64,000 nt of DNA. Origin: Vulcanimicrobiota bacterium (lineage in GTDB: Bacteria; Vulcanimicrobiota; Vulcanimicrobiia; Vulcanimicrobiales; Vulcanimicrobiaceae). Made by a program: the position numbers and the translations under genes. This document shows positions 1-64,000 of the stretch, piece by piece (within the stretch, counting starts at the first letter, position 1; each line of letters starts with the position of its first letter). Under the pieces are notes generated by a model that was given only the letters and a program-made list of their open reading frames with translations, made no database searches and was not told the origin of the DNA. Location of the stretch: NCBI GenBank assembly GCA_963714015.1, contig OY970223.1, positions 1,856,001-1,920,000 of the forward strand, in the 5' to 3' direction.

Positions 1-3000
1 GCGCAAGCCCATACCGCTTCGACCACAACCTGGCTATGGCTGTTGATCGGGGCCGGCTTCGTCTTGCGCTTGATCTTCATGGGCAACGAGGGCTTCAAGG
101 CCGACGTCGGTACGTTCGAAGCATGGTCGCTCACCCTCGCGAGCCACTCGTTCGCGCAGTTCTACGGATCGGCCGGCTTTGCGGATTATCCGCCCGGTTA
201 TTTCTATGTCTTATGGGTCGTCGGGCACGTGTTCGCGGCGCTGCCGGCACACGGCGATTACACGTTGCTCAAGTATTTGGTGAAGTTGCCCGCGGTGCTC
301 ATGGACCTCGCGGACGGTGCAATTCTCTACGCGATCGCGCGACGGTTTGCCTCAGATCGTTTCGCGCTGGGCGTTGCCGCACTGTTTCTTTTGAATCCGG
401 CGATCATTTTCATCTCGGCGGCGTGGGGACAGGTCGATTCGATCTCGGCCGGACTCTCGCTCCTCGCGGTGTTTCTGATGCTTCGCTCGGACGAACGCGG
501 CGGTACGGATATCGTGCTGGCGTGGCTCGCCCTCGCGTATTCGCTGCTGATCAAACCGCAGGCGGCGGTGCTCATTCCGCTTTTCATAGCATTTGCCTTA
601 GTTCCGAATGCGAGAAGATCGATGCGGATGACGTATACCGGCGCAGGCGTCATTGCAGCGGTCGTTCTGGCTTTCGTGCTGACCGTGCCCTTTCATCCGT
701 CAATCAATCCGGCGGACGTGTTCGGCTGGCTCTATCAGAAGTATGAATTCGGAAAGAACGTCTATGCTTACAACTCGGTAAACGCATTCAATCTGTGGAC
801 AGCGATGCCGGGCAAGCGATTCTGGCAGCCCGATTCGCAATACATTGCGATGTTTCCGCAGTACGTCTGGGGCATGCTGCTCGTCGCCGCCGCGACCGTG
901 ATCGTAATCGTGCGGTACGTCGCCGATCGCTCGGCGCAGGCGTTCGTAGAAGCGGCGGCGCTGTTGACGCTCTCGTTCTTCATGCTCGCGACGCGCATGC
1001 ACGAACGGTATATTTACGACGGCTTGCTTTTCACGATGGCCGCTGTTCCGGTCGCCCGGCGCTATTTTTGGGCGGCGATTGCATTTTCGTTCACCCTATT
1101 CATCAATCTGTTTTACTCGTTGAATTACGTAACGGTGGTTTCGGGAGGGGCTCCGGGCGTCGATCCGACCGATATCTGGCCGGCGGTGACGCATCCGCTC
1201 TCGATTTTGAACGTGGCCGTGTTCTTTTATCTCGGCTACGTGTTTTTGGGTCCTGCGGCTTCCGTCGAAGGGCGATCTTCAGCGGATGGCGTTGCCGCTG
1301 CGCCGGAGTCACCGCTGGCTTGGTTGAACCTGCGGCCGGCGCGGACGTGGTTCAACCCGCGCGAGGGCCTGGCGTCGATGGTTTGGCCGCTGGACTACCT
1401 GCTCGCCGGATCGTTCGGCGTCCTTTCCTTCCTCGTCTCGTTCGTCAATTATTGGCTCCCGAATAAAACGGACCAGTGCTGGTCGGTCGTTGCCGGCATT
1501 ACGCGTTGCGGCATCTTCGACGAGATTTACTTTGCGCGCGCGGCTGAAGAATACCTGACGGGCAAATACATCTACGAGAACACGCATCCGCCTCTCACGA
1601 AACTGATCATCACGCTCTCGACGATGATGTTCGGCGGAATGGCGCATGGCGACAGTACGTACGGATGGCGCTTTTTGGACGTCCTGTTCGGCGCAATTGC
1701 GATCGTCATACTGTATGCATTCGCAAGACGCTTGACGCGGTCGACGCTGTTTGCGTCGCTTGCCGCGATCCTGTTCATTGCGGACGGCATGCACTTCGTG
1801 CAGTCCCGCATCGCCACGCCCGAAGGGATCGTGGTAGTGTTTTCGCTCGGAACGCTCTATGCGTTTTACCGCTTCTGGATCGCCTCGCAGTCGACGACTC
1901 GCCGATACGAACCGCAAACGCTCATCCGTGCCGGCATCTGCGCCGGCGGCGGACTCCTCCTAGGATTTGTAAGCGGCGCGCTGGCCGCAACGCTGGCGGC
2001 GCCTCCGCATTCCACTGCGTCGTACATCGTTTCGGGTGTGTATTTCACTTTCGGCTGGTACTTGGTGCTGCGCTTGTGGGTGGTGCCTCGGCTGCTGCCG
2101 GCCGATGGCGAGTTCGTCGCGTATCCTGAGGGCAGCATCGCGATACGCAGCGCGAACGGCGCTATCTTGCACACGCCCGACGGCGGAGAAGCCTCGCCCG
2201 AGCGAAAGGCGCCGCGCGCGGGACGCGTCAGCCGGGTGAACAAAGGCGAACTGGTTTTCAAAGAAGAGCAAGCGACGATAACGTACGGACGGGATCTATC
2301 CGTGGCCTATGCCACCCCTGAAGGAAGCGCAACGTATACGCCCGGCGTGGTGATCGACGATATGGGCGAGAAGCAAGAGGGGCGCCATGCAACTGCGTGG
2401 CTGATTGCCTTTACCTTGCTGCTGGGCGCGCTCGTTGCGAGCAAATGGTATGGCGTAATGGCGTACGGCGTTTCCTTCGTCGTGATTGCTTACGTTTGGC
2501 TGCAGCGTTATCTTCAGGAAGGCAGGACCAAACACTGGGGCAGCCCCTTCGGCTTCCGCCTGGACGTTGCAGCCGCCGCGATTGTGTTCTTGAGCATGAG
2601 CGTGTACATCTGCGTGTGGATCCCGGATTTCTTCCGGCACATCGAGATCAAGAACGTCACCGATCTGGTGTACCGGCAGTACACGATGTTCGAGTATCAT
2701 GACACGCTCAAAGCAACGCATCCGTACCAGTCGGCCTGGTGGCAGTGGCCGCTGGATCTGCGCCCTATCGCTTATTACTGGAAAGACTTGCGCGGAGCAG
2801 TACAGGCCAGCAACCCGAACGCATGCTGCGTGGCCGAGGTGATTTCGTTACCCAATCCGCTGATTCTGTGGTTCGGCCTGCTTTGCGTGCCCCTCGTCGG
2901 ATACTTGGCATGGCGGGAGAAGAACAAAGGCTATGCGCTTCTCGTGGTAGCGTACATTTTGCAGTGGGTGCCGTGGGCGCGTTCCCCCCGCATCACGTTC

Positions 3001-3240
3001 GCCTATCATTTTTACGTAGACATTCCGATCATCGTGCTCTGCAACGTCATCATCCTCCAGCGCATCTGGAACGGGCATTTTCGCGAGGAGCGCCAGCAAC
3101 TTCTCGCGCGCATTGCTGTGGGCGCATACGGTGCCGCAGTCGTTTTGGCATTCATCTGGTTTTATCCCATCTTGGCCGGCGTTCCGCTCATTTGGAGCCA
3201 TTGGAACGCCCGCATGTGGCTAGGAAGTCGCTGGGTGTAG
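1..3240 (+). CDS. Double GT-C membrane glycosyltransferase (N-terminal GT87/PIG-like module plus GT39 protein O-mannosyltransferase module); frame is open to the window edge
   Basis: Many TM segments; DYPP and WGQVDS motifs in module 1; FDEIYFARAA...YENTHPPLTK and HPYQSAWWQWP (PMT motifs) in module 2; no stop in frame from base 1. Confidence 0.85.
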   Translation, partial: AQAHTASTTTWLWLLIGAGFVLRLIFMGNEGFKADVGTFEAWSLTLASHSFAQFYGSAGFADYPPGYFYVLWVVGHVFAALPAHGDYTLLKYLVKLPAVLMDLADGAILYAIARRFASDRFALGVAALFLLNPAIIFISAAWGQVDSISAGLSLLAVFLMLRSDERGGTDIVLAWLALAYSLLIKPQAAVLIPLFIAFALVPNARRSMRMTYTGAGVIAAVVLAFVLTVPFHPSINPADVFGWLYQKYEFGKNVYAYNSVNAFNLWTAMPGKRFWQPDSQYIAMFPQYVWGMLLVAAATVIVIVRYVADRSAQAFVEAAALLTLSFFMLATRMHERYIYDGLLFTMAAVPVARRYFWAAIAFSFTLFINLFYSLNYVTVVSGGAPGVDPTDIWPAVTHPLSILNVAVFFYLGYVFLGPAASVEGRSSADGVAAAPESPLAWLNLRPARTWFNPREGLASMVWPLDYLLAGSFGVLSFLVSFVNYWLPNKTDQCWSVVAGITRCGIFDEIYFARAAEEYLTGKYIYENTHPPLTKLIITLSTMMFGGMAHGDSTYGWRFLDVLFGAIAIVILYAFARRLTRSTLFASLAAILFIADGMHFVQSRIATPEGIVVVFSLGTLYAFYRFWIASQSTTRRYEPQTLIRAGICAGGGLLLGFVSGALAATLAAPPHSTASYIVSGVYFTFGWYLVLRLWVVPRLLPADGEFVAYPEGSIAIRSANGAILHTPDGGEASPERKAPRAGRVSRVNKGELVFKEEQATITYGRDLSVAYATPEGSATYTPGVVIDDMGEKQEGRHATAWLIAFTLLLGALVASKWYGVMAYGVSFVVIAYVWLQRYLQEGRTKHWGSPFGFRLDVAAAAIVFLSMSVYICVWIPDFFRHIEIKNVTDLVYRQYTMFEYHDTLKATHPYQSAWWQWPLDLRPIAYYWKDLRGAVQASNPNACCVAEVISLPNPLILWFGLLCVPLVGYLAWREKNKGYALLVVAYILQWVPWARSPRITFAYHFYVDIPIIVLCNVIILQRIWNGHFREERQQLLARIAVGAYGAAVVLAFIWFYPILAGVPLIWSHWNARMWLGSRWV

Positions 3241-3258
3241 GAGAAAGCGGAGCACCAA

Positions 3259-4002
3259 ATGTCCGGTCATTCGAAGTGGCACAATATCCGCCTGAAGAAG
3301 GGCAAAGTCGATGCGCAGCGCGGCGCCCTCTTCACCAAACTGAGCAAAGAGATCATCATCGCGGCCAAATCGGGTTCGTCGGACCCGGAGGCAAACTATC
3401 GCTTGAAAATGGCGGTAGAAAAGGCGCGCGAAAACAACATGCCGCAGGACAATATCAAACGCGCGATCGCGCGGGGTGCCGGCGGAGCGGGTGAAAAAGA
3501 GATCGAGGAAATCCGCTACGAGGGGTACGGACCGCATGGTGTCGCCGTAGTGGTTGACGCTGCGACGGATAATCGCAATCGCACCGCCGGAGAACTGCGG
3601 TTCATGTTCAGTAAGTACGGGGGCACGATGGGCGAGACCGGAAGCGTCGGGTGGATGTTCGATCCGGTCGGAATCATCGTGGTCGACCCGCAGGGGCGTT
3701 CGGAAGACGCGGTCACCGAAGCGGCGCTCGTGAACGGCGTCCTCGATTTGGAGTACGGGGAGCCGACGGAGATTTATACGGAACCCACACTTCTGGCCGA
3801 AGCGCGCGATGCTTTGCGCGCGGGCGGCCTGAAGATTTCGGATGCATATTTGGGCGTTCGCGCGAAACAAAAAGTTGCGCCGCAAGGCGAGCAGCTGACC
3901 GAAGCGTTGAACTTTTTGGAAGCGCTCGACGAACACGAAGACGTACAGCGAGTTTTTTCCAACCTGGACGTGTCCGAGGCGGCGCTCGAGGCACTGGCTT
4001 AG
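3259..4002 (+). CDS. yebC: YebC/PmpR family DNA-binding regulator
   Basis: MSGHSKWHNI start, YEGYGPHGVA, TDNRNRT. Confidence 0.97.
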   Translation: MSGHSKWHNIRLKKGKVDAQRGALFTKLSKEIIIAAKSGSSDPEANYRLKMAVEKARENNMPQDNIKRAIARGAGGAGEKEIEEIRYEGYGPHGVAVVVDAATDNRNRTAGELRFMFSKYGGTMGETGSVGWMFDPVGIIVVDPQGRSEDAVTEAALVNGVLDLEYGEPTEIYTEPTLLAEARDALRAGGLKISDAYLGVRAKQKVAPQGEQLTEALNFLEALDEHEDVQRVFSNLDVSEAALEALA

Positions 4003-5078
4003 TGGCTGACCTCGCGCGCCGTAAAATGAACGCAATCGAGCGCTACATTCCAAAGGACTGGGTCTTTCCGATCGTCTTTGCAGCGTTCGTGGGCGTGCTG
4101 GTTTGGTTCGGACATTCGATTCAGCAGTTCTTGCTGCCGGGACCGAATACCGTAACCGTTCCGTCATTCGTCGGGATGGCGCAGCCCGACGCGCAGAACG
4201 AGATCGCGCGCATGAACTTGAAGTCGACGATCGCGGGTCACGCCAGCAGCGCGCAATACCCGAAGGGCGTCGTGATGAATCAGGAACCGCAGTCGGGAAT
4301 GCGGGTTCGCGCCGGACGGGAGATTTCGCTCGTCATCAGCGACGGGACGCAGACGATCCTGATGCCGGACGTGCGCTATCAATCGGTGCGGGACGCGAAG
4401 CTGGACCTTTCACATTCACGGCTGCTCGTGACGAAAACGCAGTACGTGCGCAACGACGACATTCCGCCGGATCACGTGATTTCGCAGAACCCCGACCCGG
4501 GGGTAAGCGTGACCGAAGGGACCAACGTCTCGCTGCTGGTCAGCAAGGGCGGGATCACCTCGATCAAGGTTCCAAACTTTGCCGGAATGACGATCGACGA
4601 AGCGCGCGGGCTCGCGAGCGACCTGCACGTCAAACTCGGCCAAGTCGTCTGGACGCCGCTGGGGAAGAACGGTCCGCCGCACGGACAAGTGGTGCGTCAA
4701 AAACCGGACGCGGGAGAGACGATCGGTCCATACGACGTCGTCTCACTCGACGTTAGCGCGGGTCCGAACGAATCGGGCTACATCATTCACCAAACTCACG
4801 TGCTGGCGGCGGTGCCGCCGGCGGAGAATGGACAGAACAATGCGCTGCACGTGCGGTTTTCGGTCAGCGATGCAACCGGAAAATACGACCTGTACGATGG
4901 ATACGCGCAGCCCGGTCAAAAATTCGACTTCAACGTGACGACGATCGGCACGTCGGCGATTTATTTCTTCGTCAACGACACGCTGCTCGGTGAAACCAAA
5001 GTTGGCCAGGAACCGCCGAATGCTTACGGCGGCACCGGCTCGAGCAAAGGCGGTCCATCCGTCGAGGCGACGCCTTGA
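4002..5078 (+). CDS. Membrane-anchored triple PASTA-domain protein
   Basis: N-terminal TM helix, three VPxxxG...VxxQxP repeats; GTG start overlaps the yebC stop. Confidence 0.88.
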   Translation: MADLARRKMNAIERYIPKDWVFPIVFAAFVGVLVWFGHSIQQFLLPGPNTVTVPSFVGMAQPDAQNEIARMNLKSTIAGHASSAQYPKGVVMNQEPQSGMRVRAGREISLVISDGTQTILMPDVRYQSVRDAKLDLSHSRLLVTKTQYVRNDDIPPDHVISQNPDPGVSVTEGTNVSLLVSKGGITSIKVPNFAGMTIDEARGLASDLHVKLGQVVWTPLGKNGPPHGQVVRQKPDAGETIGPYDVVSLDVSAGPNESGYIIHQTHVLAAVPPAENGQNNALHVRFSVSDATGKYDLYDGYAQPGQKFDFNVTTIGTSAIYFFVNDTLLGETKVGQEPPNAYGGTGSSKGGPSVEATP

Positions 5079-5746
5079 GCGCGCGTATAGCGCCCTCGGT
5101 GCTTTCGGCGGATTTTTCGAAGATCGTCGAGGAGATCGCTGCGGTCGAGCGCGGCGGTGCGGATCGCGTGCACTTAGACGTCATGGACGGGCGCTTCGTT
5201 CCGAACATCACCTGGGGACCGAAGGTTATCGCCGATCTACGCGCCCATACGCGTCTTCCGTTCGACTGCCATCTGATGATCGTGGAACCTGAACGTTATG
5301 TCGAAGCTTTTCGCGATGCGGGGGCGGATTGTATCACGTTTCATCTCGAAGCGACGAACCACGCGCAGCGGCTGCTGGCTCATATACGCGGAATTGGTGC
5401 AAAGGCTGGGATCTCGATTTGCCCGCAAACGCCGGTTTCGATGCTTGCCGATCTGATCGAAGACGTCGATTTGATTTTGGTCATGAGCGTGAATCCCGGA
5501 TTCGGCGGCCAGCGGTTCATCGTACATGCGCTCGAGAAGATTCGTCAGGCGCGCGATCTGGTTGCGGGCGCCGGTGTCCCATGCGAGATTGAAGTGGATG
5601 GCGGCGTGACGCTGGAGAACGCCGGGCAGATTGCCTCAGCCGGAGCCGACGTTTTGGTGGCCGGTTCGGCGATATTCGAGACCCGGGACCCCGCAGAGAC
5701 GACGCGCGCGTTTTGCCGGGCCGTCGACGGAGTGCCCGCTCGCTGA
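5075..5746 (+). CDS. rpe: Ribulose-phosphate 3-epimerase
   Basis: IAPSVLSADF, HLDVMDGRFVPN, MSVNPGFGGQ, IEVDGG. Confidence 0.98.
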   Translation: MSARIAPSVLSADFSKIVEEIAAVERGGADRVHLDVMDGRFVPNITWGPKVIADLRAHTRLPFDCHLMIVEPERYVEAFRDAGADCITFHLEATNHAQRLLAHIRGIGAKAGISICPQTPVSMLADLIEDVDLILVMSVNPGFGGQRFIVHALEKIRQARDLVAGAGVPCEIEVDGGVTLENAGQIASAGADVLVAGSAIFETRDPAETTRAFCRAVDGVPAR

Positions 5747-6756
5747 GTCGATCGCAATCGGAGGACGTTCTGGTCGCGCGTCTGCGCGAATTGATTGAAG
5801 CGCATCCCGGCAACGCGCGACTGCTCAATCGAATCGGCGACGACGCTGCGCTTTGGCAGCCGTCGCGCTCGCATCGCAGCGTCATCACGAGCGACGTGCT
5901 GGTGGAGGAACGCCACTTCCGCCGCGACACGATGCGATTGCGCGACGTCGGCATACGCGCAATGGCGGCGAACTTGAGCGATCTGGCAGCGATGGGCGCG
6001 CGTCCCGTGCTGGCGACTGTGGCGCTAGGCGTACCCACGGACGTTTCGTTCGAGGACGTCCTCGAACTCTACGGCGGGATACTCGAACTCTGCGAGCGGC
6101 ATCGCTGCGCACTGGCCGGTGGCGATTTGAGCGGGTCGGAGCGTCTTTTCATTGCGATAACCGCGGTCGGTGAAGTTCGGCCTTCGAACGTGAAGGGCCG
6201 TAGCGGAGCTCGGCCGAGCGACGTGGCGGCCGTGACCGGTCCGCTGGGTGCGAGCCGGGCGGGGCTAATGCTTTCCCGGAATGCCGGGATGCTGGCCGGC
6301 GAGTTGCAAGAAGAAGCCGTTGCCGCACATTGCCGGCCACGACCGCGGATCGCGGAGGGGCGTTGGCTTGCGGCGAGCGGAAATGTGCATGCCATGATGG
6401 ATATCTCCGACGGGCTGTCGACGGATTTGGCGCGCATGTCGTCGGCATCGCAGTGCGGAGCCGTCATTACCGGCATTCCCCTCGCAGCGAGCGCCGTGGC
6501 GGCCGCGCGCGCGATCGGCGAAGAATCCGAGCAGTTCGCACTGGCCGGCGGTGAGGATTTCGAATTGCTGGCTGCGATCGACGCGCGCGCATTCCGGTAT
6601 CTTGCCGGACGTTTTCAGAAGCGCTTCGGGCGCCCGCTTTTTCAAGTCGGCGTTTTTGACCGCAACGCCGGCGTACGTCTCTGCCGGAACGGGCAAGAAG
6701 AGTTGCTCAAAGGATCCGGCTGGGATCACTTCTCGGATCGACCGGCGGCGCGATGA
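5743..6756 (+). CDS. thiL: Thiamine-phosphate kinase (exact start uncertain)
   Basis: IGDDAA, NLSDLAAMGARP, MDISDGL, GGEDFELL. Confidence 0.95.
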   Translation: MSRSQSEDVLVARLRELIEAHPGNARLLNRIGDDAALWQPSRSHRSVITSDVLVEERHFRRDTMRLRDVGIRAMAANLSDLAAMGARPVLATVALGVPTDVSFEDVLELYGGILELCERHRCALAGGDLSGSERLFIAITAVGEVRPSNVKGRSGARPSDVAAVTGPLGASRAGLMLSRNAGMLAGELQEEAVAAHCRPRPRIAEGRWLAASGNVHAMMDISDGLSTDLARMSSASQCGAVITGIPLAASAVAAARAIGEESEQFALAGGEDFELLAAIDARAFRYLAGRFQKRFGRPLFQVGVFDRNAGVRLCRNGQEELLKGSGWDHFSDRPAAR

Positions 6757-7709
6757 CGAGCCCCGACCTTCCCAGACTTCCGCTGATCGGTTCCATTCAA
6801 AACACGGTCGGCATGGGATTCATCGGCAATCAAGCCGTATTTGCCGTAGCGAATGCGCTGGGCGCGCGCGTTGCCGCGGTCCCTACGTCGTACGCGAGTG
6901 CGCACGCGGGATTCCCCGGACGGGCGACGGCGAGCGTCGATCCGCAGCAGTTCGGCAAAGACGTCGCGTTTTTGGTCAGCCAACAGCCCGCCGTGCTCAT
7001 CGTCGGCTATGTCCCGCGTCCGAACCTGGCGGACATCATCGCAAACCAGCTCACGGATTACAAAGGCGTCGTTCTGCTGGATCCGGTGATCGGCCATTAC
7101 CAAAAAGGCCTGTACGTCACCGCCGAAACCGCGCGCGCCATCCGCGATTATTTGGTGCCGGCCGCGCAGATCGTCACGCCGAATCGCTTTGAAGCGGAAG
7201 TGCTGTTGGGAATGTCCGCCGGAGATTCGGTCACGGAGTACGCATTTCTGAACGGCATCTTCGATTTGGGACCCCAGGCGGTTATCGTGACGTCGTTCGA
7301 ACGCGAACCCGAGAAGCGCCGCATGAAGATGCTCTTCACCAACGGTTACACGTATTGCCGGATCGCGACGCCGTTCTATTCGACCTTTCCCGCGCACGGT
7401 GCCGGGGATGTGTTTGCCGCCGGCGTAGGTGCGCTTGTGGCGATGGGCGGCTCGCCGTTTGCCGGCGCACTTTTGAGCGCGGCGCTCTGCGCCCGCGCGG
7501 TTGCGAATACGACGCACTACGGGGGCGATTGCGTCGATCCGGTGGCCGCGCTGGAGAAATGGAAGCCGGCCGGGTATCAATTTGAAGACGAACGCGCGAT
7601 GCAGTTCGTTCGCGCCACGAACGTGGAAGCGGAACTGATCAAGCCGAGCCAAGACGACGGCGCGCGCCTGAAGTTTGCTCCGCCGAAGAACAAGATTATC
7701 TACGGCTAA
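6753..7709 (+). CDS. Pyridoxal/HMP kinase family (PfkB-like) protein
   Basis: DPVIG, TPNRFEAE, HGAGDVF ribokinase-family signature. Confidence 0.85.
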   Translation: MTSPDLPRLPLIGSIQNTVGMGFIGNQAVFAVANALGARVAAVPTSYASAHAGFPGRATASVDPQQFGKDVAFLVSQQPAVLIVGYVPRPNLADIIANQLTDYKGVVLLDPVIGHYQKGLYVTAETARAIRDYLVPAAQIVTPNRFEAEVLLGMSAGDSVTEYAFLNGIFDLGPQAVIVTSFEREPEKRRMKMLFTNGYTYCRIATPFYSTFPAHGAGDVFAAGVGALVAMGGSPFAGALLSAALCARAVANTTHYGGDCVDPVAALEKWKPAGYQFEDERAMQFVRATNVEAELIKPSQDDGARLKFAPPKNKIIYG

Positions 7710-8140
7710 TGTTCAGTCCGCTGCAGATTGAGATCGGAGCGACGGAGCGGCCACCGCGGCTGATGCTCGAGGTGCTGGATTACGAGCATCCCGAGCGCGC
7801 GGAGCCCGCGAATTTGGATTTGCTGCAGTGCCGCATTACCGCGCACGCATTGCCGGTGGAAGCGACGTTCGAGTTGTCCATCGGGGTTTGGGAGCTGCTC
7901 GAGGTACGCGACTATTTGCAGAAGATCGTCAGCGGAAACGGACCCTCGCACAGCTTCAATTTGGCCGGAGGACTGCTTTCGCTATCCTTTGCGCCGTCGC
8001 GCCGCGGTCCCGTGCTCTGTGCCGTGCTGCTTAAGACGATCGACGCATCGCACGTGCGCCTCGAGTTTCTGATTACCCTTGAACCCCAGGACATCTCCCG
8101 CACGGTTTTTGACATGGCTCGCCTGGAGGCGGTTACTTAG
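7709..8140 (+). CDS. Hypothetical protein
   Basis: Start overlaps the upstream stop (TAATG); last gene of the apparent operon. Confidence 0.7.
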   Translation: MFSPLQIEIGATERPPRLMLEVLDYEHPERAEPANLDLLQCRITAHALPVEATFELSIGVWELLEVRDYLQKIVSGNGPSHSFNLAGGLLSLSFAPSRRGPVLCAVLLKTIDASHVRLEFLITLEPQDISRTVFDMARLEAVT

Positions 8141-8177
8141 CCGGAACTCGCTCGTACGCTGCTGGACGGAATATCGG

Positions 8178-8978
8178 CTACTCGTCGATTTGTACGCCGA
8201 TGCCCGCGCCGACGTAGTTGAACGTCTGCGCAGGATTCCCGGTCAGAGCATGGCCGAGCTCGGCGTCAACCTCGAGGTGAGATCCGATCAGATGTTGGAT
8301 GCCGTAATCCACAAACGCCCGCCCTCCGGCATTCGGCGCGATTTTGCTTTGATAGACGTACTCGAAATACAATTGGTAATCGCGCGGGAACTGCCGTGTC
8401 GCTACGATTGAAGGCGTCCAGAGCGCATAACGCGCGAACGTCCCGGCTTCCGGCGAGCCGCTGGCCGATTCGAATGCTTGGGTTGTTCCGATACTGAATG
8501 AATTGGTCAGCGAACACGCTATATCGGCATTGGCGGTTGCGGTATATCCGCCCGCGGTGAATGCTTCGGAGCCGTTGGGCGTAGTGTACAGGCCGTCGAA
8601 TCCAAAGACGCAGCCGCTTTCGGGAGCGAGCTCGTATTTCAATCCAATTCCATTGTCTTGTAGGCCGGCCGCACCGTTTGCATTCGTTGTAGTCCGGTTT
8701 TGTGCAGGCCCGATAACGTCGAGTTCCAGGCGGGGCGCTACGCCGATGCGCGTAAAACTCTGAGGATACTGTTCAAGCGTTTCTCCCGAACCTTCCGCCT
8801 CTCGCTGATATCCCTCTTCGAACACGACTGTATGCGCCGCCACGGCACATGCGCTAAAGCCGACCGTCGGTCTGTTCAGCGTGGCCAGCAACCGCGCTTC
8901 TCCGCCGCACGGATCGGGCGTGGGAGCCGGCGATGGTGAGGACGCGGTCAGCAAAGCCGTCGCGATCAAGGCGAGCAT
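8178..8978 (-). CDS. Exported putative outer-membrane beta-barrel ('transporter'/phenol MetA-pathway-like)
   Basis: Signal peptide, SPSPAPTP linker, NRPT motif, alternating beta-strand pattern. Confidence 0.65.
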   Translation of the reverse strand: MLALIATALLTASSPSPAPTPDPCGGEARLLATLNRPTVGFSACAVAAHTVVFEEGYQREAEGSGETLEQYPQSFTRIGVAPRLELDVIGPAQNRTTTNANGAAGLQDNGIGLKYELAPESGCVFGFDGLYTTPNGSEAFTAGGYTATANADIACSLTNSFSIGTTQAFESASGSPEAGTFARYALWTPSIVATRQFPRDYQLYFEYVYQSKIAPNAGGRAFVDYGIQHLIGSHLEVDAELGHALTGNPAQTFNYVGAGIGVQIDE

Positions 8979-9034
8979 GCGTACCTAATGCAATTTTCAG
9001 CCGCCGACCCCTACGTGCCGAATTCGAGGAGCGA

Positions 9035-9077
9035 AACTAAAAACATAGTTGACCGCCGGCATCCTGCGTGGTATGGT
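9035..9077 (+). promoter_or_regulatory. Sigma70-type promoter TTGACC-17-TATGGT with overlapping operator AACTAA-N4-ATAGTT
   Basis: Read directly; same layout as at 14131-14190. Confidence 0.65.
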
Positions 9078-9112
9078 CCAAGCGTTCTCGGCAGCGTCAT
9101 CCCGGAGGTCTC

Positions 9113-11290
9113 GTGTTCCGTCCCAGCCGCGTCGCAGCATCGGTTGCATTTCACGTTTTTATCGCGCTGCCGTTGTGCTTGAGCACGGCTGGTCCGGCTA
9201 GCGCGGAAGCGGCACCTCCGAGTATTGCGGCGGCTCCAATGACATCTGCGCAGTTGAGCGCAGGCGACGGATCCGGCTGGAAGAATGCCCCGGAAATTGC
9301 GCTTGGCTATGATTTTACGTATCGCCGGCCCGAGAGCAACCCTTCAACGGCCCGCATCGCAGAAGACGGCAGTGCGCTTTATGTTGCATTCGAGGTTCGT
9401 CAGCCCGGCGGAATAACGGCGAATCAGCATACCAACGGCAGTTCCGTCTTGAATGACGATTACGTCGCCGTGCTATTGAACCCGCAGGGACAGCAAGGCT
9501 TTTCGTACGCGTTCTACGCCAATCCGATTGGAACGCGCTATCAAACTTCGAGCGAGAACAGCGCGTATGCGCCGGAATGGTCTGCAATCGGCAAGCGAAC
9601 CGCCGGCGGCTATGAAGTCACAATGCGCATTCCGCTGAACATCATTCGTTCCGGTGGTTCGAGCAGCTGGCGCGTTCAATTCGAAAGCTATTCCGTCGCG
9701 ACGAACTCCGTCGACATTTGGGCGTATTCGCCAATCGCCACGTCGCCGAACGATCCGACCTTCGAAGGGACGGTCACGGGCATCGGCATTGCGCCTGCGG
9801 GCTCGAAAGCGTCCGGGTTTTCGCGCAATCCCGCGCGCATGCAGCTCTACGCCTTGGGTGAATCCACGACGCCGGCAAACGGCGGAAGCACCTCGCGCCT
9901 CGGCGCGGATTTCTCGCTGCCGGTAACTCCAACCGCGTCATTCGTCGGCACGCTGCATCCGGATTATTCAAACGTCGAGACCGATCAACAGACGATTGCG
10001 CCCACCGCCTTCGAACGTCAGTATGCGGAAGTCCGTCCGTTCTTCACCCAGATGGCCCAGTTCTTCAACGGCCACTTCAGCTGCAGCAACTGTCCTCAAA
10101 CGCTGTACACGCCGGCAATTCCAGCCTTCGCGCAAGGATACGGCATCGAAGGCACGCAGGGACGATTCACGTTTGCGGGCTTCGATGCGCTCGGGTACCA
10201 GAGGACGGATCAAGCGCAAACGCTTAACTATTCATACGAAGATCCCAGGCAATCCGAAAATTGGGGCTTGCAGCGCGTTGCCGTAGACGCGTACGGCTTG
10301 AACGACGACACGACGACGCTTGACGGGGGATACCTGGACCAGCGCAATCATTTCGGCATTTACACCAACAACGGGTACGAATCGGGCAGTCTCGTCACCG
10401 ACACGGCCCTCGCCCAATATCACGATCTTGGGCTCATCTATCTGACGCAAACGACCATCGTGCAGGCCGGCATTCAGCGTATCGGCGCGCAGTTCTCGCC
10501 CTTGGACGGCTACGTTTCGCAGACCGATATTCTCGGCAATCAGGTCTACGCGCAGCACACGTTCACGTTCACGCCGAAATACTGGCTGCACGACCTTCAG
10601 ATTTCCGACTACTACGGCGATTATAGCAATCATCTAGGGCAAGTCGCGCAGGTCGACCAAGATCCGAATATCAATTTGGATTTTCGTAATCTTGTAAGTT
10701 TGCATCTTTTCACCAGCAGCAACGTCGATCGGACGCAAAACGGTGAGTTTTTGCCGTTCGACGGAAACGGCTTCCTATTGGGATATCGCGCCAATACCAA
10801 TACACCAAGTATAATCACCTACAACGGCGGGGAATACTATCACGGGCACATCAATGCATGGACCTACATGACGACGGTGCCAGTCACCCCGCGAGTGCAC
10901 CTCTCGCTCGAGGCGGATCGAGACGCGTATCTGAGCGTATGGCCGGGCGAATCGTCAAGCACGCAGTGGCTCGAACGCACCTCGCTGGATTGGCAGCCGA
11001 ATAGATTCACGCAGCTCGATTTGGGCCTGCGGCGCATCCTCGGGCCGAATATGCCCAACGCGTTTGAGCCGCTGACGTACGGCTCCATGTCGAATCCGAA
11101 CTCGCCCTGCTTCGCCGATCCGTACGCTGCGGGATGCTTCGTCAATGCGGGCAACGTGTCGATGGCGCTGCACTTCCTCGCGGCGCGCAACGAGTTTTAC
11201 CTCGTCTACGGAAACGCAAACAATCTCTCGACTGAGCCGGCGCTCTTTATAAAGTGGATTCGTTACTTGGGCGCCGAGAAGGGCACTTAA
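9113..11290 (+). CDS. Exported CBM9/DUF5916-like outer-membrane protein
   Basis: GGAGG RBS then GTG at 9113; signal peptide; DOMON/CBM9-like N-domain; TLHPDYSNVE and EVRPFF motifs; paralog of 14232-16295. Confidence 0.75.
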   Translation: MFRPSRVAASVAFHVFIALPLCLSTAGPASAEAAPPSIAAAPMTSAQLSAGDGSGWKNAPEIALGYDFTYRRPESNPSTARIAEDGSALYVAFEVRQPGGITANQHTNGSSVLNDDYVAVLLNPQGQQGFSYAFYANPIGTRYQTSSENSAYAPEWSAIGKRTAGGYEVTMRIPLNIIRSGGSSSWRVQFESYSVATNSVDIWAYSPIATSPNDPTFEGTVTGIGIAPAGSKASGFSRNPARMQLYALGESTTPANGGSTSRLGADFSLPVTPTASFVGTLHPDYSNVETDQQTIAPTAFERQYAEVRPFFTQMAQFFNGHFSCSNCPQTLYTPAIPAFAQGYGIEGTQGRFTFAGFDALGYQRTDQAQTLNYSYEDPRQSENWGLQRVAVDAYGLNDDTTTLDGGYLDQRNHFGIYTNNGYESGSLVTDTALAQYHDLGLIYLTQTTIVQAGIQRIGAQFSPLDGYVSQTDILGNQVYAQHTFTFTPKYWLHDLQISDYYGDYSNHLGQVAQVDQDPNINLDFRNLVSLHLFTSSNVDRTQNGEFLPFDGNGFLLGYRANTNTPSIITYNGGEYYHGHINAWTYMTTVPVTPRVHLSLEADRDAYLSVWPGESSSTQWLERTSLDWQPNRFTQLDLGLRRILGPNMPNAFEPLTYGSMSNPNSPCFADPYAAGCFVNAGNVSMALHFLAARNEFYLVYGNANNLSTEPALFIKWIRYLGAEKGT

Positions 11291-11323
11291 GCGCGCCCTT
11301 TCATTGACTGTGGGTCGAAGGCA

Positions 11324-11638
11324 TCATCGATCGTGCTCTACGGCGGCGCGTAGGCGGCTTAACGCACCGTCCCACTGCTGCGAAATTTGTGCTAAGTAGC
11401 GGCGCGCTTCTTCGATGCGCTTGCGCTCGAGTTTCCAAATGTGTTCGCGCCCGCGGCGCTCGCTGCGCACGATGCCGGCATGTTTCAGGGCGTAAAGGTG
11501 TTTGGTAACGCCTTGCCTTGAAATGTCCGCGCCTTGCACAAGCTGCGTTATCGAAAGCGGTCCGTTTTTGCAGAGCTTCGTGACGATGTGTAGCCGCGTT
11601 TCGTCGCCCAGCGCGGCCATGACGGGCGCCAGGCTCAT
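11324..11638 (-). CDS. ArsR/SmtB family HTH regulator
   Basis: ALGDETRLHIV, SRQGVTKHL..L, GRE; ATGA-coupled to the SRPBCC gene. Confidence 0.92.
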   Translation of the reverse strand: MSLAPVMAALGDETRLHIVTKLCKNGPLSITQLVQGADISRQGVTKHLYALKHAGIVRSERRGREHIWKLERKRIEEARRYLAQISQQWDGALSRLRAAVEHDR

Positions 11639-12135
11639 CTTTGGAACTGCACCAGGTATTTCTCGAGCACCTGCATCTGCATCGACCACCCTTCGCCGTT
11701 GGCTTCGAACGCGTTCGCTCGCCGTTCGATCGGGATGGCGTCGAATCCGGATTCAACGACAGTGAGCATCGTGCCCCCCTCGACGGCTTCCAGCGTGAAG
11801 GTCACGAGCGTCATCGGCTCGCGCGAATAGTCGACCGACGGATCGATGGCGAACGGATGCCATCGATAAGAGAATTTGCTCATCGGTACGATCTCTTCCA
11901 CAAAAAAGGAGAGCGCCATACCATTGAGTGACTCTTGCATTTTTGCAACGTCTTCGTCGACGAGCGTTGGTTTGATCCGCCCGCGTATTTCCGCTCCGGG
12001 CCTGAATTCTCCATGCAGTTCCATGCCGAACCAGTCGCCGAATTCCGAGGCGCCGGCGAGGGCGCGCCAGACGCGATCCTGCGGCGCGCGCAGCAGTATG
12101 CGCTTCTCGATTCGGTCGGTCGTCGCCGTCATCAT
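11635..12135 (-). CDS. SRPBCC/AHSA1-family protein
   Basis: APQDRVWRAL, TLVTFTL..VEGGT.LTVVESGF, GW motif; AGGAGG RBS. Confidence 0.92.
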   Translation of the reverse strand: MMTATTDRIEKRILLRAPQDRVWRALAGASEFGDWFGMELHGEFRPGAEIRGRIKPTLVDEDVAKMQESLNGMALSFFVEEIVPMSKFSYRWHPFAIDPSVDYSREPMTLVTFTLEAVEGGTMLTVVESGFDAIPIERRANAFEANGEGWSMQMQVLEKYLVQFQR

Positions 12136-12137
12136 AC

Positions 12138-12199
12138 GCAACCTCCTAGTTGCCTGTTAGCGTAACACTCTTCGGTTCTAAATGCAACCAGGGAGTTGC
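12138..12199. promoter_or_regulatory. Two GCAAC-N6-GTTGC inverted repeats, probable ArsR operators
   Basis: Copies at 12138-12153 (covering the RBS) and 12184-12199. Confidence 0.7.
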
Positions 12200-12241
12200 G
12201 CTATTGCGGTGCGCTGCGCGCCGTGCCCTGGTTGGGCGAGC

Positions 12242-14069
12242 CTAAGGTGAAGACGACTGGCGCAGTAATAGTTCGCTGGGACTGCTCGTGCGGCCGTTTG
12301 GAAGCACGGTTACAGCGGTTACATCGATTGGCGAGGCGGATGGAAGATTGAATTCAAGCGGACCGGTATAAATGCGGGACTTCGCAGTGGGCGTGCTGCC
12401 GTCAGTCGTGTAGTGAATAGCGGCGCCGTCGATTGCGGCGCGCATCGTGATGCTCGCCGAGGAACCGTCGCTGTACGCGTCTACGGTTCGCACGCTTTGT
12501 GAGACGTTCGCGAAGTGCAGATGTGATGCTTCTATCGCAAACTCCGGATTCGGAATCCGGAAGTTGTAACCGTCACGCTGCAGCCACCCGTACTGCGCTG
12601 CGCTTCGAATTTCAAAAAGACTCCAGTTCAAGAGCGAGTGCGGCAGCCACGCGATTTCGCTGAGCGCCAGTTCGCGCGGCAGCAGCATGTAGAAGAGGTA
12701 GCTCGGCGTATCGATATACTCCGTCCAGAGGTTGCCTTGCACGCCGATGATGTGTTTGGCCTGCGCGGGGGTTAGAACCGGCGGAGTCGGATTATAGCCG
12801 TAGACCATTTCGGGCGTTGAAAGATTGCCGATCGCTTCCGGTTCGTCGTTCGGATCGCCTTGATACGCGTCGAAGTATAGCGGACCGTCGGGCGACATGA
12901 TCGCGTCGTTGCCGCGGCGCGCCGCGCGAATTCCGCCTGTCGTGCCGCGCCAGGACATCACGGTGGCTGTTTTCGTGACGCCGCCATCCAGGATTTCGTC
13001 CCAACCCACCATGCGCCGGCCTTTGCTTTGCAAGAAGCGCTCGATGCGCCGATCGAAATAGCCCTGGACCTGATCGTAGGTTTTCAGATGTTCGCGCCGC
13101 ATGACTGCGTGCACGATCGCACTGTTGTGCCACTCGTCCTTCGGTGTTTCATCGCCCCCTATATGGATGTACTTGCCGGGGAAAAGATCGATTACTTCCG
13201 AGAGCACGTTTTCAAGAAAATTGAACGTGTAGGCGGAGGGGCAATAGATGTCGGTGCTCACGCCCCATGTCTCACGAACCTCAAAGGGTCCGGGCGTGCA
13301 GGCGAGCTTCGGATATGCCGCCACCGCGGCGGAGGAATGGCCCGGCATCTCGATCTCCGGGACCACTGTGACGTACCGCTTAGCGGCGTATGCGACGACG
13401 TCGCGGATTTGCTGCTGCGTGTAATAGCCGCAATAGCGCTTGTCGTCAATCGTCGTAGCGTCGCCGTTCATCTCCGTTCCGGCGCGGCACGATCCGACTT
13501 CGGTAAGGCGCGGATAACGGTTTATTTGAATGCGCCAGCCTTGGTCGTCGGTCAGGTGCCAGTGAAACGTATTGAGTCTTGTAGTGCGCGGCGACATCGA
13601 TGTACTTTTCGACGATCGGAACGGTGTAAAAGTGACGGCTCACGTCGAGCATGACGCCGCGCCAGCGCAACGCCGGTCTGTCGATAATGTCGACGCCTGC
13701 GATCGATGAACTGCCGGACATCAACTGCTCCAGCGTTTGCACGCCGTAGAAGAGGCCGGCGCCGCCGTTCGCGCGGATCGTTACGCCGCCGAAGCCTGCG
13801 TGCAGCGTGTAACCTTCGGTTCCCAGCTCCGGCAACGGCGTAGCGGCGACCAGCGCGATGCCGTTTGCCGGCATTTGCGCAACGATTTGCGCCTGCACGC
13901 CGCGTTGCTGTAGGAAAGCTTGCAAAAAGGCGGCGGCGTTGCGCTCGGCCGGAGTCTGCGCGCCGATCGCCACGCTTTGCGGAAGGCCGTAGCGTTGTCC
14001 GTTCAGCCGGATGGAGCGCGGAAACGGAACGATTGCGGGTATGGACGCGAGCGCAATGGCGGTCAGCAT
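12242..14069 (-). CDS. Beta-N-acetylhexosaminidase (GH20) with C-terminal chitobiase/Fn3-associated domain; one frameshift near 13578
   Basis: RGVMLDVSRHF, FHWHLTDDQGWR, EIEMPGH, HIGGDE, YTTDGS; removing one base joins the two ORFs as HYKLNTFHW. Confidence 0.93.
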
Positions 14070-14130
14070 GGCGACTTGTTGTAAGGCTCCGTTTGCCTCG
14101 CCTGCAGGGTGACAACGGTTCGGCATTCTA

Positions 14131-14190
14131 AACTAAAGAATTAATTGACAGGCAGGCTCCCATGCGCTAATATGAACTAAACAATTAGTT
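14131..14190 (+). promoter_or_regulatory. Near-consensus sigma70 promoter TTGACA-17-TAATAT flanked by two AACTAA-N4-TTA(A/G)TT operators
   Basis: -35 at 14145-14150, -10 at 14168-14173, palindromes at 14131-14146 and 14175-14190. Confidence 0.8.
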
Positions 14191-14231
14191 AATTACCGCC
14201 ACGGCCTCAATAGGCCTGAAGGCTTAAATTT

Positions 14232-16295
14232 ATGTTGTCAGTTTTGGTTCTTGCCGCGGTAACTGCCGGCGGCGCCCTCGCGGTCCCGGCGGGCGGCCCT
14301 CCACTCGCACCGTCGGACGCCGCTCCGTGGGCGTCGTCGGCAAATGCCGCGCTCACTTGGGACGTCGTGCACCGGGAAGCGGCTTCGGAAACTACCGTCG
14401 CGCACGTGGAAACCGACGGGAAATTTCTGTACGTGCGCTTCGATGCGCGGCAGCGCGAAGCCATTGCCGCCGCTCAACACAGCAACGACGTCGGACAAGG
14501 GAATGACGACGCGGTGTGGATCGACCTGTGGCCGAACGGAACGCACGGATATTTTTATCAGTTCGAGGCTACGCCGAACGGTACGCATTACGAAGCGTCA
14601 TCGGAGAACACGTCGTACTCGCCGAATTGGCAATCTTACGGATCGCCTACGACCGGCGGATACGCCGTCACGATGAAGATTCCGCTCGAGGCGATCCGGG
14701 GCGTGCATGCAGGCAAATGGACGGCGCAATTCGTTCGCTACGTGCATGCGACGGGCGCCGAATACGTCTGGACCTACGATCCGGCACAGAATTCACCTGA
14801 CGACGTTGCGCGCGCCGGCTCGATCGCGATGCCGGCGCTCGTTCAAGCAACCGCAGACCGCCCGAAACCGCGTGTCGCACTGTACGCCCTCGGCGATGCA
14901 GTGCCGCAGGCTTACGGCGGCAATACGTCGCGCGTGGGCGCGGATATTTCGATACCGGTGACGGCGACGTCGTCCTTTTACTCGACGCTGCATCCCGATT
15001 ATTCGAACGTCGAACTCGACCAGCAGTCGATCTCGCCGACGGTGTATTCGCGCTATTACAGCGAAGTGCGGCCGTTCTTTACGCAGGCGGCGAACTTCTA
15101 CAACAATTTCAATTGCGATGCTTGCCCGAACATTCAGGGCCTGTACACGCCGGCGATTCCGACACCGCGAGAGGGCTATGCATTCGAAGGTAAGCAGGGA
15201 CTTTATTCGTTTGCGGCATTTGATGCCATCGGCGATCGACGGACGGACATAGCAAGCGCGCTGGACTACAGCTCGCCCGACACGCGCTGGCAGGCATCCG
15301 CAATGCGCGTCAACGTGAACATGCCCGGTTTCATCGACACGACGACCGAGACGGGAGTCGCATACAACGACCTCAAGCACTTCTCGCTGTACGCGAACAC
15401 GGGCCACGACTCCGGTACCAACGTGTCGGACGGATCGCAAAGTCAGTGGTACGACGCGGGCGGCGGCTGGCTGGGCAAGACGTTCGGCCTGTTCGGATCG
15501 GTTCGCAAAATCGGCCAATACTACGATCCGGAAGACGGCTTCATCTCCCATCCGGGTATCGCCGGTTATGCGCTCTACTCTGCCAAAATTTTTGACTTCT
15601 CGCCGAATTCGGAGATGGAATCGGCGGGTATTGCGGGATTCGTCGATCGATACCAGGGACCAGCGCTCGGCAGCGCTCAAAGCGACAACTCGCTCACGGC
15701 CGACTTTTTGACCAAGAGCGGATTGGATCTGCAACTGGACAGTGGTTCGGATTACTGGCGGTTCGGCAATTTACTCGAGCCGATCTCGCAGAACGCGGGC
15801 TTTCAGTTCACCTATCACAGCGGCTTGCAGACGAACAATCCCGGGAACTTCCCCAATCACGGATCGTCGGCGACGCCGACGCAGATTGCGTATTTTACAG
15901 GGCGTTACGGTGACGGACGGCTGGACACGTGGACGCGCAACTCGACCGTGCGCGCAGGAACGCGCGGTTTGTTGACGCTTACCGTCGACGACACCGCTCA
16001 GTGGATGCCTTCGGCGCCGAGCAACGTGCAATGGTTCGACAGCCTCAGTTACGCCTATCAAGTGGGTTCGAATTCATCGATCGCGCTGGGCGTGCGTAAA
16101 GTCGTAGGCTTGCCGCCCCTGCCCAACGGCGGCGGAGACTGCATCGGAACGTGCACGAATCTCTCGCTCGCGTATCATCTGCGGCTGAGCAAGAGCGAAC
16201 TGTACTTTGCCTACGGCGATCCCAACACCCTCACGACTGTGCCGCAGGTCATCATGAAAATGATCTTTTACGAGGGGGCGCAGAAAGGCACTTAG
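14232..16295 (+). CDS. Exported CBM9/DUF5916-like outer-membrane protein (paralog)
   Basis: Same motifs as 9113-11290, including C-terminal GAQKGT. Confidence 0.75.
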   Translation: MLSVLVLAAVTAGGALAVPAGGPPLAPSDAAPWASSANAALTWDVVHREAASETTVAHVETDGKFLYVRFDARQREAIAAAQHSNDVGQGNDDAVWIDLWPNGTHGYFYQFEATPNGTHYEASSENTSYSPNWQSYGSPTTGGYAVTMKIPLEAIRGVHAGKWTAQFVRYVHATGAEYVWTYDPAQNSPDDVARAGSIAMPALVQATADRPKPRVALYALGDAVPQAYGGNTSRVGADISIPVTATSSFYSTLHPDYSNVELDQQSISPTVYSRYYSEVRPFFTQAANFYNNFNCDACPNIQGLYTPAIPTPREGYAFEGKQGLYSFAAFDAIGDRRTDIASALDYSSPDTRWQASAMRVNVNMPGFIDTTTETGVAYNDLKHFSLYANTGHDSGTNVSDGSQSQWYDAGGGWLGKTFGLFGSVRKIGQYYDPEDGFISHPGIAGYALYSAKIFDFSPNSEMESAGIAGFVDRYQGPALGSAQSDNSLTADFLTKSGLDLQLDSGSDYWRFGNLLEPISQNAGFQFTYHSGLQTNNPGNFPNHGSSATPTQIAYFTGRYGDGRLDTWTRNSTVRAGTRGLLTLTVDDTAQWMPSAPSNVQWFDSLSYAYQVGSNSSIALGVRKVVGLPPLPNGGGDCIGTCTNLSLAYHLRLSKSELYFAYGDPNTLTTVPQVIMKMIFYEGAQKGT

Positions 16296-16411
16296 GCGGC
16301 GACGTCCGGCAGCAGATCGCGCATGCCTGCATCACGGTGAAACAGCGGCCATCCATGCGAGGTAATATGGGGCGTCCGATAGTACTCGGAGCAAGAGAGA
16401 AGGAGCATCGC

Positions 16412-16903
16412 ATGAATCTCATCAGTCCCCTCAAACGGACCGCTCTGGCATGCGCTTTGGCGGTTACGGTCGCTATGAGCGCGTTCGCGCCGGCCAATGC
16501 GTTCTTGGACAAGACCCGGTTTGTTGCGCATTTAGGCGTGGCGTATTTCTGCTTCCATCATTGGGTATGGAAGCCGTATCAGGCGGGCGACTTTGCCGAA
16601 GGTGCGCCTCACCGCACGGCGACGATTGTCAAAGGCGGCGCGGCGCTATTGTTCGCGGTTCATGAAGTGCGGGTTGCTCAGCGCATTGCACAAAAGAGTA
16701 AGGATCCGCTGCTGCAGAAGCTCGACGGCGGCGTCAGTAATCTCATCGCCTCCTTCGGAACGATCGGCTCGAAATTGAAATCCGGTCAGTTCGATCCGAA
16801 AGACGTGCAAAACCTCAACGGGCTAACGACGACCTTCGGATCGCAGGCGGCCGCCGAGGGAGCGACGATCAAGGACGTGCCGGCGACCGTTCCCGGACAG
16901 TAA
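16412..16903 (+). CDS. Secreted hypothetical protein
   Basis: AAGGAG RBS, signal peptide ending APANA. Confidence 0.75.
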   Translation: MNLISPLKRTALACALAVTVAMSAFAPANAFLDKTRFVAHLGVAYFCFHHWVWKPYQAGDFAEGAPHRTATIVKGGAALLFAVHEVRVAQRIAQKSKDPLLQKLDGGVSNLIASFGTIGSKLKSGQFDPKDVQNLNGLTTTFGSQAAAEGATIKDVPATVPGQ

Positions 16904-16910
16904 CGCCGCA

Positions 16911-17375
16911 TTATTTCAACGTTAGAACGTACTGCGCAACGTCGTGCAGATCGCGTTTCGACATCTTCCAGCGCGGCATCACCGGATTGAGCGGCTGACC
17001 GGTGTTGTCGATTCCGGTAGAGACGGCGCGCTCGAGCAGCGCAATGGTATAGGGCGGTTTCTGATCGGTGACGAGCGCCTTGCGGCGCAGGTCCGCGCTC
17101 ACGGCGTTACCGGTAATGTGTAAACCGCCCGCGCCGTTTGCTCCATGGCATGCGGCGCACGACGGCCGCAGCGGAGGATGCGCTGCCGTCATTTGACGCC
17201 CCTCGCTATCGCGGCCGGTTTGAAAAATGAGACGTCCGTTAGCCGTCGGCGAGTAACCCGCGGTTGTCGCGGGCGCCGCGGCCGCCGAAGACTTTGACGA
17301 AGCATTGGAGTCGTTGTGGGAGCCGCATCCGGCAAAGACGCAGCATACGGCGATTGCCAAGATGGTGGTCTTCAT
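16911..17375 (-). CDS. Monoheme cytochrome c lipoprotein
   Basis: Lipobox FAGC, CAACH heme motif, distal MP. Confidence 0.9.
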   Translation of the reverse strand: MKTTILAIAVCCVFAGCGSHNDSNASSKSSAAAAPATTAGYSPTANGRLIFQTGRDSEGRQMTAAHPPLRPSCAACHGANGAGGLHITGNAVSADLRRKALVTDQKPPYTIALLERAVSTGIDNTGQPLNPVMPRWKMSKRDLHDVAQYVLTLK

Positions 17376-17437
17376 GTATCGCAGTGTACCCTAATCGCCC
17401 GGTGGCGCAAATCACCGAAAAACGGTATGCTTGAACC

Positions 17438-17635
17438 ATGCAGAAGGGCGAACGAATCGAGCTGCAATTCGACGAGGAAAGCAAACCGATTCCGGTGCGG
17501 TTCGTCGTTGAAGACGCGGACGGCTGGGTCGGCGTGACGACCGAACTGGAATACGAATCGGCGTGCCTGCGAGGCGCCGAGCCGGAGGCGCTATTGCGAG
17601 TTCCCGTCAGCCAAATCGTCGGCGGTATGCATTGA
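17438..17635 (+). CDS. Small hypothetical protein
   Basis: 65-aa ORF with coding-like composition filling an intergenic gap. Confidence 0.55.
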   Translation: MQKGERIELQFDEESKPIPVRFVVEDADGWVGVTTELEYESACLRGAEPEALLRVPVSQIVGGMH

Positions 17636-17759
17636 GCGCATCGTGGCGGCGTAAGGATTTTGGAAAAGCAAGCGGCGTGGGGTAGCCGGAAGGCTCGCGC
17701 AGTCCGATGGTTCTTATAGTCCTTACGGAGGCTCGACACTTTCCGGATGGAACGAGATA

Positions 17760-17788
17760 GGGAATGCGCTGCGGCGCGTTCCTTTTTT
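17760..17788 (+). terminator. Intrinsic terminator
   Basis: GGGAATGCGC-TGCG-GCGCGTTCC(T) hairpin followed by a T run. Confidence 0.75.
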
Positions 17789-17803
17789 CTTTGGCTGTTC
17801 GGA
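17781..17803 (+). repeat. Left 23-bp direct repeat (att-like)
   Basis: CCTTTTTTCTTTGGCTGTTCGGA, 22/23 identical to 21704-21726. Confidence 0.8.
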
Positions 17804-17948
17804 GTTTATGGTAGTTCATGCCGAGTTGGGAAACGATTTCCTGCCGTCGCAGGCTTGTTGGAAGTCAACCGCTTGCGTGCGAAGGGCCTTATCAAGCTGA
17901 CGATTGCATTCACGGCAAGACATTTCAGCGCAATGAGGCCGTCGGTCT

Positions 17949-18902
17949 CTACGGAACGAGCTGCGGATACGCGGCAACCCACCACGCTCCTGCCAGGTCC
18001 ATCGACTTTAACGGCGCGCCGCCCGATGGATAGTTGTACTGCGCAATCGCATCGGCGAGGTTCGAGGCCCACAGTGTCTTGCCATCGCTCGAAATCGATA
18101 GTGCATACATCCCTTTTCCATTGATAGCCTTCAGGTACGTCTTCGCAACTGGTCTGCCTAGTACGCGACCGTAGGGATGCGGGTAGGTAATTGTCGGGCC
18201 GGCCGTGTAACCCTGGGTCAACGTACCGATGAGCAGTTGATCCTCTATGTTGAAATGCAGCTCGCTCATGTTCAAAACGGGCCTATATGTTTGGTAGGTC
18301 TTGGCGCTGCACTCGCCGGCGACCGAAATAAGGGTATCGTCGCCGCTGTTGCCGACGATGAAGTCAAACAACGTCCCCTCGCCATCGAATACATCAGCGC
18401 CGTCAAGATCGCCCAACTTCGGGTAAAGCACTTTGCACGGTTTGACCTCCCCGTGACGAAAGAACATGATTTTGTTTATCCCGTTTGGCGATGAGGGTGA
18501 GGAGGTCACGCCAAAAACGCCCGTCTTCCAGTCGACGGCAACAACGCCGCCATTCCCTGGAAGGCCAATTGTGGTCGGAGAATGCGTATAGGGTGGCGCA
18601 TAAATCAAAAGCGTTGGTTGGTTCAACTCAGATAAGTATATCTCTCCTTGAGGGCCAAACGACACGAAGCCAAATGTTGGAGTTTTTAATTCACCGGTTT
18701 TCTTGCCCATGGAATTGAAGAGCTCAATTGACGAATATTTTTCGTTGGACACGGCCAACGCTGGAACGCTATTTGCGAAAGGCGCCTGCGCGGAACCATG
18801 CTTCGGTAGAACTTGAGGCGCTATTGCGCTAGTTTGCGAAGAACAGCCGTAGAGTAACGCCGCGATCACGAAAAATGAGCACAATATATTCGAACACATC
18901 AC
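17949..18902 (-). CDS. Hypothetical lipoprotein, probable beta-propeller
   Basis: Lipobox LYGC; repeated YAPPY/YNYPSGG blade-like motifs. Confidence 0.7.
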   Translation of the reverse strand: MMCSNILCSFFVIAALLYGCSSQTSAIAPQVLPKHGSAQAPFANSVPALAVSNEKYSSIELFNSMGKKTGELKTPTFGFVSFGPQGEIYLSELNQPTLLIYAPPYTHSPTTIGLPGNGGVVAVDWKTGVFGVTSSPSSPNGINKIMFFRHGEVKPCKVLYPKLGDLDGADVFDGEGTLFDFIVGNSGDDTLISVAGECSAKTYQTYRPVLNMSELHFNIEDQLLIGTLTQGYTAGPTITYPHPYGRVLGRPVAKTYLKAINGKGMYALSISSDGKTLWASNLADAIAQYNYPSGGAPLKSMDLAGAWWVAAYPQLVP

Positions 18903-18913
18903 AGATCCCAGTC

Positions 18914-20158
18914 TTACGGTGTAGGCGCCATGGGGGTAAAGTTGCCGTCACCGCTGATAGTGATGAACGCTCCCTGTCCGCTGGCATCGAAGTACCATTT
19001 GCAAAGCTCGCCAAGACTGGGGATGCGGTATTCACTGCTGGTCGAGTCGAAGTACGCGTAGGCACGTACCTGCGAATAAAAACTATTCTCGTCTTCCATC
19101 TGATTATCCATCCATCGCTCGGCATTTCCCAGATACGTCGCCTGGTCGTCGGGTGCTGGATATTGTTGACAATCGGCATTTTCGCCGATCATGATGGGCT
19201 TACCATACGTCGATGACGAATAGGTCGCGACGAAATCGTGAAATATTCCGTCGAAATTGATCGGGATGTCGTTCGCATCTTCCTTGCTGTACCCGTCAAT
19301 GCCGATCCAATCGACCTCTGTGTTGCCCGGATAAAAGGGACCGGGGCTCGGAGGATGGTCGTCCGGAGACAAGTCGTCAACAGCCGGGTTCCACAGGAAT
19401 GTTACGTTCGGGTCACCGCCGGTGCCGTTGGGTGCGAGGATGCTTTTGATGTGCTCCCACCCGTTGATGAATTGCGTGGCAAAGTTCGGCACTTTATTAG
19501 CGTTGTTAGGCTCTTCATAGCAATTATTCCCGTTTGGATTTCCACTAGGCATTGGCCAATGGGCATTGACGTTGAATTCCCAGAACCAGCGCAGCATTAC
19601 AGGGTACGGTTGGCCGTCTTTCGTTAAACCCTGGAGATCAGTCTTTAGCGCCTGGATGTCCTTGTCGGCACTGCCGTTTGCAATCTGGACGATATCATAA
19701 GGGCCGCCGTTGGTTGTAATATCGTCTCCGCAGTGCAGCGAGATGACCGGAATACGGCCGCGTGCTATATCGCCTTGAATCATTGCGTCATTTGCCAGAT
19801 TCCCCAACTCAGTCCAGCTGCGGTATTCCAGATGCATAGCGAGATAACGATGCTCGTTGGGTCCAGGCATCAGTGCCTCCAGCGACTCAGTATCGCTTTC
19901 TTGCTGCTGGAACGACGGTGCGTAGTCATCTTGCTCACAACACGTAGTATTGACCGCGGCTGCAAGGTAGATTCCCGTCGGTGCAGGTTGTACGAGAGAC
20001 ATTCGCTGACGGTCGTTCGGCTGAAGCGACGGCGCCGAGCCACTGCCGGCGCATCCGGCCGCTAGCGCTCCGAGCGCGAAGAGCGCAAAGCACAACGTAG
20101 CGCAATTCGGTCGCGCGATTAAGATGCTGTCGAAGCCAAAGCATAACGAATTCTCCAA
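18914..20158 (-). CDS. GH26-like glycoside hydrolase lipoprotein (true start probably ~20090)
   Basis: MLRWFWEFN, YPGNTEVDWIGIDGY, KPIMIGE; lipobox AAGC. Confidence 0.8.
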   Translation of the reverse strand: MENSLCFGFDSILIARPNCATLCFALFALGALAAGCAGSGSAPSLQPNDRQRMSLVQPAPTGIYLAAAVNTTCCEQDDYAPSFQQQESDTESLEALMPGPNEHRYLAMHLEYRSWTELGNLANDAMIQGDIARGRIPVISLHCGDDITTNGGPYDIVQIANGSADKDIQALKTDLQGLTKDGQPYPVMLRWFWEFNVNAHWPMPSGNPNGNNCYEEPNNANKVPNFATQFINGWEHIKSILAPNGTGGDPNVTFLWNPAVDDLSPDDHPPSPGPFYPGNTEVDWIGIDGYSKEDANDIPINFDGIFHDFVATYSSSTYGKPIMIGENADCQQYPAPDDQATYLGNAERWMDNQMEDENSFYSQVRAYAYFDSTSSEYRIPSLGELCKWYFDASGQGAFITISGDGNFTPMAPTP

Positions 20159-20699
20159 AAAGCGGCTCAGAGGGGGCCGTCACCCGTTGGGGGGTAGCGT
20201 AATGTGAGACTACCCCACGTTTGGTATTGGCGCAATAGGCCACTCTCCAAGCGTTGGGGCCAATCCTTTAGCGGCCGCCGCATAAATGCTATCCCATTCG
20301 GGAGCACAAGACTTGAGCTGATCAGGGTGTTGCAGCAGCTATATTTGGATCGACATCGATTAACGGCCGGCAACTATCGATAACTCGGATCAGCACGTTT
20401 TCGATACGCCGCAAGGGCGCCGCCATATCAATGCAAAGGTTGATACGGTTTCCGGTTCGCCGTCGATTCGGTACTTAAGCTCCTTGACAATCATAGCACT
20501 CAACAACAAAAAACGGTTTGCCAGGAGTGTGAGGGAAGTGACCGTAACGGAATCTGTCAACACGTTTGGTAGCGGTAACTCATTTGTTGTTGTAAGCGCT
20601 AGGGCCGACCCCATCGTGAACCGGTGGATTTATCCACACGGCGGCCGGCAGAGCCGCGCGTTTCGGAGCGCCGCGAACGAAGCGCTCCGCGGTTTGCCC

Positions 20700-21600
20700 G
20701 ATACGCTTTGAGCATGACCTCGTTACGCGCAGTAAGAACCTGATCGGCTCGCGCCTCATGCTCCACTGCCGGCGTTAGCATCGCGATACCCGAAATGGCG
20801 ATGCTCGTAGTTGTACCACCGGATGAGCCCGTCCACGGATTGATGCGCGTGCTCGAACGAGCCGAAGCGATCAGGAAATTGGTGGTGGTACTTCAGGGTG
20901 CGAAACTGCGATTCGGAGTATGGATTGTCGTCGCTCAAGTGAAGACGGCTATGCGATTGCGCAACGCCGAGTTTATCCAACAGGGCGCACACCGCTTGCG
21001 CGGTAATCTTTGCCCCGCGATCGGCGTGTGCAACGGCTTGGCCAGGCTGAACGGCTTCACGCTCCAGCGTTTGCGCGATGAAGTGTTCAGCAAGGTCGGC
21101 GTTCGCGCGTCGTAGGAGCATCCAGCCAACGACGAACCGGCTGAAGATGTCGAGCATCAGGAGCAGCGCGTACCATTCGCCTTTGCGCCGTCCGCGCAGC
21201 TTCGTTATATCCCAGCCTTAAAAATTGTCGCGGACTAGTGGCCAGCAGCTCGGGTTTTTGGAATTCGGGATGCCGCGCAATGCGTAGGCGCTCGCGCACT
21301 TCGTTATTGGAGCGTAGCAAACGATACATCGTGCTGACCGAGTACAGGTAGACGCCTCGTCGAGCAGCACCGCGTGAATCGCGCGGGCGCTCGATTGGCA
21401 AACCGTTCGCTATCAAGGACCGAGAGCACATGCACGCGTTCCTCTTGGTTTAGCGACCGTTTCGGAACAGGTCGCGTGCTCTTCGTCCGTTCTGGTACGC
21501 CGTGCCGGCGACGTCGCAGCGTCGAACGACTCAGACCAGAGGCCGCGCAAACCGTACGCCGCAATAACCGAGTTTTCCGTAGTATCCCCGTTATCCACAG
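20700..21600 (-). pseudogene. IS3-family-like DDE transposase remnant
   Basis: WDITKL, LDIFSRFVVGW, HADRG, DNPYSESQFRTLKY, KPELLAT fragments spread over several frames with stops; ends approximate. Confidence 0.85.
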
Positions 21601-21703
21601 CGGTACTGCTGCTGCGACAAAAGCTCTACAAAGAAATCCCTAGGTTACCGGTACCACATCATGTTGACACGGGAGGCAAAGCCCGATTGAGAACGGTAAT
21701 GCC

Positions 21704-21726
21704 CCTTCTTTCTTTGGCTGTTCGGA
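21704..21726 (+). repeat. Right 23-bp direct repeat (att-like)
   Basis: CCTTCTTTCTTTGGCTGTTCGGA. Confidence 0.8.
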
Positions 21727-21753
21727 TAGAGCGCGTGGAGAGTAAAAAGGCTC

Positions 21754-22104
21754 TTGAGGACTCCGGTGGCCATAACGTATTCGCTTTTGGCCGTTGCACT
21801 TGCCGCGTGCGATCAGTCGCCGCCGCCTTGGTACAGCCAACTGAAACGGTTCCGACTTCTCCCCGTGCTTCGCCCGCCGCAATCTTTGCGGCAGGCGGTT
21901 TCGTTTGGGGATAGTCACCGAGAGCTGCGGCGCAAATGTCGGCGACGCGTACCGTCTGACGAATCGATCAGTCGGGCAACACCACCTAAGCTCGGGCAAC
22001 GAAGCGTTCTTGAGCAGCGACTCGGGCATGGTTCCCGGCCTTCGTTACACGCCGTCGCTATAGAGCGGCTTAACGTTCGGGGTGGACGCCGCAAAAATCC
22101 ATGA
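21754..22104 (+). pseudogene. Possible degraded lipoprotein gene
   Basis: Lipoprotein signal LLAVALAAC followed by non-protein-like sequence. Confidence 0.35.
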
Positions 22105-22188
22105 ATAGAAATAGTAGGGACTAAGGTCATGCCCGCCCGGACCGGCTGCACCTCACCGCAATGCAGGCGGCTGACCTACCATGGTGAC

Positions 22189-23085
22189 ATGCGCCGGAAT
22201 ATTGCATTAGGCTTCGTGCCTGCTTTGCTTTTGACTCTCGCCGCGTGCGGCGGCGGTTCTTCCAACACCGCGGTTCCGCTTGACAAAGGAGCGTTGCAAT
22301 CCGCACATGGGGGCTCGGTCCCGCAAGCGACGCCGACGCCGAACTCAAAGAAGACCGTCAATGTCGGGAAAGGCCAGATCAACGGCCTGGATAACCAGTT
22401 CTTGGGTGGACAGGGCGCCGAGGCGGGGGACGGCGATTATTCCGACGGCGGACAGGGGCCGGTGAACACATATTTCACGGGTCCGACGGGCGATCAGATT
22501 CCGTGTTTGCCGCACATGTACGGCGGTCCGTACCAATATCACATCCACGCTTTCTTGGGCATCTACTACAACGGAAAGCAGATTGCGGTTCCGGACGGTC
22601 TCGGCATGGCCGACCCGAATGGTGACGGAACGTGGAACGGTCCCGGCGGGCCGATCTACAACTTCACGAACTATTCGTACGATCCGAACGATCCTAGCAA
22701 GCCGGGCTGCTTCTACGAAATCCATTCGCACGATGCCAGCGGCGCCATTCATATCGAAATGTACAACCCGAACGGCATAAAGCGCACAGCGTCGATCTTT
22801 ACGATGGGCGACTTGCTCGCGCTTTGGGGCGTTCCGTACAACATAAGCGCCGGACAGTTTGGACCGTACTCGGGGCCCATTAAGATTTATTGGTCGGGAG
22901 CTCGTCCGTTCGGAGGGCCGAGCGGCTCGCATACGACGACATCTAATTACTACACGTTGTACACTGGAAACATCCAAGACATTCCGCTCTATTCACACCA
23001 AGTGACTTGGATACTGATCGGATCCGGAAATCCGACCGGATCGTGGCTGCCGAACGTACACTTCTGGCAAGGCGAAATGTGGTAA
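22189..23085 (+). CDS. Hypothetical lipoprotein with His-rich putative metal-binding motifs
   Basis: LAAC lipobox; YHIHAFL and IHSHDASGAIHIE. Confidence 0.8.
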   Translation: MRRNIALGFVPALLLTLAACGGGSSNTAVPLDKGALQSAHGGSVPQATPTPNSKKTVNVGKGQINGLDNQFLGGQGAEAGDGDYSDGGQGPVNTYFTGPTGDQIPCLPHMYGGPYQYHIHAFLGIYYNGKQIAVPDGLGMADPNGDGTWNGPGGPIYNFTNYSYDPNDPSKPGCFYEIHSHDASGAIHIEMYNPNGIKRTASIFTMGDLLALWGVPYNISAGQFGPYSGPIKIYWSGARPFGGPSGSHTTTSNYYTLYTGNIQDIPLYSHQVTWILIGSGNPTGSWLPNVHFWQGEMW

Positions 23086-23102
23086 CCTAAAGGGTCGGAA
23101 AG

Positions 23103-23133
23103 AAAAAGCGGCGTCGAAAGACGCCGCTTTTTT
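23103..23133. terminator. Bidirectional intrinsic terminator
   Basis: A5-GCGGCGTC-GAAA-GACGCCGC-T6 between convergent genes. Confidence 0.9.
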
Positions 23134-23152
23134 GCTGGTAGCGTAAACGAAA

Positions 23153-23344
23153 CTAAACGGCGCGCGTAACTTTCTTCGCGCGCAGACACGCCGTGCAGAC
23201 GCGTGCGGTGCGGGCAGTGCCGCGATCGTTGATGCGGACCGCCTGGAGATTGGGCAGCCACCGGCGCTTCGTCTTATTCATCGCGTGGCTGACGTTGTTG
23301 CCCGCCATAGGGCCCTTGCCGCAGACTTCGCAGCGCTTCGCCAT
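23153..23344 (-). CDS. rpmB: 50S ribosomal protein L28
   Basis: [10 protein letters not shown]...[18 protein letters not shown]. Confidence 0.98.
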
Positions 23345-23526
23345 TTCCTAAAAACCTTTCCCTAGAACCAAATGCCCCGAGCGTCAAGCGCTCCGGAACA
23401 ACTTGAGAAGAATACCACGCGCCTGAAGGGGACGCAAGCGCGAAGGACGGCCTTCGAGGTGGGTCGCCGCCCATGGCGGCGGGCCCCGGAGGATGACCGG
23501 GGGGAGCCGGAAGTGAAAGCGCCCGG

Positions 23527-25128
23527 GTGGACGTCACTGCCCTCGACGGGCGAGCATATGCCAGGTTCGTAATCGCGGGCTCGTACTTCCTAAGGAAATA
23601 CCGTGGAGTTCTGAACGACCTCAACGTGTTTCCGGTGCCGGACGGGGACACCGGCACGAACATGTACTTGACGGTGCGGCAGGCGGCCTTGGTGGCCGGG
23701 CAAGTTCGTAGTAACTCGCTGGCGGACGTGGCCGCGGCGGCGGCCGAGGGGTCGCTGATGGGTGCCCGGGGGAATTCCGGCGTGATCATCTCGCAGATGC
23801 TGCGGGGATTCGCGCACCACGTGCGGCACCGCGCGGTAATCGATACGTTCATGCTGGCAACCGGGATGCGCGAGGCCGTTGTCGCCGCAAAGGCAGCGCT
23901 GGTCAAGCCGGTGGAAGGCACGATCATTTCCGTAGCAGAGGCGGCGGCAGAGGCTGCATACCGTTTAGCCTTGCACGAGCCGGATTTCTACCGGCTGGCG
24001 GGCGCCGTGCTGCGCGCGGCCAATGAAGCGTTGGACCGTACGCCGGATCAGCTGCCCGTTCTGAAAGAAGCGGGAGTCGTGGACGCGGGCGGCGCGGGTT
24101 TTGTGTACTTCATGGAGGGAGCGCTGCGCTTTCTCCCCGACACGAGGGTCCGCACGACGGCCTTCCCGCGACGACCGCTTCGTCCGCGCGTTTTCACGCC
24201 GCAGCAACGCGTCGGCGAGAACAAATATTGCACCGAGTTCGTGCTGCAGAACGCGGGGTGCTCGGTGAATGAAATGCGGGAGCATTTGCGAACGCGGGGA
24301 GACTCGCTGATCGTGGGAGGAGCGCAGCCGACGATCAAAGTTCATATTCATACGGACGATCCCCAAGCCGTGCAAGCGCTGGCTGAAAAGTGCGGCGAGG
24401 TTACGCGCTGGAAAGTCGACAACATGGAGCAGCAGCACAATGTGCTGGTGGTCGACAAACCTGCAGCCGAGCGGTCCATCGTAGCGATCGTTCCGGGCCC
24501 GGGCTTCGAGCGTATCGCCAAAGAAATCGGCGCAGAAGTCACCTTGGCAGCCGCGGTAAATCCGAGCGTGCGCGACATCGTGCTGGCGATCAACAAATCG
24601 CTTGCGGACCGCGTTTTTTTATTCGCTAACGACAAGAACGTGGTGCCTGCGGCGCTCGAGGCGGCGAATTTGAGCGGGCGAAAGGTTTACGTTCTTCCGA
24701 CCCGCGACATCGTCGCGGGCATTGCCGGGTTGTTTGCTTTCTCCGCAGGTGCTCAGCCTGAGGCAGACGACGAGACGGTGCTGCGCGCGGTCTTGGACGC
24801 GGCGGAACGCCCGAGAAGCGCGCAAGTGTTCTTTGCGGGGAAGGATGCAAGTGTGGGTGGAACGAGCGTCGCACGCGGGAAACCGGCGGCTTTGAGCGCG
24901 GCAACGCTCTACGCCGGCTCGACGCTCGCCGGGGCCGCGCAGGAAGCGCTCGCGGCGATGGGGGCCCGCAATGGAGGCTTGATCACCGTGTACTACGGCG
25001 GTTCACAACGCGAACGCGACGCCCACCGGCTGGCTGACGAGCTGCAGGCGGCATTCCCCCGCGCCGAGGCGGAGTACTACTTCGGCGGGCAAACGAATCC
25101 CGAATATTGGATCTCGCTCGATGAGTAA
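23527..25128 (+). CDS. fakA: DAK2-domain fatty acid kinase subunit A (YloV/FakA)
   Basis: LNVFPVPDGDTGTNM, GARGNSGVI, YCTEF, KVHIHT. Confidence 0.93.
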   Translation: MDVTALDGRAYARFVIAGSYFLRKYRGVLNDLNVFPVPDGDTGTNMYLTVRQAALVAGQVRSNSLADVAAAAAEGSLMGARGNSGVIISQMLRGFAHHVRHRAVIDTFMLATGMREAVVAAKAALVKPVEGTIISVAEAAAEAAYRLALHEPDFYRLAGAVLRAANEALDRTPDQLPVLKEAGVVDAGGAGFVYFMEGALRFLPDTRVRTTAFPRRPLRPRVFTPQQRVGENKYCTEFVLQNAGCSVNEMREHLRTRGDSLIVGGAQPTIKVHIHTDDPQAVQALAEKCGEVTRWKVDNMEQQHNVLVVDKPAAERSIVAIVPGPGFERIAKEIGAEVTLAAAVNPSVRDIVLAINKSLADRVFLFANDKNVVPAALEAANLSGRKVYVLPTRDIVAGIAGLFAFSAGAQPEADDETVLRAVLDAAERPRSAQVFFAGKDASVGGTSVARGKPAALSAATLYAGSTLAGAAQEALAAMGARNGGLITVYYGGSQRERDAHRLADELQAAFPRAEAEYYFGGQTNPEYWISLDE

Positions 25129-26134
25129 GACGCGTATCGCGATCGATGCAATGGGCGGCGACCATGCCCCCGCCGAGATTGTCGCGGGCACGCTGCTGGC
25201 TGCCCGGGAAAGCTTTGGCGAGCTCGCACTCGTCGGAGATGAAGCGCGCATTCGCCCGCTCTTGACCGGGCCGGGAGCCGATCAAATCAAGGTCGTGCAC
25301 GCGCCCGAAAACGTGCCGATGGATATGCACGCGTCGGCTGCGCTTCGGATCGCGGACAAGACGTCGCTGGGCGTCGCAGTCAACATGATCAAGGAAGGCA
25401 CCGCGGACGCGGTCGTGTCCGCCGGCAACAGCGGCGCGTTTTTGGCGATAGCGCTTATCAAATTGCGCGCCATTCCGGGCATTGCGCGGCCGGCAATCGC
25501 CACCGTTTGGCCGGCGATGAACGGCCCGATGGTGCTGCTCGATTCCGGCGCCAACGTCGATTGCCGGCCGGAATGGCTCGAGCAGTTCGGCATCATGGGA
25601 TCCGCCTACGCGAAGTCTGTGCTCAACATGGAGCGTCCGCGCGTAGCGATACTCTCGGTCGGCGAAGAGGACACTAAGGGCAACGCCCAGGTGTTCGACG
25701 CCGCTAAATTGCTGCGCGACGCGCCGATCAACTTCATCGGCAACGTCGAGGGCAAAGATCTGTTTCACAATGCCGCCGACGTCGTCGTAGTGGACGGATT
25801 CGTCGGAAACGTCGTCCTCAAACTGGGCGAGGGTCTGATCTCCGATCTCCAAAGGGTCATCAGAGACTCGATTCTGGGAGGAAGCCCGATCACCAAGTTC
25901 GGCGCATTGCTGATGTTGCCGGCGCTGCGCAAACTGCGCACGCGTTTCAACTACGAAACTTATGGCGGCGCGCCGCTGCTGGGTTTGCGCGGGCATTGCA
26001 TCGTGACGCACGGCCGCGCGACGCGCAATGCGATCAAACACGCGATTCGGGCCGCCGCCGTCGAGGCGGAGCATGACGTCGTCGGAAAAATTACGGAGAT
26101 GGTGAAACCGCACCTTACCGTGCAAGAAGCCTGA
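25121..26134 (+). CDS. plsX: Phosphate acyltransferase PlsX
   Basis: IAIDAMGGDHAP, SAGNSGA, DGFVGN. Confidence 0.98.
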   Translation: MSKTRIAIDAMGGDHAPAEIVAGTLLAARESFGELALVGDEARIRPLLTGPGADQIKVVHAPENVPMDMHASAALRIADKTSLGVAVNMIKEGTADAVVSAGNSGAFLAIALIKLRAIPGIARPAIATVWPAMNGPMVLLDSGANVDCRPEWLEQFGIMGSAYAKSVLNMERPRVAILSVGEEDTKGNAQVFDAAKLLRDAPINFIGNVEGKDLFHNAADVVVVDGFVGNVVLKLGEGLISDLQRVIRDSILGGSPITKFGALLMLPALRKLRTRFNYETYGGAPLLGLRGHCIVTHGRATRNAIKHAIRAAAVEAEHDVVGKITEMVKPHLTVQEA

Positions 26135-26136
26135 AG

Positions 26137-26988
26137 TTGGCAATTGCCGTCGTAACCGACAGCACGTCGGACCTCGAGCCCGAGAACGCCCGGGAGCTCG
26201 GCATCGACGTGGTGCCGTTGTTCGTCATCTGGGGCGATCGAAGCTACCGCGACAACGTCGATCTGACGCGGCGCGAATTTTACGAAAAGCTCGCCGGCGA
26301 ACCGACGCTGCCGGCGACCTCGCAGCCGACGGCGCAGATGTTTGAAGAGGCCTTCCGTCCGCACGTGGAGCGAGGGGACGACATCGTTTGCATCGTCATC
26401 AGCTCGCATCTGTCCGGGACAATCAACGCTGCGCGAGCCGCCGCCAGATCCTTTCCCAGCGCGACGATTGCAATCGTGGATTCCGAAAGCGCCGCCGGCG
26501 GACTTGGATTGATGGCAATGCACGCCGCCGAGAGCGCTCGCGCCGGACGGTCGATGCAATCGATTCTCGACGACGTTCAAACCGAGCGATTGACGCAGCG
26601 CCTGTACGCGTGCGTTCCGGATCTTTCGCACATCGTGCGTACCGGACGCATTGGCCGGGCGCGCGCAGTGATCGGCACGCTGATGAAGATCGTTCCCGTC
26701 ATCTCCCTTCGCGAAGGAGAGGTCGTAGCGCAAGCGCAGGTCCGCACGATGCCGCGCGCGCAGGAAACGATGATCGATCTTTCGCTCAAGAGCGTAACGG
26801 ACGTAGAGCGCGCGCGTTTTCTGGTGATGCACACGAATGCGCCGGAACTTGCGCAGAATATTCAAGATCGTCTCAAGGCCAGGCTCGGGAGCGTTCAGCC
26901 GCGCCTGCTGGAGATTCTGGAAGCGGGGCCCGTCATCGCGACGCACGCCGGCCCGGGCGCGGTCGGCATATTTTCGAGTCAGGTGTGA
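26137..26988 (+). CDS. DegV family fatty-acid-binding protein (FakB)
   Basis: VVTDSTSDL, TSQP, SSHLSGT, GRIG, HAGPG. Confidence 0.95.
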   Translation: MAIAVVTDSTSDLEPENARELGIDVVPLFVIWGDRSYRDNVDLTRREFYEKLAGEPTLPATSQPTAQMFEEAFRPHVERGDDIVCIVISSHLSGTINAARAAARSFPSATIAIVDSESAAGGLGLMAMHAAESARAGRSMQSILDDVQTERLTQRLYACVPDLSHIVRTGRIGRARAVIGTLMKIVPVISLREGEVVAQAQVRTMPRAQETMIDLSLKSVTDVERARFLVMHTNAPELAQNIQDRLKARLGSVQPRLLEILEAGPVIATHAGPGAVGIFSSQV

Positions 26989-26994
26989 ATTTGC

Positions 26995-27336
26995 ATGCGC
27001 GATAGATGGCTAAAATTCGATACCGTCGTCGCCATTTGCGCGTTGCTGATGAGTACGCTCACGGCGGGCGCGATGGTGTATCAGACGCGCGTCATCGCCG
27101 ATCAGTTTTCCGCCAGCACGTGGCCGTACTTGAGCGTAGACACCACTTACAATCCGAACAACGTCGAGATCAGCCTGGTCAATGACGGGGCGGGCCCGCT
27201 GGACCTTTGCTACTGCTCGATCGGCGAGCGCTGCTGGACGCTGCACACCACCATCGGTTCCGCAGCGCTGTCGATTCCGCAGGCGGCCGCATCCTGCGGG
27301 GCCGGAGCTGCGATCGGCACGCCGGCGGCCGTTTAA
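26995..27336 (+). CDS. Small membrane protein
   Basis: TM helix, ASTWPYL, NDGAGP, CYCS...CW. Confidence 0.6.
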   Translation: MRDRWLKFDTVVAICALLMSTLTAGAMVYQTRVIADQFSASTWPYLSVDTTYNPNNVEISLVNDGAGPLDLCYCSIGERCWTLHTTIGSAALSIPQAAASCGAGAAIGTPAAV

Positions 27337-27337
27337 A

Positions 27338-28474
27338 ATGGCCGGAATCTACGTCCACCTGCCGTTCTGTCCGTACATTTGCCCTTACTGCGATTTTGCA
27401 AAATGGCCGCACCGGAGCGGCGCCGCGCAACGCTATCTGCAAGCGCTTCTGACAGAGATTCGTTCGCAGCCGCAGGCGAATGGCGGCGAGCAATTTGAAA
27501 CGGTGTTTTTGGGCGGCGGAACGCCCAATACGTACTCGGCGCAAGATATTGCAATTATTTTGGATGAATTGCGATCGCGTTTTCCCGGACCGGCGGGTCG
27601 CGAGACCACCATCGAATTGAATCCGGAACTGGTGCGTGCCGAAGATGTGGACCTCTACCGCGAGGCGGGAATAACGCGTGTTTCCGTCGGCGTGCAGTCG
27701 TTCGCGCCGAACGAGATTCGCACGCTGGGGCGCCGGCATACCGTTCAAGACGTTCGCAGGGTCGTCGAGGCGGCGCGTGCTGCGCGAATCGCCGGCGTGA
27801 GTCTGGATTTGATCTTCGGCGTGCCGGGACAAACGGCGCAGAGTTGGCGGGAGTCGCTCAAAACGGCAGTCGCTTTGGGGGCGGATCATATCTCGACGTA
27901 TGGTCTAACGGTTGAGCCCGGAACGCCGTACGAGCGCTGGAAAGAACGCGACCCTTCGGCCTTTCCGGCGAACGATGACGAGGCGGAGCTTTACGAGATT
28001 GCGATGCTCGAGCTGGAGTCCCACGGATTCGAACACTACGAAATCAGCAATTTCGCAAAGCCGGGGCATCGCAGCGCGCACAACGCCAATTATTGGGCAA
28101 ACGGAGATTACGCCGGACTGGGCGTGGGCGCGGCATCGTACCGCCGCGGGGTACGATGGACGCATACGCGCGACTTGGAGGAGTACATTAACGCGGTATT
28201 AGAAGGTCAACCGATTCCGGCGCAATCAGAAGCGTTGATCGGCGCGCAAAAAGCGGGAGAGGCCGTAATGCTTGCGCTGCGCACGGCGCAAGGGGTATCG
28301 CTGGAGACGTTCAAAGAGCGGTACGGTTTGGACTTTTTGGAATTCTACGCCCCGGTCGTGCAGGAATACAGCGAAATCGGTTTGTTGGAAGTGAGCTCGA
28401 CGCATGCACGGCTGACGCGCCGCGGGCGGTTCTTGGCCAATGACGTATGCGCCGCTTTCGTGACGTTCGCGTAG
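27338..28474 (+). CDS. hemW: Radical SAM heme chaperone HemW
   Basis: [33 protein letters not shown]. Confidence 0.95.
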
Positions 28475-28491
28475 GCCCCAGCGTTGCAGGC

Positions 28492-29547
28492 GTGCTGCTG
28501 CGGTTCCTTTTCGCAGTCGTCTTCGGCATAACCGGATTTCTCCTCGGACGCGAAGCGTATATTCACGTTTTCTCCCTGCATTTTTCCAGCGAGGCGCTGC
28601 AAACTGCGCTCACCATCGTACTGCCGATTGCCGGCGCCCTCCTCGGCATCGTGCTGGCGCCGCTCGCGCAATCGCTTTTTGAAGAAGAGCTGAATTTGGT
28701 CGAGCGTGCCATCGAACGGCTGGCGCCGGCCGAACTGGCGGGCGGCGCCGTCGGATTGATCCTGGGTTTACTGATCGCGTTCCTGATCCGCAGCATTTTG
28801 TTCGAATTCATCTCGACCACCGGGCGGGCGGGCAGTTACGTCGCGATTCTGCTGTACCTCATCATCAGCATATTTGCCGCGTATTTGGGCGCGCGCGTGG
28901 GCTCGAGAATGCACATTCTGCCGCTCGCAAGCGTCGGAAGCTTAGCCGGAGCGCCGCCGAAGATCGTCGACACGTCCATACTGATCGACGGCCGAATCGT
29001 CGAGATCTTCGAATCGGGTTTTCTCGACGGGCCGTTGATTCTTCCGCGCTTCGTTCTGCGCGAACTTCAGGCGGTGGCCGATTCGAGCGACGGCATGAAG
29101 CGCACGCGAGGACGACGCGGCTTGGAAGTGCTCAAACGGCTTCAGGAACTGGGTATTTTGGAAGTGAGCGAACGCGACTACGACGATTTGCGCGGCGCGG
29201 ATGCCAAACTGGTGCGCCTCGCCAAAGATTTGGACGGCAAGCTTCTGACCAACGATTATAATCTGAATAGAGTGGCGCACGTGGAAGGCGTGGCCGTCCT
29301 GAACGTCAACGAACTTGCGAACGCAATAAAGCCGGTCGTTTTGCCGGGCGAGGAGATGCACGTGCATATTATTCGCGACGGGAAGGAGCCGCATCAGGGC
29401 GTCGCCTACTTGGACGACGGTACGATGATTGTGGTCGAGAACGGACGGCGTTTAGTGGGCGAGGCGGCCGACGTAGTCGTGACGAGCGTGTTGCAAACTG
29501 CGGCGGGCCGCATGATTTTCGCCAAACCGAAACGGGAGTTTCGTTGA
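28492..29547 (+). CDS. Membrane PIN/TRAM-domain protein (YacL-like)
   Basis: Four TM helices, [32 protein letters not shown]. Confidence 0.93.
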
Positions 29548-30266
29548 TGGAGCCTTCCTCGTACGGATGGGCCGCAATTGTTGTAGCGGCAGGCCGCGGG
29601 CGGCGATTCGGCGGCCCTAAGCAGTTGGTGGAGATAGCCGCGCAGCCGATGCTCGCGTGGTCGCTCCGCACGTTTGCCGCGATGGAGGAAGTTGCGCAGT
29701 TGATCGTCGTGACGGAAGCCGAATGGGTGACCGACGTCTCGGCGGTCGTCGAGCGCGTCGCCGGCGTGAAGCGGTGGAGCGTCGTCTGCGGCGGACCTAC
29801 ACGGCAAGCGAGCACGTTTGAGGGCATTCGCGCCGTTCAGCCGCAATGTACGGCGGTGTTCGTTCACGACGGTGCTCGTCCGCTGATTCGCGAGAGCGAC
29901 GTGCGCGCGGGAATGGAAGCCGTGCAGCCGGGGCATGGTTCGCTGCTTGCGATTCCCGTGGTCGATACGATCAAACGCGTCGCGTCTCACAGTCACGTCG
30001 TTGCCGAGACATTGGATCGCGATCTGCTGTGGGCGGCGCAGACGCCGCAGTTTGCGATGGTTGCGGACCTTCGCGCAGCGCATGAAGCGGGGCGCCGCAC
30101 CCAAGTCGAAGCGACGGACGATGCGATGCTTCTGGAACAGGCCGGCGTTCGCGTGCACGTGGTTTCGGGATCGCCGGAGAATTTCAAAGTCACCGTTCCG
30201 GAAGATCGCGAGCGCGCGGAACAGATACTTCGTTTGCGGTTCGCCGCGCAGCAGGGACGCCCGTGA
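29544..30266 (+). CDS. ispD: MEP cytidylyltransferase
   Basis: [26 protein letters not shown]. Confidence 0.97.
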
Positions 30267-30736
30267 CGCGGGTAGGACATGGGTTCGACGCGCACCGTCT
30301 AGCGGAAGGGCGTAAACTGATTTTGGCCGGAGTGGAGATTCCGCATGAAACGGGCGCACTCGGGCATTCGGATGCGGATGTCGTGGCACACGCGATTAGC
30401 GATGCCTTGCTCGGCGCGGCCGCTTTGGGCGATCTGGGCGGCCGTTTTCCCGATACGGACGAGCGGTGGAAGGGCGCGAATTCAATGAAGCTGCTCGCGC
30501 AGTGCGTCGAAGAAGTGCGCGCCGCTGGATATGCGATTGCCAACGTCGACGCGACGATCGTGCTGCAGCGGCCGAAGCTCGCGCCGTATATCGCGAAAAT
30601 GCGCGAGAACGCGGCGCGATGCCTTGATATAGAGCCGTCGCACGTGAGCGTGAAAGCCAAGACCAGCGAGGGCATGGGCTATACGGGCGACGGTTCGGGG
30701 ATTGCGGCTTACGCAGTAGTGTTAATCGAGAAATGA
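30263..30736 (+). CDS. ispF: MECDP synthase
   Basis: GHGFDAH, GHSDADV, VKAKTSE. Confidence 0.98.
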   Translation: MTRVGHGFDAHRLAEGRKLILAGVEIPHETGALGHSDADVVAHAISDALLGAAALGDLGGRFPDTDERWKGANSMKLLAQCVEEVRAAGYAIANVDATIVLQRPKLAPYIAKMRENAARCLDIEPSHVSVKAKTSEGMGYTGDGSGIAAYAVVLIEK

Positions 30737-31287
30737 TTGCGCGCGGTGAGCTTGCAGCGGAGATGCAGCGTTGGGGTTTTTTGGAAGATCCGGCGCCTGA
30801 GGCGGCGTTGCGCTGGATCGACACGTTTTTGGAAGCCTACGGCGATCGCTTGCAGTCGGTGAATGACGCCCGGCCCTACGTTGCCGAACTGCGCATGGAG
30901 GCGTGCGTTATTCCGGCGCTGGAACTGGAGCGTCTGCGAACACGCGAAGTACTATTCTTTTTGGACACCGTCGGACAGTACGTGGATAGCCAGGCGGAGT
31001 TGCGAGGCTTACCGCTGGAACACGACTTGGTCGAAATGGCGAAAGAATTCGGCATTTCGCCCAGCGACGCGCGCTACGCCGCGCGCATGGCTCTTACCGG
31101 GAAAACGGAAGGGCCGCCGCTGGAATTGTTGTTCCCGCTGCTCGGCCACGATAGGATCTTGATCCGGATCGGCGCAGTGAATTCCCGACTGTTGCACGGT
31201 CGCGGTCTCGAACCGATCAAATACGGCCCCGGCGGAGTTCCATTCGAACCGATCCACGGTACTCGTCCGGATGAAGACGACGTTTGA
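30733..31287 (+). CDS. Stand-alone GluRS-type anticodon-binding-domain protein
   Basis: RMALTGKTEGPPLELLFPLLGHDRILIRI matches the GluRS C-terminal signature; no HIGH/KMSKS; occupies the usual gltX position. Confidence 0.75.
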   Translation: MIARGELAAEMQRWGFLEDPAPEAALRWIDTFLEAYGDRLQSVNDARPYVAELRMEACVIPALELERLRTREVLFFLDTVGQYVDSQAELRGLPLEHDLVEMAKEFGISPSDARYAARMALTGKTEGPPLELLFPLLGHDRILIRIGAVNSRLLHGRGLEPIKYGPGGVPFEPIHGTRPDEDDV

Positions 31288-31314
31288 CGGCCTGCATTCC
31301 CCAGGGTCTTCCAA

Positions 31315-31590
31315 TTAAACGGTCTGACGGCTGCGAACCCAGCCGAGCACTTTCGCGGCTACGTCTTGAGGCTGCACGTTCGTCCAGGTCCGAAAAGTCG
31401 TACCTGCGGTAAATCCGGGATGCTGTCCTTGCATTTGAACCATTACTTCGATGGCTTCGTTCCGGTTTTTGAGCGAGACGTTGAAAGCGTCGTACCAGTA
31501 CACCGGGCCGCGCGGATCCGTCCCCGGACTAACGGGGCCGAGCGCGCTTAGAAAATCCGCGCGCCATTCTTCGAACGTCGAAAATCGCAT
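31315..31590 (-). CDS. Hypothetical protein
   Basis: GGAGG RBS, 91-aa ORF. Confidence 0.6.
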   Translation of the reverse strand: MRFSTFEEWRADFLSALGPVSPGTDPRGPVYWYDAFNVSLKNRNEAIEVMVQMQGQHPGFTAGTTFRTWTNVQPQDVAAKVLGWVRSRQTV

Positions 31591-31699
31591 ACACCCTCCG
31601 TCCAGGGCGAAAGGTTCCGCCGCCGCTGCGGAGTTCCTCGGTAATAGAAGAGCCGCCCTCGTGGACGGCTCCCGCGGCGATCGACGTCGAAGCCCTCGC

Positions 31700-32251
31700 C
31701 TACATGGGCGGCTTGATGTCGGCGACGCTATTGTACTGCGAAAACGTCCAGGTCTCGTCCTTGCCGAGGTATTGAACCGGAAGACCGTTCGCGCCGATCA
31801 GGAGGTCGAACGTGTCACCGTTTTGCCTGTTGACCACGTGATACTTGTGTGCGGCGGCAGTCGTCATACCCTTATCCGTAACGTTGTATTTTTTTCTAAT
31901 GTCGGAACTTTCCAGATTGAGCGTACGCAGATGTTCCATCAACGTGACCGCCATTGCAGGCTGCCCCGGCCGGGCCATCCATCTGCCGTCCATGCCTTCC
32001 CAGGAATGAGCACCGATGGCGATCAGTTGCATGCCGTTGGATATGCTCCAGTGCACCTTGTCCGGATTGATCAGGTCGAGCGTAACCGACTCTTGCGGTT
32101 CCTTGATGTCGACGTGGACTGAATTCACGTTTTGAAAGGCAGTTTTTACCGCTGCGAGGTCGCTTGCCGGATCTGCGAATGCCGGCTGAGCGGCTAATGA
32201 AGTGAACGAGGCGACGGTGAATGCGAAAAGCCAAAGGATCTGTCTAGTCAC
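31700..32251 (-). CDS. Secreted protein, possibly LolA-like fold
   Basis: AAGGAG RBS with GTG start; signal peptide AFA; C-terminal FSQYN...IKPP. Confidence 0.6.
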   Translation of the reverse strand: MTRQILWLFAFTVASFTSLAAQPAFADPASDLAAVKTAFQNVNSVHVDIKEPQESVTLDLINPDKVHWSISNGMQLIAIGAHSWEGMDGRWMARPGQPAMAVTLMEHLRTLNLESSDIRKKYNVTDKGMTTAAAHKYHVVNRQNGDTFDLLIGANGLPVQYLGKDETWTFSQYNSVADIKPPM

Positions 32252-32286
32252 GAGATACTCCTTTCGATGTGCGCTGCGATTGCGTA

Positions 32287-33907
32287 TTACGGCGTTGAAA
32301 GATGATTGAGAACCGCGCGCGCGAGCGTTTCGGAGGCTGCGAGCGCAGGAGAACGCGAGCCCTGAACGAGCAGTTGGAACGCCATGTCGGCCTTGACGAC
32401 AGTGAGCGTGCCCTCTTTCCACGACGCTTTATCGCCGAGTCCCGAAAGCATCTGCGCATCGGTGAAGGCGCTCGAAAGGCCCGGCGGCAGGTTGGGAACG
32501 CCCGGCACGCCGAGCACCGACTGCACCGCGCGCAGGCAGCCGAATCCGTGACACGCTGTTGCGGCTTGAACGGGATGCATCGTCAGCACCACGGTTCGCG
32601 CCGGAGCTCCGCCGTGTGATGATACAGCCCAGGCGCATTCGTTCGCAGACGAATGCTGCGCGGTGCCCAGCGATGAAACGCCGACGCCCAGCGCCGATGC
32701 GACGTCGGGCGAGCCGAGCATGCCGCACGGATCGACGTTCAGACTCGAGCCGTTAGACGATGCTTGTTGCCGTGCTGCAGGCTGCGCCGCGGCGGACGGG
32801 GCCTGCACGGGTGCGGGCTGCGCCGGTTGGGGCGTTTGCAGCGCATCCTGTCCCGGTGCCATCGTAACGGTTCCCCCGCAGGTCAAGACTGATGCGAAAG
32901 TTCGCCGGGCTGCGATACTGTGGAACCGGAATCGCAAGTTTTATTTTCTCTTGCGTAGCGGCATCGAACGTCACGAGCAGCCGTGTCGGCGCATCCGCGG
33001 CGTTGAAGGTGCCCCAAGAAATGAGCTGATCGAACGTGTACGGCACGCCCGGAGCGAATGGTAGATTTCGCGAGCCCAATGAAAAGCCGCCGACGACGTT
33101 GGCCGAGGAAGAATCGTTGCCGCTCTTCGTGGCGAGAAATTCGTCGCTGGTGTTCGTCGGTGCTACGCGATTGCCGATGTCGGCCAATCCGCCCGGGAAC
33201 ACCTTCATGTGGGTGATGTTGATCCATTCTTGCCGGATATGCCAGCCGAATTGATTTTTCGCGACGGTCCCGACGGGAAAGGGCGTCACGGCGAGCACGC
33301 GCATCTTCCAAATGCCGTTGGACATCCACTGATTCATGCACCCTTGCTGAGCCGCGAGCTGTGAGGAACCGCCTTGCGCCTGCGCTGCAGCTCCTGCGGC
33401 AACGCAATCCAGGTTGTAGTCAAAGTTGTATTGGCGAGTAGAAAAGTGCGGTTTGTTCATTCGCGCGAGTACCTGGCCGTCGAATGTTACGTCGAGCGAC
33501 CTCGGCTTGTCCGAGGGATCGACTTTCATATTGGGGCCGAAGAACGATTGCGTATACGTGAACTCTCCCGCCGGCGCAAAGTTATTAAAGACCAGCGCCT
33601 GCTGGTTGTGTCCCTCCGCCGTGAGCGACAAGGCGGAAAGATTCAACGTCTCTTCCTTGAATTGCGAATCTGCCGGAGAAAGTTCGCGCGAGGTACCGTT
33701 ACGCCACGTTTGCGTGATGCGCCATCCGGTCTGCTGCGAGCCGTCCATAATCGGCTCCGCCTTGGTCACCTTGGCTCGCCAGAGGCCGTTGAACAGCCAC
33801 TGATTCATACATCCGGTGCGAGTGTCGCTTTGTGCGATCGCTTGTACCGGCGCCGCAATCTGGGTAGCCGCGACAAGCGCAGCGAGCAAGAAAGCCTTGG
33901 TTCTCAT
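32287..33907 (-). CDS. Secreted protein with two internal repeats and a C-terminal Cys-containing domain; frameshift near 32890
   Basis: Signal peptide; GCMNQW..NG.W occurs twice; two overlapping ORFs join. Confidence 0.65.
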
Positions 33908-34080
33908 TGCATAACACCTCGAGAAACTTCCCTTGCTCAGAGGCTAACAGCGAGGCGTCCCCACAACGTCCCACCGCCTTGCCGCGCGGTGCGAGCGCTG
34001 CAACCGCAGGTAAGGAAAGGCCGGTTCCGGGTGGGAATACCGGCAAGCCCCTCGGGGATATACGATAAGACTTTAGGATA

Positions 34081-34764
34081 ATGACGCTTTTCCAGACTAT
34101 CGCGGCCGATTTGAAGGCCGTTCTGCAGCGCGACCCGGCGGCTCGAGGGCCGGTGGACGTGCTGCTGTCCTACCCGGGATTTCACGCGGTGACGGCACAC
34201 CGCTTTATTCACGAGCTTTGGCGGGCCGGGATTCCACTGCTGCCGCGCTTTCTTTCAAACGTAAACCGCTTTTGGACCGGCATCGAAATCCATCCGGCCG
34301 CAAAACTTGGATCGGCGTTTTTCATCGACCACGGAATGGGGGTGGTGATCGGCGAGACGGCCGAGGTGGGAGAGAGCTGCACGATTTATCAGGGCGTCAC
34401 GCTGGGCGGAACGAGTCTCTCGCACGGCAAGCGGCATCCGACTCTGGGCAATAACGTGACGGTGGGCGTGAGTGCGGTGGTCCTGGGCGCCATTACGATC
34501 GGCGACAACGCGAAGATTGGCGGCGGTTCCGTCGTCGTCAAAGACGTGCCCGCGAATTCGACCGTTGTCGGCGTTCCGGCTCGCGTGGTGATGCAGGACG
34601 GCGTTCCCGTGAAATTGGTACCGGAGCGGCCCCACGTTGACATGCCCGATCCAAATGCCGACTCCATTGCGCAGCTTCAGAAGCGCATTCGCGATTTGGA
34701 AGCGCGTTTCGACGCGATCGAACGAGAAGAAGATTCGCAGTCTTCGTGGTCGTGGGTCGTTTGA
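34081..34764 (+). CDS. cysE: Serine O-acetyltransferase
   Basis: RDPAA, TGIEIHP, FIDHGMGVVIGET, KRHPT. Confidence 0.97.
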   Translation: MTLFQTIAADLKAVLQRDPAARGPVDVLLSYPGFHAVTAHRFIHELWRAGIPLLPRFLSNVNRFWTGIEIHPAAKLGSAFFIDHGMGVVIGETAEVGESCTIYQGVTLGGTSLSHGKRHPTLGNNVTVGVSAVVLGAITIGDNAKIGGGSVVVKDVPANSTVVGVPARVVMQDGVPVKLVPERPHVDMPDPNADSIAQLQKRIRDLEARFDAIEREEDSQSSWSWVV

Positions 34765-34766
34765 CG

Positions 34767-36200
34767 ATGCGGCTGTACAACACCCGGACGCGAACCCTCG
34801 AAGCATTTGCGCCGTTGGATCCTCCTCGAGTCCGCATCTACGTGTGCGGACTCACGCCATCGGCGGAGGCGCACCTGGGGCATGCGCGTTCGTTCTTGTT
34901 TTTTGACGTGCTGCGCCGTTATTTGAAGTACTCGGGTTATGACGTTACGTACGTGCAAAACGTCACCGACATCGACGATAGAAGCATCAATCGCGCAAAA
35001 GAGACCGGTGAGGACTGGTACGACATCGTCAGCCGGTACTACGCTTCGTTCAAGCGGTCGATTCACGACCGGTTGGGCGTGCTGCCTTTTGACGAAGAGC
35101 CGTACGCGACGAAGTTCATTCCGCAAATAGTCGCGATGATAGCGCAACTTCAAGAGCAGGGGTATGCGTACGTCGCCAGGGACGGCGTGTATTACCGCGT
35201 CGCGAAATTTTCGCGCTACGGACGGCTGAGCAACAAGAACATCGAGGAACTGGAAGCCGGCGCGCGCATTGAAGTGGACGAGTTCAAAGAAGATCCGCTG
35301 GATTTTGCGCTCTGGAAGTTTGCGAAACCGGGCGAGCCCAAATGGCCCTCCCCCTGGGGTGAGGGGCGCCCAGGCTGGCATATCGAGTGCTCGGCAATGT
35401 CGCAGCAGCTGCTCGATCCCCAAAGCCGGGGATTCGACATACACGGCGGCGGCGCGGATCTGATTTTTCCGCATCACGAAAACGAGATCGCGCAGAGCGA
35501 GCCGCTGATGATTCATCCGCCCATGGCGAATTTTTGGATGCACGGCGGCCTGCTGCTGTTTGACAATTTGAAGATGAGCAAGTCGCTGGGCAACTTTGAA
35601 CCGCTCTGGGAATTGCTCGACCGGCACGATCCGCAGGCGATCCGTTTGTTGTTTCTGCAAACCGGTTATCGCAAAGTGATGAATTTTACGGAAGATTCGA
35701 TAACCGGTGCGGCGACGGCGCTGGAGCGCCTGAAGCGAACATATCGCGAGTTGCGCGCTCGGCATGATGGAGCGAGCGGCGCAGCTGAAAGCGGTTTGAT
35801 GCAGCGAGTCTCGCAAGCGCTCGATGACGACATGAATACAGCCGTCGCCTTGGCTGAAGTGCTTTCATTTAAAGACGGGTCGCTGCAAGAATACGCGACG
35901 GCGCTGGACGTATTGGGATTGACGGCGAGTGATTCTTGGCTGGAAGCGCCGCCGCGGTTTTTGCCGCCGGATTTTGTCGAAGCGTTGTCGTCGGCGATCG
36001 CCGGTATGCCGGAATTGGCAGACGGTTCGTTGAACGGTGTCAGTGCCGAAGAGGCCATTGCGCGCGTGATTGAGCGGCGCAGACAAGCCCGCGCGAACAA
36101 GGATTGGAGCACGTCGGATCGGCTGCGCGATGCATTGGCGGCTTGCGGCGTGGCGCTGAAAGATTCGAAAGAAGGCACAACGTGGAGCGTAGACGCCTGA
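34767..36200 (+). CDS. cysS: Cysteine--tRNA ligase
   Basis: [27 protein letters not shown]. Confidence 0.98.
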
Positions 36201-36997
36201 ACCGCCGGCACGCCGAGCGTCGGCAAGACATCGACTTTGACGCCCTGATCTACGGTGTCCACGCCGTAGAGGAGGCCCTGCTCGCGGGGGAGGAGCTGCG
36301 CTTGATCCACGTCGCGGACGAACGCCGGCGGGATCCCGTATTGCGCAACCTGCTGCAGACGGCTCGCGAAAAGCAGCTCCCCGTGCACTTTGAGAATCGC
36401 GAGTTTTTCGGCAGGTTTCCCTATAAGGCCCATCAGGGTGTCGTTGCTTTTGGGCCGCCGTTCCCATACGCGTCGCTCGAGGACATTCTAGGTTCCCGCG
36501 CCGGCGATCCGCTGCTGATTGTGGTCCTGGACCACGTCACGGATCCGCACAACGTCGGCGCGATAATTCGAACCGCCGAATGCGCCGGCGCGAGCGGTGT
36601 CGTGATGCCGGAACGCCGCGCCGCCGGCGTTAATGCCACCGTGCGTAAAGCGGCAGCGGGCGCGACGGCGCACATTCCCGTAGCGCGCGTGTCGAACGTC
36701 GCGGATGCGCTGCGCCGCTTGAAAAAAGCGAACGTTTGGGTTGCGGGCGCGCACCTTTCCTCCGAAAGCGTCGATTATCGTGAGGCCGACTTTGCCCGCG
36801 ATCTCGCCCTAGTGATCGGTGCCGAAGGCACGGGACTGGCGCAGCTCGTTCGACGTGAATGCGACTATCTGGTCAGCATTCCGGTGCTCGGCAAGATTGA
36901 CTCGCTGAACGCATCGGTGGCGGCCGGCGTGCTGCTGTACGAAGCGGTTCGCCAACGGCGCGCTCAGTCTTTTGGCGCCTTGACTCAGCCGCAGTAG
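36182..36997 (+). CDS. rlmB: 23S rRNA (G2251-2'-O)-methyltransferase
   Basis: HQGV, DPHNVGAIIRTA, GAEGTG, SLNASVA. Confidence 0.95.
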   Translation: MERRRLNRRHAERRQDIDFDALIYGVHAVEEALLAGEELRLIHVADERRRDPVLRNLLQTAREKQLPVHFENREFFGRFPYKAHQGVVAFGPPFPYASLEDILGSRAGDPLLIVVLDHVTDPHNVGAIIRTAECAGASGVVMPERRAAGVNATVRKAAAGATAHIPVARVSNVADALRRLKKANVWVAGAHLSSESVDYREADFARDLALVIGAEGTGLAQLVRRECDYLVSIPVLGKIDSLNASVAAGVLLYEAVRQRRAQSFGALTQPQ

Positions 36998-37006
36998 TGG
37001 GCCCGT

Positions 37007-38599
37007 TTACGAAATGGAACGCAGCCGGCGTCGCTTATGCGCCTGCTTCATTTCGTACATTGCGCGGTCGGCAGCCGCGAGCAGATCGTCGGGCGTCGCG
37101 GCATCGTGCGGAAAGAGCGCTACGCCGACGCTGACGCCGATGTCGATGTTTTTGCCCCCGACGGCGAGCGGCGTCACCAGAATGTTGGCCACTTTTTCGC
37201 GGAGAATTAGAGACCCTTCCGGCGACGTGTGGGCGATAATCGCGAATTCGTCACCGCCGAAGCGCGCCAGTTCGTCCGATTCACGTATTGAACCCTTCAA
37301 ACGCCTCGCGACGATACGCAGCACTTCGTCGCCGGTTTGGTGGCCGAATGAGTCGTTTACGTCCTTGAACCCGTCGAGGTCGACGAAAAGTATCGCGAAG
37401 ACTTCTTGGAATCGCTGTGCTCGGGTGACCGTCGTCTTCAGCCGCTCGTCGAAGGCAATGCGATTGAGCGCTCCCGTAAGCGGATCGAAATATGCCAGCG
37501 TCTGCAGTTCTGCGTTCCGCTGCTCGGTGCGCTGCTTGTCGAGGGCGAGCAATCGCATTCGCTCGACGACGCCGAGCGAAAGAATCAGGATTTGGATGGT
37601 CCACCCGGCAACGATTTGATCGGTGAATTGACCTATGGCGACCGGTACAAAGCCCACGAGGAAGATGCGCGCCGGAAAATCGTGACGCGCTCGAATGGAC
37701 GCGGCGACGATGGTCAGCGCCATTCCGGCAATCAACGATCCAAGCGACACCATCCCTAGCGCCGGCCACGTCCAGAGCGGGAACGCCAGAACGACGACGG
37801 TGGAGAAAACGGCAATCAGCAAGCCGTCGAGTAATTTCGAAGTGGCTCTGGTGCTCAGAAACGTGCGAATGAAGACCAGGAACGCGACAAACGATGCGGC
37901 GTTGAGAAAAGCAGCAACCCATGCGTTCAACGTGCCGTTCGGCCACAGATAGGCATCGCCGATGCCGCTGACGCCGAGCACGTACGCCGCGATGGAGACG
38001 ATGTACACGGCGAAGAGCGCGGCGCCGCGATCGCGCATCACCACCGCCATGTAGATGTTTGCTGCGCCTACGGCAAGAACGACGCCGAAAAACAGTCCGA
38101 GTATAAGGCGCGCGAGAAGCGCGCTGTCGGCGACTGCGCGCGCCGGTGCTAATTCAACCTGGAGCGGTTCTCCGGGATCGAGATGCAGGTGCACGTAGAT
38201 CGGCTCGGAGCCGGTACGCGCGACGTCGATCAGGGCCCCGACGCGAGGAAAGGCCGCCGGTTTTCGCGCCGCGGGCATTTCGGAGCCGGTCCGGTATTCA
38301 GTGTAACCACCGGGTCCGTTCGGCACGTAGATCTGCGCGAGCGGCAGATCCGGCGACAAAGCGAGGGCCCACATTGCCGGAGCATCCGGCGTCCGCTGCA
38401 CGGCAAAACGCAGCCAAAGATCTCGGCCGCGTGCCGTCCCGGTGAGCCGTTCATAAGGAACAAACCGGACGCGCCCCGCTAAGACGTCAGAAGCAGAGAC
38501 GTTTCCGTTTGCCGCCGCGGTTTGCGGTAATGCGTCGACAGCCTTGGCGTGCGGCGGTAAAAGGATCAATGCCAATGCCGCGATGACCGAGAGGTGCAC
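37007..38599 (-). CDS. Diguanylate cyclase with 7TMR-DISM-like sensor and TM region
   Basis: DLDGFKDVNDSFGH, RESD I-site, GGDEF; N-terminal extracellular domain plus multiple TM helices. Confidence 0.92.
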   Translation of the reverse strand: MHLSVIAALALILLPPHAKAVDALPQTAAANGNVSASDVLAGRVRFVPYERLTGTARGRDLWLRFAVQRTPDAPAMWALALSPDLPLAQIYVPNGPGGYTEYRTGSEMPAARKPAAFPRVGALIDVARTGSEPIYVHLHLDPGEPLQVELAPARAVADSALLARLILGLFFGVVLAVGAANIYMAVVMRDRGAALFAVYIVSIAAYVLGVSGIGDAYLWPNGTLNAWVAAFLNAASFVAFLVFIRTFLSTRATSKLLDGLLIAVFSTVVVLAFPLWTWPALGMVSLGSLIAGMALTIVAASIRARHDFPARIFLVGFVPVAIGQFTDQIVAGWTIQILILSLGVVERMRLLALDKQRTEQRNAELQTLAYFDPLTGALNRIAFDERLKTTVTRAQRFQEVFAILFVDLDGFKDVNDSFGHQTGDEVLRIVARRLKGSIRESDELARFGGDEFAIIAHTSPEGSLILREKVANILVTPLAVGGKNIDIGVSVGVALFPHDAATPDDLLAAADRAMYEMKQAHKRRRLRSIS

Positions 38600-38759
38600 T
38601 GTTGGTAACCCCTTTATTCATCGGCGGATCGCTCGGCAGGACTGAGGGCATTTTGGCGTTTCGCCGCAATTTGACGCTCGGTCGAGGCAAGCCGGTGGCC
38701 TCTTGCTGCGCGGTTGGTTCACGCCTGCTCGCCTGGGCGGTCCCCTGCTCCTCTTGTCC

Positions 38760-38788
38760 TTGACGCGCAAGGAGTACCCTCTTATACT
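38760..38788 (+). promoter_or_regulatory. Sigma70-type promoter of sigH
   Basis: TTGACG-17 nt-TATACT. Confidence 0.75.
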
Positions 38789-38861
38789 GTTCGGGATGTG
38801 CCGCGCTTGACGGGCCCCGGCCCGCGATTTGCGCACATTGGTCCAGAGGGCAAAGCGAGTT

Positions 38862-39510
38862 ATGGCAATGACCCATCCTATCCCGGATGGACTCGACTAC
38901 CACGAGCGGGCTGATGAGGATTTGGTCGCGACCGCTAAATCGGGCGACAACCTCGCGATGGAATTCCTGCTCAATAAGTACAAAAATTTCGTCCGCATCA
39001 AAGCGAAGAGTTACTTCTTAATCGGGGCCGACCGCGAAGACATCATCCAAGAGGGCATGATCGGTCTGTACAAAGCCGTTCGCGACTTCAAGGCGGACAA
39101 GCTTTCCAGTTTTCGCGCCTTTGCGGAGCTGTGCATCACGCGTCAGATCATCACCGCGATCAAGACGGCGACCCGTCAGAAGCATATTCCGCTCAACCAA
39201 TACATTTCTCTGAACAAGCCGATCTATGACGAGGACAGCGAACGCACGCTGCTGGACGTCATGGCTTCGCAAAAGACGTCCGATCCCGAAGAGCTCGTGA
39301 TCAATCAGGAAGTCTCTCAGGACATCAAGGAACGCATTCAGGAGAATCTCTCGGAACTGGAGTCTCAGGTGCTGCTCTCGTATCTCGAGGGAAAGAGTCT
39401 ACCAGGAGATGGCGCGCGACTTGGGCCGGCACGTGAAGTCGATCGACAACGCGCTGCAGCGCGTCAAACGTAAGATCGAGAAGAACCTCTCGGAGATCGA
39501 ACTTCCGTAA
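38862..39510 (+). CDS. sigH: RNA polymerase sigma factor SigH (Spo0H-like); frameshift near 39398
   Basis: YFLIGADREDIIQEGMIGLYKA, CITRQIITAIKTATRQKHIPLN; the other frame continues YQEMA...KSIDNALQRVKRK. Confidence 0.95.
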
Positions 39511-39531
39511 TTCTTTTTTTTGCGAATGCAG

Positions 39532-39562
39532 AGACGCCGGCTAACCGCCGGCGTCTTTTTTT
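39532..39562 (+). terminator. Intrinsic terminator after sigH
   Basis: AGACGCCGGC-TAACC-GCCGGCGTCT followed by a T run. Confidence 0.85.
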
Positions 39563-39636
39563 GTCACACTTAGGCATGGTTACAAGCGCGCTATGAACGT
39601 TGAGGATACGGCTCCCGACTCCGCATTGCCGACCGC

Positions 39637-39789
39637 TTAGAAGCGGATGTAATGCACCGCGTGAGCAAACAGATACAGAAGAATTAGAATAACGAATACG
39701 ATTGCCGCCGCGCGCAACAGGCAGCCGGCAACACGCACCGCGATCACCACGAGAACGATGACGACCAGTACGAAGATGAGTGTCGTCAT
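39637..39789 (-). CDS. 50-aa two-helix membrane protein (not in ORF track)
   Basis: MTTLIFVLVVIVLVVIAVRVAGCLLRAAAIVFVILILLYLFAHAVHYIRF; ATGA overlap with the upstream gene stop. Confidence 0.7.
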   Translation of the reverse strand: MTTLIFVLVVIVLVVIAVRVAGCLLRAAAIVFVILILLYLFAHAVHYIRF

Positions 39790-40196
39790 GAGGCGCCGGA
39801 ACCGGCCTGCCGATCGTCTTCGTAGTGTTCGAAGGCCGGTCGCCCCTCGTCGATAACTAAACGGTTGACGATAGTAGTGTAGAGCGCCTCGCGATCGGCG
39901 AGCGGATCGATAACGAAGGCTTCGGTCGCTTTTTCGTCGCTTTGCGGATCGATCACGACGGTCACTCGCCGGCGCGCACAGACGTCGAGGCAGCTCGTGC
40001 TGATCGCCCGCACCCTACCCCAATACCCGTCTTCCTTGAGCCGTTTTTTGAGCCAGTCGCGCAAATGGAAGTCGCCGATCTCCGCAGCTTTGTCGGGATC
40101 TTCTTCGGGAATGCGTTCCTTGCAGCAACGCTCGCACACCAGCACGAGACCGGAATTCGTCCATTTGGGGGTTACGGGCTGCATGCTTTCTTTCAC
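39786..40196 (-). CDS. Thioredoxin-like [2Fe-2S]/DUF1636-type metal-binding protein
   Basis: VLVCERC...SCLDVC. Confidence 0.7.
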   Translation of the reverse strand: MKESMQPVTPKWTNSGLVLVCERCCKERIPEEDPDKAAEIGDFHLRDWLKKRLKEDGYWGRVRAISTSCLDVCARRRVTVVIDPQSDEKATEAFVIDPLADREALYTTIVNRLVIDEGRPAFEHYEDDRQAGSGAS

Positions 40197-40239
40197 TAGA
40201 AGTTGTGGAGGCCCGGCCGGGCGGGCCTCCGATTCCGCA

Positions 40240-40322
40240 AGCCGACGGCCGGATTCGAACCGGCGCGCTCTTTCGAGTCCTCATTACAAGTGAGGTGCGT
40301 TCAACCGCTCCGCCACGTCGGC
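40240..40322 (-). tRNA. tRNA-Thr(UGU) with long variable arm
   Basis: GCCGACG/CGTCGGC acceptor, CCTCA-CTTGTAA-TGAGG anticodon arm, 14-nt variable region, GCCGG-TTCGAAT-CCGGC T arm. Confidence 0.88.
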
Positions 40323-40557
40323 GTGAAGCCACGGTCTCTTACCGGGGGGGATAGATCATACCTCCCCGGCTCCGGAACGGATTTTCGCAGCCGCCGCGCC
40401 TAACGGCCATCTCGACCGCGATCGGAACGCGCGCAAAGTCGCGCCGTTCAGTCATCCGGCTGCGCACGAGATTGTGCGCATATTTAATAGGGCGATCCGT
40501 TTGAGTGACGCGCTGCAAAGTAAAAGAATTGCATTTTCGGGTCGAGAATTTAACGGC

Positions 40558-41025
40558 ATGGACAACGCGCAGCAACTACAGCTCCGGCGTGCCGGCCCGA
40601 GCGATCTGGAAACGCTGCTCCCGCTGGTTGGGGCTTACCGGGCGTTTTACGGGCAAGAATGTGATACCGGCAAAGAGCGCGGGTTCGTGGAGTCGCATCT
40701 GCGCGCCGGAACGTCGATCATTTACTTGGCCTGCAGTACCGAAGCGCACGGAGATATAGCGGGTTTCATTCAGTTGTTTGCGGCCTATTCGACCGTGCAT
40801 CTCGCGCCGTCGTGGATACTGGAAGACCTCTTTGTTACGCCCGCAGCTCGGGGGCGCGGTGTCGCCACGGCGCTCTTGGAACGTGCGCTGATGCATGCGC
40901 GCAGTAGCGGAGCATGCGCGATGTTTTTGGAGACCGCAATCGAGAACGTCACGGCGCAGCGCGTATACGAGCGAGCCGGCTGGGCGCGGGAGGGGCGTTT
41001 TCTTAAATACAACGCCCCACTTTAG
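40558..41025 (+). CDS. GNAT N-acetyltransferase
   Basis: LEDLFVTPAARGRGVA, N..AQRVYERAG. Confidence 0.93.
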   Translation: MDNAQQLQLRRAGPSDLETLLPLVGAYRAFYGQECDTGKERGFVESHLRAGTSIIYLACSTEAHGDIAGFIQLFAAYSTVHLAPSWILEDLFVTPAARGRGVATALLERALMHARSSGACAMFLETAIENVTAQRVYERAGWAREGRFLKYNAPL

Positions 41026-41036
41026 AACCGCGAGGG

Positions 41037-41522
41037 TTAGGTCGAGCCGCTGAGGCGCTCCGCCATCTGCAGGTGCGAACGCAGTACCGGCAGGCTTTCG
41101 CGCGCGAACATACGCAAGCTGGGGTTTCGGCCATTGTTCGCTTCTTGCTCGAAGAGCGCGATCGTCTTTTTGTGATCGGCGACTTCCTTTGTTAAATAGG
41201 CCGGACCGGGTTGCTCCGAAGGTTGCGGAGCTTGCGCGATCCCTTGATTGACCTGCGCGGTCATTCCGAGCTTTTGGGCAAGAGCGGCAAGCTGGGTGTT
41301 GTTTTTGCTGTGGTCGCCGATCATGCGGACTGCAAACTGGCCCGCGTTCGCGTCGGAACTGTGCTGCTCGGCTTTGCCTTCACGAACTTCTTCGGTCCCC
41401 GACATGGCGGCCTTTGTGACAAATGCAGAGTCGCTCGCGGCCATCGCGCTTGCGGCCGGAGCGGCCGTGACGAACGATGCGGCGGCGCAGAGCGCCCCTG
41501 CTACTAATAAGTGCGATTTCAT
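41037..41522 (-). CDS. DUF4142 family secreted protein
   Basis: FVTKAA, MIGDH, LP.LRSHLQMA. Confidence 0.85.
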   Translation of the reverse strand: MKSHLLVAGALCAAASFVTAAPAASAMAASDSAFVTKAAMSGTEEVREGKAEQHSSDANAGQFAVRMIGDHSKNNTQLAALAQKLGMTAQVNQGIAQAPQPSEQPGPAYLTKEVADHKKTIALFEQEANNGRNPSLRMFARESLPVLRSHLQMAERLSGST

Positions 41523-41641
41523 GGGTCCATGTTTTCCAACGATCCTTGTTTTACACGGGGCGGGCGGTCACTGTGCGGCATCTGCTTTGAGCCGCCTGCT
41601 CGCTTGTGTTTGACCGGCCCTTGGCGCGGAAAGAGCAACGC

Positions 41642-42079
41642 ATGGACCTGACGACCGACTATCCGCGAAGTCCGCGCGACGAACTCGGCGGGATGATGAT
41701 TCTGCCCCGCGCAATCGACAAAGCTCGCGCGCAGTTGGAAGGCAAACTGGGAGAGTACGTTTATTACGGTTGCCGTTTCAATTTGAAGTTGTTCAACACG
41801 CTGGGCGTTACCGAAGACGAGTTCTTGGACGCGGTACGCGGCACGCAAAGCGACGAAGAAGTCTTGGAATGGATTTGCGATCTCGTTCGCCCGGAACCGG
41901 CAAAAGTCGAAGCAATGAATCAATGGATTCGCTCGAACGCGCCTTCGGAAGAAGAACGCGAACGTTTTTGTTCGGAGCTCGAATCCATCGATCCCGGCAA
42001 CGATCAGGTAAACACGTGGACCGAGCTTATCGACTTGGAAGAGGGACGGTTGGAAAAAGAGAGTTCGACTGCCACCTAA
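41642..42079 (+). CDS. DUF5069 family protein
   Basis: DLTTDYPRSP, LPRAIDKARA, IDLEEGR. Confidence 0.8.
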   Translation: MDLTTDYPRSPRDELGGMMILPRAIDKARAQLEGKLGEYVYYGCRFNLKLFNTLGVTEDEFLDAVRGTQSDEEVLEWICDLVRPEPAKVEAMNQWIRSNAPSEEERERFCSELESIDPGNDQVNTWTELIDLEEGRLEKESSTAT

Positions 42080-42083
42080 GGAA

Positions 42084-42110
42084 AGGGCTCGCGTGCGCGA
42101 GCCCTCTCTC
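42084..42110. terminator. Hairpin/terminator between convergent genes
   Basis: AGGGCTCGCG-TG-CGCGAGCCCT. Confidence 0.55.
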
Positions 42111-42129
42111 GTTGATTGAAATGCGTTTC

Positions 42130-43290
42130 TTATTTGACGACGTGCCAGTCGACGATGCTGTAGGTGGTTCCGCTTGCGACGACCTCGAGCGTGCCGTCGC
42201 CGAAAGCGTTGACGCTGATTGTTGCAATCTGCGTGTTACCCGCGGCGACCGTCCCGGTAATGAACGCCGGCGAGGTCGGCTGTTGGCCGGAGTTGGTTTG
42301 CACGTTGAGCGTGTCGCCGTTCGCGAGCGTTGCATCCGCGATCGTGAGGTTGGTCAGGATGCCGGAGGCGAACGTAGCGCTGACCGGAAGCGAATACGAT
42401 CCCTTCGTCGTGCCGCCGGTTAGCGAGAACATCGGCGCGCTAACCGGGCACGTCGTGTTTTGGGCGCCGGTCGCGATTGAAAGGCTGCCGATCGGACCGA
42501 CATACGAAGAACCGTTATGCGTGGCGCTCCATGTGACGCTTCCGTCGTCGTTGACGGTCCGCGTTCCGGTTGCGGCCGTACCGGCCCAGCCGAACGTCAC
42601 GCCCAGCTTTTGATTGCCCGTTGCATTGAATCCGGCCGAATCACCGCAAAAGGTTTGCGAATTTCCCGAAAGGGCGCCAAGGCTGAGTTCACTATCCGAA
42701 TCGATCGTGCGCACGCCGTTGAGTCCGAGGTTTCCGCTCGAGGTGCGATCGAAACCATTCGCAGCGGCCGGGTACCCATATTGATCGAAATCCGCATCGG
42801 TGATCGTGTTCGTTTCACTGCGCACCGCAAGCGGCGAGCTGCTTCCGGACGCGTACAGCGTTACCGTTCGATAAACGGTCTCAGAATTTGAGCCCGTCGA
42901 CGTGAACAGACGAACTGCGTCTTCGGCCGGCTGAGTGCAGGCCCTATCGTAGAAAACGATGCGCTCGGTGGAACTGGGGTCGCCTTTTTTGTCGGGTGAG
43001 AAGAACTCGATGCCGTTGCTGCACTGGCCGTTCGCGGAAAGGCGCTGCACCGATTGGCCTTGGCGTGCGTGTTGAGCCAGCGGCGAAGCGGCGGATTCAT
43101 TATAATCGCTGAAATCCTTGATCGGGCTGCCGAGACTGTTGGCCGCATCGATCGAGCGGACGTCGCTGCTTTGCGTACTCTGACCGCCGCCGGAGGGCGG
43201 AAGCGACCCGGCGCTGCCGCTTCCGCCGCCGCACGCAGTAAGCATTGCTGCGCTCATGAAAGTCGAGAGGAAAACCAGATTCCGGTTCAT
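42130..43290 (-). CDS. Ser/Thr/Gly-rich hypothetical lipoprotein
   Basis: LTAC lipobox. Confidence 0.8.
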   Translation of the reverse strand: MNRNLVFLSTFMSAAMLTACGGGSGSAGSLPPSGGGQSTQSSDVRSIDAANSLGSPIKDFSDYNESAASPLAQHARQGQSVQRLSANGQCSNGIEFFSPDKKGDPSSTERIVFYDRACTQPAEDAVRLFTSTGSNSETVYRTVTLYASGSSSPLAVRSETNTITDADFDQYGYPAAANGFDRTSSGNLGLNGVRTIDSDSELSLGALSGNSQTFCGDSAGFNATGNQKLGVTFGWAGTAATGTRTVNDDGSVTWSATHNGSSYVGPIGSLSIATGAQNTTCPVSAPMFSLTGGTTKGSYSLPVSATFASGILTNLTIADATLANGDTLNVQTNSGQQPTSPAFITGTVAAGNTQIATISVNAFGDGTLEVVASGTTYSIVDWHVVK

Positions 43291-43481
43291 TCAAAAAACT
43301 CCATTTGTGACGCGGGTGGGTCGCGTGAGGCTCTCGCTTGATTCTTTATAGCGCAGGGCGGGAGGCCGCTTCATGAGCCGGCTCTGAGAGAACGGTTAGG
43401 AACCGATGAGAACGGTTTACGCGGCGGCACAGGACTCGGGAGTGAGGGCGACGTACCCTGCTCCGGCCGACGGGGTACCTT

Positions 43482-43569
43482 GGGTAGGTGGCCGAGTGGT
43501 TAAAGGCAACAGACTGTAAATCTGTCCAGCTAACGCTGTACGCTGGTTCGAATCCAGCCCTGCCCACCA
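43482..43569 (+). tRNA. tRNA-Tyr(GUA)
   Basis: Class II cloverleaf, ACAGA-CTGTAAA-TCTGT, encoded CCA. Confidence 0.97.
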
Positions 43570-43608
43570 TGATTCGATCGCGACCATTGCGCGACGTTTT
43601 TCCGTAGT

Positions 43609-44262
43609 TCAGTCAAGAAGGGCAACCGCAGCGGACAGGCCCTCAAGCGACGGCAGATATGCGGTCGCGGCGTTCGGATCTTCTCCCGTATGGTCGCGGT
43701 CGATCCAGACACGCGGAATCCGAAGTTCGCGCGCGGGCGCGATGTCGTGATAAAAGCTGCAGGCGACGTGAATCCATCGCGATCGCCCTTTCGTCAAGTG
43801 GTCAAAGCGGCGAAAATGATCGAGCGAGGGTTTATAGGCGCGAACGTCCTGCGCCGTTACGACGAGATCGAACGAAACGGGCAGCGTCGCTCGCGTGCGT
43901 TCAAAGAGATCGTTATCGCAATTCGTCAGCGGCGCAAGTTTAAAACCGGAGCCGCGCAGCTTGCGCAACTCAGGGGCAACGTCTGCAAAAACGGGCTGTT
44001 CATCCCATCGATCGGCGAGGACGTCGCGGTCCCGCGCGCGCAAGGGAAAGTCGATAAATTCGGCAGCGCGCGTCAAGCCTTCATGCAGAATATTGCGATA
44101 AGAGCGATACGAAGCGCGTTCGAGTTGCGCTTCAAAACGGTGATACGCCGCCGCCAGTTCTTTTGCGCGATCGCCGGCGACTCGGTGAAGAATCAGAGGA
44201 AATCCCGCCTGCCAGCTCACCAGCGTCCCGTAACAATCGAACGTTATCCAAGAATCGCTCAC
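43609..44262 (-). CDS. HAD-family hydrolase (haloacid dehalogenase-like)
   Basis: FDCYGTL, TNCD, YKP, HDIAPA. Confidence 0.92.
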   Translation of the reverse strand: MSDSWITFDCYGTLVSWQAGFPLILHRVAGDRAKELAAAYHRFEAQLERASYRSYRNILHEGLTRAAEFIDFPLRARDRDVLADRWDEQPVFADVAPELRKLRGSGFKLAPLTNCDNDLFERTRATLPVSFDLVVTAQDVRAYKPSLDHFRRFDHLTKGRSRWIHVACSFYHDIAPARELRIPRVWIDRDHTGEDPNAATAYLPSLEGLSAAVALLD

Positions 44263-44386
44263 GCAAAAGTCTAGCGTGCGAACGGTTTGCGTACCTTCAA
44301 AACGGCACCGGCCGCCGCATGGAGGCGAAGACCCCGGCACTGTCCAAACTGACGCCCCGAGCCGAAGACATATGAGATAAGGATTT

Positions 44387-44460
44387 GCGGGCGTTGCATA
44401 GTGGTAGTGCTTCTGCCTTCCAAGCAGACAGCGCGGGTTCGATTCCCGCCGCCCGCTCCA
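44387..44460 (+). tRNA. tRNA-Gly(UCC)
   Basis: TCTGC-CTTCCAA-GCAGA, encoded CCA. Confidence 0.97.
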
Positions 44461-44512
44461 TCCGCTTCAAGTGCGTCGCGGCATCGGAGCGTCGAGCGGA
44501 GCGATTTTCGAC

Positions 44513-44587
44513 GCCGTTGTAGCTCAGTGGTAGAGCATCTCCTTGGTAAGGAGAAGGCCACGGGTTCAATCCCCGTCAACGGCTCCA
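44513..44587 (+). tRNA. tRNA-Thr(GGU)
   Basis: TCTCC-TTGGTAA-GGAGA, encoded CCA. Confidence 0.97.
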
Positions 44588-44597
44588 GAATAGTACG

Positions 44598-44627
44598 AGA
44601 GACCGGCCACCCGCCGGTCTCTTTTTT
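44598..44627 (+). terminator. Intrinsic terminator after the tRNAs
   Basis: AGAGACCGGC...GCCGGTCTCT followed by a T run. Confidence 0.85.
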
Positions 44628-45128
44628 CTAAAGGCGGTAATGCGAGGGAAGCGGTGTGAGCGCCGTAAAGGCGGCCACCAGACGCTCGATGCCCGCCCGA
44701 TCGTCATCGCCGAACCGCGCGAGCTGCGGACTGTCGATGTCGAATACGCCGTAAATCGCCCCTTCGCAAAGCAGCGGAACCACCAGTTCCGACCGCGAGG
44801 CGGTGTCGCAGACGATGTGATCGGCGAATGCGTGCACGTCGTCGACGATCAGCGACGCACGCGTGGAAAAACTGCGGCCGCAGACGCCCCGGCCTTGTGG
44901 CAGGCGCGTGCAAGCCGGCTTGCCTCCAAACGGTCCGAGCACCAGCCCGCCCTCGATAGGAAAATAAAAACCGGCCCAATTCACCCCCGGCAGTTCATTA
45001 AAAACAAATGCCGCAAAATTCGCGGCGTTCGCAATGAAGTCGCGCTCGCCGGATAGCAGCCCGCGCACCTGCTTCTCGAGCAAGTGGTAGTCTACGGGTG
45101 CGCGGGGCGGTGCACCGGTTGAAGTCAT
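44628..45128 (-). CDS. msrC: GAF-domain protein, free methionine-R-sulfoxide reductase-like
   Basis: NWAGFY, GPFGGKPAC, GRGVCG, HIVCD, DIDS. Confidence 0.88.
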   Translation of the reverse strand: MTSTGAPPRAPVDYHLLEKQVRGLLSGERDFIANAANFAAFVFNELPGVNWAGFYFPIEGGLVLGPFGGKPACTRLPQGRGVCGRSFSTRASLIVDDVHAFADHIVCDTASRSELVVPLLCEGAIYGVFDIDSPQLARFGDDDRAGIERLVAAFTALTPLPSHYRL

Positions 45129-45183
45129 TCGGCCGCCTTCGAATCCGCGGGGGAAGCGGCCTTCCGAAGGTGCCGGTCGAAAG

Positions 45184-45257
45184 CGCGCCCGGGCGGAATC
45201 GAACCGCCAACCTCGGCCTTAGGAGTGCCTTGCTCTATCCAATTGAGCTACGGGCGC
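45184..45257 (-). tRNA. tRNA-Arg(CCU)
   Basis: GCGCCCG acceptor, D arm GCTC-AATTGGATA-GAGC, loop CTCCTAA; weak anticodon stem. Confidence 0.85.
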
Positions 45258-45358
45258 ACGCCGGCCGGCTTAGCTTAGGCGGACAGGGCCGCCGCCCTTT
45301 CCGCAACAGCTAGCCCCGGCAGGCGTTCCCTAGCCTGCTTGCCGACCTCGAACTTTGG

Positions 45359-45388
45359 TTGCAACTCCGCCTGCGAGCGTGCTATACT
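45359..45388 (+). promoter_or_regulatory. Promoter of rpmG-trnW-secE-nusG
   Basis: TTGCAA-18 nt-TATACT with extended TG. Confidence 0.6.
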
Positions 45389-45444
45389 GGCATGTCGAAC
45401 GGACCGCTGGTCCGTTTTCTTTACGTTGTGTGGTATAGAGGATC

Positions 45445-45609
45445 GTGGCGAAGAAAGAGAATCGGGTGATGGTCGTGATGGCGTGCACTGAGTGCAAGCG
45501 CCGCAATTACAACACCCAGAAGAACAAGCAGAAAACCTCGCAGCGTCTCGAGCTGAGCAAGTACTGCCGCTTTTGCCGTTGCCATAAGCCGCACCGCGAG
45601 ACGAAGTAG
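45445..45609 (+). CDS. rpmG: 50S ribosomal protein L33, Zn-binding type (not in ORF track)
   Basis: [54 protein letters not shown]. Confidence 0.97.
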
Positions 45610-45638
45610 CCTGTTGCCCTGCCAATGGGCACGTATTT

Positions 45639-45715
45639 AGGGCGGTAGACTCAATTGGTAGAGTCCTCGTCTCCAAAACGAGTTGTTGCAGGTTCGAGTC
45701 CTGTCCGCCCTGCCA
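45639..45715 (+). tRNA. tRNA-Trp(CCA)
   Basis: CTCGT-CTCCAAA-ACGAG, encoded CCA, canonical position before secE. Confidence 0.95.
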
Positions 45716-45734
45716 ATTTCCCAGGAGAAGCGTC

Positions 45735-45983
45735 GTGATGAACAAGGCCACCGGCGGCACGCCGGATGCCAAAAAAAGAGCGTTAAGCCAAACAAACGCA
45801 CAAGAATTCGTGCGCGGCGTTTGGCTTGAATTGCGCCGCGTCACTTGGCCGACGCGCGAGGAGTGGATTTCCGCGACCGTTCTGACGATCACGCTCGTCG
45901 TAGCGATCGGGCTGTTCACGTTCGGCGCCGACCAATTCTTCGGCTGGATTTTCAGTCTCGTTCATCCGACAGTCGTGCAATGA
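45735..45983 (+). CDS. secE: Preprotein translocase SecE
   Basis: ELRRVTWPTREE plus one TM helix. Confidence 0.95.
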   Translation: MMNKATGGTPDAKKRALSQTNAQEFVRGVWLELRRVTWPTREEWISATVLTITLVVAIGLFTFGADQFFGWIFSLVHPTVVQ

Positions 45984-46699
45984 CCGATTATCCGCTGGAC
46001 CACGACCGGGAACACTTCACCCTCACGCACGAGCCGCACGAATCGGAAGCGGAAGCACTCGACGAGGCCGCCGGCACGGTCGACGCTGTGCCCGCAGATT
46101 CCGTAGCCGAGGAGATCGAGCCCGATCAGAGCCCGGATGAATCCCGGCCGCGCGGGGCCAAAGACGACCGCAAGCACTGGTACGTGATTCACACGTACTC
46201 CGGCTACGAAAACAAAGTCAAGGCCAATCTCGAGCGCCGCATCCATTCCATGAACATGCAGGACAAAATCTTCCGCGTGCTCGTGCCGATGGAGGACGAG
46301 GTCGAGTTCAAGGACGGCAAGCGCAAAATAACGCCCAAGAAGGTTTTCCCGGGCTACGTCCTGGTTGAAATGGACATGGACGACCAGTCGTGGTACGTCG
46401 TGCGAAACACGTCAGGCGTCACGGGTTTTGTCGGGAGTCCCGGTGCCGGTGAGAAACCGGTGCCGCTTCAAGACAAAGAAGTGAAGACGATTCTCAAGCA
46501 AATGGGAATCGAGACGCCCAAACTGAAGATCGATTTCAAGAAGGGCGATCGCGTCAAAGTGACGTCCGGACCGTTCTTCGATTTCACGGGAATCGTCGAC
46601 GAGATCGCTCCGGAAAAAGAAAAGGTACGGGCTCTCATCTCGATCTTCGGTCGCGAAACGCCGGTCGAACTCGAGTTCTATCAGATCGAAAAAGTGTAG
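45980..46699 (+). CDS. nusG: Transcription factor NusG with acidic N-terminal extension
   Basis: WYVIHTYSGYENKVK, FPGYVLV, IFGRETPVEL. Confidence 0.98.
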   Translation: MTDYPLDHDREHFTLTHEPHESEAEALDEAAGTVDAVPADSVAEEIEPDQSPDESRPRGAKDDRKHWYVIHTYSGYENKVKANLERRIHSMNMQDKIFRVLVPMEDEVEFKDGKRKITPKKVFPGYVLVEMDMDDQSWYVVRNTSGVTGFVGSPGAGEKPVPLQDKEVKTILKQMGIETPKLKIDFKKGDRVKVTSGPFFDFTGIVDEIAPEKEKVRALISIFGRETPVELEFYQIEKV

Positions 46700-46836
46700 A
46701 ACCGAAAAACTTTCTCGCATTCAGCGACCCCGAGTGTGCGAGATTTCAAGAGGGGCAGTTTGGCCCGCGCGCTTTGCGTGCGGGGGGCGTGAAGCGCGGA
46801 GCGCGCATACGCCTCTTAAAACGAAAAAGGTAGAAA

Positions 46837-47262
46837 ATGGCTAAAAAAATCGTAGGCAAGATCGGCCTGCAGATTCCGGCCGGGAAAGCAACGCCCGCGC
46901 CGCCGATCGGTCCCGCATTGGGCCCGTACAGCTTGAACATCATGGACTTCTGCAAGCAGTACAACGAACGTACTGCCTCGCAAGCCGGGATGATCATTCC
47001 GGTCGAGATCACGGTGTTCGAAGACCGCACCTTCACATTCATCACGAAGACGCCGCCGGCATCGTTTCTGATCAAACAAGCGCTCAAGATTGAGTCCGGA
47101 TCGAAAGAGCCGAACCGTAACAAAGTGGGCAAACTCACGCAAGCGCAAGTCGAAGAGATCGCCAAGGTGAAGATGCCCGACATCAACGCCAACGATATCG
47201 ACGCGGCCAAGAAGATCATCGCCGGAACTGCCCGCTCGATGGGCGTGGAGGTAGAAGCGTAA
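46837..47262 (+). CDS. rplK: 50S ribosomal protein L11
   Basis: [22 protein letters not shown]. Confidence 0.99.
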
Positions 47263-47962
47263 TGGCTCGTTTTCACGGCAAGCGGTTCCGCAATTTGACG
47301 GGTTCGTACGATCGCAAGCAGCTTTCGATGCAGCCGAAGCGGTCTCACTCGTGAAGAAAAATTCAAACGCCAAATTCGACGAGACGGTCGAAGCGCATAT
47401 CCGTCTGGGCGTCGATCCCAAAAAGAGCGATCAAAACGTGCGCGGCACGGTGCTGCTGCCGCACGGCACCGGACGCACTGTACGCGTCATCGCGTTCGCG
47501 AAAGGTGATGCCGCAAAGGCGGCCGAGGCCGCCGGTGCGGACGTAGTGGGCGAAACGGATCTCATCGAAAGAGTCAAGAGCGGATTCACCGACTTCGACG
47601 TCGCGGTTGCAACGCCCGATATGATGGCTGCCGTCGGTAAAGAACTGGGCCGCATCCTCGCGCAAAAGATGCCCAATCCCAAGGCCGGTACGGTTTCGCC
47701 CAACATCGCTGCAGCCATTCGCGACATCAAAGCGGGCAAGGTCGAATATCGCCTCGATAAAACCGGCATCATCCACACGATTGTCGGCAAGGCCAGCTTC
47801 GGCGACGATCAGCTGGCGGAGAACGTTGCGACTCTGCTCGATGCCATCGTCCGTGCCAAGCCGGCTGCCGCGAAGGGAACCTATCTGCGGAGCATCACGC
47901 TGACCAGCACGATGGGGCCAGGGGTCAAAGTCGATCCCAATCGCGTCAAAGCTCACGCGTAG
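47262..47962 (+). CDS. rplA: 50S ribosomal protein L1; frameshift near 47325
   Basis: [10 protein letters not shown]... joins [22 protein letters not shown] after adding one base in a T run. Confidence 0.97.
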
Positions 47963-47975
47963 CAGCTCAGCGCCC

Positions 47976-48794
47976 ATGCCGTTTGTCGACTTTCACACCC
48001 ACACGACGGTTTCGGACGGCGTGTGGCAGCCGCACGAACTCTTCGCGTACGTCCGCGAAAGCGGGATCGAAGCATTCTCGCTGACGGATCACGACACGAT
48101 GGACGGCTATCCGCTTCCGGCGGACATTGCGCCTCGTGCAGTGCCGGGAATGGAAGTCGACACCAAGTGCAACGGCGTCACCGCTCATCTGCTCGTTTAC
48201 GGAATCGATTCGCTGGAGGCGCCGCTGCTGCAGTTTCTGCGGCGGCAGCGCGCCGCGCGACGGGAACGAATGGCCGACATGCTCGAGAAGCTCGATGCTA
48301 AGGGCATTCATTTAGACATGTCGGACGTCGAGGCTCAGGCCGGTAAAGCGGTGAGCTGAGGCCGGCCCCATTTGGCGCGCGCTTTGGTCGCGCGAGGCGT
48401 CGTTAAGGATACGCAGGAGGCGTTCGACAAGTATCTCGCGGACGATCAAGAGGCGTACGTGTCGCTCGATCGGCTCGACTCTTGGCGCGCGATCGAACTG
48501 GCTCACGAGTCCCGGGCCGTCGTCAGCGTCGCCCACCCATGCCGGCTGCGGGAACCGGCGTCACTCGAAGTGTTGCGCTTGGCCGGCGTTGACGGAGTCG
48601 AAGTACTGCATCCCTCCGCAGATACCTCAGCGCAAGCGGAACTGCGCGAATACGCCGCGCGGCACGATCTGCTCGTAACGGGCGGCAGCGATTTCCATGC
48701 ACCGGACAAAGGCTACACGCCCGGCGTACAGCTCGAAGCAAACCATGTCGAGCGGCTATTCGCTGCTGTAGCAGCGGCAAGAATACCCGCTTAA
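47976..48794 (+). CDS. PHP-domain phosphoesterase with in-frame TGA at 48357-48359
   Basis: DFHTHTTVSDG, TDHD, GRPH, AHP, GGSDFH all in one frame. Confidence 0.85.
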
Positions 48795-51005
48795 TACCTT
48801 ACGGCCGAGCGGTCGGCCCCGGGCTTGGCGTCGGCACGATAAACGGCGACGGGTTCGGGCGCAGGCGCCGGAAGAGGCTGCGGCGACGGTGAAGCGCTGG
48901 GCGAGGGCGATGCCTTTGGCAACGGCGATGGTGAGGGTGATGCCTTGGGCGTCGCTGCGGATCGAGGCGTTGGACTCGGCCTCGGTGATGCAGTGGCTTT
49001 GGGAGACGCGCTCGGCGTCGGCTTGACGCTCGGTTTCGGCGACGGCGTTGCTGCGGGCGCCGATTTTGTTTGAACGGCCTTCATCATTGCGGGCCGCGGC
49101 GAGGTCGACGGCGATGCCTTCGGCGAGGGCGATGGTAAGGGTGATGCCTTGGGCGTCGCTCGCGGCCGGGGCGACGGACTCGGCTTCGGCGATGCAGCCG
49201 CTTTGGGCAGCGCGGTAGGCGTCGGCTTGACGTTCGGTTTCGGCGACGGCACTGCTGCAGGCGCCGATTTTGTTTGAACGGCCTTCATCATTGCGGGCCG
49301 CGGCGAGGACGAGGGCGATGCCTTTGGCAAAGGCGATGGTGAGGGTGATGCCTTCGGCGTTGCTGATGGTCGGGGCGACGGGCTCGGCTTGACGCTCGGT
49401 TTCGGCGACGGCATTGCTGCCGGCGCCGATTTTGTTTGAACGGCCTGCCGCGTTACGTTGGGCACTGCGGCGTGCTTAACGAGCGCGGCATTCGTGGCGT
49501 CGGGCTTTGCAGCCGGTGAAGTCGAGGCTGCCGGTTTGGGAGTCGCGACGGTCGTCGGTTTCGGCATTGGTGCCGGAGTCGGAATCGGCTTGGCAGGCAG
49601 AGCCGCCTTAGCCGGCTGACCCGCTGCCGCCCGAGCTGCCCTATGCCGCGGAGGCTTCGTAGGCAGAACCATCGGCGGAATCGCTTCGTACCGCGCGCCG
49701 CAGGCGCCGGGGGCGATGGTGAGCAGATCCGCTGCATAGAGCAGCACGTTTTCCCGATCCACCGACACGGCCGTCTGAGCAGTGAGCACGTCGCTGCGAC
49801 GCGTGTGCACGTCCAGAAACTCGGCTTCGGGTTTCTCTCGAACGTATGCGTACGTCGACTGAGCATTCCGCAGATCTTGCTGCCGTGCAGTGACGTCGGC
49901 GCCGGCTTGGTTGAGCAGGGTTTCCGCGCTCTTGATATTGTCCAAGTCCGCATCGATCGACGCGGCCAGTTCGAGCTTGCGCTGCGTCTGGCGATAGCCC
50001 AATGCTTTTAGTTCCTCGAGATACTGCGCGCGCAGCGCGCGCTCTTCGTCGCGGCCGTGCGTGGGCAGCGCTACGCTGACCCCGACGTCGAGGCGATAGC
50101 CCGAAACTTGCGCGTTGATATCGGTTGTGGATCCGATTTCGGCGATCGTGCTGGCCGTGATGGACGAGCCTTTCACGCGGGCGAGTTCTTCGTTTACCTG
50201 AATGTCTTCCGCAGCGATTCCGGCCATTTGGGGATCGACCGCGTATGCCGATTGCAGCGCGCGGTCGCGATCGGGAGCGCAGCGATCGAAGAACGAGGGT
50301 ATGGCGGGCTGAAATTGTCCCATCTCGTAGCCGACCGCCGAACTGACGTTGGCGAGTTCGGACCGCTGGAGCGCCCGCAGACTAGCGACGTTGAACTGCA
50401 CTTTCTGCACGGACGAATTTATGTCCATGAGATCCGTGCCGGTGAAGAACCCGGTATGAAGCAGCGAACGGCCGGTCGTGATGTCGGACTGAGAGGCGCC
50501 GACGTACGCCTCGCCTACCCGGGCCTGATCGTCATAGCTCCAATACTCCGTGTAAGCCTTTCGAAGCGCCGCTATCTTCGCGCGCTGTAGCTGGTTGAGC
50601 TGAATGACGGCCAGCTGCTCCTGTTCGGCCGCGTCGATAATGGCCAGCTGCTGCTCGATCTTGGAGCCGAGAAGCGGCAGCGAAAGTCCGCCGCCCTGAT
50701 CGTACCGGAGCACGTGGTAGTCGAACGTCCGCGGAACGATGACGGCGGCCGGACCGAAGTCTGTCCGAATATTCGTAGGCAAGACCCGCCCTGTCTTCCG
50801 TTGCGCGGAGCGCCTGGGCCTTGGCTTCGATGGTGCTCTCATCGCCGCGCACGTCCGGCGCGTTCGCAATTTGCGCTTCCAGCGAATTGAGTGTGATGGT
50901 CGCCCGCTGCGCAAAAACGAGCTCCGGTGTCAGGAGCAACAGGCTCGAAAGCACGGCCAAAACTAGGGGCGCTCGAAGTAAACGTCGCCATAGCAGCATT
51001 GGCAC
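48791..51005 (-). CDS. TolC/outer-membrane efflux-like protein with long Pro/Ser/Ala/Lys-rich tail; frameshift near 50765
   Basis: Signal peptide, long coiled-coil helices, two GxSxxLP-type barrel strands; divergent from an HlyD-like gene. Confidence 0.7.
48870..49460 (-). repeat. Three degenerate coding repeats (AVQTKSAPAAxPSPKP...ATPKASPSPSP)
   Basis: GCCGATTTTGTTTGAACGGCCT recurs at ~49059, ~49263 and ~49425. Confidence 0.85.
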
Positions 51006-51129
51006 CGAACTTCTGCCGAGAGACGGTTGCCCCCTGGGGGAGGTTCGCGCGCGTACACCGAAGATATGAGGCGACGGCGCCGTATTTTACGGGCGGTCCT
51101 CCTTACATTCACTCGGTAGAGTCTGACAT

Positions 51130-52201
51130 ATGCGGCTACGTTCTTGGCGCGGCACCACGGTTGTAAGTCCCACACCGCGCCGCTCATTTCCATGGGTTCG
51201 GCTTCTGATTTTCGCGGCGGTGCTCGGCATCGCGGCTTATCTTATTATTCCGAACATCTACTACGTACGCGCGGACGCTCTCGTCCGGGGCGACTTGATA
51301 CCCGTGACGCCGGTCTACCGGGTCCGTGTCGACAAGCTGCTCGTTTCGTGCACGGATCGTGTCCACGCCGGCGAGCCGGTGGCGGTCATCAGCAACTTTT
51401 TGCTCCAGGCGGACTACACGCGGGAGTACCTGCAAGGGCTGCAGCAGTCGCAGATCGCCGGGATCGCGCTGGATCAGAACGTGGCGACGGCGCGTGAGAA
51501 CGCCGAGTCGCTCCATCAGCGCTACCTTCAGGCCGTTGCCGACGACCAGCGGCTGGAAGAGTCGTTCGGATCCTACGACAAGGCCTACAAAGCCGGCGCC
51601 ATTCCGCAGGTCGACTGGGCGGACAAGAAGGCCGAGATCGACGCATCCAAGGCCATGGTCCAAGCATCGCTTGACGCTTGGAAGCGGGCTCAACTGTTCG
51701 TCGCGCAAGTAACGGCTACGCAGACGACCAAGATCTCGTCCGACCAGGCACTCCTCCAGCAGGCGCAAACCGTTGCGAACCGCGTTGGGCAAGAGAAGTC
51801 TGTTCGCACCGGTAAGCGGTGACATCGTCGAGTGCATCGAGCGTCCGCAGAACGTCATTGAAGCGGGAACGCCGCTCTTCAGCATCTTCCAACCCGATCG
51901 CGCGTACATCGTTGCCTATTTTTCGCCGAACGCGGTCGCCAAGGTGCACATCGGACAGTCCGCCGACGTGAACATCGCCGGCCTCCCGAATAGCGTCAAG
52001 GGTCGCGTCGCCTGGATTTACCCCAACCTCGACGCGCTGCCGCCCGAGCTGACCCGGTTCTTCTGGCAGCACGTGCAGTTCTCGCAATACCGGCCGGTCA
52101 AGATCGCCCTCGACCGTCTGCCCGAATCGGACCGGAGCCAGCTCTACTACGACGCGCAGGCACGCGTGAGTATCAGCGTGTCCGGTCAGAAGCTGCAATG
52201 A
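51130..52201 (+). CDS. HlyD/membrane-fusion-like protein; frameshift near 51798
   Basis: N-terminal TM helix, lipoyl halves (DRVHAGEPV / FAPVSG), coiled-coil hairpin. Confidence 0.85.
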
Positions 52202-52830
52202 ACGGCGACAGCAATCAACGACTGCTCCAGGTTCTCGCGCTGGTTCCCAAGGATTCCCATCTGGATCCCCACTGGGAGCCGCGCGCGCCGGCCGGAGCCA
52301 CCTATGGGGACGCCGTTGCCGGCTTAGATCCGGACCAGGTCGCCCAGGACCTCGAGACCCTCGCTGACCGCGGCTATGCGGAACGGATATTCGTCGAACG
52401 CCTAATGATCTGTCCGTCCTGCTCGAGTCATGCGGTCAACGTTCACGAGTCGTGCGTCACTTGCAACTCGTCCAACCTCGAGTCGATCACGTCGTACTTC
52501 CATTTCCGCTGCGGTTTCATCGGACCGGAAAAGGCGTTTACGAAAGAACCCGCCGGCCTGCGCTGCCCCAAATGCAAGAAGTACCTGGTCGACGTGGGAA
52601 CCGATCACGATAGCCCTGGGGTCTTTTTCGAGTGCAAGAATTGCGCTGCGATGTTCCAGCAGCCGAATATGGGCGTGCGGTGCCTGGGATGCGGCGCGCG
52701 ATTCACCGGCCTGGCCCTGCAGGATCTCAAACACCGCGACGTCTACGCGTACCGGCTGCTGCTTCGCGGCCAAAATGCGCTCGCAAACGGAGCGCTGGAG
52801 ACCAGCGACCTGAATGCTCGATCTCTTTAA
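52198..52830 (+). CDS. TackOD1-like multi-zinc-ribbon protein
   Basis: CPSC, CVTC, HFRC, CPKC, CKNC, CLGC pattern with VGTDHD. Confidence 0.8.
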   Translation: MNGDSNQRLLQVLALVPKDSHLDPHWEPRAPAGATYGDAVAGLDPDQVAQDLETLADRGYAERIFVERLMICPSCSSHAVNVHESCVTCNSSNLESITSYFHFRCGFIGPEKAFTKEPAGLRCPKCKKYLVDVGTDHDSPGVFFECKNCAAMFQQPNMGVRCLGCGARFTGLALQDLKHRDVYAYRLLLRGQNALANGALETSDLNARSL

Positions 52831-54114
52831 TCGGTTACTGACAAGCCTCGACAACTTCTACATTTGGAACGCGTTCCTCGCCGTTCCGCACCTGCTGTAC
52901 AGCACGAGTCTGATCTTCTGGCTCGTCGTGTTCCTGGTTGTGCGCTTCGAAACTCCTAACTTCGCGTTGTACGTCGCCTACTTGGTGAATCGTAAGGCAT
53001 TCGAGCCGCCGCCCCTGCGGCGTTTCGCGAACAATCAGCCGCTGATCTCGTTTCTTATCGCCGGACGCAACCCGGGCGCGAGCATCATCTCGTGCATCGA
53101 ATCGATTCTGGCGAGCAACTACAAAAACATCGAGATCATCTTTGCCGACGACAAGTCCACCGACAATAGCGTCGAGCTGGCGCGCAAATTCGAGTCTTCC
53201 GGCAAAGTCCGCGTCGTCGCGAATGCCAACCACAGCGGAAAAGCCGCCGGGCTCAATCTGGCGCTGATGTTCGCTCGCGGAGAGTTCGTTTTCATCCTCG
53301 ACGCCGACAGCTGGTGTTTCCCGACACCGTCGACAATATGCTGCCGTATTTCGAGGACCCGAAGGTCGGCGGCGTCTCACCGAGCATTTTCTGCCGCAAT
53401 CCGTTCGATAGTTTCTGGACGCGGTGCCAGCAGATCGAATACGTCATGGCGTACGTCATGAACCAGCTCTGGCGCGACAAACTCGGAGTCATCGCCACCC
53501 TCTCCGGAATGGGGACGCTCTTCCGGATGGAGGCCATCAAGCACATCGGCGGCTGGGACATGGGATTGGGCGACGACACGGACAGTACGATCCGGTTGCG
53601 CAAAACGCATTGGACGCTGCACACTTCGCTGCGCGGGCATATCCTGACCGAATGTCCCAAGACGCTCAGCCATCTCTGGAGCCAGCGTTCGAGGTGGACC
53701 CGCAACATGGTCAAACAGCGGATGCGTAAGCACCGCGATTTGGGGACGTTCCGCTACGGGTTCAGGAACGGCCTGATGTTCTGGGACATGACGTTCAATC
53801 GCATCGTCCACCCGTATCTGCTGGTGGGGCTGCCGCTGCTCGCCTTCTTTCTGAAGACTCCCGACATTCCGGTCATAGCGGGCGGACTGTACGCCTTTAC
53901 GACCATCATTTTTACGCTCGAATTGCTGATGGCCCGCGATATGACGCGGCGCGATCCCTCGATGCAGAATTTTCTGCTGATGCCAATCTACGTTCTCTAT
54001 CGCATTCCGCTGCTGACCGTTCGGCTCGTTCAGATTACCCGCGAGCTGCTGATGATCAAGCCATGGCATCCCTACGTTCCACGCCGGGTGTGGGACGCGA
54101 TCCCGTTCCACTAG
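52814..54114 (+). CDS. Processive GT2 polysaccharide synthase; frameshift near 53313
   Basis: DDKSTD, GKAAGLN, DAD, GDD, QRSRW motifs with N- and C-terminal TM helices. Confidence 0.9.
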
Positions 54115-54151
54115 AGTAGTTTCAGGACTCGCCGGCCCCGGTCACCCCGCC

Positions 54152-55465
54152 CTAAGGCGAGGTGATCGAGAACAGCGCGTTGCCGTTGCTGCGAATGTTC
54201 AGGACGCCGTTTGGAGCATACGACCGGATATCCGTGGCGAACGCCTGGTACGTCGGTGACGTTGAAATCGAGTCGTACTGGAACGACTGATTGTTGTCTT
54301 CGTACCATGAGATTGCGTGAAGGTGCGGATACGGCGTGTTCGGCGAGGTCAGTACCGAGAACATCGCGTCGATCCACGCAGCCTTCATGGCACCGCCGTC
54401 GCCATATTCGTTTGAGGCGGTTTCCGTGACCATAATCGGCTTGTTTTCGGTAGCTTTGATCGCGTAGTTGTACGCGCCGCCCATCATGAACGTGAACGCG
54501 TACCACCTGCGTCCATTGTTGTAGCTGCCCATGTTGTAGCCGTCCAGCGCAACCCAGTCAACGTAGGAGTCGCCGGGGTATGCTGCCGGAGGCTCGTTCC
54601 ACGATTCGACCGGGCTCGTGCCGCTGTTGAAGCACCAGATGAACTTCACGTTCGAGGCGCCTACTTGACGGAAGATCGTGACGACATGCTGCCAAGCCGC
54701 GATAAAGTTGGCGTCTGCAACCGGCCCCGCGCCGTTCTGCGGTAGTCCCCATGCATACCGCGTCGTGTTGAACTCGTGGAAGAGCCGGATGAACACGGGC
54801 TGTCCGAACGCCTTCAGCGTCTGTGCGGAAGCGGTGATGTACGAGTCATAATCGCCGGCCGCGATCCCGGCAAGCGTAACCGTCGAATGAGCCGACTGTG
54901 CCTGCCACGTGATGTCGGGGATCGTATTTTGAGCCTCCATCGCCGCCAGCGCGTTCTGAGAGATGACGTTCGTCATTGCCTCGTCCCACGTCGAGTACAC
55001 CGTGCCGATCGCTATCCCGTGCCGCATGACGGAGGGAAAGTTTGTGCACGTAAGTGCAGCCCACAGGCCGCAATCGGCGCCAAGGAAAATGCCGGACGTG
55101 GAGTTACTTGGGTCCGGTAATATCGGCAAACCGTTGGGGTTGAATGTCGGCACCGGGCTAGGCGTGGGGCTCGGCGCATTCGTCGGCCAGGGTGTGCCGG
55201 TGGGCCAGGGTGTGCCGGTCGGCCAGGGGGTGCCGGTGGGCCGGGGGGTGCTCGTCGGCCACGGGCTGCCGGTGGGCCGCCAGTTCGGTGTAGAAGTCGG
55301 GGAGGGGCTCGGCGTGGTGCTCGGACGCGCCGATGGGAAACTTTGGCCAAGGCCGGCCGTCGATGCGCCTCCGGTGCTGGGGATACCGGCTCCGCCGCCG
55401 CCGCATGCGGTCAGAATCGTTGCGGCCAGGGCTAGGGTCAATACACTTCTCGTCTGTCTGCTCAC
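54152..55465 (-). CDS. GH26-like glycoside hydrolase lipoprotein with Pro/Thr linker
   Basis: LTAC lipobox; [31 protein letters not shown]. Confidence 0.88.
55182..55277 (-). repeat. 18-bp tandem coding repeat (PTGTPW, ~5 copies)
   Basis: GT(C/G)GGCCAGGGTGTGCCG units on the + strand. Confidence 0.9.
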
Positions 55466-55600
55466 AAACGAGTAATCGGCGTCTTAATGTTTTTGGTGTA
55501 GTCGCTTTACAAATTCTTAAGGGTTGGTACTCCTCAATACCAAACGAGAAGCGCCCCGCGAATCCGCGAGGCGCTTGGAACGGTTGCCTAATCCCGCGGC

Positions 55601-56329
55601 TTAGACGCCGACGCAAACCTCGTATTTCGAACACTCTTGCTTGAAGATTTCCTTTGCCTTGGCGTAGAGCTCGACGTCTTGCGCTCGATACTTGTTGACC
55701 AGTCTGCGCACCTCGTCGCTTACTTCGAAGGCGCCGCCAACGCGCTTGGTTACGTTGGCAAAACGCGGCGGTCCAAGGTCGTGCCGGAACCGCGCCTTGA
55801 AGAGTTCCCAGCTCTTCTCGTATTCCTCGTAGAGGCCGACGAAGGCGAATTCTTCGATGGGAACGCTGCCCACGAACTGCGATTGGTGATCGTGGTAGAA
55901 CAGCCACTTGAAGTGTTCTTCGAGCGTGGGGCGCAGCTCTTGCCAGTAACGGACCTCAGCGTGAACCTCCTTGTTCGCATCGCTCTTGCGATCGGTCAGC
56001 GCGCTTTGCCAGCGCCAGTGCGAAATCGACTGCTGCGCCGGTTCGCGCACGAACGTGACGTATTCGGCTTGCGGGAAGAGACCCACGTACTTGTCTGCGC
56101 AAAAATGTCCGTGTATGACATCGTAATTCTCGAGCAGCTCTTCGCGCCGAGCGCGCATTGCAGCCATCCGCAGGTCGCGGCGGCGGTTGGCGAACGGCTC
56201 GTCGAAACCGACCCAGTCCCCGTAGTCGCGGAAGACGCGCTCGACGTCGTATGCATCCATCAAGGCCTCACGAAACGAATTTCCGGCGGTCTTGGGGATG
56301 TGGATTGAAAGTAACATAGGCTCGTTCAA
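55601..56329 (-). CDS. PAPS-dependent sulfotransferase (Sulfotransfer_2-like)
   Basis: HIPKTAGNS 5'-PSB loop, GHF, TFVREP...S 3'-PB motif, D..LY. Confidence 0.88.
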   Translation of the reverse strand: MNEPMLLSIHIPKTAGNSFREALMDAYDVERVFRDYGDWVGFDEPFANRRRDLRMAAMRARREELLENYDVIHGHFCADKYVGLFPQAEYVTFVREPAQQSISHWRWQSALTDRKSDANKEVHAEVRYWQELRPTLEEHFKWLFYHDHQSQFVGSVPIEEFAFVGLYEEYEKSWELFKARFRHDLGPPRFANVTKRVGGAFEVSDEVRRLVNKYRAQDVELYAKAKEIFKQECSKYEVCVGV

Positions 56330-56347
56330 TGCTCTCTTTCGGTGTGA

Positions 56348-57373
56348 TTATGGTACGGGCTGCGCCCCGGCATTCGTCGCTTCCGCGGCGCGGAGAGCGC
56401 CGGTCAAAGCTGTTCGGATGATTGCGTCGATCTCCAGGTAGCGCGGCTGCCACCCCAGCGTGCGATTTGCAAGCGATGCATCGGCAACGAGAACCGGCGG
56501 ATCGCCTTCGCGGCGAGGTCCGGCGCCGTGCGGGACCCGGCGGGCGGCGACGCGTTCGACGCTGCTCAAAAGTTCTTTGACGGACGTGCCGCGACCGGTT
56601 CCCAGATTGAGCGTGAGAACGCCGGCGTTGTTCTCGAGGTGCTTGAGCGCGAGCATGTGCGCTTCGGCCAAATCGTCGACGTGGATGTAGTCGCGAATGC
56701 AGGTTCCGTCGGGCGTGTTGAAGTCATCGCCGAAAATCGTAAACGGTTTTCCGCCCAATGCGGCGCGAATAGCCAGCGGAATAGCGTGGGTTTCGGGATC
56801 GTGCAGCTCGTAAAGATCGTGCGTCTCGCTGCTTCCGGCGGCGTTGAAGTAGCGCAGCAGCGCGAAACTCATTCCGTAGGCGGCGGCAAAGTCGCGCATC
56901 ACGTGCTCGATCATCAGTTTGGAACGGCCGTAAGGATTGATAGGCCGTTCGTCCATGGTTTCGTCGAGGTGCTTGCCCTCGGGCGGTATGCCGTACGTCG
57001 CGCACGTTGAAGAGAACACGACGCGCCGCACGCCGCTATCGCGAAGCGCGGTGAGCAGCCGGCACGTTTGAACCACGTTGTTTTCGTAATACAGACCCGG
57101 ATCGACGACCGATTCTCCGACTGCGGCGAACGCCGCAAAATGGACGACGCCGGTTACGTTGTGGCGGCGCACCGTATCGCGGATCGCTTCGACGTCTCCG
57201 ACGTCGGCGCGAACCAGTTTGCCGGTGGGAACGAACGTCCCGTTAGAACGGCTGAGGTTGTCCACGACGACGTACGGAACGCCGCGATCCTGAAGAAGGG
57301 CGGCGAAGTGCGACCCGATGTAGCCGGCCCCTCCCGTGACTAGGAGCGAGCCGCCCAGGTACGCGTTTTCCAT
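56348..57373 (-). CDS. galE: UDP-glucose 4-epimerase
   Basis: TGGAGYIGSH, YGRSK, LRYFNAAG, DGTCIRDYIHV. Confidence 0.96.
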   Translation of the reverse strand: MENAYLGGSLLVTGGAGYIGSHFAALLQDRGVPYVVVDNLSRSNGTFVPTGKLVRADVGDVEAIRDTVRRHNVTGVVHFAAFAAVGESVVDPGLYYENNVVQTCRLLTALRDSGVRRVVFSSTCATYGIPPEGKHLDETMDERPINPYGRSKLMIEHVMRDFAAAYGMSFALLRYFNAAGSSETHDLYELHDPETHAIPLAIRAALGGKPFTIFGDDFNTPDGTCIRDYIHVDDLAEAHMLALKHLENNAGVLTLNLGTGRGTSVKELLSSVERVAARRVPHGAGPRREGDPPVLVADASLANRTLGWQPRYLEIDAIIRTALTGALRAAEATNAGAQPVP

Positions 57374-57379
57374 GTTCGC

Positions 57380-59041
57380 TTAAGCCCCCGAGGAGAGCCC
57401 CGAAACGATCCGCGCGAGCACCTCGTGGGTTGCGGCGTCCATTCCAAAGAACTCCAAATGATACTGGTACCAGCCGTTGTCGGCGATGCGGTGGTCTACC
57501 ACCCGCGCCTGGAGCACGACTTCGTCCGTGACGCTCGCTCCATGCACGTGCGGAGCCTTGAACCGGACTTCAACACGCGAGCCGATGGGCAGCATGTCAT
57601 CGGCGGCCATGAGCAATCCGCCGGCCGAGATGTTTTTCATACGAGCGGAGCGGCGCGCCGAGATCGACGTCTGATACGTCATGGCCAAGTCGGTGCCGAT
57701 GCGCACGCTGGAGCGCGCGTCGGTTTCGGCGGAATCCCATGAAACCGAACTAATGAGCAGCGCACCGCTAGTGCGGTGGCTCGAGGGATCGACGACGATC
57801 ATCGAACCCGCGGTACGGTTCGTCTGGTAAAGGTCGACCGGAAGCGCTTCCTGCGTTTCGAAGGTGACGTAACCGATCTCGTTTACTTCGAGCGCGTGCG
57901 CAGCAGTGCGGTCGAGCGTGTGAATGTCCAGGCAGCTCTCGATGCTGACGATGCGTCCTTGAATCCAGCGCGAGCCGTGACGGATCCAGTACTTGCGGCC
58001 AATCTGCGCGGGTTCGGTGTCCATCCACGCAAGTGCAGCGGAGAAACGCTGCGTGCTGCGTACAGTGTGCGGCGTCGATATCCAGTTTCCGCGCGCCACG
58101 TCCACGTGGCGATCGAGGACGAGTCCGGCCGATTCGCCCGCTTGAACGATTTCCACGCGGTCGCCGGCGCGCCGCACTTCGACTACCGTTGCAGATTCGT
58201 TGCTCGGGAATATCTGCACGCTATCGCCGCGCTGCACGCTGCCGCCGCAGACCCGTCCCCACACGACGCGGGTATGGTTGCTGCCCGTAGCGGGATCGCG
58301 CGAGACGTATTGCACCGGCATGAGGAAATTGCCGTCTTTGGTGCCGTCCTCTTCGACCGGAAGACATTCGAGCAATTCGAGAAGCGTCGGCCCGGTATAC
58401 CAGTCCAATCCGCCGCGCGTCGTTACGTTGTCGCCGTTCAGCGCGGAGATCGGCACGATTGCCCGCACCGGAATTCCGGCGGCGCCGCTGAGCTGCAGCA
58501 GCGCTTCGCAGACGGCCTCAAAGCCTTCACGCTGGTTGGGAATAGCGTCGATCTTATTGACGGCGAACACGATGCTCGGGATGCGCAAGAGGTGCGCGAG
58601 AAGCGTATGGCGGCGCGTTTGAGCGAGCAGCGTAACGGGACGTTTGCTCACATCGAGTTTCGTGATGTCGACCAGCACCACGGCCGCGTCGCTTCCGGTG
58701 GCCGCCGTAACCATGTTCCGCGTGTACTGTTCGTGCCCCGGCGCGTCCGCGATGATGAACTTGCGCTGGCGCGTCGAAAAATAACGGTACGCGACGTCGA
58801 TGGTGATGCCTTGCTCGCGCTCGGCCTCCAATCCGTCGGTCAGCAGCGCGAGATCGATCTCCTGACCGTTACTGCTCAAACGGCCAAGCTGATCCGCTAG
58901 AATCGCTTGACATTCGTACAACAATCGGCCCGTGAGAGTGCTCTTCCCGTCGTCCACGCTCCCGGCCATCAGAAACCGCAACGCGCGGTCTTCGCCCGGA
59001 CGGTTGTTGCCGGCGGGGACAGCGTTCATCATAACCACCAT
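57380..59041 (-). CDS. cysN: Sulfate adenylyltransferase large subunit fused to a C-terminal PilZ domain
   Basis: GSVDDGKST, EREQGITID, DAPGHEQY, NKID; last ~110 aa carry RSSVR...NISAGG. Confidence 0.93.
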   Translation of the reverse strand: MVVMMNAVPAGNNRPGEDRALRFLMAGSVDDGKSTLTGRLLYECQAILADQLGRLSSNGQEIDLALLTDGLEAEREQGITIDVAYRYFSTRQRKFIIADAPGHEQYTRNMVTAATGSDAAVVLVDITKLDVSKRPVTLLAQTRRHTLLAHLLRIPSIVFAVNKIDAIPNQREGFEAVCEALLQLSGAAGIPVRAIVPISALNGDNVTTRGGLDWYTGPTLLELLECLPVEEDGTKDGNFLMPVQYVSRDPATGSNHTRVVWGRVCGGSVQRGDSVQIFPSNESATVVEVRRAGDRVEIVQAGESAGLVLDRHVDVARGNWISTPHTVRSTQRFSAALAWMDTEPAQIGRKYWIRHGSRWIQGRIVSIESCLDIHTLDRTAAHALEVNEIGYVTFETQEALPVDLYQTNRTAGSMIVVDPSSHRTSGALLISSVSWDSAETDARSSVRIGTDLAMTYQTSISARRSARMKNISAGGLLMAADDMLPIGSRVEVRFKAPHVHGASVTDEVVLQARVVDHRIADNGWYQYHLEFFGMDAATHEVLARIVSGLSSGA

Positions 59042-59044
59042 TGA

Positions 59045-60003
59045 TTAGAAATAGCCTTCGAGTTTGCGCCGCTCCATTGAAGCTTCGGAGGTGCTGTCGT
59101 CCATACGCGTAGCGCCGCGTTCGCTGACAGTCACCGAAACGGTCTCGGCGATGATTTCCTGCGGAGTCGAAGCGAAGCTCTCGACACGGGACAGGTGCAC
59201 GTCATGTCACCAACGGTGCGGAATCTCACGGAGACGCTTTCAGGCCGTTCGAGCGGCTGAAGCGGTGTAATATCCGTGATCGGCACGAGAAGATCGCGCC
59301 GGCGCACGACCGGACGCATGTGCGAGTAGTAGAGAGAGGGCAGCGCAATTTCTTCGCGGGCGATATAGAGCCACACGTCCAACTCGGTCCAGTTCGAGAT
59401 CGGGAACGCGCGCATATGTTCGCCCGGGCGAACGCGCGTGTTGAAGAGCGTCCACAACTCGGGGCGCTGCTCTTTGGGCCGCCATTGTCCGAAACGATCG
59501 CGATGCGAGAAGATGCGCTCTTTTGCGCGAGCCTTTTCTTCGTCGCGGCGCGCGCCGCCGATCAGCACGTCGAAGCGATGCTCCTCGATCGTTTCGAGCA
59601 GCGTCACTGACTGATGGCTGTTGCGGCTTTCGAGCGGATGCGAAAGGCGAACCGTTCCGCGCTCGATGGAATCCTGAAGGCTGCCCACGATGAGGCGTTC
59701 TCCGGTTTCCGCGACGCACCAGTCGCGGAATTCGATTACTTCCGGGAAATTATGACCCGTGTCAATGTGCACGAGCGGGAACGGCAGCGTTCCGCGATAG
59801 GTACCGTCGGCATCGCGGTGCTTGAACGCCTTTTCCGCAAGGCGAAGCACGACGCATGAATCTTTGCCGCCGGAGAACAACAGTGCGGGCCGTTCGAAAG
59901 CACCCGCGACTTCGCGCAGGATGAAAATCGCCTCTTCCTCGAGCCAATCGAGATGGCGAACGTTAAGCGGCGAAGTCTGCTCAACAGTAAGAGCTGCGTC
60001 CAT
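59045..60003 (-). CDS. cysD: Sulfate adenylyltransferase small subunit; frameshift near 59180
   Basis: FSGGKDS, HIDTGHNF, GGARRDEEKARAKER; other frame ends SERGATRMDD...MERRKLEGYF. Confidence 0.96.
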
Positions 60004-60218
60004 CGTAAATTGTCGCGTCCTAACGAATGAAAGGAGATGCGGTCATCTGCGCCTTTTCCGGCATACACTCCTGCCCGATGCCCTCGTTACAAGTAGTCCA
60101 TTCGGCACGTTCGCTGTTTAGACTTTACGCTCCTAATATTAGGCGTTTGCACCGTTGCGTCGGCATATATGGCTTTTACATCTTCGGCATTGCCTGCGCA
60201 ACAGATTAGAATCGCCGC

Positions 60219-60255
60219 TATCTCGGCTTTCCTTATATCTCGGCTTTCCTTATAT
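60219..60255. repeat. Perfect 17-bp tandem duplication in the divergent promoter region
   Basis: TATCTCGGCTTTCCTTA x2. Confidence 0.9.
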
Positions 60256-60346
60256 ATGGGAATAGCTCCCAATCTCGTCATGAAGTCAAGACCGTGCAAC
60301 GGCAATAGTGAAAAAATACTAGTGACAAGCTAGGCTTTACGCTTGA

Positions 60347-60375
60347 TTGACACTTCACGGCGCGATTGATATCGT
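60347..60375 (+). promoter_or_regulatory. Sigma70-type promoter for tauE-cysC
   Basis: TTGACA-17 nt-TATCGT with extended TG. Confidence 0.6.
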
Positions 60376-60460
60376 AGCCGCACGAAGCCCCAAACGGGTT
60401 TTGCCGCTCGTATCTGCGGCGTTTACGGCAGATGCGGGCCACGGTTTCCGTAGGGAGCAC

Positions 60461-61240
60461 ATGAACGCAGAGCTCATTGCCATAGGATTTGTGGTAGGGA
60501 TCCTCGTCGGCCTCACCGGTGTGGGTGGAGGCAGCATTATGACGCCGCTCCTGATTGCGCTGAACATTCCGCCGCTGGCCGCGGTCGGAACCGACCTGTT
60601 GTACAGCGCCCCCACGAAGGTCTTTGGAGCCTATCTGCACCATCGTCAGCGAACCGTGAATTGGCGGCTGGTGGGTGCCTTGACGACCGGCGGCGTACCG
60701 GCCGCCATCGTGGGCGCACTAACGCTGGTATGGTTGCGCGGCCATGTCGCCCTGAGCGTGCTGCAGAGTTTCACGAAGCACGCGGTGGGCGCGGCGCTCG
60801 TCATTTCCGCGGTCATCATCATGGTGACGCCCTGGCTGCTCAAGGGTCAGGATCGGACCTCCGGCAACATCGAGTGGAATCGGGCCAGGCGTTGGAAGAC
60901 CATCACGATCGGTGCCGCGGTCGGCCTCATCGTGACGGTGACCTCCATCGGCAGCGGTTCGGTCACGCTTCCGATGCTCGCTCTGGTCTTGCCCGCAGCG
61001 GGCCTACAAACATTGGTAGGAACGGATATCGCTTTTGCCGCAATTCTCATACCAACCGCATTTCTGAGCCGGTGGTCGATGGGCGGCGGCGTCAACATTC
61101 CGCTCGCGGTCAACCTGATCGTCGGGTCCATGCCCGGGGTCTTCATCGGTACGAAGCTGTGCGGATTTCTCCAGCAGCGTTACCTGCGTCCCGCACTCGC
61201 TTTGACGCTCGTGGTCGTGGGCGCGCGAATGGTCGTCTAA
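60461..61240 (+). CDS. TauE/SafE (TSUP) sulfur-compound transporter
   Basis: GLTGVGGGSIMTP, AVGTDL, SIGSGS, LVGTD; GGAG RBS. Confidence 0.92.
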   Translation: MNAELIAIGFVVGILVGLTGVGGGSIMTPLLIALNIPPLAAVGTDLLYSAPTKVFGAYLHHRQRTVNWRLVGALTTGGVPAAIVGALTLVWLRGHVALSVLQSFTKHAVGAALVISAVIIMVTPWLLKGQDRTSGNIEWNRARRWKTITIGAAVGLIVTVTSIGSGSVTLPMLALVLPAAGLQTLVGTDIAFAAILIPTAFLSRWSMGGGVNIPLAVNLIVGSMPGVFIGTKLCGFLQQRYLRPALALTLVVVGARMVV

Positions 61241-61260
61241 GAACAGGAAGTTCACAGCAC

Positions 61261-61809
61261 TTGAAACGAGGATTCACCGTTTGGCTCACCGGCATGTCCG
61301 GCGCGGGCAAGAGTTCGATTTCCGAAAGACTCGCTGCAGAACTCGCCGCCCGCGGTGAGAGCGTCGAAGTGCTCGACGGCGACGAGGTCCGTACGCACCT
61401 TTCAAAGGGCCTGGGTTTCAGTCGCGAGGACCGCGACGTCAACATCGGCCGCATCGCGTTCGTCGCCTCGCTGCTGGTCAAGCACGGCGCCGCCGTCATT
61501 ACCGCCGCAATCTCGCCCTATGCTCAGGCCCGTGAAGCGGCGCGGAAGCAGATTGGCGACTTTCTCGAGGTCTACGTCCGCTGCTCGATTGAGGAACTCG
61601 CGCGTCGCGACGTCAAAGGCCTTTACAAGAAGGCAATCGCCGGCGAGATCGGTCAGTTCACCGGAATCTCCGATGAGTATGAGGCACCGCAAAATCCGAA
61701 CGTGACGGTCGATACGGAGTTGGAAACGATCGAAGAGAGCGTCTCCAAGATCATCGCGGCGCTGGAGGAGCGCGGGTACTTGCGGGCGGGCGAGCAAGCC
61801 CGCACCTAA
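61261..61809 (+). CDS. cysC: Adenylyl-sulfate kinase
   Basis: WLTGMSGAGKS, LDGDEVR, RDVKGLY, FTGISDEYEAP. Confidence 0.97.
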   Translation: MKRGFTVWLTGMSGAGKSSISERLAAELAARGESVEVLDGDEVRTHLSKGLGFSREDRDVNIGRIAFVASLLVKHGAAVITAAISPYAQAREAARKQIGDFLEVYVRCSIEELARRDVKGLYKKAIAGEIGQFTGISDEYEAPQNPNVTVDTELETIEESVSKIIAALEERGYLRAGEQART

Positions 61810-61881
61810 CGTCCCGCGGCTATCGTCATCCGGTCCCCATCGGTAATGCCGTGGCCGTTACCATCGACGTTTACGTGAAGT

Positions 61882-61915
61882 AAGAAAGGCCTCGCCGGGG
61901 CGAGGCCTTTCTTTT
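61882..61915. terminator. Bidirectional terminator
   Basis: AAGAAAGGCCTCGCC-GG-GGCGAGGCCTTTCTT. Confidence 0.85.
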
Positions 61916-61931
61916 AGGCAGCAGCGTTACG

Positions 61932-62912
61932 CTACTGTTTGCACGCGCCGAGTTTGTTGCTCCACAACGGCTGCGTCGGGAACGTTCCGGTGGAGAACTT
62001 CGTGTTTTGCAGATCCTGCCAAGCGCACGCGTCGCCAATCTCTCCGAGCGGTCCGTTCCAGCCGCTAAAGGGCTGCGGATCGGTCTCGGTCTCGCCCTGT
62101 TCGTGTCCTTCGACGATCGACACGCCGTCATCGGTTCCGGGACTGTTCACCGAACCGGCGCCGCACGCTTGACCGGGATCGGGCATGTACGGCAAATTGG
62201 TGAACGCGATCGGGTTGCCGTTCTCGGTCTCATTGCTGTGCCACGCGCAGTATTCCGTACCGAAACCTGCCGGCAGGATGCCGTGCGGCATCGCAACGAC
62301 GTAGCTGGCGCTGTTCGTGTAGTCGCCGAAGTGTTTGGCAGCGCGCGCGGCTTCTGCGCCGATTTGCCCGTCGGTCGGCGACTGCGGCGGTTGATTCGCA
62401 CTATCCACATAAGCTCCGGCAAGGGTGGTAGTGTTCTTGATGAACGTCTTGACAGGTCCGTAGTACTGCGTGAGGGTGCCGGTCCATTGACTCCCATTCA
62501 GTCCCTTGGTAAACGTCCTGAGCACTTTTTGGACTCCGTCGGGATCGCCGCTCTTGCTGCTCCACGCCTTGCCCCAGAACACGATGTACATCTTTGGGCT
62601 GGCCTGAATCGGGCCGCCGCCGTAATTCAGATTGTCCGATTTCGACGGCGCGATGAGGCCCAGCGTTTGTGCGCGCGCGTAATCCTGACGCGTCGGAAAA
62701 TACGACGCCGTCATGCCGTTGTCGAGCACTTTGGTGAAGACGCTTTGCGTCGTACGCGCCGACGGAACGATGCGCCCGCCGCCTACCGACGACGGAAGAT
62801 TTTGCGTTTGCGGAATTGCGGCGCTGTGTTGGCCGCAAGCTGCCAGCATCGACGCAGCCGCCGCGAGCGCGGCAAATTTGGTCACTCTATGCACGAAGAA
62901 AAACCCCTTCAA
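61932..62912 (-). CDS. Lipoprotein with PHI-1/EXORDIUM-like domain
   Basis: LAAC lipobox; YGGGP, YCAWH, HEQGETETDP, EIGDAC. Confidence 0.7.
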   Translation of the reverse strand: MKGFFFVHRVTKFAALAAAASMLAACGQHSAAIPQTQNLPSSVGGGRIVPSARTTQSVFTKVLDNGMTASYFPTRQDYARAQTLGLIAPSKSDNLNYGGGPIQASPKMYIVFWGKAWSSKSGDPDGVQKVLRTFTKGLNGSQWTGTLTQYYGPVKTFIKNTTTLAGAYVDSANQPPQSPTDGQIGAEAARAAKHFGDYTNSASYVVAMPHGILPAGFGTEYCAWHSNETENGNPIAFTNLPYMPDPGQACGAGSVNSPGTDDGVSIVEGHEQGETETDPQPFSGWNGPLGEIGDACAWQDLQNTKFSTGTFPTQPLWSNKLGACKQ

Positions 62913-62988
62913 ACTAACGGTTTCAGAGAAAAGTATCTCTGACGTTTCTCTGCGTTCGAGGGTGTCCTTCGAGTGAGGACTAGTATCT

Positions 62989-63207
62989 TTACACTATAGC
63001 CTTTCGGACACGCTTTGCGTTCGCGTGAGAGTGATGCAAACTCTGCGTTACTGTGCCGTTACCGAGTCCGGGTGCGGGTGCCGGAGCGACGGGAGCTTGT
63101 GCGGCACTGTGCGGAAGAGGTTGAACCGCACCACCGCCGGCGCATGCCGCCAGCATCGCGGACATCGTAGCCGCTGCGGCGATTTTGGAAATTCTCCGCA
63201 CGAACAT
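62989..63207 (-). CDS. Small lipoprotein (possibly a truncated paralog N-terminus)
   Basis: Signal ...SAMLAAC resembles that of 61932-62912. Confidence 0.55.
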   Translation of the reverse strand: MFVRRISKIAAAATMSAMLAACAGGGAVQPLPHSAAQAPVAPAPAPGLGNGTVTQSLHHSHANAKRVRKAIV

Positions 63208-63297
63208 CCCCCATTTGAAAAGAGCGCAGCATTTTCTTATCGAGCGTTACGCTTGATGCCGCGCGCTCCCTCGCACTTCTGTTAGTCCATATGTACT

Positions 63298-63331
63298 AAA
63301 AAAGAGGCCCCGCCGCGAAGGCGAGGCCTTT
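63298..63331 (-). terminator. Intrinsic terminator
   Basis: GC hairpin with GCGAA loop and an A run on the + strand. Confidence 0.7.
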
Positions 63332-63354
63332 CGTACTCACGCTTTGATTCGTCG

Positions 63355-64000
63355 TTACTGAACGCAGCCGTTATTCTTGTTGCTCCAGAGCGGCTGAGTC
63401 GGGTAAGTGCCGTTGGTGAACGCCGTGTTTTGAAGGTTTTCCCACGCGCACTTGTCGCCAATCTCTTGGCCGCTGGAATCGCACCAGCCGCTGCAGGGGC
63501 GGGGATCGGTTTCAGTCTCGGCTTGCTCGTGTCCGCCGACGATCGTGACGCCGTCGTTCGTTCCGGGGCTGTTGACTGAGCCTTGACCGCAGCTGAAATC
63601 CGGCGTCGGGCATGTACGGCAGATCGGTGTACTGAATCGTGCCGCCCGAGCCCGATTCGTCGTCGTGCCATGCGCACCACTGGTTGCCGAACGCGGTCGG
63701 ATCGTGTCCGTGCGGCAGCGCGACGACATAGCTGGCGCTCACCGAATAATTACGGAAATGCGAAGCGCCGCGCTTGGCTTCATTGCCTACAGCCGTATCC
63801 GAAGGATGCGTCGGCGGCGTGCTTCCCGTGTCGACCCACGTGCTTTGCAGAACGGTGTCGTCATTGATGTACGTTCCGCTCGGGCCGTAATACTGCGTCA
63901 TCGAGCTCGGCCAGCTCGCGCCGTTCCAACCGGCGTAGAATTGATCGAGCAGCGATTTGACGCCGTCCGGATCGCCGGAGGAACCGTTCCACGAGCTTCC
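63355..64000 (-). CDS. Second PHI-1/EXORDIUM-like protein; 5' end outside the window, frameshift near 63595
   Basis: WCAWH, LPYMPD, HEQAETETDP, EIGDKCAW, PTQPLWSN shared with the paralog. Confidence 0.75.

Follow-up and report, generated by a model that had tools for sequence, protein, structure and literature searches.

A conserved stand-alone GluRS anticodon-binding domain beside ispF, very probably the relic of a second GluRS paralog

The analysed window, a stretch of 64,000 nucleotides, carries on its forward strand an ORF with an ATG start that encodes 184 aa followed by a stop codon and lies within a conserved gene block. The genome of the window is referred to below as G000 and its family as f1, with f2 and f3 denoting other families; Y is the GluRS type encoded between ispF and cysE. 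The features of the locus are as follows.

28447..29547, plus strand: PIN/TRAM-domain protein, first gene of the conserved block (PF01850, 29.9 bits; PF01938, 22.1 bits)
29544..30266, plus strand: ispD (PF01128, 195 bits)
30263..30736, plus strand: ispF (YgbB), upstream operon partner of the ORF (PF02542, 226.4 bits)
30733..30736, plus strand: ATGA, in which the stop codon of ispF and the start codon of the ORF overlap (sequence gagaaATGAttgcg)
30733..31287, plus strand: stand-alone gene for a GluRS anticodon-binding domain, very probably a Y-type gltX relic (ORF call, PF19269, AF2 model, GluRS-only structural matches, orthologs)
30733..31185, plus strand: residues 1-151, predicted helical core for anticodon binding, corresponding to residues 323-468 (domains 4-5) of T. 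thermophilus GluRS (VIA-align)
31186..31284, plus strand: residues 152-184, lineage-specific, highly conserved C-terminal tail, LLHGRGLEPIKYGPGGVPFEPIHG... (alignment, pN/pS)
31315..33907, minus strand: ORFs forming an insertion between the relic and cysE (ORF calls; no Pfam family over cut-off)
34081..34764, plus strand: cysE (Hexapep and SATase_N matches)
34746..36200, plus strand: cysS (PF01406, 370.9 bits)

The initial annotation had described an intact 184-aa ORF at the gltX position, coupled to ispF through ATGA, and this arrangement was confirmed: PIN/TRAM, ispD and ispF lie upstream and cysE and cysS downstream, the ATG of the ORF overlaps the TGA of ispF, and minus-strand ORFs intervene before cysE. 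These minus-strand ORFs take up about 2.8 kb and occur between the ORF and cysE in G000 only; in 18 published relatives cysE lies directly 3' of the relic. The PIN/TRAM gene is syntenic in every relative examined, and the ATGA overlap with ispF recurs at locus L010, with short spacers in other relatives. An Rfam scan of positions 28000-36500 at E <= 0.1 returned no match, and therefore no T-box or other leader, and a promoter/terminator pattern scan returned nothing above shuffled controls.

Pfam assigned the ORF to PF19269 (Anticodon_2) at 33.7 bits (cut-off 23.6, E 5.5e-8), with residues 7-147 aligning with profile positions 2-138 of 141, so that the match spans most of the domain and places the ORF in this family; a whole-genome profile scan gave 34 bits for PF19269 at the same ORF. 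PF19269 was the only Pfam family found on the ORF, with no catalytic-domain match and no PF00749, in agreement with the earlier statement that a catalytic domain is lacking. The NCBIfam model gltX_bact (TIGR00464) was matched at its C-terminal positions 347-464 of 470 only, with 18.7 bits against a cut-off of 290. The class I catalytic domain with HIGH and KMSKS that defines a functional GluRS is thus absent from the ORF, and there is no upstream space for it because the ORF starts on the ispF stop codon. Nor is the ORF a GluQRS/YadB protein, which consists of the catalytic domain only and has the opposite architecture. The motif RMALTG..GPPL..LLG..RI and the tail motif HGRGLEPIKYGPGG, both quoted in the initial annotation, are present in the translation, and their columns are invariant or almost so in the family alignment, as are the positions of the canonical GluRS C-terminal motif (R118, G123, G127-P, L130, L137-G138, R141 and R145).

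A phmmer comparison of the ORF with PDB sequences yielded weak GluRS matches only (best E 0.0032); this being too weak, the GluRS match was established by the family profile together with fold comparison. The AF2 model of the ORF (pLDDT 92.1, pTM 0.86) contains helices at residues 4-14, 23-39, 43-54, 62-67, 71-85, 95-104, 110-122 and 130-155, and it predicts the all-helical two-subdomain fold of GluRS domains 4-5. In VIA-align, model residues 1..151 matched 1gln residues 323..468 with Z 12.5, and the best match was 2cfo_B (Z 16.1; model residues 1..160, 158 aligned, rmsd 2.8). The best 25 VIA-align entries were all bacterial GluRS, with Z from 8.9 to 16.1, and the next, unrelated entry had Z 3.6. 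Foldseek agreed: its best 41 matches listed were all bacterial GluRS, with probability 1.00 for GluRS chains, and the structural match that the initial annotation had called for is clear in both programs. In the ESM Atlas the ORF matched PF19269 clusters only, all from its own phylum.

The C-terminal tail is modelled with pLDDT 75-78. Residues L155, H156, G157, R158, G159, L160 and G169 (numbered by the first alignment row) are invariant in 30 sequences, and pN/pS was 0.33 in the tail against 0.35 in the core, indicating equal constraint in both. A search of G000 translated in all six frames gave no second copy of the tail motif. Full-length Y enzymes of G014 and G027/G029 carry the tail as well.

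The origin of the ORF is clarified by the GluRS complement of its relatives. Those within the same class have two GluRS genes, W in the order mutB12-gltX-glmU and Y in the order ispF-gltX-cysE. In most Candidatus Baltobacteraceae, Y is without its catalytic domain and the W slot is occupied by a Thermus/Pseudomonas-type GluRS (M); a GluRS tree demonstrated that Y, W and M are separate (SH-aLRT 99, 100 and 100, respectively). Full-length gltX lies between ispF and cysE in G014, G015, three f2 genomes and 5/5 f3 genomes examined, which upholds the initial proposal that a GluRS anticodon-binding domain stands alone here in the slot ancestrally occupied by gltX. In G014 the gene in this slot encodes a protein of 520 aa that retains intact HIGH and KMSKS motifs and shares 66% identity with the ORF over its C-terminus, the tail being part of the match. 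Both orthologous position and closest sequence relatives demonstrate that the ORF descends from the Y-type GluRS paralog. In a library of 1.84 billion representatives, only 49 proteins matched the ORF at E <= 0.001, and the longer matches among those inspected (e.g. P0122, P0123, P0151 and P0155) were Y-type GluRS.

G000 itself has a single PF00749 locus, and the GluRS encoded there possesses its own PF19269 domain (69.7 bits). M-type genes from relatives were full length in 15/15 cases (486-512 aa), the M anticodon domain scoring 88.8 bits for PF19269, and relic-bearing f1 genomes yielded no GluQRS-like copy consisting of the catalytic domain only. GatB is present in G000, as in 18/18 f1 genomes searched, together with two tRNA-Gln and two tRNA-Glu genes, and no GlnRS anticodon domain was found in G000. 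The G000 assembly contains indel errors in gltX, rpoB and gatB.

The truncated form is widespread. Matches to the ORF were obtained in 23/24 other f1 genomes, orthologs within the family being 64-85% identical, and a protein collection derived from metagenomes contained 1078 short homologs. The initial annotation had raised the case that relatives carry full-length gltX here, with recent deletion or misassembly in the window. Full-length genes do occur in two outlying family genera and in other families, but both same-genus genomes and about 20 other genera have the truncated form, and therefore neither recent deletion nor misassembly accounts for it; the dN/dS values given below exclude them as well. 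A sequencing-run search for the relic listed no RNA run; the only DNA run listed came from a soil metagenome, its share of the words being 0.05. One further candidate for an independent free-standing domain, P0169 (167 aa, 28% identical), lies on a 921-base contig, is probably a fragment and was rejected.

Eighteen published loci, drawn from different genera and from short- and long-read assemblies, all have the frame of the relic intact. Across these loci its median dN/dS was 0.18 (153 pairs), with synonymous sites close to saturation, compared with control medians of 0.17 for ispF, 0.24 for cysE and 0.30 for ispD; between the window and a same-genus relative, the relic had dN 0.11 and dS 1.7. 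These values demonstrate that the relic, in more than 20 genera, is under purifying selection as strong as that on its essential neighbours, and the earlier argument against simple decay is borne out by the intact frames and by a ratio like that of ispF.

Full-length, eroded and dead-motif forms of Y are extant, all with the same C-terminus. Along this erosion series the PF00749 score falls from 320 to 256, 197 and 43 bits and then to none, at a constant anticodon-domain score. P0122 is one of these forms: it is full length, its catalytic motifs are dead, PF00749 gives only 43 bits, and its C-terminus is kept at 67% identity.

A tree of the anticodon-binding domain alone (32 rows) resolved the base of the family too poorly for losses to be counted, and therefore the flanking genes and rpoB were used, the truncation count resting on this single-gene tree (rpoB) and a four-gene (flanking) tree. 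The rpoB tree places G014, which has a full-length Y, next to the 10 S-type genomes as their sister (support 100/98) and separately from clade A. The flanking-gene tree rejects a single clade of relic-bearing genomes (AU p 0.003, for a group named after inspection of the tree). Clade A relics keep the apparent original GluRS N-terminus, M..DYS.PPF, and those of the window's clade start at the domain. These comparisons indicate at least two separate truncations of Y, apparently by different deletions; G014 may, however, have re-acquired W and Y.

We next consider the columns associated with tRNA specificity, mapped to T. thermophilus numbering through alignment with an M-type query. The Thr444 column, which we take to be that of H. 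pylori G417, is Ser in all M and W sequences and Gly in 20/20 relics and 15/15 full-length Y (35/35). The Arg358 column is Arg in M (16/16), in 14 W rows and in the W-locus copy of G015; in full-length Y it is His in f3 (10/10) and Gly or Glu in f1/f2 (5/5). Among the relics (n=20) it is Arg in six, Gln in five, Gly in two and seven other residues once each, the window's own protein having Arg39, and this variability indicates that third-base discrimination is not maintained there. According to PMC3927822, tRNA-Gln discrimination in T. thermophilus is controlled at the Arg358 site, a rule that is not universal; M may therefore be non-discriminating by itself. For H. pylori GluRS2, PMC2777447 describes a switch of tRNA preference by G417T in the anticodon domain and only a small contribution of the anticodon to tRNA-Gln selection. 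With a median of -10, the relic core has a net charge similar to the values for the W and Y domains in intact enzymes; the acidity of the core thus does not speak against tRNA binding, and the charge comparison favours none of the explanations considered below.

We conclude with high confidence that the ORF is a relic, the surviving C-terminal part (domains 4-5 plus the tail of about 33 aa) of the second GluRS paralog Y. Y ancestrally stood between ispF and cysE, and in most Candidatus Baltobacteraceae its catalytic domain of roughly 330 aa has been deleted; M takes the place of the ancestral W type in the mutB12-gltX-glmU slot, and the relic would be translated from its own predicted start beside the ispF stop. 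A selected function is highly likely: the relic is intact across the whole bacterial family and therefore probably still functional on its own.

What that function is can be stated only with graded confidence. The best overall explanation, which we favour tentatively at slightly less than an even chance, is that the Y relic is kept as a catalysis-independent tRNA binder, and the view of the initial annotation that the ORF may be an exapted tRNA-binding protein is plausible. Y would have been the GluRS2-like, tRNA-Gln-oriented member of a GluRS pair; its Arg358 column holds a residue other than Arg, and its Thr444 column holds Gly. Its anticodon domain and tail would already have had a role independent of Y's catalysis, and it is presumably because of this role that the relic survived when M made that catalysis redundant. 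As the likeliest candidate for this role, the relic would by itself bind the tRNA-Gln anticodon arm, perhaps also that of tRNA-Glu, in the indirect Gln-tRNA-Gln route. It would retain tRNA-Gln or Glu-tRNA-Gln, or offer it to the sole GluRS and/or GatCAB, the tail serving as docking element. We regard this particular mechanism as possible, if on balance somewhat improbable; a point against it is that M's own anticodon domain would compete for the same anticodon, and the variable Arg358 column of the relics, the minor part of the anticodon in tRNA-Gln selection by H. pylori GluRS2 and the chance that M alone is non-discriminating also count against it.

A narrower version, in which the relic would be the tRNA-Gln-recognition half of a two-protein non-discriminating system while M keeps the discriminating Arg358, appears unlikely. 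Here the free GluRS2-derived domain would bind the tRNA-Gln anticodon arm, and the tail would bring the tRNA to M and/or GatCAB. If true, tRNA specificity would come in trans from a domain that has survived the loss of its enzyme, and the system would represent a natural intermediate for the proposed domain-shuffling ("chimera") origin of GluRS2.

The strongest alternative to a tRNA binder is a protein-interaction or moonlighting module: what is retained would no longer act, or would never have acted, via tRNA, and its tail and helical surface would bind a protein; we consider this rather unlikely. HisZ and other aaRS-derived pseudo-enzymes are precedents for binding another protein, such as a metabolic or regulatory partner. 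Such a module would account for a tail that is constrained like the core, carries an invariant HGRGL and a motif unique in the genome, and was present on some full-length Y enzymes before truncation. It would also fit the free variation of the anticodon-discriminating Arg358 column in relics and the case of P0122, which with dead catalytic motifs and 43 bits for PF00749 retains the C-terminus at 67% identity. However, the canonical GluRS C-terminal motif is kept, as expected if the tRNA-facing architecture is retained, and the gene neighbourhood indicates no partner outside the ancestral operon.

It is improbable that the relic acts as a tRNA-sensing regulator, for instance a sensor of charging status, or as a tRNA-Glu handler that would pass Glu-tRNA-Glu to glutamyl-tRNA reductase for tetrapyrroles: the anticodon-binding fold and the presence in the family of phototrophs needing tetrapyrroles, as described in PMC9758169 and PMC6664022, would suit such a role, but neither the locus nor co-occurrence connects the relic with hemA or with regulation. 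That the ORF is a functionless remnant in decay, or an artefact of assembly or annotation, is very improbable; the indel errors of the G000 assembly would be compatible with it, yet the same intact ORF in 18 published loci at dN/dS 0.18, with near-saturated synonymous sites, and the 1078 short metagenomic homologs speak against it. A split GluRS, in which the ORF would provide the anticodon domain in trans for a GluRS that has only its catalytic domain and is encoded at another locus, was one reading of the initial annotation and has a laboratory precedent in a C-truncated GluRS stimulated by a free distal domain (Dubois et al. 2009, by its title), but its probability is negligible since the sole PF00749 locus of G000 has its own PF19269 (69.7 bits), all 15 M-type genes are full length, and the search of relic-bearing f1 genomes gave no catalytic-only copy.

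Compared with known systems, the relic shares with the bacterial GluRS C-terminal domain (PF19269; T. thermophilus 323-468) the predicted fold, the sequence family and the RxALTG...GPxL...LLG...R motif, but is encoded alone, without a Rossmann catalytic domain, and has a conserved extra tail of about 33 aa. Y resembles GluRS2, the tRNA-Gln-specific second enzyme of H. pylori and A. ferrooxidans, which have no GlnRS, in being a second GluRS in genomes without GlnRS; its Arg358 column has no Arg, and Gly stands in its Thr444 column. The relic differs in lacking the catalytic domain, and the tRNA-Gln specificity of Y is inferred only. Free pieces of aaRS, such as YadB, AlaX, YbaK, HisZ and Trbp111, have repeatedly been found to have functions of their own. 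GluQRS/YadB is likewise a single-domain paralog carved from GluRS, but as a mirror image: YadB is the catalytic domain only and modifies tRNA-Asp, whereas the relic is the anticodon domain only. A C-truncated E. coli GluRS is reportedly stimulated by its free distal domain (the work of Dubois et al. in Biochemistry, 2009), so that there, too, a free anticodon-binding domain would act in trans on glutamylation; that system is a laboratory construct complementing a truncated enzyme, whereas the relic's genome has a full-length GluRS. For the isolated N-terminal GluRS domain, PMC3927822 uses the words "rampant in bacteria".

Full-text literature searching found no description of a stand-alone GluRS anticodon domain. 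Trbp111, Arc1p and PylSn are small stand-alone aaRS-related tRNA binders acting in trans. Their folds and origins, like those of YqeY and the GatB tail, differ from those of the relic, and none of YqeY, Trbp111, Arc1p and PylSn is known to originate from the helical anticodon domain of class Ib GluRS. YqeY, as described in PMC1865053, is a small stand-alone protein homologous to the tRNA-binding part of GatB that binds tRNA in trans.

The family thus offers a near-replicated natural experiment, in which a foreign-type GluRS occupies the housekeeping slot and the second GluRS loses catalysis, apparently at least twice. The anticodon domain and tail are always retained under strong constraint, which points to a role for a GluRS anticodon domain that does not depend on catalysis. 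A further question raised by the family is how organisms without GlnRS charge tRNA-Gln using a Thermus-type GluRS. PMC9758169 and PMC10582173 describe a cultured family member, Vulcanimicrobium alpinum, and this question is therefore testable.

The open reading frame under study, hereafter the relic, is intact, begins with ATG and encodes 184 aa. In the window, genes for a PIN/TRAM protein and IspD lie upstream of the ispF-relic pair.

Features around the relic
30263-30736, plus strand: ispF, whose TGA overlaps the ATG of the relic in the string ATGA
30733-31287, plus strand: relic ORF
31315-33907, minus strand: ORFs from the ORF list, in the stretch of about 2.8 kb between relic and cysE
34081-34764, plus strand: cysE, downstream of the minus-strand ORFs
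34746-36200, plus strand: cysS, with its listed GTG start

If that GTG start is used, cysE and cysS overlap by 19 bases (34746-34764).

The sole Pfam family found in the relic was PF19269 (Anticodon_2; 33.7 bits, cut-off 23.6), with residues 7-147 matching profile positions 2-138 of 141, and there was no catalytic domain. The NCBIfam gltX model matched through its C-terminal positions 347-464 alone, at a score far under its cut-off. An AlphaFold2 model built with the family alignment (39 sequences) had a mean pLDDT of 92.1, a pTM of 0.86 and 8 helices, with pLDDT 75-78 in the tail (residues 152-184). Foldseek placed only bacterial GluRS chains in its top ranks (probability 1.00; query-normalised TM 0.46-0.65), and VIA-align returned 25 GluRS entries at Z 8.9-16.1, the first unrelated entry following at Z 3.6. 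In the latter comparison the helical core (residues 1-151) superposed on residues 323-468 of Thermus thermophilus GluRS, exactly the stretch delimited as its C-terminal domain in PMC3927822. By sequence and fold, the relic belongs among the GluRS anticodon domains and is not a GluRS. The free-standing anticodon-binding ORF coupled to ispF that the initial annotation had described is thereby borne out, including by the structural comparison with GluRS that it had proposed.

Close homologs bear names that assign the organism to Candidatus Baltobacteraceae (f1), phylum Eremiobacterota/Vulcanimicrobiota. When 40 relatives were searched, the relic was matched in 23 of 24 f1 genomes, mostly at 64-84% identity; this count takes in the unpublished G021 and G023, and the sole miss, G010, is a 75% complete unpublished genome. 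Totals for relic distribution, catalytic-domain counts, rpoB and GatB include unpublished G010, G021, G023 and/or G036. The order PIN/TRAM-ispD-ispF-relic-cysE-cysS was found in 18 published loci, with no catalytic-domain match there; in G004 the relic adjoins cysS, with no ispF or cysE within the 5.5 kb fetched. The relic lies directly 5' of cysE in 18 published relatives, and the 31315-33907 insertion occurs in the window's genome only. The latter consists of four overlapping or adjacent ORFs (91, 240, 216 and 384 aa) with no Pfam family above cut-off and, in one ORF, a weak DUF3558 match. The protein collection held 1078 homologs of 101-322 aa (E <= 0.001); the 120 listed among them were 74-100% identical, 172-211 aa long and carried such names as 'hypothetical protein' or 'Anticodon binding domain'. 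Only 49 proteins matched at E <= 0.001 when 1.84 billion library representatives were searched. Going by these searches, the relic lineage is narrow and has diverged from ordinary GluRS. Among sequencing runs, the search listed none of RNA. The G012 relic (L032, G012:C42) stops just after the helical core and has no tail, and in that of the single-contig genome G017 (L030, G017:C1) the tail is read in a different frame, as two tblastn pieces, probably through an assembly indel.

Selection was assessed by the Nei-Gojobori method on the 18 published relic genes (153 pairs). Median dN/dS was 0.18 for the relic (pN/pS 0.35), compared with 0.17 for ispF, 0.24 for cysE and 0.30 for ispD; these ratios are rough because synonymous sites are near saturation. 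The window's relic differs from that of a same-genus relative by dN 0.11 and dS 1.7, and a 184-codon frame kept open over such distances is strong evidence of constraint. These sequence comparisons show that the relic is under selection, in agreement with the initial annotation's view that it is not simple decay, and a functionless remnant is essentially excluded.

The genome inventory of gltX, also proposed at the outset, was carried out on the window's genome, a single contig of 3.56 Mb. It has one PF00749 locus (C1:484243-485669), which carries a PF19269 domain of its own at 69.7 bits. This essentially excludes the split GluRS that the initial annotation had offered as one option. The gltX gene reads in two frames, switching at a run of five C between WEAP and QLCHLPLLRN (about 1500-1520 of locus L001, minus strand); rpoB is likewise broken, with two in-frame TGA and split frames, as is gatB, where a first frame of 436 aa is followed by another. 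All 15 gltX orthologs fetched from relatives are uninterrupted (486-512 aa). The breaks are probably homopolymer indel errors of a long-read single-contig assembly and not biology, which would fit the genome's completeness of 89.6%.

Full-length gltX at the relic's position in relatives, which the initial annotation had set against its reading as a sign of recent deletion or misassembly, does occur, but within f1 it was seen only in two outlying genera, and the two genomes of the window's genus and about 20 other genera have the truncated form; neither recent deletion nor misassembly thus explains the relic. G014 (f1) has there a 520-aa GluRS with HIGH and KMSKS intact, whose C-terminus is 66% identical to the relic, tail covered. 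Further full-length copies were found in G015, in three genomes of a second family (f2) and in 5/5 genomes examined of a third family of the same class (f3). Within one f2 genus, the tail of the full-length protein is present in G027 and G029 and absent from G025 and G026.

Three GluRS types were distinguished, with SH-aLRT 100, 99 and 100 for W, Y and M, respectively. W (mutB12-gltX-glmU) and Y (ispF-gltX-cysE) were both found in f3, f2, G014 and G015. M has the same mutB12/glmU flanks as W (G000:C1:483492-487169, that is L001, in the window's genome; L035-L054) and is the only GluRS of relic-bearing genomes (15/15 fetched, plus the window's). Two full catalytic genes were counted in 11/11 f3 genomes and one in relic-bearing f1 genomes, while f2 genomes have two GluRS and a GluQRS-like copy. 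That third PF00749 match in G025-G029 (160-172 bits, profile positions 4-282, frames of about 317-335 aa) is GluQRS/YadB-like; none was seen in relic-bearing f1 genomes. M scored 614 bits against Pseudomonas aeruginosa GluRS (5tgt) and 430 bits against that of T. thermophilus (1j09), which points to a GluRS of the Thermus/Pseudomonas kind. Its stem branch is 1.16 long. Because M falls outside the W clade as a whole yet occupies the same slot, W was apparently displaced by a xenolog; very fast divergence in place is a possible alternative. Co-occurrence was strict among the genomes examined, relic with M and full-length Y with W, and the relic descends from Y.

Along the Y lineage, the score of the anticodon domain holds at 24-38 bits as the PF00749 score drops, from 320 bits in G014 Y to 256 in P0151 (G015-like), 197 in P0123, 43 in P0122 and no match in relics. 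P0122, whose contigs reach 22 kb in length, has no HIGH or KMSKS recognisable by eye. The unpublished bin G023 has two ispF-...-cysE-cysS loci, L029 (G023:C208) and L028 (G023:C16), one with a free relic and the other with a full-length Y that reaches just 156 bits in its catalytic domain; on this bin alone, it may be mixed or hold two populations at different stages. Relics of G012, G016, G019, G024 and P0121 start 'M..D(Y/F/L)S.PPF...', resembling the full-length Y N-terminus 'M..DY.RP.R.RFAPSPTG'. This suggests, and only suggests because the similarity is short, that an interior segment was deleted in frame while the start of Y was retained. Window-clade relics start a few residues ahead of the domain.

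A carefully searched rpoB tree of 20 published genomes placed G014, with W and full Y, as sister to the window's ten-genome clade (100/98; the clade itself 97/98) and G004, G006, G012, G016 and G024 in a separate relic-bearing clade (95/93), with G015 lacking a resolved place. In a tree of four flanking genes, G014 and G015 were nested among relic-bearing genomes, and a single clade of 19 relic-bearing rows was rejected (AU test, p 0.003; group named after the tree was seen). Assuming no regain of the catalytic domain, Y was therefore probably truncated independently at least twice, which fits the two relic architectures; alternatively, G014 may have acquired W and Y anew. Since M is monophyletic yet occurs on both sides of G014, it was either transferred between clades or sorted from an ancestor with both.

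Specificity columns were numbered after T. thermophilus from an alignment of M with 1j09 and carried to all types by MAFFT (66 sequences).

Residues at the Arg358 and Thr444 columns
M: R 16/16; S 16/16
W: R 14/14 and the G015 W-locus copy; S in all
Y of f3: H 10/10; G 10/10
Full-length Y of f1/f2: G or E 5/5; G 5/5
Relics (n = 20): R 6, Q 5, G 2, K, H, A, S, N, D and L once each; G 20/20

The window's relic has Arg39 at the Arg358 column. We take G417 of Helicobacter pylori GluRS2 to fall in the Thr444 column. Arg358 is specific to discriminating GluRS and its mutation relaxes discrimination against tRNA-Gln, although H. pylori GluRS1 is an exception to this rule (PMC3927822); G417T in the GluRS2 anticodon domain switches the enzyme towards tRNA-Glu1, GluRS2 otherwise reading the acceptor stem (PMC2777447). 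We infer that, of these two paired enzymes, W is of the tRNA-Glu type and Y resembles GluRS2, W and Y here being the pair found together in f3, f2, G014 and G015.

The window's genome encodes tRNA-Glu(UUC, CUC) and tRNA-Gln(UUG, CUG), with U1-A72 in both tRNA-Gln; only 5 bases separate the tRNA-Gln(CUG) gene from the tRNA-Glu(CUC) gene, which has the same orientation (G000:C1:3088025-3088174). Aragorn listed 47 tRNAs, a tRNA-Sec gene among them. GatA and GatB are present, no GlnRS anticodon domain was found in this genome, and GatB occurs in 31/31 genomes searched (f1 18/18). Gln-tRNA-Gln must therefore be made by glutamylation by M and subsequent amidation. T. thermophilus GluRS, the characterised member of M's type, is discriminating. 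This poses a puzzle beside the relic itself: M is of the same type as this enzyme, with Arg358 kept, yet is the sole route to tRNA-Gln charging.

The catalytic domain of Y was lost in step with the presence of M, and the relic domain and tail probably had, and probably still have, a role independent of Y's own catalysis. The canonical tRNA-facing motif is invariant or nearly so in the family alignment, and in charge the domain resembles its counterparts in working W and Y enzymes. Because of these features and the probable tRNA-Gln orientation of the parent enzyme, we tentatively favour a part in the indirect pathway for the relic, as a putative stand-alone binder of the anticodon arm of tRNA-Gln/Glu. 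The tail is as constrained as the core (pN/pS 0.33 and 0.35). The main rival, somewhat less likely, is a module that binds a protein or moonlights, with the tail at its centre. A regulatory or tetrapyrrole-related tRNA role is possible but less likely still. Full-text searches, with subscription journals outside their coverage, turned up no publication that deals with a GluRS anticodon domain on its own or with Eremiobacterota GluRS. Among known systems, the relic is the mirror image of YadB/GluQRS, and YqeY and Trbp111 are free tRNA-binding modules to which it is likened in working by hypothesis alone.

Follow-up and report, generated by a model that had tools for sequence, protein, structure and literature searches.

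Does a tRNA that presents the threonine anticodon UGU on a class II body serve as the ordinary decoder of its codon, or does it bring another amino acid to ACA? The question is raised by an 83-nt gene in the stretch of 64,000 nucleotides of Vulcanimicrobiota DNA analysed here in full (the window), for which a preliminary description had offered both readings, a housekeeping class II tRNA-Thr and a tRNA that inserts another amino acid at ACA codons. Our analysis favours the former. As judged from sequence, this class II tRNA very probably serves an Eremiobacterota (Vulcanimicrobiota) bacterium as its housekeeping tRNA-Thr(UGU): it is the sole UGU tRNA of the genome, its acceptor stem and anticodon are of the threonine type, ACA stands for threonine in proteins, its stems covary, and a single ThrRS is encoded.

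ARAGORN calls a tRNA-Thr(tgt) on the minus strand at 40240-40322, one of six tRNAs within the window. The Rfam family RF00005 matches this gene over its entire model (positions 1-71) with 63.2 bits and an E value of 2.3e-11 (gathering score 29), the surplus bases forming an insertion in the variable region. The RNA reads GCCGACG-UG-GCGG-AGCGGUUGA-A-CGC-A-CCUCA-CUUGUAA-UGAGG and continues, beginning with the variable region, as -ACUCGAAAGAGCGC-GCCGG-UUCGAAU-CCGGC-CGUCGGC-U (Table 1). Length, anticodon, the 3-bp D stem with G13 and A22, and the CTC-GAAA-GAG variable hairpin had all been recognized before and are confirmed by ARAGORN, RF00005 and the sequence itself; the strand, absent from the preliminary description, can now be added. 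A 3-bp D stem with an unpaired 13:22 position is the defining class II feature, and it is present here in the form of G13.A22. The variable region likewise exceeds 10 nt and forms a stem-loop, in that its 14 nt contain the CUC-GAAA-GAG hairpin, which is included in the minimum free energy fold and whose stem covaries; the last C of the region is able to pair with G15. The description of the body as Tyr/Ser-like is borne out by the D arm, which is identical to that of the neighbouring tRNA-Tyr at 16-18 of 20 positions. Acceptor stem (7 bp) and T stem (5 bp) make up a 7/5 branch, positions 8 and 9 are U and G, the discriminator is U73, and CCA is not encoded. The G+C-rich hairpin downstream of the gene possibly acts as a terminator or processing hairpin; it was not picked up by the terminator scan, and a sigma-70 promoter scan of 39800-40800 returned no site. 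A search of sequencing runs with words of the window yielded no RNA run and one DNA run, which contained 0.37 of the words and whose contigs span 39900-40190 and stop short of the tRNA gene.

Table 1. Features of the tRNA-Thr(UGU) locus and of the nearby tRNA genes (window coordinates).
Feature	Position	Strand	Basis
tRNA-Thr(UGU) gene, 83 nt, class II architecture	40240..40322	-	ARAGORN, Rfam RF00005, sequence
Acceptor 5' strand GCCGACG (G1, C2, C3 Thr-type)	40316..40322	-	sequence; same as in tRNA-Thr(CGU) of the genome
D arm: 3-bp GCG/CGC, G13.A22 mismatch, loop AGCGGUUGA	40297..40313	-	sequence
Anticodon arm CCUCA-CUUGUAA-UGAGG	40279..40295	-	sequence
Anticodon UGU (plus-strand letters 'aca')	40286..40288	-	ARAGORN, anticodon at position 35
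Variable arm A-CUC-GAAA-GAG-CGC, 14 nt, 3-bp stem, GNRA-type tetraloop	40265..40278	-	sequence, minimum free energy fold
T arm GCCGG-UUCGAAU-CCGGC	40248..40264	-	sequence; one loop base off tRNA-Thr(CGU)
Acceptor 3' strand CGUCGGC + U73	40240..40247	-	sequence
G+C-rich 9-bp hairpin, no U run, 9 nt past the tRNA 3' end	40207..40230	-	sequence
tRNA-Tyr(GUA), first gene of the Tyr-Gly-Thr(GGU) cluster	43482..43569	+	ARAGORN
tRNA-Gly(UCC)	44387..44460	+	ARAGORN
tRNA-Thr(GGU), ordinary class I	44513..44587	+	ARAGORN, sequence

The genome consists of a single contig of 3,562,638 bases (3.56 Mb), in which ARAGORN finds 47 tRNAs. Its threonine set is limited to tRNAs with the anticodons CGU (76 nt), UGU (83 nt) and GGU (75 nt); a second UGU tRNA, for which the preliminary description had advised looking, was not found among the 47. 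In 2,203 long ORFs there are about 3,100 ACA codons, equivalent to 3.4 per thousand codons and 6.4% of the threonine codons. We infer that tRNA-Thr(UGU) reads ACA, and possibly also ACG by wobble, as threonine. The Tyr-Gly-Thr(GGU) cluster had been placed 3-4 kb away, in agreement with the ARAGORN positions of its three genes; the corresponding distance in relatives is 0.1-2 kb.

A DNA search of 41 related genomes returned full-length matches in three further genera of the family, at 94, 93 and 81% identity. In other relatives the same search revealed a class I tRNA-Thr(UGU) adjoining Tyr-Gly-Thr(GGU) (two of these loci, L005 and L007, being from genomes flagged as unpublished, with the same picture in G006, G113 and G126). 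Divergence of the flanking DNA sets in exactly at base 1 on one side and after base 73 on the other. Covariation was evaluated on 34 distinct sequences picked by their GCCGACG start, the invariance of the acceptor stem in this set thus being a result of the selection. Standard pairs filled 97.4% of the cells as compared with 86.2% in shuffles, both sides had changed in 12 of 23 pairs, and the observed covariation score was reached by none of 500 shuffles; when the partner columns were slid by 1-3 positions, the signal was lost. Compensatory changes affect all five pairs of the anticodon stem, while pair 12-23 of the D stem occurs as UG (14 sequences), GC (9), UA (7) or CG (4), and the middle pair of the variable arm as UA in 17 and CG in 16. 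Judged from these family sequences, purifying selection acts on tRNA-Thr(UGU), and compensatory changes are seen in each of the variable stems, that of the variable arm among them; the conservation in relatives that the preliminary description had left to be checked is now documented. The concern that the anticodon had been misread and is in fact GUA is answered by YUUGUAA in 60 of 60 family genes, a set for which the search pattern itself required TTGTAA. That the gene is a tRNA copy in decay or without function, or that its anticodon loop contains an error of assembly or sequencing, is the least probable reading of all, as the promoter scan without a site and the missing CCA, which might be cited for it, are set against the only UGU tRNA of a one-contig genome with some 3,100 ACA codons, the uniform anticodon loop of the family genes (within the limits of that pattern), compensatory changes in all variable stems and conservation that ends exactly at the gene ends.

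According to the sections of PMC9976931 available to us, threonine identity resides in acceptor-stem pairs and 'nucleotides of threonine anticodons', with N73 being of little weight; from this review and from the accessible portion of bioRxiv 10.64898/2026.05.03.722492 we took the acceptor identity set. The two pairs that characterize bacterial tRNA-Thr, G1-C72 and C2-G71, are present in the window tRNA, and none of the 60 parsed family genes has lost them. In acceptor stem and T arm the window tRNA differs from tRNA-Thr(CGU) of the genome by a single T-loop base. The resemblance to tRNA-Thr(GGU) at 44513 that had been pointed out earlier, comprising G1-C72, C2-G71, C3-G70 and U73, is also found, the match to tRNA-Thr(CGU) being closer still. 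In the anticodon, G35 and U36 in particular are threonine determinants, and both are contained in the loop CUUGUAA. The bacterial tRNAs for Leu and Tyr carry A73, and tRNA-Ser has G73. With its U73 the window tRNA differs from tRNA-Leu, with U73 and UGU from tRNA-Tyr (A73, anticodon GUA), and with U73, C2-G71 and the 14-nt arm from tRNA-Ser (G73, G2-C71, arm of about 16-21 nt); the 7-bp acceptor stem and the 5-bp T stem set it apart from allo-tRNAs, which have an 8/4 or 9/3 branch. Moreover, C2-G71 is described as an antideterminant against E. coli SerRS in the part of PMC9976931 that we could draw on. Thus, U73 and C2-G71 in combination with the threonine-type acceptor and anticodon fit ThrRS and argue against SerRS, TyrRS and LeuRS. 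The genome contains one ThrRS gene (682.7 bits, above the curated cut-off), and this single enzyme would charge tRNA-Thr(UGU) with threonine. The D arm and the variable region are located outside the threonine identity set and could vary provided that the L shape is preserved. Class II synthetases are said to face the variable side of the tRNA, and for this reason ThrRS may clash with the long arm.

The meaning of ACA was read from alignments of the proteins that the long ORFs of this genome encode. Two relatives with an ordinary class I tRNA-Thr(UGU) served for comparison, 400 kb being taken from each: G006 of the same family (142 genes used) and G037 of the same class (161 genes used). Of the 128 ACA positions compared with G006, 46% were aligned with threonine, as were 40% of the 117 compared with G037. 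The respective values were 52 and 48% for ACC, 53 and 49% for ACG, and 44 and 49% for ACU, all obtained with crude ORF calls at about 51-55% protein identity, so that minor mischarging lies below the resolution of the comparison. Serine was found at 12% (G006) and 9% (G037) of the ACA positions and at 7-10% of those of the other threonine codons. Tyrosine does not rank among the six residues found most often at ACA positions, and leucine figures among the ACA values only against G037 (5%; ACC 4%, ACG 3%). Because the rate at which ACA aligns with threonine is about that of ACC, ACG and ACU, ACA does not appear to be reassigned; at the resolution of these alignments, reassignment is excluded. 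The alternative in the preliminary description, another amino acid at ACA, was not upheld: serine, tyrosine and leucine show no excess, and U73 speaks against LeuRS and TyrRS just as C2-G71 does against SerRS.

A related view is that SerRS, TyrRS or LeuRS recognizes the class II body and charges it, in which case ACA would be wholly or partly serine, tyrosine or leucine. The class II body as such and the resemblance of its D arm to that of the neighbouring tRNA-Tyr are compatible with this view, as is the fact that the anticodon is not known to be read by SerRS or LeuRS in bacteria; furthermore, UGU tRNAs with a serine body (G73) or a leucine-like make-up (A73) came to light in other phyla in the course of this work. 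We nevertheless consider it highly improbable. The discriminator is neither the A73 of tRNA-Leu and tRNA-Tyr nor the G73 of tRNA-Ser, the C2-G71 antideterminant is directed against SerRS, the anticodon is not GUA, and the arm of 14 nt compares with roughly 18-21 nt in the tRNA-Ser genes of the genome. In addition, threonine is as frequent at ACA as at the other threonine codons, and tRNA-Thr(UGU) is the only decoder of ACA.

The gene for this threonine tRNA exists in graded forms within the family. We applied a loose pattern (TTGTAA, gap, T loop) to 94 family genomes at least 95% complete and to the window's own genome, and scored the states over the 94 genomes by match length. A long-armed gene was found in 45 of the 94, an unstructured loop of 11-12 nt in four, a short loop in 38 and no tRNA match in seven, the latter including G016, whose sole match is not a tRNA; the unpublished genomes G193 (long-armed) and G241 (short) are part of these counts. 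Almost all of the 94 genomes have one match each, and G089 combines a long-armed gene with an odd, 80-nt tRNA-like second match. In 36 of the 38 short-loop genomes the gene was read, and 12 already have a class II-type D stem. Sixty family genes were fetched and parsed by sequence. Canonical class I genes (24 of 60) have A9, a Watson-Crick 13:22 pair and a loop of 4-5 nt. Twelve genes combine a short loop of 5-7 nt with a 3-bp D stem and a 13:22 mismatch (C.C in nine, G.A in three); 11 of these have G9, and the set includes the gene of G001, a genus-mate of the window's organism. Three have unstructured A/C-rich loops of 11-12 nt along with the mismatch, and the arm is helical, with 13-18 nt, in the remaining 21. 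None of these 21 long-armed genes has a Watson-Crick pair at 13:22 (G.A 8, A.C 6, U.U 4, A.A 3). C3-G70 and U73 are shared by all 60 genes, as are the first two acceptor pairs and YUUGUAA. Most of the genomes behind the mosaic distribution are metagenome-assembled; among single-contig genomes the gene is long-armed in G000, G008, G017, G051 and G158, canonical in G006, and of the type with mismatched D stem and short loop in G011 and G126. In the sister family f3, 23 of the 24 genomes with a match show 30 nt (class I length) among the matches listed, and a long-armed gene is present in G029, one of the five genomes of family f2. A long-armed CGU or GGU tRNA was not found among 65 family genomes in a search from which seven CGU matches of 53-57 nt were left out of the ARAGORN check. 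Five long-armed candidates (three CGU, two GGU) turned out not to be tRNAs by ARAGORN, and matches to the GGU pattern were mostly spans from the D loop to the T loop of other tRNAs.

Changes of state can be observed between individual genomes. Across the gene, G166 (long arm) is syntenic with G099 (short loop), and the two tRNAs differ essentially by a clean hairpin indel plus two D-loop bases. The long-armed gene of G080 shares its last 27 nt and the downstream flank with the canonical genes of G393 and G113, whereas the 5' part of the gene and the upstream DNA are unrelated, a pattern expected from recombination inside the tRNA gene. ThrRS yielded one match in each of the 65 family genomes, 70-83% identical to that of the window's organism, with the exception of two matches in one genome with 7% contamination. 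On a single-gene ThrRS tree with midpoint root (tblastn matches from 30 genomes, two gene-less genomes being unlabelled) the class labels require 10 changes, at least four of them forced by well-supported branches; shuffled labels require about 10. In the ThrRS alignment of these 30 genomes there is no column that separates the two tRNA classes.

Long-armed UGU tRNAs extend to other lineages. A pattern scan of a named collection of species representatives, with the pattern limited to the G.A type, gave 65 loci, 64 of which contain a tRNA(tgt) of 81-90 nt. Common to 50 of these are the acceptor GCCGACG/CGUCGGC and U73; the taxa named in their titles are Eremiobacterota/Vulcanimicrobiota, Baltobacteraceae (Candidatus Baltobacteraceae being Vulcanimicrobiaceae in NCBI), Tumulicola, Tyrphobacter and Aquilonibacter, in addition to three entries titled Acidiferrales or Acidobacteriaceae and three without a taxon name. 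Long-armed UGU genes with G1-C72 and C2-G71 were further found in Acetobacteraceae, Roseomonas and Rhodospirillaceae (eight loci, A73), in a Thermoleophilia metagenome-assembled genome (U73) and in one of Tepidisphaeraceae (Planctomycetota; U73, arm of 20 nt). In Roseomonas sp. KE0001 and in the latter two genomes the long-armed gene is the sole match to the loose pattern, and one complete Acetobacteraceae genome contains both a long-armed gene and a canonical tRNA-Thr(UGU). The nearest in-genome relative of the Acetobacteraceae gene is tRNA-Tyr, with 71% identity over the full length. As a separate group, the scan turned up Ser-bodied UGU tRNAs (GGAGG..., G73) and Leu-like ones (A73) in other phyla.

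It is tempting to speculate that selection maintains the arm of this tRNA-Thr for a separate function, beyond tolerated drift. The arm might act as a handle or a shield with respect to an enzyme that modifies the tRNA, a toxin or nuclease directed against tRNAs, or a factor involved in processing. We regard this as rather unlikely, although several observations are in line with it. Once present, the arm stays helical with a GNRA-type loop and covaries; long-armed UGU tRNAs with a threonine-type acceptor occur in at least three other lineages; and the UGU isoacceptor alone is affected among the 65 family genomes searched. On the other hand, the state differs between sister species and clean losses occur, a partner gene was not identified, and the long-armed genes do not evolve faster than others. 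Fast evolution of the kind expected from an arms race was considered and rejected, pairwise identity being 0.91 for the long-armed Thr(UGU) genes versus 0.92 for Tyr and 0.93 for Gly. Because ACA is rare, relaxed constraint may suffice to explain the arm and its restriction to UGU. The more specific proposal of an adaptation that was gained repeatedly and solely in UGU tRNAs in Eremiobacterota, Acetobacteraceae, Thermoleophilia and Planctomycetota, and that alters what sees the sole ACA decoder, appears a little more doubtful; it is kept alive by the restriction of the arm to UGU and its recurrence in other phyla. If it were true, the arm might for example hide the tRNA from a cleaving or modifying toxin or recruit a dedicated modification enzyme, and the family would preserve a living series from a class I to a class II tRNA under selection.

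How the arm came about is a separate matter. Given that the same positional gene occurs in four forms across the family (canonical; mismatched D stem with short loop; loop of 11-12 nt; helical arm), the long arm most likely arose in place, with opening of the D stem as the first event. In this scheme the 13:22 pair of the D stem would have opened first, the variable loop would then have expanded, and the expanded loop would have become a hairpin; afterwards there would have been many further gains, losses through clean hairpin indels or exchanges by recombination. The order of these steps is taken from extant forms and does not rely on a rooted species tree. Alternatively, the gene might be a chimera formed in one step, with D arm and variable arm copied by recombination from the adjacent tRNA-Tyr or from a tRNA-Ser. 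Among the alternatives discussed here this has the best standing, but we still judge it unlikely. Apart from the D-arm identity to the neighbouring tRNA-Tyr, it is favoured by the variable arms of the two tRNAs, both of which form a short hairpin that mostly has a GAAA loop and precedes 3-4 bases left unpaired, and by the adjacency of the tRNA-Tyr and tRNA-Thr(UGU) genes. The affinity of the Acetobacteraceae gene to tRNA-Tyr and the breakpoints inside the tRNA gene seen between G080 and both G393 and G113 point in the same direction. However, the D arms of tRNA-Ser(UGA) and tRNA-Ser(CGA) are about as similar (16-17 of 20 positions each), a one-step event does not predict intermediates such as the 12 genes with mismatched D stem and 5-7-nt loop and the three with loops of 11-12 nt, and the long-armed genes contain several flavours of D stem (G.A, A.C, A.A and U.U). 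We therefore prefer stepwise emergence in place.

The main value of this system lies in the natural series from class I to class II that it offers: the graded forms belong to one positional gene, which makes the question of class II origin testable. In about half of the family the class II architecture is found on a threonine tRNA that is the sole reader of its codon. It is predicted that ThrRS tolerates the long arm, a property of use for the engineering of orthogonal tRNAs. Genes of this kind may be marked as mis-assigned, or as signs of recoding, by annotation pipelines and genetic-code screens in which the body type of a tRNA is checked against its anticodon. The title of the Roseomonas sp. 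KE0001 entry reads as that of an isolate, and a culturable system with a similar long-armed UGU tRNA may thus exist.

In open-access papers and bioRxiv, the literature that was searched (subscription journals being outside its scope), we did not find a long-armed tRNA-Thr described. The portions at hand of reviews on unusual tRNAs (PMC7609411) and on tRNA identity (PMC9976931) do not mention one either. The former, as far as it was accessible, restricts long variable arms in bacteria to tRNAs for Leu, Ser, Tyr and Sec, in accordance with what the preliminary description had stated as the norm. Textbooks set the same limit. The Codetta screen mentions neither ACA nor this phylum (Eremiobacterota/Vulcanimicrobiota) (PMC8629427).

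With the canonical bacterial tRNA-Thr(UGU), which in relatives is its class I positional counterpart, the window tRNA shares YUUGUAA, G1-C72, C2-G71 and the place beside Tyr-Gly-Thr(GGU). The two differ in the D stem (4 bp versus 3 bp with G13.A22), at position 9 (A versus G) and in the variable region (4-5 nt versus a helical arm of 14 nt). In E. coli the genes are arranged as thrU-tyrU-glyT-thrT. Like the bacterial class II tRNAs for Tyr, Ser and Leu, the window tRNA has a long arm, a 3-bp D stem, a non-Watson-Crick 13:22 position and a D loop of the AGYGGUUGA type; by contrast, its acceptor stem, U73 and anticodon are of the threonine type, and its arm is shorter than that of tRNA-Ser of the genome. 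The coexistence of two tRNA architectures for one amino acid, served by a single synthetase, is reminiscent of the LeuRS case. There the change went in the reverse direction, in that a normally long-armed family gained a short-armed member, and it was demonstrated by biochemistry; moreover, LeuRS has a helper domain, whereas the present case is known from sequence and no change in ThrRS tracks the architecture. The nematode nev-tRNAs (PMC3333845) and bacterial allo-tRNAs (PMC5389517) also combine a long arm with an anticodon other than those of Leu, Ser or Tyr. In the parts of these two papers that we could use, they are portrayed as extra, often mistranslating tRNAs with Leu or Ser identity or with 8/4 or 9/3 branches; unlike them, the window tRNA has a 7/5 branch and threonine identity elements and is the only decoder of its codon. 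Closest in this last respect is the tRNA(UGU) of Acidimicrobiales, an unusual UGU tRNA that is likewise the sole reader of ACA. For that group, the accessible part of bioRxiv 10.64898/2026.05.03.722492 ties loss of G1:C72 to a change of ACA to Asp, and ACA aligns with Asp; the window gene, by contrast, keeps G1-C72, and its ACA codons align with threonine.

Among the tRNAs with anticodon UGU found outside the family, two carry this anticodon on a complete serine-type body with a GGAGG... acceptor, G73, a long arm and an encoded CCA (Planctomycetota and Rhodobacteraceae MAGs; see table). This anticodon differs from UGA, a Ser anticodon, at a single base. For the Rhodobacteraceae MAG (G406), the serine-bodied tRNA is the genome's sole match to the loose UGU pattern (TTGTAA followed, after a gap, by a T loop). 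Both genes are candidates for tRNAs that would insert serine at ACA codons or cause mistranslation. Long-armed UGU tRNAs with a leucine-like D arm and A73 were detected at four further loci.

The alphaproteobacterial long-armed tRNA(UGU) has an encoded CCA, A73 and the acceptor GCUGGGG, and its nearest relative within the genome is tRNA-Tyr. The Acetobacteraceae genome G403 retains a canonical tRNA-Thr(UGU) in addition.

Locations of UGU tRNAs, tRNA-like elements and ORFs
Feature	Locus (source)	Position	Strand
Serine-bodied tRNA(UGU)	L025 (Planctomycetota MAG)	1487-1574	minus
Serine-bodied tRNA(UGU)	L038 (Rhodobacteraceae MAG)	1487-1576	minus
Long-armed tRNA(UGU), leucine-like D arm, A73	L020 (Woeseiaceae)		
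Same	L037 (Paceibacterota)		
Same	L054 (Saccharibacteria)		
Same	L062 (Dehalococcoidia)		
Alphaproteobacterial long-armed tRNA(UGU)	L180 (Acetobacteraceae, G403)	1501-1586	
Same	L181 (Roseomonas sp. KE0001, G402)		
Same	L021, L024, L026, L043, L051, L065		
80-nt tRNA-like gene, ARAGORN label 'Gln(ttg)'	L135	G089:C3:325750-325960	
tRNA-Thr(CGU) 3' portion	L017 (G001:C36)	~1500-1560	
81-nt 'tRNA-Ala(cgc)'	own genome	C1:996713-996793	
tRNA-Tyr-like match	G128	C103:21933-21974	
ORF between tRNA-Thr(UGU) and tRNA-Tyr	window	40474-41025	+
Same	window	41037-41522	-
Same	window	42130-43290	-

The spacing between tRNA-Thr(UGU) and tRNA-Tyr amounts to about 3 kb in the window, as compared with 0.1-2 kb in relatives. 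The interval contains ORFs for a GNAT acetyltransferase and a DUF4142 protein as well as a 386-aa ORF for which Pfam gives no match. The acetyltransferase ORF is divergent from tRNA-Thr(UGU) and starts 150 nt upstream of it.

The 80-nt tRNA-like gene in G089 displays UUGUAA inside an enlarged anticodon loop, a threonine-like acceptor and an encoded CCA; the same genome also possesses a long-armed tRNA-Thr(UGU). In G001, a genus-mate of the window organism, an isolated 3' portion of tRNA-Thr(CGU) extends from the anticodon loop through CCA, the 5' half being absent. ARAGORN gives no call for this fragment, which looks as if an insertion had disrupted a tRNA gene and left this part behind. Outside the window, ARAGORN reports two genes of this label in the organism's own genome: a normal 76-nt tRNA-Ala(cgc) and an 81-nt 'tRNA-Ala(cgc)' whose sequence is odd. 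The 81-nt gene is perhaps a spurious call, or else a tRNA-like element of an unusual kind.

Finally, one UGU-pattern match (in G128) resembles a tRNA-Tyr with U32, its loop reading UUGUAAA and its arm being of the Tyr type. It illustrates how small the distance is between the anticodon loops of tRNA-Tyr and tRNA-Thr(UGU).

Follow-up and report, generated by a model that had tools for sequence, protein, structure and literature searches.

Contiguous genes on both strands of the window, the whole stretch of 64,000 nucleotides that was analysed, encode a TolC-like outer-membrane factor, an HlyD-family membrane-fusion protein, a TackOD1 zinc-ribbon protein, a GT2 glycosyltransferase, a GH26-family lipoprotein, a candidate sulfotransferase, GalE, and a set of proteins for sulfate uptake and activation (Table 1). 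The host, a soil bacterium, belongs to the uncultured phylum Eremiobacterota. On the plus strand the HlyD and TackOD1 genes overlap by 4 nt, TackOD1 and GT2 by 17 nt, and TauE and cysC by 4 nt, while the minus-strand string of cysD, cysN-PilZ, galE, sulfotransferase and GH26 has gaps of 6-135 nt. Every gene that a sequence-only reading had named between 48791 and 61809 is present where it was placed; that reading had missed the frameshifts that, in the sequence as assembled, split the TolC-like, HlyD-like, GT2 and cysD genes. The PHP gene, which that reading had also passed over, carries an in-frame TGA at a position where a relative from the same genus (G001) has a sense codon, and its reading frame in the window is thus not intact.

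Table 1. Features of the gene cluster, in window coordinates; two dots mark a gene split by a frameshift.
Feature	Position	Strand	Remarks
Gene cluster	48791-61809	both	abutting PHP gene (47904-48794) belongs with the cluster
PHP-family phosphoesterase, TrpH/Cv1693-like, candidate pAp phosphatase	47904-48794	+	in-frame TGA 48357-48359
TolC-like outer-membrane factor, signal peptide	48791..51005	-	frameshift near 50757
HlyD-family membrane-fusion protein, N-terminal membrane anchor	51130..52201	+	frameshift ~51795-51799
TackOD1 multi-zinc-ribbon protein, 210 aa, cytoplasmic	52198-52830	+	PF18551 9.7e-40
GT2, membrane-embedded, processive, ~433 aa	52814..54114	+	frameshift 53308-53323; Pfam matches on two pieces
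GH26-family lipoprotein, Pro/Thr-rich linker	54152-55465	-	PF02156 2.1e-9; lipobox LTAC
Predicted cytoplasmic PAPS-dependent sulfotransferase, Sulfotransfer_2-like	55601-56329	-	probable start 56317
galE, UDP-glucose 4-epimerase	56348-57373	-	TIGR01179 1.7e-107, 359 bits (cut-off 262)
CysN (ATP sulfurylase GTPase subunit) with C-terminal PilZ	57380-59041	-	PilZ ~57380-57733
CysD, ATP sulfurylase small subunit	59048..60003	-	open frame as assembled 59131-60003; frameshift 59173-59185
TauE/SafE (TSUP) family anion permease, candidate sulfate importer	60347-61240	+	PF01925 1.2e-43
CysC, APS kinase	~61237-61809	+	PF01583 1.7e-58; NF002059 254 bits (cut-off 244)

The two pieces of the GT2 gene match the Pfam families Glycos_transf_2 (6.3e-23) and Glyco_trans_2_3 (4.3e-16), and the translation contains QRSRW. 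The motifs DD, DxD, GDDTD and QRxRW are invariant across 21 orthologues, and residues 25-385 of the G001 orthologue align to residues 80-469 of BcsA (E 1e-9). The GT2 is short, about 433-447 aa, and the NodC and PgaC models match it weakly. In TackOD1, the Cys pairs and an HFRCG motif are invariant. Complex prediction scores TackOD1 with GT2 at 0.73, against 0.00 for the best of 3 controls. Of solved complexes, 116 of 157 score as high, and of mismatched pairs 2 of 215; this calibration applies here only approximately, since own alignments were used. Separate runs share at least 97% of contacts, the partner pLDDT is at least 81, and the predicted interface brings the invariant HFRCG motif of TackOD1 against conserved GT2 residues 134-165 and 256-260. 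TackOD1 is thus predicted to be a partner of the GT2. By Pfam, neither the window GT2 nor the 210-aa TackOD1 has a PilZ or GGDEF-like domain, the cluster's PilZ being on CysN. Longer TackOD1 proteins of other loci have a tail with sub-threshold likeness to GGDEF or PelD_GGDEF (five of six segments).

Of the export genes, the HlyD-like one matches HlyD_3 on its C-terminal piece (6.4e-12) and NCBIfam adaptor families on both pieces; in relatives it is a single frame of 375-384 aa. The Pfam OEP match to the window's TolC-like protein is weak (E 0.013), and orthologues score better (2e-7 in G024, 6e-7 in L046, 1e-18 in L058). In G001 the TolC-like gene is uninterrupted. The C-terminus of the window protein consists of Pro/Ser/Ala/Lys-rich tandem repeats with a 204-nt period (48902-49390). 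The GH26 assignment rests on a partial PF02156 match of 37.6 bits (cut-off 20.2), spanning model positions 137-249 of 311. G001 encodes an orthologue (64%) and five paralogues, making six GH26 lipoproteins in its cluster, and the cluster of L046 has four.

The predicted sulfotransferase has no Pfam match, PF03567 included, at E<=0.01 or even at E<=10, and none in NCBIfam, a gap that the sequence-only reading had overlooked; the assignment itself rests on sequence motifs, on similarity to a profile and on the fold predicted for the protein. The protein contains an IHxPKxAGNSF loop and an RDPxQQ segment, and its profile matches the heparan sulfate (HS) 6-O-sulfotransferase 5t03 in three collinear segments (E 4.8e-4). 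Foldseek searches with the model (pLDDT 88.5) return sulfotransferases as all of the top matches, 28 of them with E<=0.001. The best are 4ndz and 5t03, and HS 2-O- and 6-O-sulfotransferases lead at TMq 0.54-0.57. In the nearest ESM clusters, PF03567 occurs in 22-80% of members. Both PAPS-binding loops, the 5'-phosphosulfate loop with its Lys and the 3'-phosphate segment, are present, as is the sulfotransferase fold. The predicted fold of the gene product is like that of heparan-sulfate O-sulfotransferases.

CysD, CysN and an APS kinase are encoded together with this predicted PAPS-dependent enzyme. CysN matches TIGR02034 at 416 bits. CysD matches NF009214 (8.7e-113, model positions 14-274 of 317), and its last ~46 residues lie in another frame, where residues 334-379 of the G001 protein map to 59048-59185. 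The PilZ domain on CysN scores 40.7 bits against PF07238 (cut-off 22.5). PilZ domains bind c-di-GMP through the motifs RxxxR and (D/N)xSxxG; here these read RSSVR and NISAGG, ~21 residues apart, so that in this rare fusion the binding motifs appear intact. The TauE gene adjoins PAPS genes also in a second locus of this genome and in L046, L047 and L050. As to the PHP gene, Pfam PHP matches its N-terminal half, and the intact G001 orthologue matches PDB entries 3e0f (2.6e-26), 7ug9 (1.9e-25) and, over residues 11-253, 2yb1 (1.3e-22), which is Cv1693, an enzyme that hydrolyses pAp (PMC8268124). In G001 the orthologous gene stands between those for CysD and TauE, in G024 it neighbours the sulfotransferase gene, and L046 and L047 have it close to PAPS genes. 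By homology it is likely a phosphatase for pAp (3'-phosphoadenosine 5'-phosphate), and it is co-conserved with the sulfation genes.

As had been claimed, the cluster lacks genes for PAPS reductase and sulfite reductase; its single PF01507 match is CysD by NCBIfam. The question of a second, assimilatory cysDN/cysH set elsewhere in the genome (a single contig, 89.6% complete on marker genes) was also pursued. A second set, cysD-cysNC-TauE, does exist, beside a Sulfotransfer_3 gene and near flagellar genes. No CysH-type reductase was found in the genome, where PF01507 matches only two proteins, both CysD, with the CysH model below cut-off on both; NIR_SIR sulfite reductase likewise has no match there. 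With no cysH or sulfite reductase found, PAPS would have no assimilatory outlet, and the cluster's cys set appears unconnected to assimilatory sulfate reduction.

Co-conservation was assessed in 38 TackOD1 loci from public genomes of several phyla. HlyD is adjacent to TackOD1 in 30 of them and GT2 in 27, and a TolC-like gene is found by similarity in 15. A sulfotransferase of the window's family occurs in 7 loci, GH26 in 7, and PAPS genes within 10 kb of TackOD1 in 3; galE is found in none at the thresholds used. HlyD-TackOD1-GT2(-TolC) is thus a conserved module, the brackets marking that TolC is not always there, and because sulfation genes are missing from most loci that hold it, sulfation is an add-on. 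Eremiobacterota-type loci join the module to the window-type sulfotransferase, GH26 genes and PAPS-synthesis genes, as the sequence-only reading requires. G001 has the full set, with TolC, HlyD and GT2 intact. L046, L047 and L050 have PAPS genes, TauE, sulfotransferase, core, GH26 and TolC all within 20 kb. G002, in which the sulfotransferase gene adjoins HlyD, and G024 have kept this gene alongside either the core or PAPS genes. In G024 and L047, a Sat-type ATP sulfurylase plus CysC stands in place of CysDN, with the window-type sulfotransferase and a PHP gene, so that a non-orthologous enzyme fills the same role.

Judged from its genes alone, the locus is somewhat more probably than otherwise a system for a sulfated, secreted glycan, built on a "tripartite" synthase and equipped with its own supply of activated sulfate. 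The earlier proposal that it makes, sulfates and exports a glycan thereby gains computational support, from co-conservation and from PAPS without an assimilatory outlet. Added to that proposal are the CysN-PilZ fusion, the candidate pAp phosphatase and the predicted TackOD1-GT2 complex. By family membership, the processive, membrane-embedded GT2 would polymerise a UDP-sugar at the inner membrane, and GalE would supply the 4-epimer. The cytoplasmic zinc-ribbon TackOD1, which complex prediction places on the GT2 catalytic domain, may be a subunit or regulator. By analogy with BgsBA-TolC and Xcs, the chain would cross the periplasm and outer membrane through the HlyD-type adaptor and TolC-like channel, and the GH26 lipoprotein may trim or release it. 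Sulfate entering by the TauE-type permease would be converted in the cytoplasm to APS by CysD/CysN and to PAPS by CysC. The HS-O-sulfotransferase-like enzyme, which has no signal peptide, would then presumably sulfate the sugar before or during translocation, both acceptor and timing being suppositions. The PHP phosphatase, going by homology, would remove the inhibitory by-product pAp. Through the PilZ domain, whose binding motifs are intact, c-di-GMP could gate sulfate activation along with matrix production. Against this reading stand the lack of sulfation genes in most loci with the core, the missing Sulfotransfer_2 match, the partial GH26 match and the lesions in the cluster. The cytoplasmic sulfotransferase also tells against it, since the synthase-dependent polymers described so far acquire their modifications in the periplasm.

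A cytoplasmic sulfotransferase fed with PAPS would suit a soluble or lipid-linked oligomer, and the product could be a sulfated signal molecule resembling a Nod factor, either a short oligosaccharide or a glycolipid, made by the GT2 in the cytoplasm, sulfated in the manner of NodH and exported via HlyD and TolC. The NodC-like size of the GT2 and its weak NodC and PgaC matches agree with this, but the several GH26 paralogues per cluster suit a polymer, the alignment to BcsA takes in the membrane region of the GT2, and acyltransferase and deacetylase genes were not seen among the cluster ORFs scanned; we consider such a signal quite improbable. It is also unlikely that the two halves are uncoupled, the GT2 glycan remaining unsulfated while the sulfotransferase and PAPS genes modify LPS, lipid, protein or a small molecule. 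In 31 of the 38 loci the core does lack sulfation genes altogether, and the second PAPS set in this genome supplies another sulfotransferase. However, in 7 loci whose gene order varies, the window-type sulfotransferase immediately adjoins HlyD or GT2; in the window it belongs to one operon-like string together with GH26 and galE, and its nearest folds are those of carbohydrate O-sulfotransferases.

The lesions raise the further possibility that the cluster is, in this strain, a decaying pseudogene array in which the frameshifts and the PHP stop codon are real. Four frameshifts and one nonsense codon in ~14 kb lie somewhat above the genome-wide rate, roughly one frameshift in every 11 kb, and the PHP lesion is a substitution, not an indel; the excess is nevertheless marginal and was noticed post hoc. 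The frameshifts are probably assembly or sequencing errors, because split genes occur throughout the genome, at a rate near one in six (22 junctions in 140 orthologous ORFs, or 16%, against 1 of 139 in a reverse control), and include the conserved flhA (~90% identity). Real decay therefore seems doubtful, and we retain the sulfated, secreted glycan as the preferred reading.

The likeness to synthase-dependent systems, which had been drawn to cellulose, alginate and PNAG, holds in part. Like the Bcs, Pga, Alg and Pel types, the window has a processive GT2 and, in the GH26 lipoprotein, a candidate for the periplasmic glycoside hydrolase of such systems. Those systems have a c-di-GMP receptor on the synthase or co-polymerase; the window's GT2 and TackOD1 have none. 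Nor did scanning the cluster ORFs reveal a TPR or porin family, as expected of an outer-membrane beta-barrel porin with a periplasmic TPR scaffold; an HlyD adaptor with an OEP/TolC-like protein takes that place, so that export would be of the "tripartite" type. The Pel receptor PelD (a degenerate GGDEF) and the PilZ-bearing BcsA and Alg44 resemble the window in linking a c-di-GMP receptor domain to machinery for a matrix polysaccharide, but the window's PilZ sits on the sulfate-activating GTPase, not on the synthase, and its TackOD1 has no GGDEF-like tail.

Dedicated PAPS supply has precedents. In rhizobia, NodPQ feed the sulfotransferase NodH, which acts (with NodC) in the cytoplasmic sulfation of an oligosaccharide signal. 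In the Rax cluster of Xanthomonas (PMC6637879), RaxPQ are reported to supply RaxST, which sulfates a peptide exported with RaxABC. The window resembles both in that its dedicated CysD, CysN and CysC would feed a pathway-specific sulfotransferase whose product leaves by a dedicated exporter; it differs in its MFP-TolC-GT2 synthase, the PilZ on CysN and the PHP phosphatase, none of which those systems are known to have.

The synthase itself is closest in gene content to BgsBA-TolC, which makes the mixed-linkage beta-glucan of Sinorhizobium meliloti (PMC13438883), and to the cellulose system XcsABC of Thermosynechococcus (PMC13438883, citing Maeda 2018), both of them described as a processive GT2 encoded beside an HlyD-type adaptor and working with a TolC-type channel under c-di-GMP control. 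In the window the GT2 gene likewise stands next to one for an HlyD-family adaptor, and a gene for a TolC-like protein is adjacent. Compared with these systems, the window adds TackOD1, a TolC-like gene of its own, GH26 lipoproteins and a complete set of sulfation genes, and its GT2 is shorter and lacks the c-di-GMP-binding tail. Extracellular polysaccharides sulfated by cluster-encoded PAPS sulfotransferases are reported for synechan (Xss) and other cyanobacterial clusters (PMC13125312); the window differs from these in having a synthase with MFP/TolC export as its backbone machine and PAPS supply inside the cluster. Polymer synthesis, sulfation, dedicated PAPS supply and export have not yet been described together in bacteria.

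The cluster at 48791..61809 of the window holds every gene that an earlier, sequence-only reading had named, according to an ORF listing and family scans of the window; that reading was right about the genes but overlooked several frame lesions and the PHP-family phosphoesterase gene (PHP) abutting the cluster. The genes for cysD, cysN-PilZ, galE, the sulfotransferase and the GH26 lipoprotein form one minus-strand string with gaps of 6-135 nt, convergent with the GT2 gene (see table). Neither a PAPS reductase nor a sulfite reductase is encoded in the cluster, as had been observed; its sole PF01507 match is CysD itself (NF009214, 8.7e-113).

Features of the cluster and of the second PAPS locus in the same genome (window positions unless a genome coordinate is given)
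Feature	Position	Strand	Remarks
PHP gene	47904-48794		abuts cluster; in-frame TGA at 48357-48359
TolC-like	51005..48791	-	signal peptide; divergent from HlyD-TackOD1-GT2
HlyD	51130..52201	+	overlaps TackOD1 by 4 nt
TackOD1	52198-52830	+	overlaps GT2 by 17 nt
GT2	52814..54114	+	QRSRW
GH26 lipoprotein	55465-54152	-	end of minus-strand string
Sulfotransferase-like	56329-55601	-	
galE	57373-56348	-	
cysN-PilZ	59041-57380	-	
cysD	..60003	-	first gene of minus-strand string
TauE	60347-61240		divergent from cysD
cysC	to 61809		divergent from cysD
Second PAPS locus	G000:C1:2806000-2825999 (L005), genes at about L005 7879-16173		cysD, cysN-cysC fusion (split in assembly), TauE

Tandem repeats rich in Pro, Ser, Ala and Lys make up roughly the last 270 residues of the TolC-like protein, an uncommon ending for an outer-membrane factor; in the DNA they lie at 48902-49390 (204-nt period, 2.4 copies, 87% matches), and the orthologue in the same-genus relative G001 aligns across the repeat region too. 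An ORF at 60278-60643 (minus strand) has no family match, even as the longer frame 60278-60718, and is treated as non-coding because it lies within the divergent cysD/TauE promoter gap. The lipoprotein at 61932-62912 is left out of the cluster, with no informative match and no homologue in the clusters of relatives. An Rfam scan of 44000-64000 yields tRNAs only and no riboswitch, and a scan for promoters and terminators finds fewer sites than in shuffled sequence. Elsewhere, the window opens within a frame of more than 1079 aa (1-3240, plus strand, open at the window start) whose C-terminal half holds PMT-family protein O-mannosyltransferase domains, and a 153-aa integrase (rve) fragment (20759-21217, minus strand) is located within a stretch of lower G+C (0.53 at 18-20 kb).

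The proposal that this locus makes, sulfates and exports a glycan using its own PAPS supply is supported, to the limit of computation, by co-conservation in relatives, by a second PAPS set in the genome under study (G000), and by the absence from it of CysH and NIR_SIR matches. Three relatives (G001, G002 and G024) hold the sulfotransferase, GH26 and PAPS-synthesis genes together with the HlyD-TackOD1-GT2(-TolC) core, partly on separate contigs. G001 has TolC, HlyD, TackOD1 and GT2 at one contig end, while a second contig begins with the GH26 orthologue and continues through more GH26 paralogues, the sulfotransferase (73% identity), galE, cysN-PilZ, cysD, PHP, TauE and cysC. In G002, GH26, TolC, sulfotransferase, HlyD, TackOD1 and GT2 lie together on a contig separate from that of cysN-PilZ and cysD. 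In G024, TauE, HlyD, TackOD1 and GT2 share a contig, and GH26, TolC, the sulfotransferase, PHP, a Sat-type ATP sulfurylase and cysC share a second.

Of the 40 closest genomes, G000 not counted, 5 have a TackOD1 homologue. A search of public contigs with a single TackOD1 protein found no relative; an alignment-based scan yielded 38 loci, several of them evidently from the same genomes as the relatives and hence not independent, and 6 of them on contigs shorter than 3 kb. HlyD adjoins TackOD1 in 30 of the 38 and GT2 in 27, and a similar TolC is present in 15. The remaining genes are scarcer: sulfotransferase and GH26 (7 loci each), TauE (4), PAPS genes (3), PHP (2) and galE (none). The core is found without sulfation genes in MAGs labelled Gammaproteobacteria (Sulfuricella, Gallionellaceae, Sulfuricellaceae), Alphaproteobacteria, Planctomycetota and Nitrospinota; loci that do bear the sulfotransferase are of Eremiobacterota type, plus one from a MAG labelled Acidiferrales. 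Large PQQ-like beta-propeller proteins turn up repeatedly within or close to the clusters (loci L027 5715-7664, L029 4228-6000, L046 18581-20602 and L050 17244-20540); those of L046 and L050 match the lambda-carrageenase propeller family weakly, below its cut-off. Locus L042 has a sulfatase gene (3-1826) about 8 kb upstream of the core.

The second PAPS locus of G000, at 2.817-2.820 Mb, lies beside a Sulfotransfer_3 gene. Its other neighbors encode a DegT aminotransferase, WbqC, a nucleotidyltransferase, sugar-nucleotide proteins, an acetyltransferase and methyltransferases, with fliS a few kb away; it could serve a pathway for a sulfated, possibly flagellin-linked, sugar. NIR_SIR has no match in G000, and CysH is not found there, the only two PF01507 matches both being CysD and below the CysH model cut-off. 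Given these absences in an assembly of 89.6% marker completeness, PAPS would therefore feed sulfotransferases only. NIR_SIR is present in 10 of 40 relatives searched (a count that includes the unpublished genome G010). G001 has an island of cysK, cysH, sulfite reductase and sirohaem-synthesis genes (G001:C28, about 28.9-33.6 kb; L039 8961-13638), and in G000 the genes flanking that island are adjacent, with about 20 kb absent.

Frame changes interrupt the TolC-like gene near 50757, HlyD at 51795-51799, GT2 at 53308-53323 and cysD at 59173-59185. In G001, TolC, HlyD and GT2 each occupy one frame, the cysD stop-to-stop frame continues through residues that are out of frame in G000, and PHP has a sense codon where G000 has TGA. 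Plain open frames and a sense codon in relatives make programmed frameshifting and selenocysteine unlikely causes. Real decay of the cluster in this strain would also produce such lesions, and four frameshifts plus one nonsense codon in about 14 kb somewhat exceed the background of about 1 per 11 kb; that background itself, however, makes decay improbable. When G001 ORFs from about 250 kb were compared with G000, 22 distinct junctions among 140 orthologues (about 16%) split a gene across two frames in G000. The reverse control, comparing G000 ORFs with G001, gave 1 of 139. Genes for TonB-dependent receptors and an M16 peptidase are among those broken, as is flhA (at about 90% identity); a GH20 gene of the window (12245-14132) and the second cysN of G000 are also split. 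Splits spread genome-wide in this way, in an assembly that is a single contig and 89.6% complete by markers, are in keeping with uncorrected indel errors.

Public reads (three runs from one soil study) give short, low-depth contigs, none usable across the TolC or GT2 frameshift sites. One contig from the X1 reads fits window 51800-52064. The 12 letters just before that match are identical to window 51787-51798; the T at 51799 is thus missing from the contig, which would restore the HlyD frame. This is a weak hint of an intact HlyD frame, because the contig is unlike the window beyond 52064 and may come from a relative. With indel errors as the favored explanation, gene calls anywhere in G000 need frameshift-aware reading.

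The sulfotransferase has no match in Pfam or NCBIfam. An IHxPKxAGNSF N-terminal loop and an RDPxQQ segment are common to 11 orthologues, whose profile aligns to heparan sulfate (HS) 6-O-sulfotransferase in three collinear pieces (E 4.8e-4). An AlphaFold model (mean pLDDT 88.5, pTM 0.87) retrieves only sulfotransferases by Foldseek at E<=0.001 (28 of 28 matches), led by HS 2-O- and 6-O-sulfotransferases at TMq 0.54-0.57, and the nearest ESM Atlas clusters carry PF03567. The protein begins directly at its first strand and is therefore without signal peptide and cytoplasmic. Access of a cytoplasmic sulfotransferase to the chain under translocation is the weakest step of the proposed mechanism.

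The intact G001 orthologue of PHP matches structures 3e0f, 7ug9 (RNase AM) and 2yb1 (Cv1693) with E from 1e-22 to 3e-26. Cv1693 hydrolyzes 3'-phosphoadenosine 5'-phosphate (pAp), according to PMC8268124. In G001 the PHP gene sits between cysD and TauE; in G024 its neighbor is the sulfotransferase, and in two further loci (L046, L047) it adjoins PAPS genes. We infer pAp as its substrate; a pAp phosphatase suits this context because pAp arises as a by-product of sulfotransfer.

The one paper found on TackOD1, PMC5847659, describes the function of the domain as obscure, and this cluster gives the domain a testable role. Several Cys pairs of the protein are invariant, and it carries an HFRCG motif. 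Complex prediction for the G001 GT2 and TackOD1 scores 0.73, versus 0.00 for the best of three controls; 116 of 157 solved complexes attain that mark, as do 2 of 215 mismatched pairs, counts that are only rough because own alignments were used. Contacts agree at least 97% between runs, partner pLDDT is at least 81, and the predicted interface places the HFRCG region against GT2 residues 134-165 and 256-260, which are conserved. As no comparable solved complex is known to us, the score is unlikely to be memorized, and the model supports TackOD1 as a probable binding partner of GT2. Many TackOD1 proteins (L014, L015, L016, L046, L058, L065) run to 330-350 aa with a C-terminal tail, in which 5 of 6 segments give sub-threshold GGDEF or PelD_GGDEF matches; those of the window, G001 and G024 have no tail.

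The C-terminus of CysN is a PilZ domain (40.7 bits, cut-off 22.5) with RSSVR and NISAGG motifs, and the GTPase motifs of CysN are intact. The fusion is rare. A word-based search finds two proteins. Among 401 Eremiobacterota genomes, open frames of at least 540 aa around the PilZ match occur only in G000, G001, G002, the unpublished G223 and, weakly, G311; the accompanying tally of PilZ matches also counts unpublished G254 and G392. Among 1.84 billion cluster representatives, 52 match this PilZ, only one of them with the domain C-terminal on a CysN-sized protein (547 aa). Titles and abstract openings of the papers retrieved on CysN and PilZ mention no such fusion, and c-di-GMP control of sulfate activation was found in no paper. 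The fusion points to sulfate activation as a possible new target of c-di-GMP signaling. Several genera of one family, f1, encode proteins of 220-300 aa in tandem pairs whose C-terminal PilZ resembles that of CysN (e.g. G216:C1:2028889-2029891 and G158:C1:234733-235693). The c-di-GMP signal may come from a fusion of a 7TMR-DISM sensor with a GGDEF diguanylate cyclase, encoded about 10 kb upstream of the cluster (37010-38617, minus strand). The Sulfuricella locus, too, has a cyclase nearby, of PAS-GGDEF type.

Bacterial sulfated polysaccharides attract industrial interest, and only a small number have been described. A compact cluster of the synthase type that both supplies PAPS and removes pAp would offer a new design for making sulfated polymers. 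It also bears on matrix biology in the Eremiobacterota, a phylum common in soil of which hardly any members have been cultured. The locus is classed as a tripartite synthase system with two new elements, a predicted TackOD1 subunit and the CysN-PilZ fusion. Taken jointly, and with rather more doubt than confidence, it may be the first synthase-type (GT2-MFP-TolC, MFP being the HlyD-type adaptor) machine for a sulfated bacterial exopolysaccharide. It would be built on a widespread, uncharacterized HlyD-TackOD1-GT2-TolC module, with TackOD1 as a new cytoplasmic synthase subunit and with cytoplasmic sulfation coupled to polymerization; CysN-PilZ would let c-di-GMP control the sulfate donor, a new class of effector on sulfur metabolism.

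Titles and abstract openings of the papers listed on Eremiobacterota sulfotransferases or exopolysaccharides hold nothing on this system. BgsBA-TolC and Xcs are the described GT2-MFP-TolC systems (PMC13438883). Characterized bacterial routes to sulfated polysaccharides, those of cyanobacteria among them, run through Wzx/Wzy or ABC pathways (PMC13125312), whereas the window cluster is predicted to be of the synthase type.

What the first reader, a model, noticed from the sequence alone, without database searches (positions are those of the whole stretch)
57380..59041. CysN-PilZ fusion: sulfate activation possibly gated by c-di-GMP
Seen: after a complete CysN, the same frame continues ~110 aa (~57395-57720) with RSSVR, then about 22 residues later NISAGG, followed by PIGSRVEVRF, ARVV and YHLEF. 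Established: RxxxR-(20-30)-[D/N]xSxxG is the PilZ c-di-GMP-binding signature, and the usual CysN C-terminal fusion partner is CysC (NodQ). In alginate and cellulose systems PilZ is on Alg44 or BcsA, whereas the GT2 and HlyD-like proteins here show no such motif. Inference: c-di-GMP controls the sulfate-donor step rather than the polymerase.
Basis: partly seen in the sequence, partly recalled or inferred. Interest (0 to 1): 0.92.

Follow-up and report, generated by a model that had tools for sequence, protein, structure and literature searches.

The report
CysN sulfate-activating GTPase fused to PilZ
A soil bacterium of the uncultured phylum Eremiobacterota carries a sulfate-activating enzyme subunit with a built-in sensor for the biofilm signal c-di-GMP, which suggests that the signal controls the supply of sulfate donor for a sulfated slime polysaccharide.

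Summary
ORF 57380-59041 (-), 553 aa, is a complete CysN (TIGR02034 416 bits, cut-off 336) that runs in frame into a canonical PilZ domain (PF07238 40.7 bits, cut-off 22.5). RSSVR and NISAGG lie 22 residues apart. The tail model (pLDDT 89) matches c-di-GMP-bound PilZ structures.

The fusion is not an assembly artefact. 21 non-redundant intact fusion proteins from other assemblies share it. Both arginines are kept in 21/21 and the serine in 20/21, although tail identity falls to 29%.

It is rare: 4 of 401 genomes of the phylum and 2 of 116 genera. It accounts for one of 140 hits among 1.84 billion representatives.

The gene sits in an operon-like row: cysD, cysN-PilZ, galE, a carbohydrate-type sulfotransferase and GH26. 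This row lies beside tauE-cysC and a GT2 synthase/HlyD/OEP export set. No Sat, sulfite reductase or CysH was found in the genome, so the PAPS made here most likely serves sulfation.

The best reading is c-di-GMP gating of PAPS supply for a sulfated exopolysaccharide. That function is inferred, not shown. I rate it a new variant of a known kind.

The parts
57380..59041 (-). cysN-PilZ gene, 553 aa
   Evidence: ORF. Pfam GTP_EFTU, D2, GTP-eEF1A_C and PilZ. TIGR02034 above its cut-off.
57755..58981 (-). CysN core (aa 21-429): GTPase domain plus domains II and III
   Evidence: G1, G3 and G4 motifs located and invariant in alignment A6.
57404..57715 (-). PilZ domain (aa 443-546)
   Evidence: PF07238 at 40.7 bits. 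AF2 model pLDDT 89, six strands plus a C-terminal helix. Foldseek top hits are Alg44, MotI, BcsA and YcgR PilZ domains bound to c-di-GMP.
57701..57715 (-). RxxxR motif (RSSVR, R443/R447)
   Evidence: Both arginines kept in 21 of 21 intact fusion proteins.
57617..57634 (-). [D/N]xSxxG motif (NISAGG, aa 470-475)
   Evidence: S472 kept in 20/21, G474 and G475 in 21/21. The identical NISAGG aligns with that of MotI/YpfA, PDB 5vx6.
59045..60003 (-). cysD (sulfate adenylyltransferase small subunit). The frame is broken near 59178 in this assembly. The TAA stop at 59045-59047 lies 3 nt before the cysN ATG.
   Evidence: PAPS_reduct 137.6 bits. NF003587 CysD 374 bits against a cut-off of 195. The conserved C-terminus is found in another frame. 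One contig of run X1 lacks 2 nt at 59178.
56348..57373 (-). galE (UDP-glucose 4-epimerase). It starts 6 nt after the cysN-PilZ stop.
   Evidence: TIGR01179 359 bits against a cut-off of 262. Epimerase domain.
55601..56329 (-). Predicted carbohydrate sulfotransferase (Sulfotransfer_2-like). It has no Pfam or NCBIfam hit of its own.
   Evidence: Atlas score 0.97 to Sulfotransfer_2 clusters. Profile hit to heparan sulfate 6-O-sulfotransferase 5t03, E 4.6e-6. AF2 pLDDT 85.5. Foldseek top hits are HS 6-O- and 2-O-sulfotransferases, TMq about 0.55.
54152..55465 (-). GH26-like lipoprotein (probable glycanase)
   Evidence: Glyco_hydro_26 37.6 bits.
52814..54114 (+). Processive GT2 synthase, with the frame broken near 53320-53340
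   Evidence: Glycos_transf_2 and Glyco_trans_2_3. PgaC/IcaA-like by NCBIfam, below cut-off. An intact 437-aa homologue from G172 aligns in frame +2 and then frame +1.
52198..52830 (+). TackOD1-domain protein directly upstream of the synthase
   Evidence: PF18551 136.6 bits.
51130..52180 (+). HlyD-type membrane-fusion protein, with the frame broken near 51750-51795
   Evidence: 52% identical to the HlyD protein of G162. That protein aligns in two frames of the window.
48791..50914 (-). OEP (TolC-like) family homologue with a Pro/Ser-rich tail
   Evidence: 43% identical over 483 aa to the G002 protein, which hits Pfam OEP. It has no direct Pfam hit of its own.
60347..61240 (+). TauE/SafE-family anion permease, divergent from cysD
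   Evidence: PF01925 149.9 bits.
61261..61809 (+). cysC (APS kinase), a separate gene. The TTG start at 61261 is proposed, not established.
   Evidence: APS_kinase 197.4 bits. Start candidate found.

Best explanation
The gene encodes the GTPase subunit (CysN) of the heterodimeric ATP sulfurylase CysDN. Its C-terminus, where many bacteria carry the APS kinase CysC, instead carries a canonical c-di-GMP-binding PilZ domain.

The gene is co-transcribed with cysD, galE and a carbohydrate sulfotransferase. It lies beside tauE-cysC and a synthase-type polysaccharide system (GT2 synthase, HlyD, OEP, GH26). The organism appears to have no assimilatory sulfate reduction, so the PAPS made here should feed sulfation of an exopolysaccharide.

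Proposed mechanism (inferred): at high c-di-GMP the RxxxR linker, which begins 13 residues after CysN domain III, and the PilZ barrel close around the ligand. This changes how the barrel sits against CysN or CysD. The costly GTP-coupled synthesis of APS and PAPS is thereby switched on, or less likely switched off, in step with biofilm matrix production.

Shown here: the fusion, the fold, the motifs and their conservation, and the gene context.
Inferred: ligand binding, and the sign and route of regulation.
For: Fusion and domains:
- Pfam and NCBIfam hits are above their cut-offs.
- The PilZ model has pLDDT 89. Its best structural matches are c-di-GMP-bound PilZ domains: Alg44 4rt1 (E 4e-6), MotI 5vx6 (TMq 0.73), BcsA and YcgR.
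- The best PDB sequence match is MotI/YpfA, E 4.8e-10, with RxxxR and NISAGG aligned.

Selection on the binding residues:
- In 21 non-redundant intact fusion proteins the tails are 29-84% identical to the window's, while the cores are 62-95% identical.
- R443, R447, G474 and G475 are kept in 21/21, and S472 in 20/21.

Fusion seen in independent assemblies:
- 17 of the best 120 hits carry a precomputed PF07238. Three more have intact tails by alignment.
- Same-genus genomes G001 and G002 have it.
- On a tree of CysN cores all 21 fusions fall on one side of a branch (SH-aLRT 83).

Context:
- The row is cysD, a 3-nt gap, cysN-PilZ, a 6-nt gap, galE, an 18-nt gap, then the sulfotransferase.
- The sulfotransferase assignment is supported.
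- The same gene kit is found in G001, G172 and G125.
- A sister locus in G162 has GH26, OEP, GT2, HlyD, sulfotransferase, TauE and CysD, but an ordinary CysN-CysC.

No assimilation route found in the genome's single contig: no Sat, no NIR_SIR sulfite reductase, and no PAPS_reduct match apart from the two cysD genes and one match below the family cut-off (19.3 bits) in a 530-aa frame.

c-di-GMP signalling exists in the genome: a GGDEF cyclase lies at 37007-38599, and 7-8 further PilZ matches lie elsewhere.
Against: - There is no biochemical evidence. No RNA run holding the stretch was listed.
- The sign of regulation is a guess by analogy with other c-di-GMP-activated polysaccharide systems.
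- One of the 21 fusions (P0176) has DLGMGG, with serine replaced by glycine.
- In G001 the TackOD1 gene lies on a different contig from cysN-PilZ. I did not search for G001's GT2 synthase. The link to this particular synthase may therefore not be fixed.
- Several genes of the locus have broken frames in this assembly: cysD, the GT2 synthase and HlyD. If the breaks are real, the system is decaying in this strain. Only the cysD break is contradicted, and only by a single contig at depth 2.2.
- Genome completeness is estimated at 89.6%, so the absences are not proof.
Confidence: 0.55

Rival explanations
1. Scaffold or localisation model. The PilZ binds c-di-GMP but does not change catalysis. Once bound, it docks CysDN onto the membrane synthase, the sulfotransferase or CysC, so that APS and PAPS are produced next to the growing polymer (channelling).
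For: - Several known PilZ proteins work by ligand-dependent partner binding. MapZ-CheR1 (5xly) and MotI are among the structural matches.
- The model has a C-terminal helix, residues 106-122 of the tail.
- Residues outside the ligand motifs are kept in the fusion clade: H517 in 20/21, Y527 and F531 in 21/21, and H528 in 20/21. This would fit a conserved contact surface.
Against: No partner is identified. The conserved extra residues could equally face CysN or CysD. In G001 the TackOD1 gene is on a different contig from cysN-PilZ.
Confidence: 0.2
2. The tail is a PilZ fold that no longer signals with c-di-GMP. It would bind nothing or another ligand, and serve as a structural cap or oligomerisation module replacing CysC.
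For: Non-binding PilZ domains exist; tetrameric Xanthomonas PilZ structures are among the weaker matches. The tail evolves faster than the core.
Against: Non-binding PilZ domains characteristically lack RxxxR and [D/N]xSxxG (my recollection of the family literature). Here both motifs are kept in 20-21 of 21 sequences down to 29% tail identity.
Confidence: 0.1
3. The system serves cysteine biosynthesis, with c-di-GMP tuning sulfur assimilation rather than polysaccharide sulfation.
For: CysDN is classically an assimilatory enzyme. A serine acetyltransferase gene lies at 34081-34764.
Against: - No sulfite reductase, no Sat and no clear CysH-type match were found. The only extra PAPS_reduct match scores 19.3 bits, below the cut-off.
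- The gene is flanked by galE and a carbohydrate-type sulfotransferase.
- The genome's second cysD-cysNC set also lies in a sugar-modification and sulfotransferase cluster.
Confidence: 0.08
4. Assembly artefact: two separate genes were joined by an indel error.
For: This assembly does contain frame breaks: cysD, the GT2 synthase, HlyD, and cysNC at the second locus.
Against: The same continuous architecture occurs in 20 other non-redundant proteins from ENA, JGI, NCBI and Logan assemblies, and in G001, G002 and G125. The contigs of run X1 laid on the gene report no indel in it, though their cover is patchy.
Confidence: 0.02

Closest known systems
CysNC / NodQ (bifunctional sulfate adenylyltransferase subunit 1 / APS kinase)
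   Same: It has the same CysN core, with an extra domain attached at the same point, right after domain III. Other genera of the same family carry this form.
   Different: The appended domain is a PilZ receptor, not an APS kinase. CysC is a separate gene at 61261-61809. The core is only 30-37% identical to the family's CysNC in most genera (42% in G004). It is 64-68% identical over the aligned core, in the listed rows, to stand-alone CysN of about 425-435 aa; the rows that carry a source name are Burkholderiales.
PilZ receptors of synthase-dependent exopolysaccharide systems (BcsA of cellulose synthase, Alg44 of alginate)
   Same: A canonical PilZ domain sits inside a polysaccharide locus. Alg44 and BcsA PilZ domains are the top structural matches.
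   Different: Here the PilZ is neither on the synthase nor on the membrane-fusion co-polymerase. It is on the enzyme that makes the sulfate donor, so a modification step rather than polymerisation would be the controlled step.
MotI / YpfA (DgrA) of Bacillus subtilis, PDB 5vx6
   Same: It is the best sequence match among solved structures (E 4.8e-10), with aligned RxxxR and an identical NISAGG.
   Different: MotI is a stand-alone two-domain PilZ protein that acts on the flagellar stator. It has no enzymatic partner domain.
Synechan (xss) sulfated exopolysaccharide cluster of Synechocystis (PMC8205485; I saw the abstract and passages only)
   Same: It is a bacterial sulfated exopolysaccharide locus with dedicated sulfotransferases.
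   Different: In the passages I saw, c-di-GMP appears only in the reference list and PAPS is not mentioned. That system is cyanobacterial. Its abstract states that cyanobacteria are unique among bacteria in making sulfated extracellular polysaccharides, and this locus would be a predicted exception.

Membership tests
PilZ domain (PF07238), canonical c-di-GMP-binding type | Profile match above the curated threshold over most of the domain | tested here: met
   40.7 bits against 22.5, profile positions 3-100 of 102. The genome-wide scan gives 44.1 bits at the same place.
PilZ domain (PF07238), canonical c-di-GMP-binding type | RxxxR motif in the N-terminal linker | tested here: met
   RSSVR at aa 443-447. 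Both arginines kept in 21/21 fusion proteins and invariant in 27 aligned PilZ sequences.
PilZ domain (PF07238), canonical c-di-GMP-binding type | [D/N]xSxxG motif 20-30 residues downstream | tested here: met
   NISAGG at aa 470-475, 22 residues after R447. Serine kept in 20/21, both glycines in 21/21.
PilZ domain (PF07238), canonical c-di-GMP-binding type | Six-stranded beta-barrel fold | tested here: met
   This rests on a predicted model only: pLDDT 89, six strands plus one helix. 34 PDB matches at E <= 0.001, and the listed ones are PilZ domains.
PilZ domain (PF07238), canonical c-di-GMP-binding type | Binds c-di-GMP | not testable with these tools
   Needs DRaCALA, ITC or MST on purified protein.
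CysN (TIGR02034, sulfate adenylyltransferase large subunit) | Family profile above the curated cut-off | tested here: met
   416.2 bits against 336.1, residues 21-429.
CysN (TIGR02034, sulfate adenylyltransferase large subunit) | Intact GTPase motifs G1, G3 and G4 | tested here: met
   GSVDDGKST, DAPGH and NKID located and invariant in A6.
CysN (TIGR02034, sulfate adenylyltransferase large subunit) | Partner subunit CysD encoded alongside | tested here: met
   cysD ends 3 nt upstream of the cysN start. Its frame is broken near 59178 in this assembly, but one X1 contig lacks the 2 extra nt there.
CysN (TIGR02034, sulfate adenylyltransferase large subunit) | GTP hydrolysis coupled to APS synthesis | not testable with these tools
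   Needs an enzyme assay.
CysNC / NodQ bifunctional enzyme | APS kinase domain on the same polypeptide | tested here: not met
   No PF01583 in this ORF. NF004035 scores 432.8 bits against a cut-off of 715 and covers only model positions 22-441 of 632.
Synthase-borne c-di-GMP receptor (BcsA- or Alg44-type) | PilZ on the glycosyltransferase or on its membrane-fusion partner | tested here: not met
   The GT2 and HlyD-like ORFs give no PilZ hit at E <= 0.001. The only PilZ match inside the window is the CysN tail.

The most novel reading that the evidence does not exclude
c-di-GMP acts directly as an allosteric switch on a G-protein-coupled ATP sulfurylase. Sulfate activation, and hence sulfation of the biofilm matrix, would then be a second-messenger output of its own, separate from polymer synthesis. 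The lineage would have built this switch by acquiring a cysDN pair whose closest listed stand-alone relatives with a source name are from Burkholderiales, and grafting one of its own PilZ domains onto the site where CysC normally sits.
Probability: 0.4. Interest if true: 0.78.

Novelty: new variant of a known kind. Interest (0 to 1): 0.62.

Why it matters
Known c-di-GMP receptors in polysaccharide systems act on polymerisation or on transcription. A receptor built into the enzyme that makes the sulfate donor would add a new controlled step, chemical modification of the matrix, and a new class of regulated enzyme, a translational-type GTPase coupled to a metabolic reaction.

It also predicts sulfated exopolysaccharides in Eremiobacterota, a phylum known to me only from metagenomes. 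The one paper I consulted describes sulfated extracellular polysaccharides as a cyanobacterial speciality among bacteria (PMC8205485, abstract).

The prediction is cheap to test. Two soluble proteins and a commercially available ligand are enough.

Tried and rejected
- Complex prediction. I submitted CysD (aa 1-274), the CysN core (aa 1-430), the PilZ tail as partner, and two c-di-GMP. The result was no verdict (score 0.00, mark 0.32) and the controls were not run. It says nothing either way about whether the tail docks on CysN or CysD.
- Scans of genome contigs and metagenome contigs with the four-tail alignment. Patterns matched 108 and 247 stretches, but none was confirmed by tblastn. No extra loci came from there.
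- Earlier findings of this scan, by place, words and sequence: nothing.
- Sequencing runs: no RNA holder listed. One DNA run, X1 (Logan contigs), held 25% of the sampled words. X2 and X3 held next to none.
- Laid contigs. Cover over the gene was patchy, and the longest listed piece on the gene was 270 nt. They do not bridge the CysN/PilZ junction in the pieces shown, and they do not cover the GT2 break (bin 53324-53654 has depth 0).
- I first took a 606-aa ORF of G001 (L028:5847-7667) for a TackOD1-GT2 fusion. It is a PQQ-like beta-propeller.
- The 403-aa 'TackOD1' ORF of G094 aligns with window 51805-52812. That stretch overlaps the other-frame C-terminal half of HlyD, so its N-terminal part is probably an over-extended ORF. 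I did not use it.
- The G094 fragment (C24, 63% identity over aa 16-167, open frame 211 aa) was not resolved and is not counted as a fusion.
- Literature searches found no description of the fusion: 'CysN'+'PilZ' (10 papers), 'PilZ domain'+'sulfate adenylyltransferase' (6 papers), 'PilZ'+'sulfurylase' (7 papers), 'c-di-GMP'+'sulfated exopolysaccharide'+'sulfotransferase' (2 papers), 'Eremiobacterota'+'c-di-GMP' (2 papers). I judged these from the listings only, except for passages of PMC8205485. Subscription journals and domain-architecture databases (InterPro, CDART) could not be searched, so the architecture may already be catalogued there.
Full report
**1. The observation**

The minus-strand ORF 57380-59041 is open for 553 codons. 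Pfam finds the three CysN/EF-Tu-type domains: GTP_EFTU at 21-222, domain 2 at 258-310, and GTP-eEF1A_C at 332-427. It also finds a PilZ domain at residues 443-546, scoring 40.7 bits against a gathering threshold of 22.5 and covering profile positions 3-100 of 102. The last 120 residues alone score 44.7 bits. NCBIfam's CysN model TIGR02034 is passed with 416.2 bits against 336.1, over residues 21-429.

RSSVR is at 443-447 and NISAGG at 470-475, 22 residues further on. PIGSRVEVRF, ARVV and YHLEF follow.

**2. Is the tail a real, ligand-competent PilZ?**

- A profile built from 27 tails and stand-alone PilZ proteins finds B. subtilis MotI/YpfA (PDB 5vx6) as its best solved relative, E 4.8e-10. 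RxxxR and an identical NISAGG are aligned.
- An AlphaFold2 model of the tail has mean pLDDT 89 and pTM 0.79, with six strands and a C-terminal helix.
- Foldseek against the PDB returns 34 matches at E <= 0.001. The top ones are PilZ domains crystallised with c-di-GMP: Alg44, MotI, BcsA, YcgR, MapZ and MrkH.

Fold and motifs are therefore those of the canonical, binding class. Binding itself cannot be tested here.

**3. Is the fusion real?**

This assembly has frame breaks (see section 8), so the question is fair. A search of 5.8 billion proteins with the whole protein returned 120 best hits out of 7,990 passing. Among them 17 proteins of 525-561 aa carry a precomputed PF07238. Three more (P0146-P0148) have intact tails by alignment, and one (P0152) has a frame-broken tail. 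They come from ENA, JGI, NCBI and Logan assemblies.

The two other species of the same genus held here, G001 and G002, encode the fusion too. Their tails are only 37-38% identical to the window's, and Pfam PilZ scores 36-47 bits.

I took 21 non-redundant intact fusions, window included. P0152 was dropped as broken, and the G125 row was dropped because it is identical in the tail to P0146. In these:
- Tail identity to the window runs from 84% down to 29%, while the CysN core stays at 62-95%.
- R443, R447, G474 and G475 are kept in 21/21.
- S472 is kept in 20/21. P0176 reads DLGMGG instead.

The tail evolves faster than the core, but the ligand-contacting residues do not move. This is the pattern expected for a working receptor. 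Further residues outside the classical motifs are also fixed (G487, H517, Y527, H528, F531). They may mark a contact surface.

**4. How common is it?**

- A profile of four tails, run against 1.84 billion 50%-identity representatives, gave 140 hits at E <= 0.001. Only P0001, the cluster of the window's protein, is a CysN-PilZ. The one other hit of the right length (P0071) is a receiver-PilZ protein.
- In 401 genomes sampled across the phylum, 4 have a full-length match at E <= 1e-120: G000, G001, G002 and G125, which is 2 of 116 genera. G125 is flagged unpublished, and this count includes it.
- In 151 genomes of the family, the remaining CysN matches are mostly 30-37% identical (G004, 42%), in open frames mostly of about 615-680 aa. 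One of them was confirmed as CysN-CysC by Pfam.
- Two further partial matches were not counted: G172, cut by its contig end at residue 262, and a fragment in G094.
- Source names on homologous proteins read 'Candidatus Baltobacteraceae', 'Candidatus Aquilonibacter' and 'Candidatus Eremiobacteraeota'. The lineage is therefore Eremiobacterota.

**5. Origin**

The CysN core is 64-68% identical over the aligned core, in the listed rows, to stand-alone CysN proteins of about 425-435 aa. The rows that carry a source name are Burkholderiales: Piscinibacter, Rhizobacter, Caldimonas and Aquabacterium. Those proteins end exactly where the linker begins, at '...TSGALLVK'. The adjacent CysD is 76-81% identical to the listed CysD rows outside the Eremiobacterota; the named ones are Caldimonas, Schlegelella and Ideonella.

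I built a quick maximum-likelihood tree from 56 rows: all 21 fusions, 28 of the 57 short CysN rows, and 7 family CysNC rows as outgroup. It puts all fusions on one side of a branch (SH-aLRT 83, not starred). They lie next to the short proteobacterial-type group (95) and far from the family's own CysNC (99).

This fits a single fusion event on a cysDN pair related to that of Burkholderiales. The short rows were chosen by similarity to the query, however, so the tree shows no donor or direction.

**6. Context**

On the minus strand the genes follow each other closely:
- cysD, with its stop at 59045-59047
- 3 nt, then cysN-PilZ (59041-57380)
- 6 nt, then galE (57373-56348; TIGR01179 359 bits against 262)
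- 18 nt, then a 242-aa protein (56329-55601)
- 135 nt, then a GH26-like lipoprotein

The 242-aa protein has no Pfam or NCBIfam hit. Four results point to a sulfotransferase:
- The protein atlas places it with Sulfotransfer_2 clusters, score 0.97.
- A 13-sequence profile hits heparan sulfate 6-O-sulfotransferase 5t03, E 4.6e-6.
- Its model has pLDDT 85.5.
- That model matches PAPS-dependent sulfotransferases, best the carbohydrate 6-O- and 2-O-enzymes, at a moderate TMq of about 0.55.

Divergently transcribed are a TauE-family permease and a separate CysC.

Upstream lie:
- a processive GT2 synthase, PgaC/BcsA-like
- a TackOD1-domain gene
- a HlyD-type protein
- a homologue of an OEP (TolC-like) protein

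The sulfotransferase, TauE, CysC, CysD and CysN(-PilZ) recur in G172, there with an intact GT2 synthase. G001 has the sulfotransferase, GalE, several GH26 paralogues, CysN-PilZ and CysC; its cysD was read. G125 (unpublished) has TauE, CysC, CysD and CysN-PilZ, with a part of the sulfotransferase gene at its contig start.

In G162 the same kind of locus (GH26, OEP, GT2, HlyD, sulfotransferase, TauE, CysD) carries an ordinary CysN-CysC. This gives a natural comparison of the two C-terminal partners.

**7. What the PAPS is for**

The one-contig genome gave no match to ATP-sulfurylase Sat (PF01747) and none to sulfite/nitrite reductase (PF01077). PAPS_reduct matches only the two cysD genes, plus one match below the family cut-off (19.3 bits) in a 530-aa frame. 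The control genomes rang in all three searches.

The second cysD-cysNC set (G000:C1:2817382-2820016) also lies among sugar-modification genes and another sulfotransferase-like gene.

Estimated completeness is 89.6%, so absence is not proven. Still, the simplest reading is that sulfate activation in this organism feeds sulfation and not cysteine synthesis.

**8. Quality of the assembly**

Four genes show frame breaks against intact relatives:
- cysD near 59178: the conserved C-terminus '...ERGATRMDD...EGYF' is in another frame
- the GT2 synthase near 53320-53340
- HlyD near 51750-51795
- cysNC at the second locus

One contig of run X1, nearly identical to the window elsewhere, lacks 2 nt at 59178, which restores cysD. 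It is a single contig at depth 2.2, so this is weak support.

Together with 89.6% completeness for a single-contig genome, I read these breaks as probable consensus indel errors. The three sites not covered could still be real lesions. The cysN-PilZ frame itself is intact, and no indel was reported in it.

**9. Mechanism**

Shown: a CysN whose domain III runs into a short conserved linker, with an aromatic-acidic pair at 435-436. After this linker comes the RxxxR motif and a PilZ barrel.

Established for PilZ proteins (my knowledge of the family, not a call): the RxxxR linker wraps around c-di-GMP and pulls the barrel against the neighbouring domain.

Inferred: ligand binding repositions the barrel on CysN or CysD. 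This changes the GTPase-coupled synthesis of APS, so that PAPS is made when c-di-GMP is high and the matrix polymer is being produced. PAPS costs two ATP and one GTP per molecule.

I put the parts at these odds:
- real fusion: about 0.97
- c-di-GMP binding: about 0.8
- control of PAPS supply for polysaccharide sulfation: about 0.55
- activation rather than inhibition: about two to one

A tethering role without allostery is the main rival, at 0.2.

**10. Verdict**

This is a genuine, conserved and narrowly distributed CysN-PilZ fusion in a predicted sulfated-exopolysaccharide locus of Eremiobacterota. I found no description of it in five literature searches, judged from listings only. Domain-architecture databases could not be checked.

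It is a new variant of a known kind: a PilZ receptor on a new enzyme partner and a new controlled step. The functional claim remains an inference from architecture and context.

Noticed in passing
window 59170-59185 (cysD 3' part): The cysD frame breaks after '...TCPVS', and the conserved C-terminal 40-odd residues continue in another frame up to the TAA at 59045-59047. A single low-depth contig of run X1 lacks 2 nt at 59178, which would restore the frame.
   Followed up: partly
window 53320-53340 (GT2 synthase) and 51750-51795 (HlyD-type gene): Both genes align to intact relatives in two successive frames. These are either consensus indel errors or real lesions of the polysaccharide machinery. 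The laid contigs do not cover either site.
   Followed up: partly
G000:C1:2817382-2820016 (outside the window): A second cysD plus cysN-cysC set, with a frame break inside cysN. It sits next to a TauE-like gene, an aminotransferase, a nucleotidyltransferase and another sulfotransferase-like gene. This looks like a second sulfation cluster.
   Followed up: partly
window 52198-52830 (+): A TackOD1-domain gene (a Cys-rich domain of obscure function per PMC5847659, passages read). It overlaps the start of the GT2 synthase by 17 nt. TackOD1 also lies within about 1.5 kb of the sulfotransferase homologue in G002 (C281) and G094 (C2); in G094 an intact GT2 synthase lies between them. It is a candidate regulatory partner of the synthase.
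   Followed up: partly
window 57380-60003 versus P0159-P0259 and P0264-P0379: CysN and CysD are much closer to stand-alone homologues whose source-named rows are Burkholderiales (64-68% and 76-81%) than to the family's own CysNC (mostly 30-37%). This suggests lateral transfer of cysDN before the PilZ was added.
   Followed up: partly
whole genome G000: No Sat, no sulfite reductase, and no PAPS_reduct match apart from the two cysD genes and one match below the cut-off. The organism may be unable to assimilate sulfate.
   Followed up: partly
L030:3035-4402 (G125, unpublished) and L031:7112-8515 (G172): In genus g56, a regulator with AA_kinase, ACT and Trans_reg_C (winged-helix) domains lies between cysC and cysD. 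It has no counterpart at that position in the window.
   Followed up: no
window 37007-38599 (-): A 7TMR-DISM sensor diguanylate cyclase (GGDEF, 141.6 bits) lies about 19 kb from the fusion gene. It is a possible but unlinked source of the signal.
   Followed up: no
window 61932-62912 (-), 62989-64000 (-); L028 and L029 of G001: Runs of paralogous lipoproteins with Cys-containing signal peptides and no family assignment flank the sulfation genes. G001 has five to six GH26-like paralogues in a row.
   Followed up: no
window 20756-21157 (-): A 133-aa fragment with an integrase core domain (rve), probably a remnant of an insertion sequence.
   Followed up: no
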